Assembly (NCBI GenBank): GCA_030704615.1
Contig: CM060732.1
Coordinates: 79,980,001 to 80,044,000, forward strand
DNA: 64,000 nucleotides
Reading direction: 5' to 3'
Origin: Takakia lepidozioides
Taxonomy: Eukaryota; Plantae; Bryophyta
The notes beneath the pieces were generated by a model. That model searched no databases, was not told the DNA's origin, and worked only from the letters and a program-made list of their open reading frames with translations. Position numbers and translations under genes: made by a program. Positions 1 to 64,000 of the stretch are shown here, one piece after another. Every line of letters starts with the position of its first letter. Position 1 is the stretch's first letter.

Positions 1-1583
1 GATAGTCGTTGTAGGCAATGGTTAATTATCACGTTTTAGTGTATAGCAACATGTACGAGCATGAGAGATTACCGTGACAAATTTCTACAAGGCTACGGCC
101 ATATATAACAATATTATAATGATATCATGCAATATTGTACGTTGTGTAAGTTAATACTTGGTTTAGGACAACTGGGAAGTTCTATGACCGAGACATGATT
201 CAAGAGGTCTCAACAGCCAAGTAGAACTCCTTGCGCATTGTCTTCCCCACGTCCAACCTTCCACTGAAGAAGTGGTTGGGGATGATTTGTCCAATTTTTT
301 TTTAATGAATCTAGGAGGACCAAGTGCTCTCCTCCAACACGAACGATTGAAACGACCCTTGGTAGTAAAATTAACTTGACAAGGTGTTTAAAACTCAAAT
401 AGAAAACAAATGGAGAGGATGTAGATAGACACAAGCTAAGCGAATAGCCTAGAGGGTACGATATTAGACTTCTTCCTGTAGTGAGGAGCAGAGAATGTTA
501 TAAACATATCAAGGCGGGGAGATATTTTTGAATTATACTTGAACGTCCACCGTGGCAAAATGGATGAATTCCACCGTGACTATGTTTCCACCGTGGCAAA
601 ATTATTTCCACGGAGGATGACGTTTTGGCGGGGAGCGCCAGCTTCTCGCGCGCTTCTTCTTCCCTTTTCTCGCCGTTCTTCCATCTCCTCTTGCAGCGCG
701 TACTGCTTGCGATGTGAGCAACGTGAGTATCGTGCTCAGATCATTGTGCTTAGGGGTAAGTTTTGTGAATGAGTTCCTTTATCTGGTTGTGAAGGCTTTG
801 ATTCTAGCATGTGGTAGTGTAGCGTGGGGAGCAGCTGCAGGGAGGTAGTGTGGTGGCGTAGCGTCGCGAGTGTTTGCCTGCAGTACGCGCTAACCTTGCT
901 CTGTGCAAGTTGTGTCAAATTTAAAGTATGGTAAAGCTCTGGTCTTCTTCTGTAATTGCTTTGCCAGACTTGTCATCCTTCTCCCATTATTCGTGAGACT
1001 CACTCTCACATGGTGCATCAGTACGTGGACCCAGCTGTTATCTTGTGTTGTGTGCATTGTGTCAGTGCTGATGCAATTGCTAGGGCTTGGCGAATTCTTG
1101 AAAGTAACCAGGCCGAGCCACGGGTGCTTACAGTCATAGTCAGGTATTGTGGTGCAACGTTGTAAGTTCAATTCACTTGTTTATCCACACTGGGAGAGGT
1201 TGTATTAGGTGCCTAGTAAGTGACGAGGGATCAACGCGTCGACCCAAGAGCTTTTCGGTACAATTTCACAAGGCTGCCCAGCTGATGTAGAGCCACTGAT
1301 GCTTGCAAGTAGCGTATGGCTTTGAAGTTGGGCTCGAAGGCAGCTACCCAGCAACCATAAGCTGCTGCTCTGAGGGAGAAGTATCCAATCTGCTCGTTTT
1401 TAATCTTCCAGGGGTATTTTCTTCATCTTGTTCATCTTGAGTTTTACATTAGAGAACCGCAGGTCTTTAGGTGCATAGTTAGTGATGCCCCATGCAAACC
1501 GCGTATTCTGGTACGCGACTAGATTTCGCTAGAACGGATTTTACCCGGCTATGTAGCTACCACTTATTCAACGCATGTTGCAG

Positions 1584-1644
1584 GTACCCTAAGGACGCTG
1601 ACAAAGTTCTGTTAGCCAAGCAAACTGGTTTGATATGAAGCCAG
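1584..1644 (+). pseudogene. Orphan exon of a BEL1-like (TALE) homeodomain gene
   Basis: AG/GT-bounded 61-bp exon translating YPKDADKVLLAKQTGLI*SQ, matching the conserved short BELL homeodomain exon (YPKDSDKxMLAKQTGLTRSQ). The in-frame TGA falls at the conserved Arg. No flanking homeodomain exons seen. Confidence 0.75.
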
Positions 1645-3700
1645 GTAACATTTCATCGCAGAGGGTTTCTTGCTTGCGCTTGACAATGAGGTGTATGCTT
1701 GGGTTTCTGTCTGCCAAGGCTGAGTGAGTAGCTTGCTAAGCGAGCCAGCGCCCTGCTTGTGTCCGCTGGGAAGCAATCCTCGGCGCTCGTCGGTGACCTT
1801 ACCGCAATGTTCGATGCACACCAACATACCTGTGATCACAGCAAGGACTTCAGAGAAGATCGGAGAACTGACCTTAAAGAGAACAAACTGAGTTCACAGA
1901 AATGGGCCTCTTGACTGGTATGTGTAGAATAACTTTGTGGTTGAGCTTCATATTCAGAACCACGTTGTGTGGCACTAATGCATTTGACTATGGCTCTGTA
2001 TGGAGACTTTGGCTCTGGATTTGACTTTGGAATGCAGGAGCATTTCTGGCAGCGAAGTACAGCAATAGATCCACCACAGTTGCTGCCACCACACTGAAGC
2101 AGGTCTGTCATTACTCACAACTCGGTCTTCTCTTCAATAGGTACTGATAGATAGGTACTGATGGGTAGGTACTGACAGCCATAAGAAATCCCTTTGACAC
2201 TCATTTTAGTCAGAATGTAGTCAGAATGGGAATTTTCTGGATCTGAAAACAGTGGATCAGTGTAAACATCGAGGGACCCTTTCTCTGTACATTTTCTCTA
2301 CAAGGGGCATCTAAGACATAACCATTTCTTCAGATGCGAGAACGGAGTCTCACATGATGAGTCGTGCATTCATGGATGCAACTCGGAGTTCCAGGAGCTG
2401 GAGGCAGTACCAACTACAGCTATTGTGGAGGGTCCACTGGAGCCAGCTGTAGCAGTTTCCTCTCCTTTGCCGGAGGTCTCTGATGAGCCCCTCGAACTCT
2501 TTTTCACTGTAGGTCAATTTTTGACAAAGTCTCCATCTCTGCTTTTGTTTTTATCTTCCTGTACTGGAGTGTTACAAACTGGAGTTCTGGGTGATGGCTT
2601 CAAGGTGAGGTTAAGCAGATTCTTGGAGGTACAGTCCCCCCTTCCCTCTTCTCTTCTCTTCTCTCTGGAGATTTTGGCATTCCGTCCTTAAGCTCCCGAC
2701 AAGATGAATTCAAGGTCAGATGGTGGGGTCAGCTGCAACATATGCCCAACACCAGGTATCCTAAGTTAATCGACTCTATATCTTGGAAAGAGGACCGCCT
2801 CAAACAGGCTAAGTCCTCGCAACGGCGGCCAACAACGTCTTATGAGTACAATCTCTGGAGATTTCTCTACAAGTACAAGTTAGTTTGATGATGGTTGCTA
2901 TGGTTGAGAAATGATTTGTGTAGTGTTTTTGTGTGGAAGCAGAATGCAGTTTGTGTGAACAACACCGAATTACCACCATCAACAGACTCACGGACATTAG
3001 GAGGACGGTGTCTGTGATGCACTCTTCCGGCTGTTAGAGGTTACTCTTCCTTTCTGCTGCTTCTAGCTGTGTTGTAATCCTATTGAGACACCGTTAACAT
3101 TGGAGTAGGGCCCTGATGCCCGCATGACATTGGTGGTGCCCTGTTTATTCTTAGTTACAGATTTATTATGCAAATTGATTTCTTATTCCATGGATTCATG
3201 GTGTTAATCACTTTCTCGCATGTTGTTGCTCATGCGTTTATCTTTCAGCCTGGACATGGTTATATTATATGGACATGCTACACATCAAGATTAATTTGCC
3301 TATTTTGGTCTTGAAGCTTGTAGAGGCACGGCGAATTGAGGAAGGTGGAAAGAAGACCTTTGCCAATGTTTTATAAAGAAGAGAGTCTGACATCCTGACT
3401 GAAATCTTTCTCTGATATCTCACCTGATCTCCAGTAGGTTTCTGCCAGGGCTGGTGTCTTACTGCCTTGGTTGAAGTTCTTGTAGATCTGTTAGCAAGTT
3501 GCCAATTGGCTCAGTTTTTAGTTATTTACTGGGGATTACCTCACAATCTGTTTTACAATTATAGTTTCAGTTATTTGCTGGGGATTAACTCACAATCTGC
3601 TTTACAATTGGAATTGGAATTTTAGCGGAGGTGAGGTAGGGTTATCAAATGACTATGCTAGGGGCCTATCTTGGGTCAAATTGGTTTTGGCTTTGTACAG

Positions 3701-3785
3701 GGCCAGAGTATTTCGGATCTGCAAACCCCACCATTGCCAGGCTGATTCAGCAGTTGCCCAATGCAGAGAAGTGCACGAAGTACAG
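3701..3785 (+). pseudogene. Orphan exon encoding an FY-rich C-terminal (FYRC) domain fragment
   Basis: AG/GT-bounded exon translating (G)PEYFGSANPTIARLIQQLPNAEKCTKY, resembling the FYRC signature (GxxxFG...I..LP.A.KC..Y). A possible preceding piece, EARRIEEGGKKTFANV, lies at ~3323-3370. Confidence 0.6.
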
Positions 3786-4679
3786 GTCAGCATTCTCCAT
3801 ATCCATCATATGAATCACACACAATCACACAGGGTTTGACAGGCGGTGCTAGCCAATGGGGAGGTGGTCAAGACAACTAATGGGGAGGTGGTCATTTGCA
3901 GTACGACCAGGCGATCATGCAAAGCACTTGAGGACATAGCCTGGTTGAGTGGTTAGCAGATCCAGCTATTGCAAGCAATCCTACGCTGCTGCTGACTGTT
4001 GGCATCATCTATTCCCATGAGCAAAATTACAATGAATCTCTCAAGCATACACATGTGGGGGGGACTCTTGACTTGTGAGTAATCTGTCAGAACCCAGGGT
4101 TTGTCAAATCATATCTGTTGGTGCTGTAGGGATGAGGGTTTGGGTTTTGGTACAGTGGGCCACACTATGATGGCCAGGATATGTTGTTCTTTATGAGGTG
4201 GGGCTGGTTGGGTTGGTTTCGCAGGATAAGGAATGCCTCTGCTTAATCACTGTTGCTTTTCTTTGACAGCTGGGCATCACAGATTCAAGCTGCGTATGGT
4301 GATGGTGAAGGCACTGGGGAGGACCTCATCTGGTACTTCGGGGCATAAAACAGTGGGCCGGATGAGAGTAGATGGATACCTGTTTCAACAAACACTTGTT
4401 TCACGTTTGATGGACACTTGTTTCAACAAACGGATAAATAAAGTCAAATAAGGTGGAAAGGTATAGGATAAATAAAGTCAAATAAGTTGAAGCCAAACAA
4501 GCTTGAATTGAAATAAGTTTAAAGTCAAACAAGTTGAATTGAGGCTAAATCAAATAAACTTCGGTACTTGTATCAGATAACAGAAGCCACACTTTAAGAA
4601 GTGTTACTGCCAGTCACATACCATATCCAGACGTGCGATCAGCATTTGAGCTTCAGGCAATTCCTTATACCCTCACAAC

Positions 4680-4877
4680 TTTTGTAAAATTGCAGCACTC
4701 CATTAGTCAGACAATGCCAAGGAATTAACAAACAAGATATTGGATTTTGTAAAATTGGAGCACTCCATTAGTCAGACAATATCAAGGAATTAACAAACAG
4801 GATACTGGCTTTTGGAAATTGGAGCACTCCATTAGTCGGACAATGCCAAGGAATTGACAAACATGATATTGGCTTTT
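4680..4877. repeat. Tandem repeat, 3 x 65 bp
   Basis: Units start at 4680, 4745 and 4810 (ttttgtaaaattggagcactccattagtcagacaatgccaaggaattaacaaac...). Confidence 0.9.
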
Positions 4878-4903
4878 AACCTTCGGGCACTCAGCTTCTG
4901 AGA

Positions 4904-5668
4904 ATGGCAATGTCGGAGATCACGAATTTGCCGTTGAGGAAGCAGCCTCCTTATAAGGTGCAAGTTGCAATTGATGGAAAGTATGCACCATTGATTTTGA
5001 GAGGTCGGTTACTAGACGAGCAGACACCGAAGTCAAACTTCCCTAAAAAACGGAGAGGAGGATGTACAAACATAGAGCTCTGCTTGATTCATCCCTTTAT
5101 CCCATTGACCCAGCTACAGGAGTACGTCCCAACATGAATTCCATAAGAGACTTGCTTCAATTCGTGGGAGATGGAGAGGAGGGTTTTCTGGGTTATGTGA
5201 AACACCTTCAAAGTGTTTGCTCAACCACTGTAGAGACCGCAAATTGGCGAATTTTATGCGAAGCTGTACAATAGCAAAGCGCAATAGAGATTCAAAAATT
5301 GAGAGATCAAGTTCAAGTAGAACATTCCTCCCGCATGGAGATTGATTCATTGAGTGCTCACATCATTACTCTGGAAAACAACATAAGCAACATGAGAGCT
5401 TCATATGAAAGTCAGCTGCATAGTCTGCAGTTACAAGTTCAAAATAAAGAAGAAGAAGTTCGTGTAATGGAGGGTGTTTGTGAAGCTCAATTGGAAGCTG
5501 TACGATCAATTCATGCGATGGAGTTAGATCAGATTGCGAGTTCCCACAAGTCCGAATTGAGATCCCTCAGGTTGCAGCTCACAAGGTCTAGGGCAACATA
5601 TACTCGCTTGGAGCAAAAACTGAGTAAGGTTCGCAACACCCCCTATGGACCTAGAAGCCAAATATGCC
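4904..5668 (+). pseudogene. 5' part of an unknown, probably transposon-derived gene with a coiled-coil region, interrupted by the Gypsy insertion
   Basis: Overlapping frameshifted ORFs 4904-5137, 5062-5274 and 5299-5668. The reading ...TPYGPRSQI continues as RQRKDLNNLAP at 16911 once the element and one TSD copy are removed. Confidence 0.55.
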
Positions 5669-5985
5669 TGTCAAGTTATTTTACCACTAGTGTGAAACTA
5701 GCTAGGAAATAGCTAGCTTTTACATATTGACATTTGGGATTGGCCCAAGTGTCAATCCAGGGGTCAAGGCAGATTTAGGCCCTGGAGTGGTTATCTTCAC
5801 GGCAAGCGCGGAAGGCTCATCTTTCTCGAGTTGAGCCTCACCGCGCCTAGCTATGGCGCCGTAGTGTGGATTCCCCATGGCGTGGGGTGCACTTGGCTTG
5901 ACTTGTATTTGAGTGATGAGGTTATATATGCATGAGTTTATGCTTCAGATTTGTGAGCTCGTGCTTGTATCCTTCTTCTTTATCA
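5669..5985 (+). repeat. Terminal repeat A1 (3' part of the LTR, probably including R-U5)
   Basis: 317 bp, 2 mismatches to 16404-16720; ends ...ctttatCA. Confidence 0.95.
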
Positions 5986-6001
5986 CTCGAGAAAGATGAG
6001 C
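5985..6001 (+). promoter_or_regulatory. Self-priming primer-binding site (Tf1-type)
   Basis: actcgagaaagatgagc, at the LTR 3' end, is the exact reverse complement of 5815-5831 (gctcatctttctcgagt) inside the LTR. No TGG tRNA-type PBS is present. Confidence 0.75.
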
Positions 6002-7429
6002 TCATATCTGTGAGTGCCAGATACGAGTTAGTTGTAGCACTTGTGGTTTTTGCTTGAGAATGAGAGAAACCAAGTTGTTATGCAAGGAGCACCGTTGAGC
6101 TCTTGGTTGTTAGAAGCGGAGGCGATGTGGGTTACGAGGTGGTAGACCTTGGCATTCGATCTTCAGCTTCAGAGATGAAAGCACCATGCTGCAGGTAATT
6201 CCAGAGCACCTTGATGGTTTCAGATTGTGTACATGCATGAGCAAGCACGATTGGGAAGAGGACCAGTCAAGAGCAGGTTATAGTGGCTTTGGTGGCAAAG
6301 CTGAGAACTGGACTTGGGAATGCGAGCTTTCATTGTGTGAAGGATTGCAAGACCAAGCGAAAGGGCTGATTTGGCTTGGGGCAAATCAATGCACTTTGTG
6401 GAGTATGGTGAGATTGGGTTTCAATCTCGAGCTTCAGCATTGAGAGGGCTCTTGTCATGGCAAGAGCAGGGCTGGAACAGGAGCTAAGAGGTGCGGCAAG
6501 GCCATGGAATGTGCACCTAGGGTTTCAGAGCTTGGAAGAAGAGCTCTTGCACCACAAGAGAAGTGTCTTGTGGCTGGAAATGTAAGCCTTAGGGTTTCAG
6601 GAGCTTGGCAAAGGCTGTGGAGTGCTTAGTCTTGTCTTAGAGAGCATCAAGGAGCCAAGGAGCCAAGATAGGGGGCTGATATCTCTTGTGTGAAGATGTT
6701 GCATGTGTGGAGCATGTATTCAGCTCATTGAAGCTTCCATCTTCAAGCTTGGAGGGCAAGCAAGGAAGTGGGAAGGGCTGACTTCCCTTATGTGAGGGCA
6801 ATGCATGTGTGGAGCATGCTATCAGCCTGATGAAGGCTTGCACTTTCAAGTTTGTGGGTGCAAGAAATGAAGCAAAGGAGATGATTCTCTTATGGTGAGA
6901 GTGGGACATGTGTGGAGCATGCCTTCAGCCCATTGAGGCTCTTGTTTTCAAGCTTTAGAGAGCTAGAACAGAAGGTCTAGGGCTGGTTTCCACTTGGAGT
7001 GAAAGAAAAGCACTTGTAGGGCCTATGTGCGTTGGGGTTTCAACTTCAAGCTTGAAGGGAGCGCAACTCTTGAAGCAGCAGGTGTAGGGGGCTGGAATAG
7101 GCTCTAAGACAGATGTTATGGCCAAGGAGAGTGCTTGAATGAGTGCTCACAAGGGCTGGGAACCAGCAGGGCTTGGTTGTTTGCCATTGAGTTTAGTGGC
7201 GTGTTTGGGGAGGCTAAGTGAGAAAGAAAGCTTGGTTTGTGGCAACCACCTCATGGCTTAGGGCTACTATGGTGGTGTGTGGGAGCCGAAAGAGCAAGAA
7301 TACCTTGTTGATTTCCTCATAGCCGCCATAGCTCGGTGGAAAGAAGCCTAGAGTCCAAGAGACACAAACCCTAGCTTGGCGTGGCTAAACCCATTGGAGA
7401 AATGGCTAAACTGCCAGAGCGGCCATGGA

Positions 7430-8350
7430 TGGGGCTGTGACGGGCTGTGCCTGAGGCCTTTGGGGCTATGAGGGGCTGTGTCAGGCCATGCCTGAGGCTT
7501 GTGGGGCTGTGACAGGCTATGCCCAGTGGCCTGTGGGGCTGTGACGGGCTGTGCCCAGTGGCCTGTGGGGCTGTGACGGGCTGTGGCGGGTTGTGCGGGG
7601 CTGTGACAAGCTGTGCCCAGTGGCCTGTGGGGCTGTGACGGGCTGTGACAGGCTGTGCCCAGTGGCCTGTGGGGCTGTGACGGGCTGTGAGGGGCTGTGA
7701 CAGGCCGTGCCTGAGGCCTTTGGGGCTGTGACGGGCTGTGAGGGGCTGTGACAGGCCGTGCCTGTGGCCTTTGAGGCTGTGACGGGCTGTGAGGGGCTGT
7801 GACAGGCCGTGCCTGAGGCCTTTGGGGCTGTGAGGGGCTGTGACAGGCCGTGCCTGAGGCCTTTGGGGCTGTGACGGGCTGTAAGGGGCTGTGACAGGCC
7901 GTGCCTGAGGCCTTTGGGGCTGTGACGGGCTGTGAGGGGCTGTGACAGGCCGTGCCTGAGGCCTTTGGGGCTGTGACGGGCTGTGTCGGGCTGCGCCGGT
8001 GGCCTTCAGGGCTGTGACGGGCTGCGCCAGTGGCCTTCGGGCTGTGACGGGCTATGAGGGCCTGTGCCAGTGGCCTTCGGGGTCGTGACGGGCTGTGAGG
8101 GCCTGTGACGGGCTACGCCGGTGGCCTTGGGGGCTGTGAGGGGCTGTGACAGGCTGTGCCCAGTGGCCTGTGGGGCTGTGACGGGCTGTGCGGGGCTATG
8201 ACAGGTTGTGTGGGGCTGTGACGGGCTGTGACAGGCTGTGGCGAGCTGTGATGGGCTATGAGGGGCTGTGACAGGCTGTGCCCAATGGCCTGTGGGACTG
8301 TGACGGCTGTGACCAGTGAGCTGTGTGGGCCTGTGCTGGTCTGTGGTGGC
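7430..8350. repeat. G-rich minisatellite built on the 10-mer GGGCTGTGAC with higher-order units, inside the element leader
   Basis: Dozens of gggctgtgac/gggctgtgag/aggctgtgcc variants, with higher-order units such as tgcctgaggcctttggggctgtgacgggctgtgaggggctgtgacaggccg. Confidence 0.95.
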
Positions 8351-9049
8351 CCGTGTTGACCTGTGGACGGCCTGTGCTGACTCGTGGAGGCACTGGTGGA
8401 CTGCCTAAGGACTGGCATGTGGTCTGGAAGGCCGAATTTTGAAGCTCGTGGAGGGCGGTTTGAGGAGTATCTTCATGATATTCCCATGGTCATGCAAGTG
8501 AGGGAAGAGAGGAGAGGAAGAGTGTTGGGATGAGGGCATGCTGGGGTTAGGCATTGCTTTAGCTTCTCTTCCTCGTAGTTTCCACCCTCTCATTAGGCCA
8601 AGACCTTTCCGTAGGTGGAGGCAAGAGTCAGTCTGGGTTTGGGCTGGGGTGTCCTTGCAGGAGCAACACCGTGGAGTTGTTTTTGGTGTGGGGGAGTTGT
8701 CGTTCTGATTTCTTGTGTTTGGATCCTCTCCATACCTGATGCTTGACTGTGCGCCATGCTAGTTTTGTGTGGGCGCTTGTTTTTATAGGTGATTGGTCCG
8801 GATTTGATCACCAGCCAGTCCTAGAACATGCTGTCGATGGTGAGGCTGGGGTGATGACCAACCAGACCATCATTGTTTCTCCTGTGGTGAGGTTGGAGGT
8901 GATGACCAGCCAACCATAGGAGTGCTTGCGGTGGATGCAGATACAGGTGTAGGCTATGTTAGGAACTTAGTATTCCAAACCATAAGCCGCAACAGGTTCT
9001 CTACCCGGTTACCTTGTGGAGAGGGGGTTAGGGACATGTTCATGACCGG

Positions 9050-10938
9050 TTGAGTGTCAACACGGAGGTGCCACTAGTTGCTGGGGACTGTGCCGGTTCG
9101 AGCACTAGCGATACTAGTGGGTACATGAGACGAGGTGTGCGGTTTAGGCCACCTTCACCTCATGTGTCTTCTACGGAAGGTTCTGATTCGGATTGTGAAT
9201 CAGGAGGACTCATACCGGCGGTGCAAGTTGTTTCTTTGCCATTGTTGTGGGACACAATGGAGGAGATGTATGGAGCTACCAAGGGGCCACGAAGGTACTC
9301 CGGGGCGGTGGGCACCATCGAGTTGGATGATTTTATCCAAGAGTTTGATAGTTGGTGTGATTTGCAGCAAATGCGCAATCCACAACTATTTACGCCGTTC
9401 ATGGCATGGAAAGGGCTGTTTCAGCACCTTGAGGGGCCGCCTATGGATGATTACCATGAGTTCAGGCGGGGGCATGAGGTTGAGATCGAGGAGTGGAGGA
9501 TGTACTGGTCACCCGACTATGTCTCCATCACTAGGGGCACTAGAGCCATAAGGGCAGTGGCTACACCTGCCGCTGCACCGGCAGCTTCAGCAAGTAGCAG
9601 TGGAACTAGTGGACTGGTGGTACAGTAGCTACGACGTCCACCCAAGTCACTACCGCACCAGCACTAGCACTCGTGCCTGCCTTCAACCCTGTCAACCCTG
9701 TTGTGGAGTTCTTCGAAGAGTTGAGAGGGAACTACCAAGGGGTGAGGACAGAGAAGTTGCGGAGCTTGCAAGAGTTCCAACGGAAGCCGACCGAGAGCTT
9801 GAGGGAGGCTTTCACTCGCATGAGGCGCTTGATAAATGTAACCCGAGGGGTTACGGAAGCTCAGGCAGTCCAATTCTGGTATGGGATATTGGACAAGGAG
9901 CTGAGGAGAAGGGTGCGGGATGCAACTCTCCTACAAGCGGCCCAACCCACCTTAGCAAATGTGTTTTTGCTGGCAGAGCGGATAGAGCTCAACATGGTGG
10001 AGGAACGAGTGGTCATGGTGGGATTTGCTAAGGAGACACCACGGGGTAGTGGTGCTCCTAGCCAACCACTACCTCAACGTGCTCAAGGCAACAAGGGGGC
10101 TCAGGTGAAGCTCAGGGAAGGGCAGAGAGGACCTCAGATGCAGGGGTCTCTCTCTTCATTTGCTGGCCAACAACGGGCGGATGTGGTGTGCTGGACATGT
10201 GGAGGACCCCATGTCAAGAAGGATTGCCCAGAGGGAGGCAAAGGGTCGGCACATGCACAGCCTGCACAGTTGCAGTGTGGGCATTGTGGCAAGCACGGGC
10301 ATGGAGAGACCCAGTGTTATGGTTTGCATCCTGAGTTGCGCCCAGGCCAGTTCCAAGGGAACAATGGTGGCCGGGGGCGAGGTGGAGCAGCCCAAGGGCA
10401 AGCTCAACGTGGCCAAGGACGCGGAGGTCAGGGTGTTGACCAAGGCATGGCCAACCGGCTTCAGCAGCTAGAGCAGAGGCTCGCTGCCATGGCTACAGCT
10501 CAGGTGGTACCGGCTCTAAGGCCGGATGGTCCACCTCCTGCTCCTGAGGGAGGAGATATGGGAGGCATGGGATTCATGGGTGGAGCAGCACTACCACTAA
10601 TGCAGGTGGAGTCTGCTGCAGCCGTGACTCGAGGAGCAGCACGAGTTCCTGAGCCACGAGGTGCAGAGGTGGAGTTGGATCCACAGCGTGGGGAGGCAAG
10701 CCGTCAGGCTAGGCTTCCTCAATCATTCACATTGGCGGAGACAGTGTCGACGCCATCCATGGCACCTAGTTCTCGCCCGACTGTTACCGAGGCGGAGGTT
10801 ACTATGTCATTGGGGAGAGCTACACGGGTAGCACCACAACCTAGTGTTGCCAAGGCTACGGTAGCCAGTGTGCTGCTAGGAGCGGCCACATCTGTGTGCC
10901 AGGCTCCATTGTTCTCGGCTACCATGATTGCGACGTCC
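9050..10938 (+). pseudogene. Gypsy gag (frameshifted) with two CCHC zinc knuckles
   Basis: ORFs 9050-9628 and 9673-10998 are in different frames. Retrotransposon gag-like FQRKPTESLREAFTRMRRL; knuckles CWTCGGPHVKKDC and CGHCGKHGHGETQC. Confidence 0.85.
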
Positions 10939-11569
10939 TTTCCAGATACAGACGTCTCTGGGAGGATCGGAGCAAGCTCGGGGCATGACACGGCGTGAGT
11001 TGGCTATCAGACTACGGCCGGATCACCCTACAGATGGCTCAGCGATGTGAGCCAAGGCCATTGTGACAGACGCGATCTCATACGATGTCCTGGTTGGTGG
11101 GGCAGTGTTGTACCCCATGGGCTTCACCCTGGATTTTTGGGAGGAGTCAGCTTCCTATAGGCCTGCATGGCAGTCAGGGGAGGGCCGACGTGTGCAGCTC
11201 CCTGTGACGTTCATAGGAGGAGTTGCGGTTGCCCAGCGAGGCAAGATGCCGACACTAACAGCATTCACAACGGCAGTGAGTTGGCCTAGAGAGTTGCTTG
11301 AGGGCAATGCTCATTCAGAGGATGTACCACCTCCGGGAGAGCAGGATGACATGTATGGTATGGCGGAGTTGCCTACCATGGTTGCTCAGACTCCATTGTG
11401 GGGCACGAGCAAGGATTTGCAGCGGGATGCTGATCGACGGGTGCAACAAGCCTGGGTGGAGGCTTTTGTACCGTCAGGAGAGGAGGAGAGTGTGGGGATT
11501 GCACCAGGACCACCTCAATTGTCTCCATTGGACACCACACCTATTGTGTGGCAGTATACGGATGAAGGC

Positions 11570-12510
11570 ATTTGTCTTCTGGACTTGTTTGGCGGGATCA
11601 ACACCGGATTGGCTGCTGTGTTACAAGCAGGTGTACGAGTTCGGCGTTACCTGTATGTGGAGAGAGATGAGACTGCATGACGCGTTTCACTTCGCCATGT
11701 TGCTCAGTTGGTGCAGCGGTACCCTGAGTTGTTGTCGGTGTCTGCAATTCGTGGATATCAGCAGGCCTTGCCAGCAGACATTTTGTTGCTGGGGGCGCAG
11801 GATTTGGAGCGGGTTGGCTCCATTGATCTGGTAGTGGCAGGTTGGCCCTGCCAAGGGCATTCATCAGCCGGGCATGGCAATGGATTGCGAGACTCGAGGT
11901 CGGGTCTGTTTTGGGAGATGGTGCGGGTTTTGCGCCACTTGCAGCTTCATCAAGCTGTATCTCCAGCATACATCTTGGAGAATGTGCCACTGATGGGCGA
12001 TTCTCGGGCCAGGGTGATGGCCAGTGTGCATCAAGTCCGGTTGTGGCTTGGGTCAGCAGTGTTGCTAGATGCAGCTACAGTGGGGTCACGAGCTCATCGT
12101 CCACGGCTATGGTGGACTAACTTGATGCCACCCGCACTGCTCAAGCGTGCATTTGATGGGGTGCAGCGGCCAGCACATCTCACAGTGGATAACATTCTGG
12201 ACACATGGAGGCAGTCTCAGCGTGTGAGACACGATGACCGTTCGCCTTTGGCAGTGGTCAACAAGGTGGGTCAACCACGGACAACATTACCTACACTGCT
12301 CAGCTTCCCAGGATCGCATGCTTTCCGGGATAGTGGACCTGGCCTCCTGTGGGATGCTCAGTTGCAGCAGTTAGTGGAGCCTAATGCTGACGAGCGTGAG
12401 CGGGCAATGGGTTTTACCACTGGTACCACGGCGGTGTCGTCTCTTTCTGAGGCATCACGTCGTCAAGTGTTGGGGCAAGCAATGGATCTCAATTGCTTGA
12501 CCTGGATTAT
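11570..12510 (+). other. C5-cytosine DNA methyltransferase domain (DNMT3-like) within pol
   Basis: Motif I LDLFGGINTG, II YVERD, IV DLVVAGWPCQGHS (catalytic PC), V RSGLFWE, VI YILENV, VIII RAHRPRLWWTN, IX ERERAMGF, X RRQVLGQAMD. A single TGA at 11678 interrupts it. Confidence 0.92.
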
Positions 12511-15500
12511 CAGCTTGGCTCTGGCTGAGCAACGCAGAGTGCGGAGTACACTTCTCTCAATGGTCTCTCTGCCTACCGAGACGGTACAGGCAGTGAGTGG
12601 GGGCGAGCATGTGAGGACCACGGGGTGCATGCATCCATGGCACACGTGGGAGGTGCTCGAGGTTCAGAGGGAGTTGGCAGCCAATGCGGCTGTGATAGAT
12701 GAGGTTGGGGATTCTTCTCGGGATGAGGAGGTCCTCAATGATGAGATGATGGGGCAGGATGAGGTCTTGCCATTGACTGAGCAGGCAGGGAGTACTGCTC
12801 AAGAGGTTGCAGCATAGCAACCACGGGACGCGTCCTCTACCTCTAAGCCCACTAGACTTAAGGTTGTAGTTACGGAGGACAATTGGGAGCCTGACATTGG
12901 ACCCATTGTCACCGGAGGAGAGAGACGACGTATACGGCGGTTCCTGAGGGCTTACAGGAATTGCTTTGCCTTCAGTTTGAAGGACTTGGGAGCACTGAAG
13001 GGTCAAGAGATCCGTATTGAGTTGGCCACTGACACGCCAATCTTTCGGAGACCCTATAGATACAGTGACATGGAGAGGTCTTTGATTCAGATGAGGACTC
13101 AAGATCTCTGGGAGGCAGGTTTGGTGGAGCTCTCTGGTGGAGAGTATGCTTCAGCCACAGTGATGCCAGCCAAGAAGGATGTCTATGGCAATTGGACGGA
13201 GAGACGTATGTGCGGTGATTACCGGCCTGTAAATCGTCAGACCAAGTCCGATAAGTATGCCATGCCAACACCAGAGGAGATCTTTGATGCCATCGGGCAT
13301 GCTAAGGCCTTTAGCACTTTGGATTTACGATTCGGATATCACCAGTTGCCAATCAAGGAGGCGGACAAGCAAAAGACGGCATTCTGGGGGATCAATGAGC
13401 ACGGCAAGGATTGCCTATATTAGTGGCGGTTCTTACCATTTGGGCTTAAGAATGCTCCTGCAGAGTTTCAGAGAGTCATGGATAGGATTCTAGCAGGGGT
13501 GGACTTTGCTCGGTGCTATATAGATGATATCATCATCTTTAGTGTTACGATGGAGGAGCATGAGAGACACCTTCAGGTGGTATTGGAGCGCTTGAGAGCG
13601 CACGGATTGAAGTTGCATCCGGGGAAGTGCAAGTTTTTCCACAACCAGATTGACTATCTGGGTCACATGATATATCCTGGAGGATTGGGGGTACAGCAGA
13701 CTAAGGTAGAGGCCATTGCACAAATTCCACGCCCCAAGAATGTGAGCCGAGTTCGAGCTTTCATGGGGTTGGCAAACTATTATAGACGGTTTGTCAAGGG
13801 ATTTAGTACCATTGCAAAGGCTCTAACCAAACTGACCAAGGTGGACCAGGAGTGGCAGTGGGAAGATGAGCAGGAACGAGCTTTTCAAGAGCTCGAGGCG
13901 AGGTTGACCTCGGCGCCTATCTTGAGACGACCTATCAGGGGGCGTCCCTTTCAGCTGCATACAGATTGGAGCATGTTGGGGCTTGGAGCGGTGCTCACAC
14001 AGGTGGATGATGAGGGAAGAGAGTTCGTAGTGGCTTACGCTAGTCGCTTGAACAACGCTGCAGAGGCTAAGTACAGCTCATATGAGGGAGAGTGCTTAGC
14101 TGCAGTGTGGGCCGTGGCACACTTCAAGTGCTATCTATACGGCAATCTTTTCACCCTTGTCACGGATCACCAACCACTCAAGTGGTTGATGGAGTCAGAC
14201 AAGCTTACGGGGAAGCTTGCACGGTGGGCACTTATACTCCAGGAGTATGACTTTCAGGTTGTGCATCGACCGGGTTTGGTCAATCGGGATGCGGATGGAT
14301 TGAGTCGCAATCCATGCATGAGCCAGCAGGATGACACTGGAGCTCGGTGGCATGGTGAGACGGACGAGGAGATGGTGTCGGGATGGCACGCATCTGCATT
14401 TTTGTGTATCTTGGCATCGGGAGGTCAGATTGGACCTACAATAGGGATGACTGTAGACGGAGTGTCTGAGGACCCTGAGGCTAGTGATGAGCTAGATGGT
14501 GCCAGAGATATACATGAGGATTCGGCTCTGTTGGACTATCTCCGCACGGGAGACACGGCAGCCATTGTGACTGCCAGGGAGAGGGATCGGATCCTGCAAC
14601 GAACCAAGAGGTTCAAGTGGGAGGGGATACACCTACTTCGATTGTGGGAGGATGGTCGGGTGAGGATTGTGCCTCACCCCACACAGCGTGCACGGTTAGT
14701 GCGGCATGCCCATGAGGAGTTGGGGCATTTTGGAGTGCGACGCACTCACAGTTTACTGCAGGGGCAGTATTGGTGGCGTGGTATGCATACAGAGGTGCAA
14801 CAGTTCGTGGCTAGGTGCATGGTGTGTGACAGGGTGCGTGCTTCATTCAACGCCCCTACACCACAGTCGCATCCTTTACCAATCATGGGATTGGGCTACA
14901 GGTGGAGTCTTGACTTCGCAGGACCGTTGCCACTGACTATGCGCCACCACAGATATGTGTTGGTGATGGTGGAGCACTTCTCCAAGTGGATTGAGTTGGT
15001 TCCATTGCCTGACAAGGCTAGTGAGGGGGCTGCGTATGCATTATTGGATCGTGTGCTTAGCCGATTTGGTGCTCCAGCTGAGGTACTCACGGACCAAGGG
15101 AGAGAGTTCTTGGGGGAGTTTCAGGCTTTGTGTGATAAAGCCTTGATAGACCACCGCACCACTTCTCGGGATCATCCTGAGGCCGATGGCTTAGCAGAGA
15201 GAGTTGTTCAGACGGTGAAGAGGGGTTTGCGCAAGTATGGCTTGCAGAAGGGACACCTAAGAGATTGGGATCTTCAGGTTCCTTGGTTAGCCATGGGCTA
15301 CAGGTTCAGCAAACAAGCATCACTTGCCTCCTTCTCACCATATTTCCTTCTCTTTGGCCGAGAGCCGGATTTGCCTGCAGCCATTCGTAGGGACACTGCT
15401 CAAGTCCTTAACCTTTACGACCCGGACGTGTGGGTACGTGCATGTGATCAGCGTGCAGAGTTGTTCAAGAAAGTCATGCCCATGGCTTTTGAGAACCTTG

Positions 15501-15808
15501 CCATTGCACAGCACCGTGATACGTTGAGGTATGCCACTATACGTGGTGGAGGATATCGTCCTGGGGTTCGGAGGTTTAGCCCTGGTGACTATGTTTATTT
15601 GCAGCAGACTGCTCCTACGACTCTGGATGTTACTGCAGGGCGTGTTATTCTGAGGGTTCGAGAGGTGTTGCCCTCAGGGGTCCTGATCTTGGAGGGTCGG
15701 GATGGCATGACTTGGAAGGACCATGTGCGTAATTGTGCACCATGTCACCTTCCCAATGTCGATGGCAGAGTTGACCCAAACTTGGCAGTGGTACCTGCAG
15801 GTTTGAGG

Positions 15809-15943
15809 TGCATGCTCTGTGGGTCTGCCAAAGGGGCAGCCACCATGCTGGTGTGTGATCGATGCTCAAGGGGTTGGCATATGGGATGCTTGACACCACC
15901 TCTTGAGAAGGTTCCTGACGGAGATTGGTTGTGTCCACACTGC
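15809..15943 (+). other. PHD finger at the integrase C-terminus
   Basis: CMLC...MLVCDRCSRGWHMGCLTPPLEKVPDGDWLCPHC, a C4HC3 pattern. Confidence 0.93.
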
Positions 15944-16197
15944 TTGGGATAGTGGCAGTGGACATGACTGGAGGCAGCTAACAAGACATGGGAGGCCAAG
16001 CTCATAGGAGTCAATACATGAGATCCCAAGCTCAAGTTCACAGGTTGCAAGACGGCGACTAACGATGGGGCAACTCTTGCACCCGGCCTCTTGATCTATC
16101 GAGTTTGAGTGTAGTAGGGATAGTGGTGGAGGACTTAGTGAGGCTATGGTCACTATCACATCTTGTGGCTACCTGGACTTAGAGGGACCTAAGCACC

Positions 16198-16212
16198 AGC
16201 TAGGGGGGCGAT
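16198..16212 (+). promoter_or_regulatory. Polypurine tract
   Basis: agctaggggggcgat immediately before the TG of repeat B1 at 16213. Confidence 0.7.
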
Positions 16213-16720
16213 TGTGTAGACTAGTGACTGCCATAGTGGGTAGCATAGTGGCAGCCTAGTGACTGACTAGTTGTAGCCTAGTGGTTGGACTAGTGGCTAG
16301 ACTAGTAGTGGACTAGTGGTATACTAGTGTGTGGTGTGCACATGTGTTGTGTGGTTTTTGGACAGCGATGTAGTTGTGTAGCGATATGTATGCACACGAC
16401 AGCTGTCAAGTTATTTTACCACTAGTGTGAAACTAGCTAGGAAATAGCTAGCTTTTACATATTGACATTTGGGATTGGCCCAAGTGTCAATCCAGGGGTC
16501 AAGGCAGATTTAGGCCCTGGAGTGGTTATCTTCACGGCAAGCGCAGAAGGCTCATCTTTCTCGAGTTGAGCCTCACCGCGCCTAGCTATGGCGCCGTAGT
16601 GTGGATTCCCCATGGCGTGGGGTGCACTTGGCTTGACTTGTATTTGAGTGATGAGGTTATATATGCATGAGTTTATGCTTCAGATTTGTGAGCTTGTGCT
16701 TGTATCCTTCTTCTTTATCA
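16213..16720 (+). repeat. Complete 3' LTR (B1 + GC + A2), TG...CA, 508 bp
   Basis: Starts TGTG after the PPT and ends TATCA. The internal B/A junction is the palindrome GACAGCTGTC (16398-16407). Confidence 0.9.
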
Positions 16721-16721
16721 T

Positions 16722-16910
16722 TGTGTGGACTAGTGACTGCCATAGTGGGCAGGATAGTGGCAGCCTAGTGACTGACTAGTTGTAGCCTAGTGGTTGGACT
16801 AGTGGCTGGACTAGTGGTGGACTAGTGGTATACTAGTGTGTGGTGTGCACATGTGTTGTGTGGTTTTTGGACAGCGATGTAGTTGTGTAGCGATATGTAT
16901 GCGCACGACA
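16722..16910 (+). repeat. Terminal repeat B2 (displaced first 189 bp of the LTR)
   Basis: 189 bp, 6 mismatches to 16213-16401; rich in ACTAGT motifs; ends GACA. Confidence 0.95.
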
Positions 16911-17690
16911 CGCCAGAGGAAAGATCTGAACAATCTTGCACCAATGGACAAGCCAAAGCGCTTAGAAGATTGGCGCGGAGGAACGCTGCATCAAATAGCA
17001 AGAAAAGGCTTTGTGGCGATAGAAGTACCCAAGAAGAATCTGGAAAAGTCTTTGCTCAAATTATATCAAGGACTGAGGTAGATTCGATGTTGCATGTGCC
17101 TATTTTTACTCACGTAGGTGCAAAAATGGCAAATCAATATCTCAATGAAATCGGCAAACAGGTTGGGCCCAGTGAGATTTTGGAGACCTGTGACAGGAAT
17201 GGGATCACCCAAGCAGGTTACAATGCAATTTACAAGAAGTTTAAAGGTGGTGTAAAAGTTGCCTCCAAAGGGATGAGAGTAGGATGGCTGCTCAATCCAC
17301 ATTGAGTGTCGCGCAAGGAATTGAACTCCAAGCTTCAGGATTTCGTAGGTAAATACTACCATTTGAACAACAGCCTTGAAGTTCCTAAAAAAGTCAAGAA
17401 CGGTGAAAAGAATGAGGCTACTCGAGTGACACTATCCGAGCACAATTCTTTTTTCGCGGATGTGGAGCAGGTGCAGCGTACCATGGTCGAATTGTATGAC
17501 ATCACACTTGCCGGTAAGTCTTCTACATCGTGCACCTATAAATTATATGTTTTTAATCTTTAATTTTATATATTCTTAGTATTGATTGCTTGATTTTGAT
17601 TTTACATAATTGAAGGGGAGCCCTCTACAGTTTGTCTTGAAGCTTGATGAGGCAGAAATCATTCATGCCCAAAAGCTGGAAAGAGTGAGT
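16911..17690 (+). pseudogene. 3' continuation of the unknown gene interrupted by the Gypsy element
   Basis: RQRKDLNNLAP/NGQAKALRRLARR...EILETCDRNGITQAGYNAIYKKFK...FFADVEQVQRTMVELYDIT, then an AT-rich intron-like stretch, then SPLQFVLKLDEAEIIHAQKLERVSI. Contains stops and frameshifts. Confidence 0.55.
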
Positions 17691-17749
17691 ATTGTAGAAG
17701 TACACATGATCGCGCAGAAGCTCCTTGTGCGTTCGATTTCCACGGTAAG

Positions 17750-18170
17750 CCTCACCCACTTCGGCGTGCATCACATACAAAACGTCCATTTACACTCTTT
17801 GGATCAATCCAATCTTCAAACGTGGAAAGGTATAGGTCTGCAATAAAACCCCATCCTCATCATTTAGTTGTTCCACTGTGCACAATACAAGGTGAATCTG
17901 ATAGCAAATAATGTAAATTTATAAGGATCTTAGACAACTTACAATTGCAAGCGCCTCTGCCAAAAGTTGCATCTGGAGGCAAATCGAGTTGCCGTTGCAT
18001 GTAAGCATGTTGAACACAGCTTTTGGATACCACTGTGGATCCACCTTCGAAACGAAACTTCAGCACCTTCGCCTTGTACGCCCCCTCTGTTGTAGAAGTT
18101 CCGCCGTGCTTCAATGAATCTTTAGCATGATCGCCTCTTTTACCCGGCATCAATGCTACCCAAGCGGCAC
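17750..18170 (-). pseudogene. Possible BAH-like domain fragment (two exons)
   Basis: YKAKVLKFRFEGG...VQHAYMQRQL, then after an AT-rich intron-like gap LYLSTFEDWIDPKSVNG, resembling the BAH pattern (Y.A.I...; LFLS...D.I...SI.G). Confidence 0.3.
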
Positions 18171-18301
18171 TACTAGTGCCACGATGTAATATTTTTATGG
18201 GGGGCCGGGTAGGACCTTTGTAGTGCAACTACCACAAACGGGCAGATTTCAAGAAAACAAAACTCGCGGCCTTTCTAAGGGCTCACTTAGCTTCTAATGC
18301 G

Positions 18302-19505
18302 TAGCTCTCGTGAAGGCTCTAGCTCCAAGCAACAGGGGGTGAATACCTTTGGCACTTTTGCACTTTTGTCTTGCCGAAATTTTTCGTGATCGCCAGTCGA
18401 TGTCAGGATTAATGAAGTACAAACCAGGGAAGTCCAAAGATCACAGGATTCATTGGAGACTGGATTACATTGAAAACAATCTGTGATGCTTGATTTTTAA
18501 GCTTCACTTCAAGGGGTCGAGTTTCATGGTCAATATTTCTTGATGCTAATGGTCGTTCATCGATGACTTCAACAGGGGCCGAGAATTTCTTCTTTACGAG
18601 CGTTAAATTGTGTTGCTTCACAAAGTTTTTGTCAATAAAACACATTGAAGCGCCTTAGTCCAAAAGGAGATATCTCGATTTTGCATCCTGATCTTTATCT
18701 GGGGATGTGAAACAAGGTACAGAGTCTGGAGGTACAAATAGACCTTTTTTTGGTGAGAAATTTGGGTTGTCCAGCCGTATGGTCCCTACTGTGACTAGAC
18801 ATCTTCGTTTTCTGACCTCATCGTATCGAACACTTGAGTTGTGCCCCAAGCTTGAATCTTCTCTTATTGAAATAATTTAATGTTATGTGATCATCTTCTC
18901 CGCAATAAAGGCATAATCCATTCGAGCGTCATCTTTGTTTTTCTTGTGGCGTCAATGGCTTGAATCGGACAGCATCAATCTGCATATGATCATTACCGGA
19001 TGTCTGATGGATCGTTGTGTTTGGTGCCATAGTAGCAGCTGCATGGAGCGTCGTTGACCATCCAGATCGCTTCTCTTGACGTCTTTCGAACAAACGATTA
19101 TCATATGCAATGACTTGGGTGATGAATTCGCTCAGTGTACTCACGTTTGGCATTGTTAGCAACAAATCTTTTACATCCTCTTTTAGGCCACATCGAAATT
19201 GACTATCGAGGCTCTTCTCATTCCAGTCGAGGTCGCACACAAGTTGTCGAAATTCGGCAGCATAAACGGAAGCTGGATGTGCTCATTGTCAAATATTTCG
19301 TATCTTTATCTCTACAACTCTCTCTCTATCATTCTCTCCAAACGTTGCAGTGAACTCGGACATGAACGCTTCAAAATTGTATAGTAAATGCGAATTTTTC
19401 TCTAATAGCGGTGCAAACCAAAATATGGCAGTGCCTGATAGAAGGGTGCCAACGAATCCCACTTGAATACCTTCATCAGGGTAGCGTTGTGGATGTAGTC
19501 GTAAG
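18302..19505 (-). mobile_element. Truncated chromovirus (Tf1/Tcn1-like Gypsy) gag-protease fragment, antisense to the adjacent copy
   Basis: Reverse complement aligns by eye with ~20506-21718 (gag MQIDAVRFKPLT, CCHC knuckle, protease CFIDKNFV...PVIFGLPW). Confidence 0.85.
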
Positions 19506-20140
19506 TGTCACGGACATAGCCCAGAGGAACTTACCAGGAGTAAATACCAGAAGTTATCAAGTTACAATGTTACCGAAAGTTACCATGACTTACCGTGATT
19601 TATCATGATTTACCATGATTTATCATTACTTACCAAGTTACCGGGAGTTTACCAAACAAGAGTAACTTGGTAAACCACTCAGGAAGCTTCCTTTGGAGGA
19701 AACTTCTCCATCAAGATACCTCATTTGTTTAAGGAAGCTTCTCCATCAAGAAAGCTTTGTTTAATCTTGGAAACTTCTCCAGCAAACAACCTCCATAGGG
19801 GAAGCTTCTTAGTAACCAGTATATATAGGAGGCGAGACTGGACACTCTTCAGTCTCGCCAACACCAGTTCAAGTTACTCTTGTTTCCAGTTCCCAGTACT
19901 CCAATCCAGTTCCCAGTACCCTAGCTCAGTTTCCAGTATCTGGTACTCCAGTCCAGTTTCCAGCATTCTAGTATTCAAGTCGTGTTCCAATATCTTGTAC
20001 TCTTGTTCATTGTTATAAAGATCGTCTTGATTCTCATTTACTCATCGTGCATTCGGCCACACCGACCTTGACTTCTTGTCTAGCATTGTATCTCTAGTCT
20101 TATCTCTTGTTTGTGTTCAGTCATGTTCTCGTCCTTGACA
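19506..20140 (+). repeat. 5' LTR of a chromovirus element (635 bp)
   Basis: TGTCAC...TTGACA termini; TATA-like tatatata at ~19820; homologous to the reverse complement of 28652-29223. Confidence 0.9.
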
Positions 20141-20142
20141 AT

Positions 20143-20153
20143 TTGGCGAGACT
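20143..20153 (+). promoter_or_regulatory. Tf1-type self-priming PBS
   Basis: ttggcgagact is the reverse complement of agtctcgccaa (19851-19861), which lies ~25-30 nt downstream of the TATA box. Confidence 0.75.
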
Positions 20154-20178
20154 AAAGTTTGTCCCTTAGTTAGTTAAA

Positions 20179-22555
20179 ATGGAAGGCACATTTGCGGAAA
20201 TGGTCGCCACATTGCAGAGTCTTCAGCTCCAGCTGCAAGAACTTCGTGCCTCTACTGCCCAACTATAAACTGATCAGTCTCAAGACCTTGGCAATGCTCT
20301 CAACAATTTGCAACAACAAATTTCAGAGTTGAAGGAGTCGAATAATGAATCTTCAACCTTACGAGTCCCTACTACAACAAATCCTACTACAACGGTTCTT
20401 CCAAATCTTCAACAGATTACAAGGGAACCAAAGGTCAGCATGCCCGAGAAATTTGATGGGACGAGATCAAGATTTCGCGGTTTTGTTCAACAAGTACGAT
20501 TGTTCCTACGACTACATCCACAACGCTATTCTGATGAAGGTATTCAAGTGGGATTCGTGGGCACCCTTCTATCAGGCACTGCCCTATCTTGGTTTGCACC
20601 ACTATTAGAGAAAAATTTCGCATTTACTATACAATTTTAAAGCGTTCGTGTCCGAGTTCACTGCAACGTTTGGAGAGAATGATATAGAGAGAGTTGCAGA
20701 GACAAAGATGCGAAATCTTCGACAATGAGCACGTCCAGCTTCCATTTATGCTGCCGAATTTCGACAACTTGCGTGCGACCTTGACTGGAATGAGAAGAGC
20801 CTCATTAGTCGATTTCGATATGGCCTAAAAGATGATATTAAAGATTTGTTGCTGACAATGCCAAACGTGAGTACATTAAGCGAATTCATCACCCAAGTCA
20901 TTGCATGCGATAATCGTTTGTTCGAAAGTCGTCAAGAGAAGCGATCTGGATGGTCGACGTCGCACCATGCAGCTGCTACAACGGTACCAAACACAACGAT
21001 CCATCAGACATCCGGTAATGATCCTATGCAGATTGATGCTGTCCGATTTAAGCCATTGACGCCACATGAAAAACAAAGACAGCCCTCGAATGGATTATGT
21101 CTTTATTGCGGAGAAAATGATCACATGACATTAAACTGCCCCAACAAAAGAAGATTCAAAGCTCGGGGCACCACTCAAGTGTTCGATACGAGGAGGTCGG
21201 AAAACGAAGATGTCCAGTCACAGTAGGGACCATGCGGCTGGACACCCCAAATTTCTCACAAAAAAAATGTCTTTTTCTACCTCCAGACCCTGTATCTTGT
21301 TTCATAGTTCCAGTAAAGATCAGGATGCAAAATTGAGATATCTCCGTAGAAACACTTTTGGACTCGGGCGCTTCAGCGTGTTTTATTGACAAAGACTTGC
21401 GAAGCAACACAATATAACGCTCGTAAGAAAGAAATTCTCGGTCCCTGTTGAAGTTATCGATGGACGACCGTTAGCATCAGAAAATGTTGACCATGAAACT
21501 CGACCCCTTGAAGTGAAGCTTAAAAATCAAGCATCACAGATTGTTTTCAATGTTATCCAGTCTCCAACGAATCCTGTGATCCTTGGACTTCCCTGGTTTG
21601 TACTTCATAATCCTGACATCGACTAGCAATCACGAAAAATTTCGGCAAGACAAAAATGCAAAAGTATCAAAGGTATTCAACCCCTGTTTCTTGGAGCTAG
21701 AGCCTTCATGAGAGCTATAAAAAAGGAGGCAACATTTGCACTTTATGCGACCTCGATCAAGACCACAACAGACAAATGTACTTCAACATTACCCGCTCAA
21801 TATCAAGATTTCAAAGATGTCTTCGAGAAGAAAAATGCAGACATATTGCTTGAACATCGACCTTATGACTATGCAATTGAGTTACAAGAAGGAGCCCAAC
21901 CACCATTCGGCCCAATCTATAACTTATCCCAGACGGAGTTGGCTGCATTACGCGAATACATTGATGAAAATTTGTCAAAGCACTTCATCCGATATTCCAA
22001 ATCACCCGGCGGGGCGCCTATTTTGTTTATGAAAAAGAAGGACGGATCATTACGCATGTGTGTCGACTATCGCGGTCTCAACAAAGTCACAATCAAGAAT
22101 CATTATCTGTTGTCGCTGATTTCTGGGTTTTTCGACCAGCTGGGACGAACGAAATTTTTCATCAAAATCGACTTGAGATAAGCTTATAACCTTGTACGGA
22201 TAAAAGAAGGAGACGAATGAAAAACAACTTTTCGAACAAGGTATGGACATTTTGAATACAGTGTTATGCCTTTCGGTCTTACAAATGTTCCAGCAATTTT
22301 CCAAAATATGATGAATGACATCTTTCGAGAATTTTTAGATGACTTTGTAGTCATCTATTTGGACGACATTTTGATATTTTCACAGAACGAAGAAGAACAT
22401 GGCCGCCATGTACGCCTTGTCCTTGATAAATTAAGAGAAAAAAGACTATATGCCAAGTTGGAGAAATGTCTTTTCCATCAATCTGAGGTCGAATTTCTGG
22501 GCTACATTATTTCCAACAAAGGCGTTTTTATGGATCAGAAGAAAATACAAACCAT
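20179..22555 (+). pseudogene. Chromovirus gag-PR-RT, degraded and truncated by a CACTA insertion
   Basis: PEKFDGTRSRFRGF gag, LLDSGAS protease, [33 protein letters not shown]; multiple stops and frameshifts. Confidence 0.9.
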
Positions 22556-23817
22556 CACTACAAGATATGAGCATTTTTAGGACTACGGCTTTGGCGGAGT
22601 CATAAAAACTGCACTAGGTAGATGACTACAGAGCGCTGAAATGCGTTGCAGTCATAGTTTTATCACTACATAATGCCGGATATCACTACATGACTCCGGA
22701 AAGTTAGGAAGTTTTGGTCAAACATTGTTGATCACAATGACAGGGATGGTTTCTATGACTAGTGTGATATGTTTGACTACACGTGGACGACGTTTCATGG
22801 AATGTTATGACTCCATGACTGGAGATGGTTTCACGGCTCTAATTATACGACTACATCGCTACACGTGTCATTTCGAAGGCAAATACCCGAATGTATTCAT
22901 CCATTGGACGAGTTTGACATGACATGTAAACTTATGACTGTCTGACTGCAGATTGATTCATGACTATATATATATGACTACATCACTACACGTGGCATTT
23001 TAAAGGCATTTATATGACTTTATTAGTACACGTGTCATTTTGAAGACATATACATGAATGGATCCATCCATTGGATGAGCTCATCCATCCATGTTTGCCG
23101 AAATCCTATCAGCTTAGTACATGTGGTAGTTTCCTATTGGTTTGATATAGCTCAAGCATTTTGTAGTTACCGTAGAGCACTAAGTCGCATTCTTCATTGA
23201 GTTTGTAAAGTGAGAGTTTGCAGAGGATGCCATTTGGAATGTGGAATTTGCAGAGAGGGAATGTGCGACAGTATGGCTGAATGACGGGTCGTGTCTTCAA
23301 ATGCGATGATTGCAAGATAGCATGGTGATCATATCATAGGCGAGAACTGCATCTACTTGAAGAAATTTGGACGTTACCTTCATGGACATGTATGGAAGCA
23401 TCGACGATGCGAATTCGAAGGGAGAGTTCGATAGGATTTACAAAGGTTATCTGGTGTCAGATTGGTAAGTTATAATCGAAATGTTTAAATATCTACTGCC
23501 AAGTCTACATCTCTTCCATTAGCAGTTATAACCAATCACCATCATCAAGCTACAGGCCCGATGCGAAATCCCAATCGGAACCTGCATCTTCCTCCCCCTT
23601 TTTGTCCTTATTTCGCTGTCAAACCCTTCATTCTATGTGGAAGGCAAACCCCTCATGATCTTGATTTTGGGAATTCTTTTCCAATGCAATGCTGTTAGGA
23701 TATGGGTAGCATTGTCGTCATCACAGGTTGGCCGGTCAAATAATGGAAGATATTACAAAAGAAAGGTTGAAGCTGGCCGCCAGTATATGCGTTCTCTCTG
23801 CTGGCTTCACCAAGAAT

Positions 23818-24935
23818 GTGCAGGGTCGTAATGTCCTCACTAACTTTTAGGTTACTCTTATTTTAAGTGGGTGCAGTGCTGCTTCTAGTATAGGGCTCTT
23901 ATCACTCAGTACATCATAGCGAAATTGAAGTGCTTATTCTCAGGTAAATCTGTGTCTTTTGGCACTCTAAAATGAGTTTTTTTTGTTGTCAGGGTTAAAG
24001 GCCGTGTTGTAAATTGACTTGGGATTGGTCCAGGGAATAAATTTCACCACAGACAAGTTGATGGAGGCTGGTGCGGAAATGGTAGAGTCTGATAGAGTCA
24101 CATGTTGCGGATGTGAAAACAACAGACAATTACATGTTGCGGATTTTCTGCATTGGCTTCACAAAGAAGCGACCCAACCACATTAAGCGCACTTGCTACG
24201 CACAATTTCAAAAATGTTAGACAATTTCTAGGGCTCTTCGACAAAATGATGCAATTCTTAGAAGTTGAATGGCAGTCTCTGAAAGAAATAGAACCTCAAG
24301 TACACCAACCAATAGTTTTTGGGGATAATGAAGGCATTTCAGGTCTCTGATGTCCATTTCTGAGGTTCATGTGTGAGTGGGAAAGAGAGACAGAGACAGA
24401 GACAGAGACAGAAATTTCCATAGAACATGACGGTTGCAATGGTGGTTGCTTGTCAGGAACACTGCAAAACATTGTATGCAGCCAGTATTTCCATGCAGGT
24501 CCTTCACCAGTTTCGCGATATGCAGCCTGATGTAAGTAGTGTTACCATGTCTCGGCTTGCTTTGGTGGAAGATGAGGGAGATCATTGTGCATGAAGCTCA
24601 AACTTGTGATTTGAAGGTTCTTGTAGCCAAGTCCATTCCAGAGGTGATTGGAAAAGACATTGAGAAGATATCAGCCAGTATGTATCCTATACAGAACACC
24701 TTCAGCCACAAAGTAAATATTATGAAAGCTCCCAGAGTTGATGTGGGCAAGCTTATGGAGGTAGAACTCGCTTCCATCCTCTAATTTAAGTGCTGGATAA
24801 GTTTCAGTTTAGTGTCAACGTTCACTGCATACATTGGTTGTTTTCTTGGCTGGTATCTTGTTGCTTGGCTGCTTTCATGGGGATCACATACAGTGAGGAG
24901 GTGGGAGCAAAGATAGAGCGACATGTTGGTGAGTT
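23818..24935 (+). pseudogene. RPS3A: 40S ribosomal protein S3a (eS1) fragments with introns
   Basis: QGRNVLTNF; NFTTDKL...[32 protein letters not shown]; [21 protein letters not shown]...[12 protein letters not shown]|GT; HGD.YSEEVGAKIER. Frameshifts present; partial second copy at ~25436-25560. Confidence 0.88.
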
Positions 24936-26177
24936 GGAAGAGCTTGAAGAGGAGCATGTTGAGGTACCAGGGGTTAAATTTCCCGTGTGTAGTGGAAGGG
25001 GGGGAGTACGAACGTAAGTTCTGCTGCAATAATTTTTTATTTCCAGCCTACATGTTCTTGTTGGATATTAATTGAAGTGCTTTCAATGTTGCTGCAATAC
25101 CATAATAAAGTGGAGGTTGTTGAATGCAGTTGGCCTTGCTTGGTGCGGACAGAATCCATTGCAATGTGGAGATGGCTGATTATAGCATTTCCAGAGGATG
25201 GTGTGGATGACCTTGCGTGGTGCATGCAGAGTCCGTGGCAATGTGGAGATGGCTGAATGGGCAAAGGAGGCAAGTGGCAAAGAAGCCACGTCACTGGTAC
25301 ATAGTTGTGTGCGACATACTATAAGAAACTGTACTATATGTCATTCCAGAGACTGTCATTGTTGGTCCATGTGTTTTACAATAATGCTATCAATATAAGA
25401 CTTCTGGTTTGCATTGGAAGCTCAATCCCTGTAAGTTCATTGTGTGTGAAGCTCAAACTTGTGATTTGAAGGATCTTGTAGCCAAGTTCATTCAACCGGA
25501 AAGGAAAAATTCTGAAAGCTCCCAAATTTGATGTGGGCAAGCTTATGGAGGTAAAACTCAGCTTCCCTCCTCTAATGTAAGTGCTGGATAAGTTTCATTT
25601 AGTGTCGACCTTCACTACATATATTGGCTCTTTTCTTGGCTGGTTTCATATTTTCTTGGCTGGTATGCTGTTGGTTGGTTTCTTTTATTTCACGTGTGTA
25701 GTGGAAGAGGAGAAGTACTTTCCTAAGTTCTGCTGCAACAATGTCTTTTTCCAGCCTAGATGTTCTCGATGGATACAAATTGAAGTGCTTTGAATGTTGC
25801 TGCAATACTATAATAAAGTGGAGGGTGCTGAATGCAGTTGGCCTTGATTCGTGCAGGCATAATCCAGGGAAATGTGGACATAGCTGAAACCCCATGATAG
25901 CATTTCCAGAGGATGGTCTGGATAGCCTTTCGTGGCGTGTGCCGAATCCATGGCAAGAAAACATTGCAGGCAGAACCCATGGCAATGGTACCAGCACGGG
26001 TTGGTCCAAAACCAATTGCAACAACAAATGAATAAAGGGTGCTGAAAGGAAAGCACTCCATAATTGATCATAAAATCCACTGTCCAAGCATGATATCTTA
26101 ATGGGAATGCGAAGGGAGTGTTACGACCTTAAACTATCATGCATGGTCTATAACTGGAGTGCACAAATCTAGCATAT

Positions 26178-26716
26178 CTAATCTTCATCATCCTCATCTA
26201 TGTCTGGGTCACTACATGTATCACTGTCTTCATCACAAACTTGATCTTGTCCAAGGGTTGGCTGAACATCATCACCACGTATACGGGGTGCTCGGAGGTA
26301 CAAGGAGGCCACCTGCTCTGGAGTAACCGGTACCGCTCGGCTGCATGTTGGGCCATCAGTAACCAGAGTCTCCTCTAGTCTTTGTGGGGCTAACAATCCT
26401 TCCACTTCCGCCACATCATCATTATCAATTGATATGTCGCAGACCACTCTACGTGCTCGGGGGCTCTTCTCCAGGACGACTTTCCACCCCGGCTCCTTCA
26501 CACAATAAAAAAAAAACACTTGATCAACCTGGCCAGGAAACACAAAAGGTTGCTCAGAAGATGGAAGCATATGGTTAAAATTGACCAGTGTGAATCCAGC
26601 ATCATCCTGCTTCATTGACATAGGTTGACGACCCACGCGACGCGCCTGTACCCACGAACACAAAAACACTATAGGCTGTGTTTGGCCATAGTCAATTTGC
26701 AAAATCTCCCTTATAA
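26178..26716 (-). pseudogene. CACTA transposase C-terminal region (DUF4216-like)
   Basis: IREILQIDYG...VFLCSWV...DDAGFTLVNF...QPFVFPGQVDQVFF...WKVVL, paralogous to 59680-59950. Confidence 0.85.
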
Positions 26717-27232
26717 TCATCCACAGACTGATGGTCAAACCGAACGTGTAAACCAGATTTTGGAGCAGTATCTTCGCTGTATGATAAATTATCACCAAGA
26801 TAATTGGACGGATCTTCTGTCATTGGCTGAGTTTGCCTACAACAACACTATACATTCTTCGACCAATCAAACTCCATTTTTCTCCAATTATGGTCATCAT
26901 CCTCAAGCAAACCATTTCCACATGAAGACTGTTGGAAAACCTGCTGCAGAAAACCTTGCTACTCATCTTGTTACAATTCACAAGGAGCTTATATTCCACC
27001 TCGCAGAAGCTCAAAAACCTTACAAGGAGTATACAGATCAATGTCTCCAACTCCAACCTCAGTTCAAGGTCGGAGATCGTGTGTGGTTTTTTCGACGAGA
27101 CATATAGACCTCACGACCATTAAGGAAGTTGGATTATTAACGCTTGGGACCATTCAAAATTATTCGATAAATAAATCTGGTCAGTTTTCGGCTTGAACTC
27201 CCATGAAATATGCGCATCCATCCAGTCTTTCA
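26717..27232 (+). pseudogene. Chromovirus integrase C-terminal part
   Basis: HPQTDGQTERVNQILEQYLR...AEFAYNN...FKVGDRVW...LGPFKI...MRIHPVF. Confidence 0.9.
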
Positions 27233-28651
27233 GAAAGTGGCCGACTAATACTCCGGGCCAAAACCGACATCATTAAGAGTCCCCTCACCTTGCGGCTATT
27301 GGCCCAGGGGATGGACTCTATTAGGGTGGAAGTAACCGGGTTTATGAAGGTATTTGGTTATTTTTGAGTTTGTCTTTGTTGGTAATAATGGCATTGGTGA
27401 CGGATCGAGAAGGGATCAAATGGTGGTGAAGTGGATTTCTCATTGAAGAACTTGAAGACATTTTTGGAGAATAAATTGCGGTAAGAGTGGAGAAAATTAT
27501 GGTTGCGTATGTGGATTCCTCCATGAATCCAATCACGATTACAACGAGTGGACGGAGGTGCCACCCACGGGCATGAGGGTGAGGATCAATGGAGCATATT
27601 TTGTCTTTGTAGATGGGAGGGCTTGGTGAGGGGATGTACAGTCCAGCAGGAAGGAGCATTTGCAGAATAACGTGATCAAGAGGCCAGCCTTAGTATGTAT
27701 CTGCATAGATAAATGTGAACCATCTAGTTTCATGATTATGTTGTGATGTTTGTGGAGGTACCAAAATGATGCGATTGCGGCAAGTGATGCATAGCTAGGC
27801 CATGTATAGCAATGTGAGTGCAATATTGGCAGAGCAGATGCGACCAAGTAGATTGGGCCGGGACAGGTAGCTGAGCGTGTCACACAATATAAGAAGTGAT
27901 AAAAAGTCAGCTAAAATATATGTTGAAAGAGAATAGATATCTTAAATTGTCATTATTAAAGGAGTCTCTGTGAAAGATAAGTCATGAGTATTCAAAATTT
28001 AAGAAAGTATTGTTTTGGGACAACGACATGTTGAACAAAGTTTTTTGTTACGAGAAGAACTCAAGATTTGGATATTTCTTATCGTCGTCAGGTGTTAGAT
28101 AGCTATCAATTCTTGGTCAATTCTCTAAGATTATATAAGCTAGACAGACTTACGTGGGATATTGTGACTACCTATAGGTTGATCAAGGAGGAACTCCTGG
28201 GAAAAGAAAAAAGAATGTGTTCTTAGTCTAGTGTCCGTAACAATAGCAACGATTTACGTAACTATTGCAAGAGAAAATCATTAGGCTAGGGAGTGTAAGA
28301 AGATAAAGTTTAACAAGAAAAATATAATATAATGATGAAGCAGTCATTTAAAAAAAAGCAAAAATACACCATTTTCCGAGGAAGAAATTGACCTCACGAA
28401 ATCAACAAAGGAATAATGGGTTAAAATATGGCACTGTTTCGGAAATTTATTGCCCTCTCTAATGTCATCATGTCACTGCAATGAGGACGCAGCTTGTACA
28501 GCTGTCGCACAGGGAATGAGCCACATGTCATCCGGATTCATTCGATCCAGATGATCTTGTCTATCAATTTCTAGAAACCCTACCACCCTGCCAGTACAAA
28601 GAGCAAAAAACCTTGGGTTCAAACTCTTCCCGCTTTCGCCAAGGAGTCGAG

Positions 28652-29223
28652 TGTCAAGGACGAGAACATGACTGAATACAAACAAGAGATCAGACTAGAG
28701 GTACAAGACTAGACAAGAAGTCAAGGTCGGCGTGGCCGAATGCATGATGAGTACAAGATATTGGAACACGACTTGAATACTGGAATGCTGGAAACTGGAC
28801 TAGAGTACCATATACTGGAAACTGGGCTAGAGTACTAAGAACTGGACTGGGGTACTGGGAACTAGAAACAAGAGTAGCTTAAACTGGTGTTGGTGAGACT
28901 GAAGAGTGTACAGTCTCGCCTCCTATATATACTGGCTACTAAGAAGTCTCCTAAGAAGCTTCCCCTTTGGAGGTTTCTTAATGGAGAAGTTTCCAAGAGT
29001 AAACAAAGGTTTCTTGATGGAGAAGTTTCCTTAAACAAATGAGGTATCTTGTTGGAGAAGTTTCCTCCAAATAAAGCTTCATGAACAGTTTCCCAAGTTA
29101 CTCTTGGTAATTTGGTAAATTCCCGGTAATATGGTAAGTAATGGTAGATCATGGTAAATCATGATAACTTGATAACTTCTGGTATTTATTCTTGGTAAGT
29201 TCTTATGGGCTATGTCCGTGACA
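28652..29223 (-). repeat. 3' LTR of the chromovirus family (minus strand), with PPT at 29224-29240
   Basis: Reverse complement of the 19506-20140 LTR with indels; preceded on the minus strand by gctagaagagggggtga. Confidence 0.9.
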
Positions 29224-29849
29224 TCACCCCCTCTTCTAGCACCGAGTTCCTCGAGGAGCGGTAAAATCTTGGACTTACTTAGAGTTGGAGAAAATCCAAA
29301 ATCCGGCGAATGGTACTTGCCAAGTATTCGGCTCTTCGTTCTTGACTCAAATGATTTATAGGTCCCTGCAACCATCGATAATGTCCAACACCTTGAACTT
29401 GGGACCACGTAGTGATTTGAGCATTCTGATTTTCGAAGCTGCCTGCAAACATGATTTCGTTGCCTTTTGGGTCCGAAGCCTCAACCTCCAACAGAATTAT
29501 CAGACTTCGAGTAGGCTTCACTTGCCATCGTACGGGGTCCAGACGAGAAAGTACGCGTCGCATTGGTGGCTTATCGTCTCGAGAGCGTCGGCGTGATGTT
29601 GAAGGTCGTGAGAGTCGGAACGGCTGATCTGGTAGTTGGGTAAGCGACAACTCCAATGTATGGGGTTCTTGTGACTCCATATTGCCAATACAAGATTCAA
29701 GAGTACTGAAAGTGCTGGAAGTGTAGCTATATATACTGATGTGTGGTGCTCCTCCCTCCTTAGCGTGTATCAGGTACATTGAATGTGGAGTCTTCACCTT
29801 GAAGCTAACTTGGCTAACATCATCGTTGTGACGTCTTATTGACGTGTGA

Positions 29850-30108
29850 CTCGGGGCTTAGCTGGATATCGTTGATGAAACTCTTGGACTTTGTCAGATG
29901 CATTGGCGAGGTTGGATGAAGGTTCTTACGTTCGTTCGCTGATATTGTAGCCTTTCCGATGTACAAAATACTCAAGACGTTTATACTTGATGCGAAAGTC
30001 TAGGATTTCGTCGACTTCATAATCAATTTCCTGATTGACTTCGATTGGTGGAGGTGGTATGGAGACTCTCCTTGGAATATTCGATGGATGATACGACTCC
30101 AATAATGA
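29850..30108 (-). pseudogene. Integrase-terminal chromodomain of a chromovirus
   Basis: SLLESYHPSNIPRRVSIPPPPIEVNQEIDYEVDEILDFRIKYKRLEYFVHRKGYNISERT*EPSSNLANASDKVQEFHQRYP. Confidence 0.85.
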
Positions 30109-30120
30109 AGAGTAGTACTA

Positions 30121-30852
30121 AGGTAGATGAACCTAAGTCAAACCACTTTCTAAAATGGATCCCTAGAAAAATACATTAAACCAGAGAGATGCGAACTCTG
30201 AAAGACGCTTTCATTACGAGTGGTCCAGATTAATAATTACTAACGATCTATATTTCAAATAATACTGCACAACTAGAGAGAAGTACTAAGTCATATTTGA
30301 GAATGCCTCCAAACAATTAAGGTGTTAAGGGATCGCATGTCATGATGACTAACCATGTTGAGTTCCATCTTGTTCAATTTAGGAAGCCAATGATTACTTT
30401 TTATACTCCACTGGAGTAGTTTTATGCATGCCGTGGTCACTTTTGGGACGATGGTGGGCCCATGCATATGGAGATGGTTCAATAGTTATTCGATCTCGGT
30501 TTCTTAGGAGTGAAAGGTTTATTTTACATAATTGCATGAGCAGTTTGCTAGCATAACTTGATCACATTTTAAGTACAGATTAGTCAGCAAAGGGATTAAA
30601 AGCCTGCACTTTAAGGACATTAAGCTGTTGGGTTGACCTTTGGTCCAGAATAATACCCTCTACTGGCCCACAATAGGTATTTAATGTATTTTCACTTTGG
30701 ATATTTGCCAATATTACGGATTTTGTCATTTGTCATTTGTTTTTTTTTGCAATAATTCTGATTTACATTTGCCAACGTTAATATCAGTACCCAAGGTGCA
30801 TCTCTCAATTATGCTGTGTTTCTTAAATGAGCCAGAATAGGTTCATCTACCT
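30121..30852. mobile_element. Putative non-autonomous TIR element (MITE-like) with TA flanks
   Basis: Perfect 18-bp inverted repeat ctaaggtagatgaaccta (30118-30135) / taggttcatctaccttag (30838-30855); AT-rich non-coding interior. Confidence 0.5.
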
Positions 30853-30919
30853 TAGCCTTTCAAATATGCAACAAATGCAACAAGAAGGGTTTCATGTGGC
30901 CTCATCACTTCCTTGCAGC

Positions 30920-31054
30920 GTCCTACAAGATCCCACATTTATATAGTCTTTAGAAGATCCATCGTAAAGTTCCAAAGCATGTAATCTTTGCCCTCAAACT
31001 TATCAACAGGCCTTATAGTGGGCCGACAAACTGTGAATCGTCAAAATTTGCCAT
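30920..31054 (-). pseudogene. Ty1/Copia gag N-terminal fragment
   Basis: PVDKFEGKDYMLWNFTMDLL...MWDLV resembles the Copia gag N-terminus (KFDG.NY..W...M......LWD.V). Confidence 0.4.
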
Positions 31055-31204
31055 ATCTAATTTGCCATAATCTAGCATTTCGATTCACATCTTCAGAAAA
31101 TTTTCAACGCCCTTGACCAGTTGCATGGACTGTAATACAATCTTATAACTCAGGAACCAAAGACGATGATCTGCGCACCACAAGGATACGTTCCTCCAAA
31201 CGAC

Positions 31205-31471
31205 AACACAACATGGAAGCACTTCAAAGATTATGCGTTTCACCTATCAGTCCCTGCCTCTGCGTTAGTCCGCCCTGCGTCACAACATGGAAGCACTTCA
31301 AAGATTATCAGTTTTCTCTATCAGTCCCTGGCTCTGCGTTAGTCCGCCCTGAACATGGAAGCACTTCAAAGATTAACAGTTTTCTGGCTCTGCGTTAGGC
31401 CGCCCTGCGTCACAACATGGATTATCAGTTTTCTCTATCAGTCCCTGGCTCTGCGTTAGTCCGCCCTGCGT
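31205..31471. repeat. Degenerate tandem repeat, ~4 units of 60-75 bp
   Basis: Recurring caacatggaagcacttcaaagatt and ctctgcgttagtccgccctgcgt. Confidence 0.85.
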
Positions 31472-31683
31472 GAATCTGGTTGCAGAGATCTAGTGCTAGA
31501 GAGTCGGAGAGTCTTGAAAACGCTTTGGATGAATGTATCGATCATCCTTCCCCGCAGACATTATTTGGATGAATGTCTCTAGAAGGAGTGGATAGTCAAT
31601 CATGTATGGACTATAACCTCATAGTGATTGGTCACAAAGAAAAATTGTCGACATGAAAAGGAAACAATGTGGCTTCTGGGATT

Positions 31684-32032
31684 TGAGCCCTGGCCGACTG
31701 AATTGGAGCACATCCATATTTGGTGGATGGAGCGCTGATGATACATTCATCCCTTGACTCTAGCTCATTGAGCCCTGGCCGACTAAATTGGAGTACATCC
31801 ATATTTGGTGGATGGAGCGCCGATGATACATTCATCCCTAGACTCCAGTACCTCATTTGAGCCGTGGCCGACTAAATTGGAGCACATCCATATTTTGTGG
31901 ATGGAGCGCTAATGCTACATTCATCCCTTTACTCCTGAGACTCATTTGTGCCATGGCCGATTAAATTGGAGCACATCCATATTTGGTGGATGGAGCGCTG
32001 ATGATACATTCATCCATTGACTCCAGTAGCTC
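31684..32032. repeat. Tandem repeat, 4 units of ~85-90 bp with an internal hairpin
   Basis: tggccgactaaattggagcacatccatatttggtggatggagcgctgatgatacattcatcc repeated 4 times. Confidence 0.9.
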
Positions 32033-32734
32033 AGAGAGGAAGAGAGTTGAGTGAAGCAGGGTTTTGAAAACACTTATTTGTCTGGTCTTCAAGACTGCGG
32101 ATTTGATTGATGCTGGAGCGCTTGCAATCATGCTCTGCAACCAGATCCACGCATCAAATGGACTAGCGCCAAGCTATGATCTCGGCAGACATTGGAAATG
32201 CTTTCTATGCCTTTGCATCTGACTGCTGGACTTGGAAATTTGAGAACATGTATATTCTTGCATGGCAGAGTGGGATTGGAGGGGGACAAGTGGCCGTAAG
32301 CTGTCACTGCAATGAGACCGACGGCTGACTTCTTGTAATCTTTGGAGTGTTGCCATGCTGTGTCGTTTGGAGGCAGGGATACCTGTGGTGCGCAGATCGT
32401 CTTTGGTTCCGAGGCAATCTGAGTCATAAAATTGCATTACAGTCCATGCTACCAAGGGCGCTGATATATTTTGGAGATGTAAATCCGAGAATGCTGACAT
32501 TATATCATCACGAGCTGTAGTCACCTGGTGAGCGGTGTCCTCTGTAGTGCGCAGATCATGTTGGTTGGAGGAAATCTGAGGTAGCAACATAATCAACAGC
32601 CGGACAGGCGAGAAAACTATGTATTCTGGGATACTTAGTCTGACGTCGAGCTTCCCTGTGACCAGATGAGACATGAGATTTTTGATTTCGCGGATCCAGA
32701 TACAGTGACAGTTGTTTCAGAGTAGGAACTCATC

Positions 32735-35700
32735 ATGGCATGGCTTGGGAAAGTAACTCTCAGCGATTTCGCTGGCGCGGTGACGAAACTGAGTGAGAGT
32801 GTGAAGAACATCGAGAAGAACTTTGATTCTGCGCTCGGGTTTGAAAGTAGGACGGAAGATCGTGAAGGTATGGTCATTGGCTCTCTCCTTAAATCAATTA
32901 TCTCCTTGGTAACATATTCCTGCATTGTTCGCCAGGCGTTTGCTTATAGTTTCCTCCTTGACTAAGACGCAGTGGCCTCGTCGTTTACACCCGTGGATCT
33001 GTCTATGTTTTATACTCATATTAATGCCTCTATGAATGTTGGCCTCGAGGGCATACTCTCCACCATTCTTAGGTATGAATTTCCTCCCAGGGTGCCATTT
33101 GGCACACGGTGTCAACGAGAATCTTGTTTAGTGGATCTGAGTGCTGGCATTGGCTGTGGCTGTGGTTGCACTCCCTGTCAATGGGGATGAAGTAGTGCTG
33201 AACAGAGCCCGAAGGTAGCTCAGAAGAAATACGTGGGTTTGTGATCACATTGCCCACTACACCCCACGGCCTAGAAGGGTAATCTCCATAAGATATGCAG
33301 TTTCTGTGTAAGGCTTTGAAAACCCTGCCTGAACATTGATTCTATTTGTAGTTGATGTAACTTGAAGATGGGTTGGTGTGATTAAAGTTCATTCCTCTCC
33401 TGAGAAGACAAATGGGATCGAGCCAGCCACTCAATCCAATGCAGTTCATGAGAGTGGTCCAAACTTGCTGGTGGGCATCAGTTCTCCAAGTATTGCCAGG
33501 CTGGTAGCTTCCACGGAACCCCCATCTGATGCCAAAGTGGAGGAAACTGATGAAGAACCTGTAGCAGAAAATGACTCACATATCAAAGATGGATTCCCTG
33601 CCTCTGTCCAATTAAGTGAGCCTCATGCAGATGAGGCAGTCTCCAAGAGGAATGAATCCCCTTCACGGCCTGAGGTAGAGTGTCCAGTGAATTCGCAGAC
33701 AGGTTTGGTTGGAACTTTGGCGTCAGAGGATGAACCCCTGCAACAAGTTGACCCAGGGGTGGAAAAAGCAAACTCTGCGGTGGGACCTGAGGTTGCAGTC
33801 CAGGTGGGAAGCAGAGATGTGGAAGAATCTAAGGGCCATGAGGCACAAGAGGAAAAGAAGGCATTGGATTCTCCTGTCATGCCCACTGGTCCCGAGTCCA
33901 AAAAGGAATTTGAGGTACCCATGGAGCTTGGCAATAGTGTCAAGCTTGCCAACGGAATCAATGGAATTGGTCAACACAGGGATTATTGTAGTGGACAGGG
34001 GGGAGAGTTATCTGATTCTGGTGCCGTTAAGGGGATCACTCCAAGGGAAGGTGCCCTGTCCAGTCCGACAAAACTAGTAGACCTGGAAATTTCATATGCA
34101 GACACAGATGGCAAAGTGAATAGGAATTTGCAGGCTGACATGAAGATGATGGAAGCTGCTTTACAAGGTGCAGCCAATCAGTCCCAGGTAAACTGATATA
34201 GTTCTCACCTCACTGTCAAATTTCACTGTTTTCCTAGTGTGCAGGTGTAAGGAGAGTTGGGGTGCCTATTACTCTGTCACCCCTTGCAATTACACAGAGG
34301 ATTCCATCCTGCCTCGTTCTAAATTTCTGGAGACGATTGTGAGCTGCTGTAGTGAGTTTGTGGTGGGCCGTTATGCAGCTCAAAGCAGATGAAATCTCAA
34401 GGCTGATGATCGAAAACGATCAACTGAGATCGGTGCTTGATGACCTGAAGGTAATTCCTATAATTGTACCCTGGCTTTGGCTGGGAGACAAATTTCTTTC
34501 TAACTCAGGTTTCATGTCAGTGTTGCTTATGCCACAAATTGTTTTTGGCAAATCCAACACAAATTCAACATCGGATCATGTATTTGAGCACCTTCTATAT
34601 GCCTTACACCTGTAAACACTAACATGATGGCTATTTGAGATATTATCTGGGAAGTGGATATCTTCTTTGGCTCACCAGCTGTACCAATCATTGTGAAGCG
34701 AGTGCCCTCAGGAAAGTAGAAATTCCTGGACTTGCTAAGTGAAACCTAGTCTTCTATGAGTCTTTAGCAATGTGGTCAGCTGGGCACATGATTGTTTGAA
34801 ACACCTTCTGGGCTATATGCTTCCTTTGTCTCGAGTCTGAGCTGTTGCCCTTTTTTAGGTGTCTGTATCTTCTTTGCTGTGGACTATAACATCGGGGAGT
34901 GAAGATTCATGGCAGAAACATGCTTAGCTAATTCCTGCATACTGTAGAGTTACTTCAGGAAATCTCAGAGTCACTGATGAACTTCATGAAACAGAGGAAG
35001 GCGAGTGATGTGGAGCTGGATGCTTTGCGAGAAGAGTACCAGCAGCGCCTGGGCGCTGCAGAGCGCAAGGTGAGTCCCTTAGCCCCAACGGCATTTGTGT
35101 TGACTTGTGACTGTTTGTGCCAAAGTTGGGAGGAGATACCTGCACAAATAAACTTGAAATGTTTAGACGGGCATTCAGGTGGCCATGGGGGTAAACTAGT
35201 TTGAAGTCTTTCTGACATTGTGGTGGAAAACTCAGAATCCTGAATGTGTAGAGGACTGCAAGGGAAGACAAACCGTATCTGATTATGTAGTCAAGGTGGT
35301 GAAGGAGATACCACCTGTAGATACAACCTTTCTGTGGTTTGCTTCAGAGAGGGCTTGAATGGTTGCAAGGCAGGTTTATGCGCTCACTAAGGAAAGGGAT
35401 ATGCTGCGAAGGGAGCAGAATCGAAAGAGTGACTCCTCAATATTGTTGAAGGAAAAGGATGAAATAATCAAACAGGTTATGGCAGAAGGTAGGCTGCGAT
35501 GTTTCTTGTCTGATTTAAGATTTTTGTCGATCCAAAGGGCTTCAGCTCTGGCGTCGCTGTTTTGTAGAATGGTTGCATTCAACACAAATGTCATCATTTT
35601 GAACTTTCTCACTGTAGCAGTAGATTGGACTTCTGAGAAGTGATGCCCCAGCACCCTCCTATTGATACTACCCAGCTTCCTTGTGGAACACTTGTAGGTG

Positions 35701-38700
35701 AGGAGCTTTCCAAAAAGCAGGCAGTGCAAGAGGCACAGATGAAAAAACTTCGCGCACAGGTGTGCATGGTTAAACTTTCCATTAAGTTTGGGACATTGTA
35801 GTAGGACTCTAGGGGTTCTTAGTCACTAGGGGAACAGCTATGTAACAAAGGTGTCCCTGTTGCATTGCAAGCTTTCTTAAGGTGCCACTTCAGAGGTGAG
35901 GAGCTTTCCAAAAAGCAGGCAGAGTAAGTGGCACAGATGAAAAATTTCCAGCACAGGTGTGCATGGTGAAACTTTCCATGAAGTTTGGGAGATTGTAGTA
36001 GGACTAGGGTTTCCTAGTCACTAGGGGAACAGTTGTGTAACAAAGATATCCCAATTGCCTTGCAAGCCTTTTTAAGAAAGTGCCTTCCTCATAGCAGTTC
36101 TCAGGATGGCATTCTTGCTGATCTTCTTTTCCATTGTCATGTAAAACATTTGACAATAGGGAGCACGTTGAAGAAGGCTTGTAGATGTCAGGATGTTGAT
36201 GGATATGGTGTGCGGGTGGACCCTTAATCAGATTCGGGAGCTGGAGGATGAGAAACAACGGTTGGGTTCCAAATTGCAGGTTCCTCCTCTTTTCTGTTGT
36301 CGTTCCTCAAATCTGTGCAAACTAACGATTTGTGTATGCAATTGTGGCTCATTTGGCATGACGTTGTATCGCTGAAGAAGTCTGTAGGTTATCTTTAGTC
36401 TAAAGATCACTTCTAGTCACTCATTGCCTAGTAGGCAGGGACTTGTTTCTGGCTGCTACCTACCCCAAACTAAGATCAGTGCTGGAATCTTTCAAGATGT
36501 TGCTGGTAGTCTGCTGCTTCACCAGCAACATGTTACCGAGATTGAAAAAGTGAAGGGTATAGAATGTCCCTAAGAAGAGATGGTCTCAGTGTTTGAGCTA
36601 CTGTCTCGAGTGCAAAGGCACGCTAGACACGCTTTTCCAGCATGATTGCAACCATAAGTCAAATGTAGGCAGTTGACTACATTAGACTATTGTGGTGGAC
36701 AGTGTGGTACAACACTTGTGTGTTTGCCTGTGCGCAGGTGGAAGAGGCAAAGGTGGAGAGCATCAGAAAGGACAAGGCAGCCACAGAGAAAGCACTGCAG
36801 GAGTCAGTAGAACGAGGCCAGGCTGAATTAGCAGCTCAAAAAGAGTATTACTCTATTGCTCTCAATGAAGCCAAGGATACCATAGCACTTGCTGAAGCGC
36901 GTGCTGATAGTGAAGCACGTGCTGACCTTGACCGTTCCCTGCGTGAGGCTACTGAACGGGAAGCAACCCTGGTGCAAACCATTGATGAACTCCGCCAAGC
37001 TCTTACACGCACTGAGCAGCAGGTACATTGCAGTTTCATAGTGCCTACCTAGTTTTTGAGGAAGATGTTTCCATCTGGGAGTGAGGTAACAGTGGTGTAT
37101 ATTGGCATCTTTCTATTCCCCCCTCCCCCCCTCCCGGCCCCCTTTGACCTTTGGATGCTTGTGTGCCCATCATTTGTATCACGCTACACAAAACCTGCAC
37201 TCTTGCTCAGACTTGCATGGTCTGGCTGTCTGGCATTCATGTAAGAGGCAACCATAAACGATGCTTTAAGCACTGGCTTCATTTGACTTGCAGGCTGCTT
37301 TTCGAGAAGACAATTTGCGCAGAGATATTGAAGATCTTGAGAAACGTTGCCAGGTACTGCTTTTTGTTGCCACAGATGTATTCTAGTTCTCCTTTTGATG
37401 TGGGGCCAGCCTTCTGGCTGCAGTTTCGGACATAATTGCAGAGTGGAAGAGAGAGAGACAGAGTGTGTGTGTGTGTGTGGGTGTGGGTGTGTACTCATAA
37501 GAGGTTGTTTGCCGTAGCCTTGTGGCCGTAAACCCTGCGCCCAGTTTGGGCAGAACTAGAGGGAGCAGGCACTACCTTTGTGAGGGGCTCACTTCAGTAG
37601 TGGGATTACCTTGATATCAACCTTGAAGAGAACGCACTCATGAGACGCTGTTTGCTGTAGCTGTAAGCCATGTAGAGACAGAGAAAGGGTGAGTAAGGTT
37701 GTGCTCGTTGACTTCTCCCTCCAAATGTTGCTGTGACATGCTTGAGGGGCATAGCCCTGCAAAGTACTAACCCTTCTGGAGCCAAATGTGATCTTTAGTC
37801 CACTTATGGTTTGCTGTTGCCATCGTACTACAAGCGTGGGAATCCAGCTACATTGTATATGGAATGTGGCAGGCTGCGGAGGTGCGGTACGAGGAGCTTG
37901 TGGCACATATGCCTGACTCAACCAGACCCCTTCTGCGCCAAATTGAAGCGCTTCAGGTGTGTTGCTGCAGGGTGTGATTCTTAGAGCACATGTGCTTTTG
38001 AAACGTTTACTTGGTTAGGTGAACTAAGATCTGTGTCATATGGCTACAGGATGTTGCACTTGTAACAGTGAAAGTGGGTGGCCTTTGATCAAATATAGTG
38101 CCATCTAACTTCCAAATGTTGACACTAGGGATAGTAAACTTACAGACAGGAGTATTTTCTGGACTTTCTGATATTTCATATGGATGATTTGAAATGTCTG
38201 CTCATCCCTTTGTGGTTTTCAGGAGTCAACAGCAATGCGTGCCGAAGCATGGACTGGTATAGAACGATCGCTTAACTCTCGATTGCAGGTTAGAGCCCTC
38301 CTCCTGCAAGCTTGGGTTATCTGCACCTCTCAACCTGTGAATATATGTGTATGTTCTGCAAGAACGGTGACAATTGCTGTTTAGTACGCAGAGAAGGATT
38401 GAAGTGGTCATAGAATTGAAAACTAAATGAAGTATGCATCTTTTGCAGCAAGCAGAGGCCAAAGCAGCAGCTGCACAAGAGAGGGAGAGAGCTGTCAATG
38501 AGCGCCTGACTCAAACCCTGTCACGAATGGCTGTTATGGAAGCCCAGGTTTGTGGCTATTTGCGTTATTAGCATTTTCAAGGCAAGTACAGTTTCAGGTT
38601 CTTTTTGCCTTACAAATGTTGAATGCTGTTTGGTCTGAGGGTGCAGCTTTCATGTTTAAGGGCAGAGCAAGCTCAGCTTTCTCGCTCCTTAGAGAAGGAA

Positions 38701-41547
38701 AGACAGCGAGCGTCAGAAAACCGACAGGAGTACCTTGCAGCGGTGGAGGAAGCTGCCACCCAAGAGGGACGTGCACGTCAGCTGGAGGAGGAGATAAAAT
38801 CCCTCCGTAGTAAATACAAACGTGACATAAAAGAGGAGAAAGCTCACCGAGAGGTCCTGGAACAGGTTGTCTATGATGAGCCCTGCACTGTTGTCAAGTT
38901 GTGTTCTAACTGCTCCTGTCTAAGCTGGGAAGGTTTTCCCAAGTTATATTTTGGCTGTTAGAGCTATTTGCCATTTACGCAATTTCCATGCATGCCTGCA
39001 GGAAATAGAACAGGAGAGGGCTGCACTGGCAGAGTATGAGAAACGCGTTCGGGCAGAGGGCCGGGCTGCCCCTGACAAGGCAGTTTCTGCTGCTCAATCC
39101 CAGGAGCTTAACAGTGGGTTGCTATTTACCTTCTCTTTTACTTGGAAAGAAAGCCATTGTTTTCCTTCCTGTGCACTGTGCAGGGAGGAAGCCTATAAGC
39201 AGCCCGTTGTTATGATTGGACTAATTAGCATCAGTCACAATGACAAGCTACAACATCAAGCTTAATTTATGGATGTATCATTCTGAAGCACAGATGTCCA
39301 CCATGCCACGCTATCATACCTAGCACAGGCCAAGCAGCATGGACCCTGATTTGTGGCAGCATATCCCTGTTATGTTGTGGCGGTGTTTAATGTGATATAC
39401 CCCAAGGTGCGATCCAATAGAGCAAGTTCTGACCACTCGACCTTAAGGAACTCCTATTGTCAACGAGCAATGATGAGGAACTGGTTAAGAAGATGGAGCT
39501 CTGGCTATTGAAAATGAAGAGCTCTCAGAACAGTGTGATTGAAATGCTTGATGCCAAAATCTGGGTGAAGAATCAAATGGATAGATTCTTATCTAGTCAG
39601 GCATTTTTGGTGGTGGCAGGTGCTGCAAGGAGCCCAAGTCTGAGGCGTTGGCCGAGTATAAGTAGTGCAGGCAGCGTGGAGGAAAGTTCGTTTCTGCAGG
39701 CCTCTTTGGAGTCTACGCCAGACCGTTTGCCAGGAGAGAGACATAGTTTCAGTGACCGACCACCATCTCCATCTCTATATCGGCCTCAAACTCCATCTCC
39801 TTTTGGGAAGGGCATGGTCCCTGCAGCTACATTTGAGCAACTTGAAGCTCATTTTCGCCAGAAAGATGGCGAACTGTCCTCCTATTCAGCCCGCTTGGTA
39901 TGTCTCACCTTGACTCACATCCTCTTTGTACTTCAATTGGTGTAACAGATGGAGCTGGATGTTCTAAGTCATATATGGGCTCTTGGGTTTGGGATCAGTC
40001 ATCTTTTGCATGCCGTATTTTCTTTCCAAACATATGTGGATGCTTAAATGTGAGGAGCCCAACAGCACAGTTTTGCTCAAGGGTCCGAATCACCTCTTTA
40101 GCTTAGTCTTCGACACTGACCAAAGTTGGAAGGTCCTGTGTTACGAAAACTGTTCTGCATCTGTGGTATTCCATTTGTGGTATTTGAGTTGAAGCTCTCT
40201 GCCTCTTTGTGCCTGCAGGCTGCATTAGAATCCACCCGGGACTCCCTAGCAGAGGAGCTGGTAAATGTAACTACTCAGGTGTGTTCATATCCTGACCTAT
40301 CCTTTGGTCAAGCGCTGATTTCATTTTTGTTTTTGGAGTTTTGGAGATGTCTGTCAATTGGTTGAAGTTTCTCCGGCATCCTTGATTTCATGAGCTGGTG
40401 TTTGCCATCAGCTTGAAGGTTGGCACACATCACCTCTTTTCAATCTGTTCTGTTTCATGCAACTTATATGGCTTAATTCTCTCAACACCAACACCGATGT
40501 TTGGCTGTAGCTACATGGTATGGTCATTCCACAGCCAATTTCCCAAGTTACCAGCCCGTTTTCAATCCAGTAAAATCTGCAGTAGGACTCCACTTTTAGG
40601 AGTTGTTGGAGTCTTCTCTGCAAGGTTACAGCATTTGGAGAGTCAGGATTTACTACATCCTACCAGCCAGTCATAGATAAGCACGAACTTGGGTTTGTTG
40701 GTCTCGTGAGCTCAATGTCTGCATGGATTTTGCCACATGGTCTTTTAAGCGATATGAAAAGAATTTTCTGGCTCCATAACTTCCGGATCTGATCTTCTCT
40801 TTTGTTTTCGTGCCAGTGTGAACAACTACGGATTGAAGCCACATCATTGCCGGGAATGCGCGCTGAGTTGGAGGCCTTGCGGCGCCGGCACACATCCGCC
40901 TTAGAGCTCATGGGCGAGCGGGATGAAGAGGTGATACCTCGCCTCCCGGTGTAGTAGCTTCTGATTTATCTCCTGAAGAGTGGTTTTGGACACTAGAGGA
41001 CACTCTTACACTTATAAGCTGTCGGCTACCACAAGAGCTCATTTTGTGAAAACATGGCGTGCAGGTGGAGGAGCTTAGAGCAGATCTTGCAGATGTGAAG
41101 CAGATGTATCGGGAACAGATTGACATGCTTGTGGGCCAGGTAAGCTATGGCTTCAATGTTTGTATTATAATTAATGTAAGTATTTTGTTTCACTTGGAGG
41201 ATGCATTGCACACTGTCATGGATAGTAATGGTTTGTTTTGAAGTGCACATGACATTGAGCACTACTTAGTTTTAAAGAAGCCTCCTCCCCCATTCTCCTT
41301 AATGACTCAAATATATGGTTGTTGACTTGTTTCTGTTCTGTTTGGTAAGACCTGACCTTAAGAAATATAATTGAAGCCACAGAGTTTTTGTGCTAATAAT
41401 CTGCCTCTGCAAAACTTAACCCAAGCCTGTAGGAATTTATTGGCTGTTCAATGTATGGACTGGAATGCTTATCTTTGGCTGACACTTTGTTTTGCGCTTT
41501 TTTGTGGACAGATTGAAAGACTAAGTTCAGGGGTGGGGATCAGATAG
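32735..41547 (+). CDS. GC5: Golgin candidate 5 (TATA element modulatory factor/TMF1-like coiled-coil golgin), multi-exon
   Basis: N-terminus MAWLGKVTLSDFAGAVTKLSESVKNIEKNFDSALG; conserved blocks MKMMEAALQGAA, VYALTKERDMLRREQNRKSD, GEELSKKQ, PDSTRPLLRQIEA, SLAEELV, ALELMGERDEEVEELRADLADVKQMYREQID. Approximate exons: 32735-32867, ~33388-34187, 34379-34450, 34995-35069, 35374-35488, 35698-35759, 36232-36279, 36738-37022, 37294-37353, 37873-37956, 38223-38288, 38449-38547, 38647-38865, 39002-~39115, 39620-39897, 40219-40278, 40817-40930, 41065-41139, 41512-41547. Confidence 0.92.
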
Positions 41548-43271
41548 TTACTGGTTCGGCTGGTTTATGGAAAGAGCAATGCTACCCGGTCCTGTCCCTG
41601 GTTGAACTCGGCCTAAATTGATTGTTACCACTGATAGAAATGTGACTTTTATTTATCCACTTGGCAGATGACCACTGGTTTGCTTCAAAATGCTACAGTA
41701 TATAGGTTCCCTGTTCAACAACCATTCTGTGCAATGTTAACCTCTGCTATGCTATTTGCTGGGAGACAGACAAAGAAGCTATTCTCGGATTCTGCACTTC
41801 AGTGTTACTTGAACACTGTCTTTAGGAAATAGCTGCTTGAGTAGCTTCTTGAGAACCTAAGGTCCTCTCTTTCTCCTTTCCGCGGTTAAAGGAGTGGGTT
41901 GGGAATGCAACACTCTTGATATTGAAAAGCTCCTTTGAGGGTGGCATGTTATGCGCCTCGGAAATATGCTCCAGAGACAGCGGGTACAATGTAGTGAATT
42001 AAACTTCAGGAAGATCTTTCTTCTGATGACAAGTTTGTGTTTTCACTTCATTTTTTCAGTTTGATGTTGAAGACAGCACCTTGATAGCCGATCCAAGGGA
42101 CCCAAAGCCAAATGACCACCTTCTCTAAAATTTCTCGCTTCGCTTCAACCCTTCAACGCCAACCTGGAAAAAGGGAACCCCTGGCTGGGAAAAAGGCGGG
42201 AAAAAACCCATAATTCGCCCATTGTTTTATTCTTAAAACTGACTGGACATTAATGTGTTTCCAATCGAAATGAAAAACACACTGAGTTTTTTGGAAGACT
42301 TGGACATTATTCCCAGAAGTCGTCAATAGTAATGTGGAGCAGTGGGCAGCCCTAGTATATACATATACCAGTGTTTGGGCGGCTATTTGATTTCTTTCAT
42401 AATCTCCGGTTCAATTTTTTCATATGTTTCTTATAGAAAGAACGCTCTTACCTCACTAGAAACCTCACTTCTAGTGTTCTCTATTTGTGAGTGGCCACCG
42501 AGGGTGTCTAGTACCTTTTAAGTTTTCTCAAGAAAAAAGAAGCACTGTAGGTCTCATGGCCCATAAATGAAAGGGGGTTAATTTTTCCGCTCCTCAAGGG
42601 CCTGAATTGTGGGCTGTCGCTCCCAGGTTTCCTTTAAAAATAAAATAAAAGAAAAAAAGAAAAAAAGAAAAGAAAGTAGCAGCCAACAGTGGTATGGGAG
42701 AAACCGTTGGACAGAACACAGAAACATGAAGTTCCACGTTGTAACTGTCTGGGTCTCATGGTTTCAGCTGGCGGCTCGGCAACAGTGAAATTCAAGAAAT
42801 CCGTCAACTAGATTTTCTCAGACGTGACTCACATTTCTTCCACAGTCATTCTTTGAAAGAACCCAAATCTTGAATGCTCCACCACGCTCCCTGGGGTGAT
42901 GAAGGAGATTATGGTCTCATTTAAGCTCTCTCCTTGGGTCCTTGTCTGGAGTGGGCAGAGCTTTCGAGGACTTGCACTGGGCCAGAGGATAGTTCTTAGT
43001 AGAGGTTGAGTGAGAATCAGTCACCATACTGGCTCCCTCTACCTCCTGTAAAATCGCAAGAAGTCAGGACCACGCTCATGAATGTGTCTGAAGGGATAGA
43101 TTTTGGGCTGCAGACCTGCACATGAAAGAAGATCTACCATATTATCTCTACAGCTCGGTCAATATTTGGACTGCAAATTGCAGCATCGGAGGAGTAATTG
43201 ATCTGTGAGCATCGACTGGTACTTTATCTTGATACGTGACTCGACTCGACTTGCTATCGATCCAAAGAACA

Positions 43272-45306
43272 ATGCAATCAACTCCTGGGGATGGGCTGAG
43301 CCAGCAGCTGCGGCAGAAAGCATTCGAGACTCATATCCTGAGGTCACTCAAGGTGAATGGGAACTTAAACACATTATTGGTGGCAAAATCGGTGGGACTA
43401 GGGAGTTGCAGTGAGGCGAACACTTTGCTGCACAGCCTTCTTCTTCGTAAGATGGTCGTGAAAAATCCGGATAAGACTTGGGATTTGCTGATTGCGAGTA
43501 CCCCGCAACAAGTGTCACCTCCTCTTGCAACTGATGAGGCGAGTGGTGCTCCAGATGACCGCGGCCATGGAGTGCCGACTTTGCAAAGGCGGTGCATTGG
43601 GGGTCCCAATTGTCTCTGTGGTACTTTGGACTTGTTCCATGTCTTTGAAACTCTGTAATGTGCTGCATGTGGGAGAATGAAAGAGAATTGGATGATCTTT
43701 GAAAGTTTCCACAAAATGCTCAGTGACCCGCTGGGACGAGAGAGTGAGGGAACGAAAAGAAATGAATTTCGCCAACGGGAGGCCCAGATTCCCCAAGTTG
43801 ATCAACATCACAGTATAAGGACAGGATGCTGCAAGGTGCACTAGGAACCGGATTCAATCTAAATACTGTACATATTTTGATAATCTCTCTCTAGCTCCCT
43901 CTTTCCTAAAACTTGCACGCCCATGGCACGCAGGGAGGAGCCGCCAAGTGCAGCAGCCCCTGAAGGAAAATCGGCCAGCGGAGCTCACTCAGCTTCAACT
44001 GCAAATACTGACGGAGCTCAAGAACCGATGTTCCATGTGCACACTTGAGCTGTCCAAGATAGTCGGGTTTGAGACATGCGGTGACGTGAACCCGTATCTC
44101 TATGGCCTGAGAAACAACGCCCTTATCGAGAAACTCTCGGATTCCCCTCCCTTTTGGCGAATTAGAGCGCCTGTCGACAACCCCATGGTAAGAAGTAATC
44201 TCAGCTGTGCTTGCCAGGGAGAGAGAGAGAGAATTACGTCCAGTAGACAGGAACAATGTTAATGACGTTCACTCTGTGGGACCAAATGAGAGAGGAAAAA
44301 GATGATGGTGTCCACAACAGGCCCTGAGGATCAGGTCCCAAGTAACACTGCAGAAAAGAGATGTCCTCCGAGAAGCAAGACTTCTTACATCGGTATGGAA
44401 TTCAGCATGCAGTCCACTGCCTGAGAGAATGTGAGAGACTTTGTCAAGTCTGTCTTCCCGAGCTTTTTCTGTGCATGTTTATATGCTTTCGATATTCTTT
44501 CTTCATATTACCCACCCTCAGTTGGCCTTGGTGACTATGAAGGGCGACGGGAGCTGGACGCCACCACTCAACAGTGATCCGCAACCCGTTCCCGACAGCC
44601 ATCCTCATAATGCGGCTCAGGGTCATTTGGGTGGCGTTGGAATATCTAGCCCGGTAGCTATACAATCCAAGGACGCTGTCAATCCTTCCTTTGGTACTCT
44701 CTTGATCTCTTTCGATGTGTGTGTTTGAAGAGGCGGAGGATGAGCAGAGAGACAGCTTCACGAAGTGAATCACTCTGTCCATTTCATTTCATTCTCTTGC
44801 TGTTCTCTCTCTTTAGGTTTCCTGGGGAGGTTATCCATTTGAAGCTTTCTTTCTCTTACGATTTCGTTGGATTGCTCACGAGACACTGTGGTCTGTAGGA
44901 GGGAGAGGGCCGATGCGATCACTGAATCAATGGTGGCGCCGGCAACCAGCGGAGCTGACTGATTTCCAGCTGAGGATACTCAAGGAACTGGAGACCGGAG
45001 GTCCAATGCTGACAATTGTTCTGTCGAAGAGAATGGGCCTGCGAAGGCGTCGCGATGTGAACCCCTCTCTCTACAACTTACGAGATCGTGCTCTCGTGGA
45101 AAAGCACTCTGACGTTCCTCCGTCTTGGCGTATTCGATTGCCCGCTCCCACGCCCGGCAAATCAGTAAGCAATTCGCCCATTCTCGCAGACATAGCGCTT
45201 GTGATGTCAGATATATTGCTATGGTTCAGTAGGCTGAATGTGATGTGGCATGCAGGTTGCAAACAAATTGGGGAGTGAGGAAGATGGCGAGAGTGCGATG
45301 GTGTGA
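43272..45306 (+). CDS. Predicted protein with three Z-alpha-like (Z-DNA/Z-RNA binding) winged-helix domains
   Basis: Phase-compatible GT-AG exons 43272-43620, 43934-44187, 44522-44693, 44899-45164 and 45256-45306 give 363 aa with no stops; the true start may lie further upstream. Domain cores DVNPYLYGL...SDSPPFWRI and DVNPSLYNL...SDVPPSWRI; a more divergent first copy EANTLLHSL...DKTWDL. Confidence 0.75.
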
Positions 45307-47629
45307 ACGGGAGCAGTTCTTCTGCCGTTCTTCCACCTGTGCTCGTATCATATGCATAGTCTACTACCCCAAGGTGCACCATGTGTAATTTTGTCGGTCA
45401 GGATGCAAGCTCCACAGCTTTCTGAAAACACTTTTCGAGGACACATGGGCTCAGTGAGGGAGAGAGAGAGAGAGAGAGATTTTTAGTCCTGGTCATCGAT
45501 TTTTCCTAGAAAGGGAACTCAGAAGCCCTTAGATCATATTCAAACAAGGAAAAATAACATGAGCCATAAGGCGTGCAAGATGGTATCATATCCTGAAATC
45601 AGCATCATAACTCGAATGCCCAGAAAGAACTTCTGGGGAAGTTCAGAAGAGGTTCAGAAGGAGAACCTGCTGATGCATGGTAAACAATTGGGCCAGGATT
45701 ACTAAACTCTTTGTAGCGAAACCTGGTGAAGTCGGAAAGGCCATTCTTCGTGATGGACTCTGTAGTTTAGAATGTCAAATTTCTTGTAACTCCCTCTTCA
45801 TTTTCGGTGCTGACCCTCTGCTCCTTAATAGAGGCTGGGTGCTTGTGGAGGAAGGACCTGCAGGAATCCTTGTTGTCTTCCAATGCTTCATCGCCTATCT
45901 CCCACTCACCTGCGTCTTGTTGATAAACATCCGATTCATCAACTTCTGGGCTCCGGTATCTCTTTCTCGAGTGCTCCTCCATGGTGGCCTCTGGGAATCA
46001 GTTCTCTCCGTTGGACTTCAAGGGAAAGACGAAAGAGGGGAAGCAATGTAAGCAGAGCTTACAAGAGGCGGGGAACCAGTCGACAGCTGGCTCTGGCGGA
46101 GCAATGTAAGAGTCTGGTTTATGGACATCTTGTCATTCTTCGCATCTCAAAGAGACGTGAGTCCCTTTTTGAGCTCATCGTGCCTAGCCTCTCCCTAAAC
46201 TGTAGGTCTACGGGAAGACCATGGCCCTAATGAGGAGGCTGGCAGTAAAAGCGTTCTAGAAGATATGGTGGGCTTGGTCCATTTTACGGCTGACAGTAGT
46301 ACTCCGGTAGTTGGGTCCAGTACCCTGCCATGTGGTGGGTAGCTGTCCACCTCACCTTCTCATTAAAACGCACCAAGGGTAAGCACCGCTGTTGTCTTCC
46401 CTGCATTTGTGTGTAGTCCGTCTTCACATCACCTCCACTCTTAATGCTGAGTTGTTCTGATCATCACGTCGATTTGTTGGAAGTGTACCGTGCATGTTAA
46501 CTTAGCGTCTGCAATCTCACACTCTTTTGTGTAGCTTATTGACCTTTACAGTACAAGATCTATTTTCAGCTTTCAAGACGTTTGAGTAGAACAGTTGGAT
46601 GTTTAACCCCTCCAATATGAGGGAGTTACTCACGAAAGGATTCCATGACAAGAAGCTCATTCCACCCTTGTATATCTACCCATTTGTGAGGCTTCAAGTT
46701 CAACCAACAGAATTGGTATGGATATCAATTACACCATAAAGAAACATAAACAGACATTGGGACCATCTACAACATGCGTAAAATAGAGAAAATACTTGAT
46801 GACAAGAATATATTATTCTATACTGACACTAACGTGGCCTGGCACACTGAGGGCATCCTAACCTACAAACAAGCATCCCATCCCAAAATAATCTCCTTGC
46901 AATCATCAACAATTGCATCCTCTGCTGTCCCTGCACTAATTGGATATCCAATTCCAACAAGAGATAGGGAAATGCACATACGAACTTACCTTCCAGCCCT
47001 CTTTCTTATAGAAACAAATGACTCCTCAGAAGTTCACAGCCAGCTCCTCTGGTGCAACTGTAGGTTGCGCAAAAAAAAAGCAGCATGTTACATATGACGC
47101 GATCCAACCAGAAGCAGGGAGTTGATGACAGCACCCATTGCCTTCTGGCTTTTGAGGTCGACAGCATCTGTATTGGTTGGTTTGAAGAAGAAATTTTGTT
47201 GCTCTCGCAGTTTGTTCTTTGTAAGAACAGAAACAGACTGTGCTGCTCAACTCCTATGCCTCCAATTATGCCGTACAGCAGTATTCAATAAAATACTGCT
47301 TGAGGCGACCTGAATCAGGTTGCCGGAAAATTTTGAATGGATGAAAATCATCGAGATGATCTCGGATGAAATTGAGCCCTGAATGAAAAATGTAGGAAAT
47401 TTAATTCCACGCCCCCCCCTTCTGTTGATGGCACCCTAAAAACCCTACAGGACAGCCGACAGGAATTTTTGGAAAGGGTGGGGGTACCCAAAAATGCCAG
47501 CCGGGCGTCCGTGCGCGGGGCCCACCGGCCACATCGCACGTGCCCATTGAAGACCCTATTATCTCCAGCCGCGCCCGTGCCCCCGTCCGCCGCGCGGCCA
47601 GTCCCCCGCCCATGAGTCCGCTGCCCTCC

Positions 47630-47850
47630 AATCTGCCAGTCCGCTGCTGGCCAGTCTGCTGCCCACCAGTCTGCCAGTCCACCAGTCTGCCCGCAAGTCC
47701 GGTGCTGGCCAGTCCGGTGCCCAACAGTCTGCCAGTCCGCCAGTCTGCCCGCCAGTCCGGTGCTGGCTAGTCCGCTGCCCAGCAGTCTGCCAGTCTGCCA
47801 GTCTGCCCGCCAGTCCGCTGGCCAGTCCCCTGCCATCCAGTCCGCTGACG
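47630..47850. repeat. Short-unit repeat CCAGTC(T/C)G in a GC-rich region upstream of the MULE-like gene
   Basis: Many ccagtctg/ccagtccg units. Confidence 0.85.
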
Positions 47851-48054
47851 GCGCAGGATCGCCACCGTCCATTCCCATAACCCATCCGAGCCCTCCATTT
47901 TTAGGGCTGCAATTCAAACCTTTATCCCTGCCGCCTGCCACTTGCCAGCAGCCGCGAACGTGCGCACTGTTCTCCTGGCACGTTGTCGATTGTGTCTTGT
48001 ACTGCGGCGCGTTTCTTGCATGTTCAGAAGCGTGTCTTTTGTACTGTATAGGGC

Positions 48055-49139
48055 ATGGACGTGGAAGCAAAACCCGATGATATACTGATCACGGAAAGCC
48101 CGCTTATACGGCCTCTTCGACAATGTTTGCAAACAGCAAAACCAGGACCCTTCAACAGGAAAGATCTCCATTGGAAGAGTGAGACGCAATATGGGTTTAT
48201 GGGTGTGCGAGTGAAAGTTGAAAAGGCCTGCATACCTTGGGATAGAGTTGGTGACTTTGTCCTGGGAGAGGAGAGTCTGGAGGACTACCCCACTCAGTTT
48301 TGGGTGAATGTCCATTCTAAAGTGGAACCCGGCTCGCGAAAAGCACCCAGAGCCAACACATTTATGTCCAGTACTATGTGTGCACCATCCTCAGTCCTTT
48401 TGACGTTTCATTGCATGTCTGTTGCCATTTTTTGTTTCACGAGTTCTCTGATTTTATGCTTCCTCAAGTCGTTGGCGATTTTAGAATTTTCTGTCCAGGT
48501 ATCAATGCTGCTACGGTCCTGATGACAAGCGCACCAATAAGGCAATAGTGGAGGATCCAAAACACAAGCGTGGAGGACCTCTTGTGGGTGCTGGAACATC
48601 TTGCCCTCATAAAGGCCCAAGGAGAAAGAAGTCGGAGTATGGAGAGTCTCACAAGCGTGGTTGCCATTGTTGTTTCAAGGTCCGGCAATGCTATCTCGCC
48701 CCTGACATCTGTGTCCTCACGTACTACAACAACATGGAGCATACAGATGCGCAAGGGAAACCCTCGCATGGGAAGTCCGCAGAGTTCAGGAACACCCGCC
48801 ACGCCTATGCACCACACATTAGCGAGGAATTGAAAGCCTGGGTCGTCGAGTGTTTGTGCCGAGGCCTGTCGGTCGCCCAAATCATGATGGAGCATAAAGA
48901 GCACGTGATGAACAACACCGGCTTGGGCAATGCATGGACCCGCGATGATTTCTTGTTGGAGCAAGATGTTCGCAACCTTGCCGAGAAACGTGCGTGGCAA
49001 ACCTTCAAAAAGCACGCCGATGATGCGGAGAGTGTGCGCATGTGGAGAGATCAGAATCATGCGTCCGTTTTTTTCTATCAAGAGGAGAAATTAGAGCCAA
49101 CATTCGAGCATTTTGATGGAGATTTGACATTCACTATTG
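48055..49139 (+). pseudogene. MULE-related SWIM-type transposase-like gene, 5' part
   Basis: IPWDRVGDFVLGEE...PTQF, intron, YQCCYGPDD...RGCHCCFKVRQ...EH...SHG...DDAESVRMWRDQNHASVFFYQE...FTIG, resembling the plant At1g60560-like MULE/SWIM family. Confidence 0.75.
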
Positions 49140-50305
49140 GTGAAAAAAACCATTCGGTGTGAGACCATCCACTGGCTGTTTTCACAGCTTCAGCAAGTTT
49201 GGAGGCCACGTGTTCTTTTGCAAACACCGCCACGTGGATCCTAAACGTACAAAGGGTGTGGACTTGTCCACACCTACGGAAAAATGATGCGACACCCTGT
49301 CACCTGGGCTCGACGACATGTGGGCAACGGTACGGGCAACACGTGTATTTTGGAGAGGACGGCACGTGGCGTAATCTGCATGGAGTGGGTGTGTAGTATT
49401 TTACTGCCTATACTGTAGGTCATTCCACATAGCTGTGGAGCATACCATAGTGGGTGTGAAATATTCTACTGCTGATGTTGTAGGTCATTCCACAAAAATG
49501 TGAAGGATGCCACAGGCAAGCTGCGGTTGATTTCACATATTTGTGACGTCATGGTGTGCACAATTAATCCACAGGCATTATGATCATATCACAAATCGTG
49601 ATACTGTCCACACTGTCAGTTTCACAGTCCATGTGAAATATGACTCATATACATAAACACATTTCCAAAGCACCACGGCAACAACCTGCTCATGACATGT
49701 ACAATTGACTAAGCATGGCCAGAACAACAGAAAAAATGACCAGATGCAAGGGTGCTTCAAAGTTGGGTACGCCCTTCATTGCCCAAATACAGTTTAGTCT
49801 GAACATGCAAGTATTGCAGAGTCTACACTGCTGATCACAACCCCACAATGTACCCAAATCCTACATTGATGCGCAAAATCACGAAGAAAAGGTGAAATCG
49901 ATATGAAGTGGCGTTCAGTCAAAATTGCCTTCAAACTGAGGATCCCCCACAACCTCATGTTCGGGTCAGTTTGAGGAACTTGGCAGACCACAGGGCCGTG
50001 CTGCCTATAGTGTCACTAAGCATCACAACGGGAGGCCTAACATCATTGTTGGGGTATGGTAGAGCAACATCTGCCCCATGTACTACTTCAACCGAGACAA
50101 CATGATAATCGGCATACATAAGCCTGCCAGTCAGTCGACATGCCCAATATATGGCCCACGTCTGCCTTCCGTTTGGGTGCATTGGGGTCAAACATTGTGA
50201 CCTTGTCACCAACCTGAAACTGGAACAGCCAACATCACCAATGTGTGCCCTTGTCATTTGTTATGCACATGAAACAATTATGGACAGGGAAAACGCGAGA
50301 TGTCA

Positions 50306-53300
50306 TCATATATATAGTCCTGCAAACAAAATACGGATGTACTTCCACGAAGGGAAACTTACAACAGGAGCCGGCGCTTTGAAACTTCCCATACGGCTCC
50401 CATCAACGTTGCTGGCAGCAAGTCTTGCGGACTTCTTGGTCATCTTCATCGCAACAATTTCCTTTGGTGGCTTCTGAATCAATAGAAACCCACACATGTA
50501 CACAGAATTCATGAACGGCCTGCAGGTATTGCATAATCGACTTGGAACAGCACAAGAATATAGGAACACGAGTACTTACCTTCCGAACAACGGCCAATTT
50601 TGTTGTTGAATCAATGTTCTTCCCTGCCCCAACAATAACCACTCATGTGCCCTTAGCCCCTGCCCCTATGTCTTGGGCAGTCTGTCTAAGTTCACTGCCG
50701 GTGTGATCCTCCACTACAGGCACTCCCTTCTCAATAAGGGGGGATAGGTCATCATTGGCACCATAATTAAGGCAAGGATCGTCACATGCCATGTTCTAAA
50801 CTTTGTCCTCACCTGTGGCATCTTCTTCCACAATACTGCCCCCTTTCCTTTGTCCACTGCCTCCACTGCTAGGAGGCTGCTCACCTGTACTTGTCATTTC
50901 CACAGTAGCCGCAGGTGGGACAATACCATGAACAGGGGGCGACAACTCACACACAATGTTTGATGCTGATGGAGATTCATCCCTCGGCAGGTCCAAACCG
51001 AGCTTCGCTGCCAATGCCATGTTGAACTTCTCTGTCTTAGATACTGCAGCAGCAAACATGGATTTCACTACCTGCAATTCCAATTTGTGCTCCATTGAGC
51101 TGGCCTCCATTGTATGTTTCCATCCTTCCAAGCCATGAAGCCGAGAATGCTCCAAGGCCCTGCCACAAATAGAGTGGAAATACGATTCAATACATCGATC
51201 GCACTAGCCATGCGAGGTAATTTATTGGCATATGTACAAGAAGGCAAAACCATAAATAATTGACAAGCACATCATTGCAACAAATGCAGGTGGGTTAGTT
51301 AGTTACAGAACGGGTGGCCCCTGCTGAATCAGAACCATACCCCTTGTTGCTATTCTTGCTCCCCGAAATTTCGGATAGAAGTGGAGGTCGACCACTTGTC
51401 TTAGCCTACACATGGACAGGATATGGGAATATTAGTGCCATCCTCTAAGAGTAAGATACAAATGACAAGACACCTCGCTACCTGAATATATTGGCAATGT
51501 CATGAGACAGGCAGATTTACCAAACATTCATCAACGCCACTAAGGCCACTGCGTCCAGATCTCGAAGGGGCACCAACATGCCCCCGTGCATGCTTGCCAT
51601 TATCACGACTCTTTTGCCATTCGGGCGTGTTCCAATGCCTCACTAATTCTGCCCAAGTCTTGTCCGCAACATAGTGGGGCTTAGGTTTGCCACGGGAGTA
51701 CACTTTTCTAAACAGTTTGATGCGCTGGTATTTAATGACGCCTCCAATCTCAGTTCGAAGTTGGGCGCCAATTATCCCAGGAGGTAAATATTCCCAATCA
51801 TCTGCTAATAGTTCACCCACCTCGTCAATCAGACTTTGAGGTTGAAGATGGATGGGCACAGAACAGTCCAGCACACGTTGGCATTGCCCTCGCAGGGCTG
51901 CCAGCCAGTCATCCTTTTTGCCACAGGCAACTATGAATCTCTTTTGCCCAGCAGCCACATTTGCACAAGCCGTTTCCTTCAAGTCATTCCGTGCTACTCT
52001 CCTTGCCTTGCGCAAAAAATTGGCTCTGTCCTTGCCAGTCAAATGTTACGCATCTGGAGTCATATTGGAATCACGGGCCTCCTCTCCTCCCTCACAACCT
52101 GCAACATGGGGCCCTGCGGGCGGACATGAACCCTGCCACGCACCAACGTGGGGTGTGGGGTGGACAGGAACATAACCTGTGCTCGGAGCTGGTGAGCTTG
52201 GGAATTGAAGAGGCCGCGAAGCGGTGCAATTGGGTGAAGCGGTGGGCTGCCTGGAATAAGGGCCATGCAGCGGCGCACTATACATGGGGCTTCTGGGATA
52301 CGTTGCCTGGGGAGGATACGCAGGTGGGGGAGGGTTGGGGTGAGGGTACCACACACCTTCGTGGTAGTGCCCATGCTGAACAGGAGCATGTTGTGCTTCC
52401 CCAGTTTGCGGAAATGCCCCCACACGGAACTGCAGGACTACTTGGACCTGCACATGATCGGTTCTCCCCTGACGGGCTGTTTGCATTGTAGGACTGAGAA
52501 AAGGGCGGGTGAATTTCAGGGGCGGCTGGAACATGAGCAGTCTGTTGTTGATATTGTGCATACCTCTGAATGCCAGGGGGATAAAACACACCAGTGTTAG
52601 GTGGAAAAGAGGGAGGGCCTCTTCCATCCGGGGTTGGTTGAAGACGTGGGGAGGGATGGTTGAAGACACCTGCCGGAGCAACTCCCTTCTTCTTTCTCAC
52701 TGCATCCTGCAAATCAACATGTGGGAAAGAGTTATGTAGGAAGATAAAGCATGAACATCATGTAGGATACATCAACAAAAAACGCGCTCTATAATATACA
52801 TACACTGAATGCAGCAGAAATCGCACCCAAAATGCATTTACGTCTGATCCATTGAACACGCCAAACGTCACTGGGGAAGTCCTCCTTGTATGTTTCGACC
52901 CTCTTTGGGGGTTCTTTGGGGAATCCCTTCTAGGCACAATCTGGCCCCGATGACCATTGTACATATCAATGAGAGTACAATATGATAATGGCTGATAATG
53001 GCTTCACATATTATCAACATATGACAATAGAGGGGGCAAGAAGATGGGGGAGGAAGAGTCGTGAGCGCCCCCTCTCGGACATGGCTGGCTGATGAGGCGG
53101 TTAGCATCGTGCTCCTGGGGGTTCCTCCTCTCCCACTACAATTTCTTTCTTGTCTAGACATGACACCACAATATGCAGCCCCCTACCTGTCCAGGTCCCT
53201 CCCTCCCACAACCCCCTTTGCAATTTTTGGGTATTAAGACAGGCCATCACAAGTTTGAACCTCCTGTGAGGGAGTCAGCAATCTGTAGAGTTGCATTGCA

Positions 53301-55871
53301 TGCATTGCGGGCAAATACGTATACTTCATTAGGCGGAGGGCCAAATGCGTCGAGGACAGGATGACAACAACACAGTGCACTCACAGGCAATGAAAAAAGT
53401 AAGGAAGGAAGAACTTATAAGGGTTTAGGACAGACGCTAATTAGGCCCAATTGGTACCTCGCAATGTACAGGAGTGGCCCCCAATGGCTTTTGGGACCAA
53501 AGGGGAAAAAAAAAAAAAAACATGAGCCAAAACCATAACCATAAGCAGCCCAAAATGAGGTAAATGGACTGGTGCCTTATAATGACTTTGAAATGCATAA
53601 AGACCTTACGAGACCAAACCCTAAACTACGAAGCAGATACATTAAAATCAGGGCCATTACCATCTCAATTACTGAATGAGACCAAAAGGAAAAAAACAAT
53701 ATTTCTGTTTCCTGGGGATCTTTGAGAACAGATTGGGCTGAAAGCGGGAAACTTTACATTAACTAAGACAGAGTGGGCCTTCTAATGTCTGTGAAAAGCT
53801 CAAAGAACTTATGCACCAAAAAAGAAAAAACCATAACGAAATTGGCACTTCAGCCACTGTGAAAAGCACAAAGAGTTTGTGAGACGAAAAAGAAAGCCAC
53901 AAGCAAAAGGAGACAGCCTCCGCCATTATTGGTCGCCATTAAGAAAAAAACACAAGCAAGAAGAGACAAAGCCAGTAGCCATGAGCAGCCCATAGGCTCG
54001 GCGATGAAGGAAGATGTGCATAAGATTGAAATCCTGCCTTCACAAAAGCTGCCAAGCATGAATGACCTCGTAGTATAGAGAACAGTAAAATTAATGTGGA
54101 TGGTAACCAATGGGGAAACTCTGAAGATGAGAGTAAAGCAGCAAACAAAACGTGATATGAAATGAAACGGTCCTTCAAAATCATTGTGAAGAGCTCAAAA
54201 GTTTATGAGACCAAAGGAAACCCACAAGCAAGAAGAGACAAAACCACAGCCATAAACAGCCCATAAGCATCTACTGTCTTGCATCCAAACACACACGCAT
54301 GAGCAGCCCAAAGGTAACCCTCCTGGACATAAGCTCCCAAGCATTTCTCATGGCACAAAATGGAAAAAGGTATAGAAGACTTTTATAACAGATTTGGGTT
54401 CCAAGGAATAGACAGTAGAATCTCCCTTGTATCATGAGGTATAGAGGGCAAGAAAGTGGTGCTTCATACTGCTAGTGGAAAATGGAAACAACTGTTGGGA
54501 CCAAAAGGAAAAACAAATAAAAAGACGCAAATCCAGAGGCATGAGCAGCCCCAAAATATCGGGGAATGACGGGATTCCCCAAGGGTCCACTCCAAATGCA
54601 CGTAAGCTGCCAAGCATTTCTGATGAGACCAAAGTGTACAAAAAATGAAAATAGGAGCCAAACCACATGCATGAGCACACCAAAAGCAACTACTGCAAAG
54701 GCAACGGCCAAAGGATCAAAGCTCCCAAGCATACAAGCATTGCTGGACTTTAAAATAGAATACGTCACTGACAAATTGGGTTCCAAGTAGTAGACAGATC
54801 AATGTCCCGTGCAACTGGTGAAGTCCTTTCATTCCCCCCACTCATGTGCACCCATTTGAAAATAGAGGGGAGCACATTGCAAAAGCCCATTGCTTGCCAT
54901 TGCAACTTCTTTACTTGGAAGATGTGACCCTTATCCCAACCGTGCTCGGGGCATTCTCATATCAAGCACATGAACCCTGCCAAAAACCTAAAAAAATCAC
55001 AAAGCAAATGCCCACTTACCTCTCGTGGAAGAGGAGCTGGCCGTTTGGGTGCCCTCTGAGCATGCGTTGCATTGGGAGGCTCGGTCAGTCCACATGCACC
55101 ACTGATGTAGTTCTCCAAATCTGATGTAGTTGTCCACATCATCTCCATCCTCGTCCTCCTCTAGGTCCTCGTCCATTTCCTCCTCCGAATCGTCGTCATC
55201 ATCTATTTTGTAATCCTCATCGAGCTCCTGATCACACTCGTCGAGTTCCTCTACCTCAGAGCCCACCAGCTGGGGAGTCTCGGGCTCTTCCTCCGCCATC
55301 GAAGGTAATGCTAGTTCTTTCAAGCGCCCGCTTCGTCGAGGAGGCCCGTTCCACACAACTTTGGAGCTCCTAGTCGGCCGTTGTACACTCCTGGCTATGT
55401 TGCGCACACATTTCCAAAATCCTGTGAGAATCTTGCCCTAAACAAAAGGCGGTCGTGAAAGTGCCATCACCATCAAACCTATGGGGGGGAAAAGCAGTAG
55501 GCTAATGTGGTGGGAAACCCCTACTCACTAACTGTGTAGCATGCATACTAAGGACAAGGGTGATCTGCTCACCTGCGCGCAACGCTCCCAATGTTCAGCT
55601 GAGACAACGTCTCCTTGTTGGCTGCTATGCGCCTCTCTCGCTCTTCCTCGTAGGCAGTGTGTGGAGGGGTGTCGGGTGTAGAGGCCTTGGGTGCAGAGGG
55701 CTTGGGTGCGGGTGTGCGGGAAGCCAGTGCAGTCGGGTAGGGTCTTCTTGCGGAGGTGGTGGGGGCACGGGCACTATGCGCTTGGGGGGTCCTGCTGCTG
55801 CGTATCCGTGCCATGGCGGGTTCCTCCTCGTCGCTCAAATTGCAGTAATCGACCTCAAACAAGACTACCAT
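50306..55871 (-). CDS. CACTA TnpA/ORF2-like multi-exon gene (Transposase_24/Ptta-like)
   Basis: AYEEERERRIAANKETLSQLNI motif, acidic tract, Pro-rich exon, and WAELVRHWNTPEWQKSRDNGKHARGHVGAPSRSGRSG typical of the CACTA second ORF. Exon structure and intactness not fully resolved. Confidence 0.55.
53480..54800. repeat. Highly degenerate repeat array within a TnpA-like intron
   Basis: Recurring gagaccaaaaggaaa, catgagcagccc, aagctcccaagcat and aatttgggttccaag motifs. Confidence 0.6.
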
Positions 55872-56039
55872 GATCTACTGATCAAACAATAGAAGGAGCG
55901 CATGTAGGAAACAGAGGGGAGGTGGACCCGCCATACGAATACTCCAACGCCTGCAAGCCAGGCGTAGGTTCCCCACATCCAAGCACTCGCTGACTTCCCA
56001 CTTCAAAAACTACTCAAACCCAGAAGCGTTTCGTCATAA

Positions 56040-59000
56040 ATGAGAGAGGTCGGAACTAGAAACACTCGGCGCCGCAGTATGGTGCCCGATACTTACGTAA
56101 GACTTTGGCAAATCGAGGAACGACGTGCAACTAGACTGGGTCTTTCAAAGATAATGTGTCCCTGCAATGACTGCCATGGGGGTCGACTCCAATTCGTGGA
56201 AACTGCCAGATTGCATTTGCTTGCCAACGACCGGGATCCACTGAGAAGTGACGTGCATCTCTCGCCTCACTTCTCGCAGACATAACTTAGGATGAAGCCC
56301 TTAGAATGCTAATGTTGAACGGCCCTCTACTGTACATGTACGGTGGACTACTGTATGGAAACTAGCACGGTCAAATAGGAGATTCCCTGTTTTATGCAAC
56401 AAGTTACATTTTGGACAAGACTATACTCTTATACTTTGGAGGTGAACATGCAGGTGGAGAGTGTTGACTCCGAAGACGAAGACTTTGTGGAAGATCGTAG
56501 CCCCCCTGAGGATGATGTTCCGAGACAGATTAGCCCTGTTCCTGTTCGTGGTGGAGAGAATCTAGACCCCGACGTCGACATCATTCGCATGTTGTAGGAA
56601 ACGTTTGCAGTTGCAGATAATGTACAAAGCACCATTAATGAGGATGAAGGGCTTGGAGAAGACGAGCGCCATCATGATGGACAAAGTCATGGGGATGGGG
56701 ATGACGGTCCTGCTTTCCAATTTCAGCATCAAGCAACCACACCTCTGTATGTTGGCTGCCCCACCAGCTGCTTGAGTGCGACGTTGCTCTTGCTCAATGT
56801 TAGTGCTACTCATGGTGTCACAAACGCAGCGATGGATGAGCTTCTGAAACTTTTGCACGGACATCTATTGCCTAAAGGGAACTTTTTGCCCAAATCTCAT
56901 TACGAAGCGAAGAAACTTATAACAAAAGTTGGGCTTAATTACGATAGCATCCATGCTTGTGAGAAGGGATGTGTGCTATATAGGGGAGATCTGCAGGATG
57001 CACCATCTTGCCCTAAATGTGGGGCGCCTCGGTACATCCCTGGCATGAAGACGTTGGTTCCACAAAAGGTCTTGCGGCATTTCCCCTTGATTCCCCGGCT
57101 GCAGCGCATGTACAAGTGCAAGGAGATATCTAAGCTTATGGTGTGGCACACGGGGAACCAAAGTCAAGATGGGAAGATGAGACACCCGCCTGACAGCCTT
57201 GCATGGAAATACATTGACGATACATGGCCTGCTTTTGCAGCTGAACCTCGCAACTTGCGACTAGGTCTGGCATGGGATGGTATCAATCCCTTTGGTGATA
57301 AATCAACAAAATGGTCTACGTGGCCTGTCTTGCTCATGAACTACAACCTTCCTCCTTGGCTGAGCACAAAGCCTTTTTTTATGATGTTGACACTCTTAAT
57401 TCCAGGGCCGACATCCGTGAAGAAGACCAATGCGGATGTGTTCTTGCAACCTCTGGTGGATGAGCTGACCGTGTTGTGGGAAGGTGTTAGGGCTAATGAT
57501 GCATCTCGCAATGAAGGATCAAGGACCTTTGTCATGAGAGCCATTCTGATGTGGTCAATACATGACTATCCTGCATATGCCATGCTAGCAGGGTGTGCAG
57601 TTGGGGGCTACAAGGCTTGTCCCGTGTGCGGGCCCAATCTTGATGCCAAGCACTCCAGTGCACTGAGCAAAATGGTGTACCAGGGGCACAATTTTTTTTT
57701 ACCAACAGGCCATCCATATAGACGCAATCGCAACCACTTCAATGGAGCCTCCGATCACAGACCACCCCCCCCCCTCCCCCCAAGTATCCACTGTGGATCA
57801 GCTCCAAAATGCGGAGGAAAACGAGAGGTTCATGGAAACATTCGGCAGACGTCCCCGGAATGTGTGCCCTGCCAAATCCCATGGCATGAAGCGAAGGTCG
57901 ATCCTTTGGAACCTGCCATATTGGAAGGTGGGTATGTCTTCATTGTTTGTTTGTCGGCAGGGCTGATTTCATAGTTGCATGGATACAGTTGTAAGGATCA
58001 TCACACACGACTTAGATTTCAGCCTAATGCAAATTGCATGAAGCAAGTTTGGAGTCGCCTATGTATGGCACATGTAGCAGCAATATGGTTGTTTCCATGA
58101 AAATGTCTGGCTTTTGTCTCTCAGGATATTGTCTGCAGTATGCAAGACTGGTTTCTTCCTTTTCCCATTATTAAGATGTCATCTCTTGGCTTTACCATCA
58201 AAGTATACCATATTGATGGTGGTTCCATGATTGCAGGATTTGTTGATATGGTATACCCTTGATGTTATGCACTGTGAAAAAAACATTTCTGAAAACATAT
58301 TGCGCACCATATTGGGGGAAAAGGACACAGTAAAGAGCAGGAAGGACATGGAGAATGAGGGCATACAACCTCGCTTATGGTTAAAACCCCACCCCGGAGA
58401 TGGCAGGAAGTTGGTGAAGCCACAGGCTCCTTATGTGTTGAATCGACAAGAAACTACTACCTTCTATGCAACTTTGGGTGCTCTAAAGACACCGACAGGG
58501 TATGGTGCTTCATTTAAGAAGCATATTGCTAAGAACAAGCTTTCACACATGAAGAGTCATGCCATCTACTGATGCAACAAGTTCTACCTTTGTGCATTCG
58601 AGGTTTGCTAGGCAAAGGTCCAAGGCTCGCAATCATGAAGCTATCTCGTGTATTTCGCGCATTGTGCATGAAAACAGTGGATCCCGAGGAACTACCAGCC
58701 CTGAAGGAGGATGTGGTTGTAACGCTTTGTTTGTTGGAGAAAGAGTTTCCCCCCTCATTCTTCGATCTCATGACCCACCTTGTGCTACACCTTGTGGATG
58801 AATTGGAGGTTTGTGGTCCTGTTAGTTCACGTTGGATGTACCCCATCGAGAGGTACATGAAAAATTTGAAGGGATATGTGAAGAGCTATGCCCGGCCAGA
58901 AGGTTGCATGGCCAGCAGGTATTCTCTTGATGAGGCTCTTGGCCTCCTCACAGAGTACATGGCTGCATTTCCAGGAACTCGTAGAAGGGTCTGGGATTCC

Positions 59001-60201
59001 AACGAAGAAGAAAGTGTTGTGGGAGAAGTATTAGAGGGCGAAGGAACTCCAAGGAAACTGTCGGCTGAGCTTCGAGCCAGTGCACACGACTATGTGCTTC
59101 ACAACACGGCATGCATGAGACCGTTTCTGAGGTAAGTATACATCATTTATTTAGCTTCACATGCTAACTCTGGGGTATTTTTCCGGATACAAAATTCGCG
59201 CATTCTCAATTTTCACTCAGCCTCTTTGTACATATTATGGTTCTGACTAAGTGTGAATTGAGTATGACCAGACTTTATGATATTGAGAAGCTACCATAGA
59301 ATCAGCCAGAGCCGAATTTCGAGCCACATACAGCACCCAAGGGAGAAATGCACACCAACGCACCGTTCCATACAACGAAAACATGTTGCCTTTGCCTGCT
59401 TTTCATATGTGGATACAGTCGGCAGTACAAAATGTTGTTTCAAGAGGAGCAGCGTATGATGCAAATATTCGTCATCTGTGTAAGCCACCAGGGTTTGTTG
59501 CTCGTTCATTTCGCTCTATGTGGGCATACGGAAATCACTACAGAGTGGTGGAAACAGGTGTGGTTGATTACCATGTCACATTCGACTCTGGGGTTGCACA
59601 GATTTTTGCCGAAGAGTCAACGGGAAGGGGTGTGGATGGTAACCCTGTCATGAACCAGCTGCAATATGTTGGTGTTGTTCGTGAAATTTTACAGCTTCAG
59701 TATGGTGCTGTCACTCCTGTAGTATTCATATGTGAATAGGTCAGAGCAAGCTTGACAGGTCGCAACCGCACCATGAAGAAGGATGAGTATGGTTTCCTAC
59801 TCATGGACTTCGATCGCATGCTGCCACCGGGAGATGAACCATTCACATTTCCATGGCAAGTCGAGCAAGTTTTTTTTGCAGATGAGCCCTCCAACGCTGG
59901 TAACTGGAAAGTAGTACTTCAGAAGGAGCCGCGCTCACGGCGCGTGGTACATGATGTCACTGGTGCCAGCTTGGGTGAGAATGAGTCATGCGTAAGGATG
60001 CAAGTGGCGGAGGCATTGGAGGATGTGAATCCCAATATAGAATTTGGACCTTCAACGACCCTTACCGAAGTTGAGATGGCTACTATTGCTATGATGGGGC
60101 CCCCACGAAGGGACGAACCATGGCACCGAGATAGTGAGGATTGCAACACTGACCATGAGTGTAGTGAAAATAGTAGCGATGAAGATGACTACATCTGGTA
60201 A
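56040..60201 (+). pseudogene. CACTA TnpD transposase (Transposase_21 + DUF4218 + DUF4216), disrupted
   Basis: CPCNDC; IHACEKGCVLY; LRHFPLIPRLQRMY; MRHPPDSLAWK; RNLRLGLAWDGINPF; YNLPPW; HDYPAY; LDVMHCEKN; FFDLMTHLVLHL; WMYPIERYMK; DEPFTFPWQVEQVFF. Stop at 56595, frameshifts at the poly-C run (~57770) and ~58565, stop at 59737. Confidence 0.93.
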
Positions 60202-63194
60202 AAGGACAATAGCGTCATGTTGACATTTAAACTGACACACTGAGTGACATTTTGAGTTCCAAATCACAGGACACCCTGTGCTTCAGCCACTGGCCTGGTA
60301 AAAGGACAATAGCATTATATGACATTTTGAGTGGCACACTGAGGGGTATTTTGAGTCCCAAATCACAGGACATCCTGTGCTGCAGCATCCACTTGTTGCG
60401 GTTATTTTCCCTGTGAATGTAGCAGCGAGGAAGATGATTCCTGGTAAAAGGGCAATAGAGTCATGTTGCTTCAGTTGTTACTCCACCTCTCTACTATCTC
60501 CCCCCCTTCCCACATCCATGCCTTACTTACTCTCTAGCTACGAACTGAATTCTGATGCCCCTGCTCCTCCCTCCTCCTCTCTATTACTCACGCTGAACAA
60601 TCAATTGTACAAAATGCTTGCCAAATCACAGGACACCATGTGCTTCAGCCAGCGGCCAACTCCCCCACTCCACTTGTTCTTTTTCCTAAAGCATGCTTTA
60701 TATTTTCCCTGTGTTCAGATTGTGGGGGTTGGGTGCAATGTGTTGGGGATGTACTTCTTTATGATGTTTGTTCTGGTTTGGTGCAGTCGGGGGACAATCT
60801 GCACAGCAAGTCACATGTTGGATCTAATGGGCATTGCAACTGTGGATGGTGATTCACATGTCTTCCCCACTAATAGGACCCCTCTGTTCATGCTTGGGAT
60901 TTGGCAAGTTCGTAAACCCCCACTTTTTTGACTGTGTGCTTGCAGGTCACATGTGCTACATGGGGCAGAGCCATTCAGTTGGCTACAGGTTCAATTACTC
61001 CGCACATGACAATATGTGGCCCTATTTATGATGGCTTTGACTTACTCATAGAGAGGGCTCGTGTGTTGGTTACTCTATTTTTGGCTTGTTTAAAAACCCT
61101 CACTGTGACAGGGATGAGGCTTCTATCATTGCTCAATTTTCCACTTGTGATGGTGGAGGAGAATGTTCATGAATCACAAGAAGGTCTGTGGCACCTCGGA
61201 ACCCATGAATTCAGAATCATGGAGATTTCAGATTCATATATAGCCAAAGTTGATCTTTTGCTTTGTGATTTCTCTCTGTTTCTCATGTTTGTGAGATTCG
61301 GTGCTTCATCCCTCTGCATGTACCACCCCGCTTTGTCATGATTGCGAGTTGGAATTGTAGAGATGACCTTTCTTTGAAAACATACATACTTTGTATGGGG
61401 GGCTTGAGGTGAGCAATCCAGAGACCATTATGTGTTACAGACACTAATTACCAGTCCACATTATGGGTGTATACTTTGCATGGATTTGCAACCCCCCACA
61501 TTATTTGGTCCTTCCGAAAATAAAACTCTTTCTTGCTAGAGCTGGAAGCTCATGGGCGCTATGCCTTCAACCATCCAGATGTGCTGTTATTTGTTCTGAA
61601 TGTGGACATCACCACATGTGCACTTGTAATTTTACCGCCCATTACCAAGTTATTGCACCACACATGAAACAAAAGTATTACAGATTCATAAGCAGTATGG
61701 ATGAAAGGTCTGAGAAGTAGATAACAAGAGGCAAGCTGAACGTCGTACATGGGACACTCAGTTTTTGACAGGAGAGGCCAGTTAAGTACCTAAACTTGAG
61801 GCAAAACCCAAAAGGATAATGTATGCAGGCTGAAATGTGGATAGTCTCTGCATTGCTACTGCTTCACCCCCAAACCATCATGGCCACAAGTACCAACGCT
61901 GAAAACTGAAGCAGAAACGTCATGCATGAGACGATTGCGAGAAGCTACAATGCATGAATCTACATTGCGGTGTATGTCAATGACACTGTGTATATCCTCG
62001 CTCACCTCGATCCATGATCACCATGACATCGTGCTCATCCGAGAGGGCATGGAAGGTCAGTCAATGTGTACCACAGGTAGTAATCGTGGAGCAACGGGTA
62101 CTTCTTGCCAACAGATCGGAGCCTCTTATTGCAATTTGCAAGACACCAAAAGTAGGCCACAGGCTCCTTCTTGTGGATGCCACTCTGACCCAACCAGTGG
62201 AGCACGACGATGATAGCTTTTTCTGCGCAGGCATTCTGCCTGGTACATGTTCTTGGGCTGCCTTCTGCTTTTTGACTTGAAGACCGAATGCGCGATTCTA
62301 AGCGCAACGGTGCTCCATGATTTCATCCAGTATTGGCTGGTTTCGCAGATGCTTCTGCTCGACTTCGCGGTAGTGAGAGGCCCGTTTCCACACCTGCGAT
62401 TGAGGAGGCATTCCTGCACACTTTGAAATGCTTTGCCGAGATAGAGAGTCCACTGGAGTGCAAAGCAAGCAGATGAAGGAAGCAGACGACATTCGGTAAT
62501 GCGCGGGAACCACCTTGTCTGCCAAAGTGGACAATGGACAAGTCGCACGTAGGGAAATCATGCCTGTGCCTTTTCCAGCACATTGGTGGTGACTTGGCAT
62601 TAGGGGCTGGTCTCACGGTGCATTTTCCACGCCGTATGGTCCATTCCACACTTCGTAATTATCATGCAGGAATTATGGTGTTGGTGAGATATGTAACTAG
62701 TTTTATTTTATTTTATTTTTATTTTTATTTTTATTTTATTTATAAATAAATGAAACAGGGAGGCCGTGGCATGGGACTTTTTATGGGGAAAAAAATAAAA
62801 CCCCCATGAACGCCATGAGAGTCACACACTGTAGTGCGACCATCTCTTTGTATTTCCGAGGCCAGATTTCGAAGTTCGTGATTTATTTCGTTTGCAGCGG
62901 AGTACTAACTAAACCCATACACCACAATCAGTGGAAATAATTGTATGTTCCCATTTCACACGCGTGTGTAACATGCCATGTAAACTAAGCCAACCCCTGC
63001 CACGCTCATGGCTGTTTTCACACCGTTCTTGCGTGGGGTATGGACCACATGTGAGACACCCCACAGTTAGGGCATATTTAGACCCACACCTTGGCTCAGT
63101 GTACAGACCCATGATAAAAGCCGTGGAATGTGCCAGGTGTGAGATGGCAGAGCCGTGGAAAAAGCCGGTTTCTCTTCTAGTGGTATGAGGTCAA

Positions 63195-63588
63195 AATACC
63201 GAAAGGACATAAATTTCTTGACTATATCGAACAGTATTGGAAGCCCAAAATAGCAATGTGGTGTACAGCAGCCTGCCATGTCCCTCATGCGAGCCAAGAC
63301 ACAAACGCAAGCATTGAGGCATACCATGGAAATCTGAAGGCAAGACTTGCCATGGGGAAATGCAAGATGAGTGGTCGTAGAGTGGACTGGCTTATATGGG
63401 AACTCACTGGCCGTGTGCTAACACACTACTAGTACGCAATCCATTTGAAGACCCATGGGTTCATAAGAAATGACAAACACGAAAAGTACATATCCAGTTC
63501 TATACTTGCGGCACGAGACATTCATGCTGAGAGTGTTACTCTTCCCTTGGGTCCTGGTGAACCAGCCTACGTTCTCAGCAGCAACCAC
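63195..63588 (+). pseudogene. MULE-related transposase-like gene, 3' part
   Basis: FLDYIEQYWKPKIAMWC...HASQDTNASIEAYHGNLK...RRVDWLIWEL...; contains one stop and is cut by the CACTA at 63589. Confidence 0.8.
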
Positions 63589-64000
63589 CACTACAAGAGA
63601 TGAGCGTTTTTAGGACTACGGATTTGGCGGAGTCATAAAAACGGCACTAGGTATACGACTACAGAGCGCTGAAATGCGTTGCAGTCATAGTTTTATCACT
63701 TTATAGTAATGGATATCACTACATGACTCCGGAAAATTAGGGAGCATTGGTCAAACATTGTTGACCATGGTGACAAGGATGGTTTTATGACTAGTGTGAT
63801 ATGTTTGACTAGACGTGGACGACGTTTCATGGAATCTTGTGACTCCATGACTGAAGATGGTTTTACAGCTCTATTTATACGACTACATCCCTACACGTGT
63901 CATTTTGAAAGCACATACATGAATGTATTCATCCATTGGATGAGTTTATCCATCGATGACATGGCATGTAAACTTATGAGTCCCTTACTGCAAATTGTTT
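63589..64000. mobile_element. CACTA element terminus (runs off the window)
   Basis: CACTACAAGAGA start; ~400 bp similar to 22556-23000. Confidence 0.88.

Follow-up and report, generated by a model that had tools for sequence, protein, structure and literature searches.

A bryophyte gene for three predicted Z-alpha domains and its relatives in liverworts

Described Z-alpha proteins and the bryophyte locus

The Z-alpha domain is a module by which proteins of animals and viruses hold on to left-handed (Z-form) DNA and RNA. Its biology was established for animal and viral proteins, namely ADAR1, ZBP1, PKZ and E3. Vertebrate ZBP1, also known as DAI, carries two domains in tandem (Zα1-Zα2) together with RHIM motifs. 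ADAR1 p150 is built from Zα, Zβ, dsRBDs and a deaminase, and invertebrates have ADARs with multiple Zα domains. Fish PKZ joins two Zα domains to an eIF2α kinase. Viral Zα proteins include poxvirus E3 and CyHV-3 ORF112. As these viral examples illustrate, Z-alpha modules can also work without an enzyme, by competing for Z-RNA.

Plants have been left outside this picture. In its canonical form, the Z-alpha fold has been described as absent from plants, having been discarded after the green algae (Herbert 2024, PMC11293857). A 2023 review counts ADAR1, ZBP1 and PKZ as the only eukaryotic Z-alpha proteins (PMC10523160). The gene described here lies at 43272-45306 on the forward strand of the window, that is, of the whole 64-kb stretch of DNA that was analyzed. 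It encodes three Z-alpha repeats and is a land-plant addition to the Z-alpha proteins, with a third domain that is specific to its lineage. A canonical Z-alpha domain with the full set of recognition residues, found in land plants and in an enzyme-free protein, contrasts with the published view (PMC11293857). The original prediction had stated that such domains are not characterized in land plants. This agrees with the searched literature (PMC11293857), but public protein sets already contain unnamed Z-alpha proteins from Marchantia and Calypogeia. The literature searched contained nothing naming the M. polymorpha gene Mp7g05170, and nothing on z-alpha together with Marchantia; papers that pair Z-DNA and Marchantia concern, by their titles and abstracts, other subjects. 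A liverwort Z-alpha family is visible in databases and has so far gone without discussion in the searched literature.

Among the described proteins, ZBP1 is similar to the window gene in having tandem Z-alpha domains without an enzyme. Its second domain, like the first repeat of the window gene, has no wing Pro-Pro, and the two wings are of equal length. The proteins differ in that the Pfam search of the window gene detected neither RHIM nor any other signalling motif, and their sequence identity is approximately 27%. Plants are also not known to have a RIPK3/MLKL pathway. In ADAR1 p150 and the invertebrate multi-Zα ADARs, a competent domain is paired with a degenerate one, as is the case here; in the window gene, however, the degenerate domain is N-terminal, and both dsrm and A_deamin are absent from the gene and its surroundings. 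The Zα:Z-DNA complex of PKZ (4kmf) was the top Foldseek match in the PDB for the models of repeats 3 and 1. The kinase of PKZ and the dsRBD found among the PKZ and viral Zα proteins are missing from the window gene. Pfam gave zero matches to deaminase, dsRBD, kinase or RHIM in any exon or in the scanned ORFs of the surrounding 64 kb, and the predicted absence of deaminase, kinase and RHIM was thereby borne out. Judged by its sequence, the window gene is not a member of the named ADAR1, ZBP1, PKZ or E3 families, as the effector part of each is absent. The reading favored here, to which a probability of roughly 60% is given, is that of a bryophyte host gene that belongs to a small family, detected in these searches only in liverworts, carries a tandem-duplicated Zα2 and encodes domains that bind the Z form.

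Gene structure and identity of the three domains

The gene consists of five exons on the forward strand, with a total of 1092 nt, which corresponds to 363 codons and a stop. All four introns have GT..AG borders, and their phases along the gene are 1, 0, 1 and 0. Exon 1 (43272..43620) contains the start codon, repeat 1, a degenerate Z-alpha domain at approximately 43290-43487, and a Pro/Ala-rich linker, and it ends in phase 1. Intron 1 (43621..43933) is a GT..AG intron of phase 1 that splits a Gly codon between G and GG. Exon 2 (43934..44187) encodes repeat 2, with its Z-alpha core at approximately 44005-44163. The phase-0 intron 2 (44188..44521) holds a putative cassette exon of 72 nt at 44321-44392, which is in phase 0-0 and is bordered by AG and GT. 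Exon 3 (44522..44693) encodes a Pro/Ser-rich linker of 57 codons, for which Pfam gave zero matches at E≤10, and it ends in phase 1. Intron 3 (44694..44898), again of phase 1, splits a Gly codon between G and GA and is paralogous to intron 1. Exon 4 (44899..45164) encodes repeat 3, with a Z-alpha core at approximately 44931-45134. It is followed by intron 4 (45165..45255), which is of phase 0 and has the borders GTAAGC..CAG, and by exon 5 (45256..45306), which adds an acidic tail of 16 codons and the TGA at 45304-45306. The model originally predicted, with an uninterrupted 363-aa product from five phase-compatible exons, is thus exact.

Two details of this structure bear on how the gene is spliced and on how it may have grown. 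If intron 4 were left unspliced, the reading frame would stop at 45278. When it is spliced out, the acidic tail closes with the motif D-G-E-S, which recurs close to the C-terminus in M. polymorpha. For this reason, the spliced reading is favored. Additionally, exons 2+3 together measure 426 nt and exons 3+4 together 438 nt; both lengths are divisible by three, and the phases at the borders of each block match. Consequently, the duplication or skipping of either block preserves the frame.

The identity of the repeats was studied by means of Pfam, PDB, fold and profile searches, which were run per exon or repeat. The curated cut-off of the Pfam z-alpha family (PF02295) is 21 bits. Repeat 3 passes it with 29.5 bits, repeat 2 lies just below with 19.4 bits, and repeat 1 lies below with 12.3 bits. 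For each of the three repeats, z-alpha was the sole family, and no match to any other family, including other winged-helix families, appeared at E≤10. Repeat 1 reached 31 bits against a Z-alpha HMM of 68 domains that was built without it. When the whole 64-kb window was scanned in six frames with Z-alpha HMMs, exactly these three segments were found, and nothing elsewhere. In sequence searches of the PDB, every match of repeats 2 and 3 was to a Z-alpha or Z-beta domain, from ADAR1, ZBP1, PKZ, the poxvirus proteins E3 and 34L, and CyHV-3 ORF112. The best match of repeat 1 was the second Z-alpha domain of human ZBP1; the same search gave one unrelated, sub-threshold endonuclease row (3fd2, E 0.78).

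The predicted structures of repeats 3 and 1 point in the same direction. AlphaFold2 models were obtained with a mean pLDDT of 83.7 for repeat 3 (core >92) and 82.5 for repeat 1, although the latter model leans on an alignment consisting mostly of Z-alpha domains. Both show the order α1-β1-α2-α3-β2-β3, and both superpose on the Z-DNA-bound domains of PKZ, ZBP1 and ADAR1 at 1.0-1.9 Å. In a Foldseek search of the PDB with repeat 3, the top 16 matches were all Z-alpha or Z-beta domains (rmsd 1.1-1.9 Å), most of them in complex with Z-DNA or Z-RNA; they include PKZ 4kmf (1.1 Å), ZBP1 4ka4 (1.2 Å) and 3eyi, and ADAR1 1qbj and 2gxb. For repeat 1, the PKZ Z-alpha domain (4kmf) came first, and the second Z-alpha domain of ZBP1 was also found. 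The TM score by target was 0.78-0.92 for the leading matches, which are the Z-DNA and Z-RNA complexes of PKZ, ZBP1 and ADAR1. Searches of the ESM Atlas do not discriminate. Its feature search returned generic winged-helix clusters from bacteria and archaea, and its shape search returned ZBP1 and ADAR mixed with MarR/TrmB. Overall, the proposal of three Z-alpha repeats is supported by Pfam, PDB sequence searches, the winged-helix fold predicted for repeats 3 and 1, and liverwort orthologues with a common intron.

The contacts of the domain with nucleic acid are known from animal complexes. In the ADAR1 complex 1QBJ, the phosphate backbone is touched by Lys169/Lys170 of helix 3 and by the wing residues Pro192-Pro193. 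The Zα2 of ZBP1 binds Z-DNA without wing prolines. The conserved recognition residues of Z-alpha domains are Asn173, Tyr177 and Trp195 (Herbert 2024, PMC11293857). In the PDB alignments, repeats 2 and 3 have counterparts of ADAR1 Asn173, Tyr177, Pro192, Pro193 and Trp195, and the predicted N-x-x-L-Y and P-P-x-W motifs can be seen in them. In ADAR1 numbering, repeat 3 has Arg-Arg at 169/170, Asn at 173, Tyr at 177, Pro-Pro at 192/193 and Trp at 195. Repeat 2 has Asn, Tyr, Pro-Pro and Trp at the same places, with Cys-Gly at 169/170. Repeat 1 retains Asn at 173 and Trp at 195; its residues at 169/170 are not basic, position 177 is His, there is no Pro-Pro at 192/193, and the wing is two residues shorter and equal in length to that of ZBP1 Zα2. 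The replacement of Tyr by His and the lack of Pro-Pro in this repeat had been foreseen, and both are visible in the alignments. The triad is therefore complete in repeats 2 and 3 and fails in repeat 1, where His stands for Tyr. On these residues, repeat 3 is predicted to be a fully canonical domain, repeat 2 a nearly canonical one and repeat 1 a Z-beta-like one. The Cys-Gly pair of repeat 2, at the places of ADAR1 Lys169/Lys170, had been missed in the original prediction.

Liverwort relatives and the history of the gene

When 1.84 billion representative proteins were searched with a profile built from repeats 2 and 3, 201 matches were obtained at E≤0.001. By whole-protein score, the list is headed by ADAR-like proteins in which several Z-alpha domains are joined to dsrm and A_deamin; they lead this ranking because each of them carries many Z-alpha copies (3-6). 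When the matches are ranked per domain, the C-terminal domains of four liverwort proteins come first, with 66-75 bits. They are followed by a 105-aa fragment from a JGI metagenome (62.6 bits), and the remaining matches have 51 bits or less. The contig of the fragment reads like that of a leafy liverwort near Calypogeia. The liverwort proteins are MPTK2_7g05170 (Mp7g05170) of Marchantia polymorpha, with 400 aa; Mapa_016115 (KAG6542425.1) of Marchantia paleacea, with 393 aa; and CAM6120378.1 of Calypogeia fissa, with 406 aa, of which there is a second copy that is a paralogue or an allele. All are unnamed or hypothetical in public sets, and a precomputed Pfam z-alpha mark is attached to them. 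Further searches stayed within the liverworts. A profile of the two full liverwort proteins, with which the 8000 candidates sharing the most words were scored, gave four matches, all from liverworts; the Pro-rich linker is the suspected source of many of these words. A word-index search with the second domain of Calypogeia returned Calypogeia alone. A pattern scan of JGI metagenome contigs with an alignment of plant Zα2 domains confirmed nothing, and this blank is weak, as the scan needs exact motifs.

The liverwort proteins resemble the window gene in their general organization. They have a weak N-terminal Zα, a Pro-rich linker, a canonical C-terminal Zα, an acidic tail and no effector. Their identity with window repeats 2 and 3 is 44-49%. 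The difference lies in number: there are two domains and two exons in the liverwort genes, against three and five, respectively, in the window gene. Every liverwort Zα2, as well as repeat 3, retains the Asn, the Tyr, the Trp and the wing Pro. In the N-terminal Z-alpha of M. polymorpha, the Asn and the Tyr are both lost.

The intron positions provide a second line of evidence. The genes of M. polymorpha, M. paleacea and C. fissa have a single intron, which is of phase 1, lies within a Gly codon and sits 14-18 residues ahead of the second domain's helix 1. In the window gene, introns 1 and 3 occupy the equivalent position, in the same phase and likewise within Gly codons, ahead of repeats 2 and 3. 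As the phase-1 Gly intron of the liverworts matches both of these introns, the gene can be understood as part of a host gene family, with a tandem exon duplication in its own lineage. The window gene thus fits the liverwort two-Z-alpha family, with its weak N-terminal Zα, canonical C-terminal Zα, phase-1 Gly intron and lack of any other domain. A quick maximum-likelihood tree of 70 domains agrees with this. In the tree, repeats 2 and 3 group with the liverwort Zα2 domains (SH-aLRT 94), and the sampled liverworts form a subclade that does not include the repeats of the window (SH-aLRT 87). Together with the other contents of the window, the tree suggests that the gene comes from a bryophyte lying outside the crown of Marchantia and Calypogeia. 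Repeat 1 lies on a very long and poorly placed branch, and it is matched with the liverwort Zα1 as an orthologue by its position alone. That the gene encodes domains of the Z-alpha family and is orthologous to the liverwort genes can be regarded as almost certain.

The tandem duplication is old. Across the aligned codons, the exons of repeats 2 and 3 share 58% identity, which rises to 69% in the best 130 nt. Their pS is 0.72 and their pN is 0.32, which corresponds to a dN/dS of about 0.18; this ratio is rough because the dS is near saturation. Since pN is far below pS, both copies have been kept under constraint for a long time. The simplest history is that of a vertically inherited host gene, with a tandem duplication of its second-domain block in the lineage of the window gene.

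The surroundings of the gene call for another explanation to be weighed, as the gene lies in a transposon-rich stretch. The window contains plant-type CACTA transposon proteins (Transposase_21, Transposase_24, DUF4216 and DUF4218), as well as a Gypsy element that carries both a DNA methylase and a PHD finger. The coding block could be the cargo of a CACTA-type transposon or the remnant of an integrated giant virus, Z-alpha genes being known from such viruses. CACTA pieces are indeed found on both sides of the gene, at 26.2-26.8 kb and at 51.5-61.3 kb, and the spread of Z-alpha domains has been tied to giant viruses (Herbert 2024, PMC11293857). Nevertheless, there are no terminal inverted or direct repeats bracketing the gene, and its flanks are unique within the 64-kb window. 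Additionally, the window gene has the position and the phase of its spliceosomal intron in common with three liverwort genes at non-transposon loci. At the liverwort loci the neighbors are different, and one of these loci adjoins a gene of the ribosomal protein L30 family (Pfam Ribosomal_L30). In IMG/VR, a pattern scan of the same kind with the plant Zα2 domains found no close viral relative, a blank that is weak because such scans need the motifs to match exactly. On account of the missing bracketing repeats, the unique flanks and the lack of a close relative in the IMG/VR scan, capture by a transposon or an origin from a virus is unlikely, and the cargo or remnant explanation as a whole is given a very slim chance. 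The preferred explanation remains that of a vertically inherited host gene. Another ordinary host gene, represented by the C-terminal exons of a TMF/golgin gene (40802-41241), is located 2 kb upstream.

Expression, possible role and selection

The same surroundings raise the question of whether the gene is active. It could be a silent or recently dead copy, in which the frame is still open and which sits, unexpressed, in transposon-rich and probably silenced chromatin. Gypsy and CACTA elements are its neighbors, and no identical or near-identical protein was found in a collection of 15 billion proteins. The gene is also not covered by the contigs of two small RNA runs labelled with the same species. 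These sets are tiny (33 and 49 million letters of contigs), so the absence of contigs over the Z-alpha gene says little about its expression. A dead copy is also difficult to reconcile with five open exons and eight canonical splice borders, and with a pN that is far below the pS between repeats 2 and 3. Silence or recent death of the gene is accordingly considered improbable, and the gene may be expressed. The two RNA sets gave one match in the region, at 45501-45600. This contig lies outside the gene, past the stop, and continues downstream.

If the gene is expressed, its product may work as follows. The ancestor of the family would have had a weak N-terminal Zα and a canonical C-terminal Zα, with a disordered Pro-rich linker between them. 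An in-frame tandem copy of the exon block of the second domain would then have produced the arrangement Zα1(degenerate)-Zα2a-Zα2b, followed by the acidic tail. By analogy with ADAR1, ZBP1 and PKZ, repeat 3, and probably repeat 2, would recognize the zig-zag backbone and the syn purine of Z-RNA or Z-DNA. Being flexibly tethered, two such domains could grip a single Z-segment on both of its strands, with avidity, and so stabilize its Z form. Repeat 1, with its His in place of Tyr and its short wing, would be an accessory domain of the Z-beta type. There is no catalytic or signalling domain in the protein, and for this reason it would be a binder or an adaptor, which either shields or marks Z-prone double-stranded nucleic acid or recruits partners via its disordered linkers and tail. 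The function put forward in the original prediction, that of sensing dsRNA from viruses or transposons, is a plausible candidate. A wider proposal can be put forward only tentatively and is held to be rather doubtful. Bryophytes may keep a working system for reading Z-nucleic acids that comes from streptophyte algae, in which Z-prone dsRNA or DNA of transposons or viruses would be marked or shielded by a tandem Z-alpha protein that evolves fast and has no enzyme. Such a system would be the plant counterpart of surveillance by ZBP1 and ADAR1-p150 and would have been lost in vascular model plants. The M. polymorpha relative is easy to edit, which makes the reading of Z-RNA and Z-DNA in plants, and its purpose in transposon control, virus defence or transcription, directly testable.

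The domains of an expressed gene need not read the Z form any longer. They may have become winged-helix modules of a generic kind, with ordinary dsRNA or DNA, other structures, or proteins as their ligands, as has been proposed for the Z-beta domain of ADAR1. Several features are in line with this. Repeat 1 has His for Tyr and is without Pro-Pro, Cys-Gly replaces the basic contact residues in repeat 2, Zα1 of M. polymorpha is without both Asn and Tyr, and the evolution of Zα2 from one Marchantia species to the other is fast. The feature and shape searches of the ESM Atlas also gave generic winged helices of the MarR/TrmB type. However, Asn, Tyr, Trp and the wing Pro have been kept in repeat 3 and in all liverwort Zα2 domains across a very deep split, and when repeats 2 and 3 were searched against Pfam and, by sequence, against the PDB, Z-alpha or Z-beta domains came up alone at E≤10, without any other winged-helix family. 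A generic function is therefore unlikely, though less so than a silent gene, and binding of the Z form is the preferred reading.

The two Marchantia species make it possible to follow the family over a shorter distance. Between M. polymorpha and M. paleacea, the dN/dS is 0.76 overall. By part, it is 0.26 for Zα1, 1.25 for the linker and about 0.9 for Zα2, the last of these on few sites. The pattern fits either a fast-evolving gene of the defence type, engaged in an arms race, or weak constraint. The tandem duplication and the fast evolution in Marchantia would be expected of an immune-type gene, and weak constraint fits them too. Within the second domain, the recognition helix and the wing are invariant between the two species, and the changes fall in the rest of the domain.

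Marchantia orthologues of the Z-alpha gene

Orthologues of the Takakia Z-alpha gene are present in Marchantia polymorpha (locus L001, 8001-9536) and in M. paleacea (locus L004, 3001-4518). When these two sequences are compared, the dN/dS ratio is 0.76 overall and exceeds 1 in the linker between the two domains. The recognition helix and the wing of Zα2, the canonical C-terminal domain, do not differ between the two species. In M. polymorpha, both the Asn and the Tyr have been lost from Zα1, the weak N-terminal domain.

Intron 2 and the flanks of the gene

Intron 2 of the Takakia gene contains a 72-nt open segment (44321-44392, forward strand) with acceptor (AG) and donor (GT) dinucleotides at its borders and phase 0 at either side. 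Judged from the sequence, this segment is a candidate cassette exon whose 24 codons would keep the reading frame.

Two ORF pieces on the forward strand (40802-41241) look like the final exons of a TMF/golgin-type host gene with its 3' end some 2 kb before the Z-alpha gene. Their translations match TMF_TATA_bd, a C-terminal domain, with 26 and 27 bits at profile positions 55-94 and 93-115, respectively. On the downstream side, a (GA)n run (45448-45488) is shortly followed by the start of a 428-nt contig from X2, one of two small sequencing runs bearing the same species label. The contig matches 45501-45600 and continues to about 45928, with 0 mismatches. It may derive from a 3' UTR, from a neighbouring transcript or simply from DNA, the type of the run being a guess.

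Repeats and transposable elements in the window

Both strands of 47348-49162 carry long overlapping ORFs, for which Pfam gave no match. Within them sits a G+C-rich tandem array (47593-47845), whose units of approximately 29 and 58 nt are composed of GCCAGTC-like words. The ORFs of a Gypsy-type element (11708-15952, forward strand) encode reverse transcriptase, RNase H and integrase. They also include part of a C-5 DNA methylase (48 bits) and, at the C-terminus, a PHD finger (41.7 bits). CACTA/En-Spm transposon proteins are encoded at 56772-61341 on the forward strand and at 51500-52042 and 26178-26798 on the reverse strand, with matches to Transposase_21 (236 bits), DUF4218, DUF4216 and, weakly, Transposase_24. 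The CACTA transposase shares only 58% identity with its closest database relatives.
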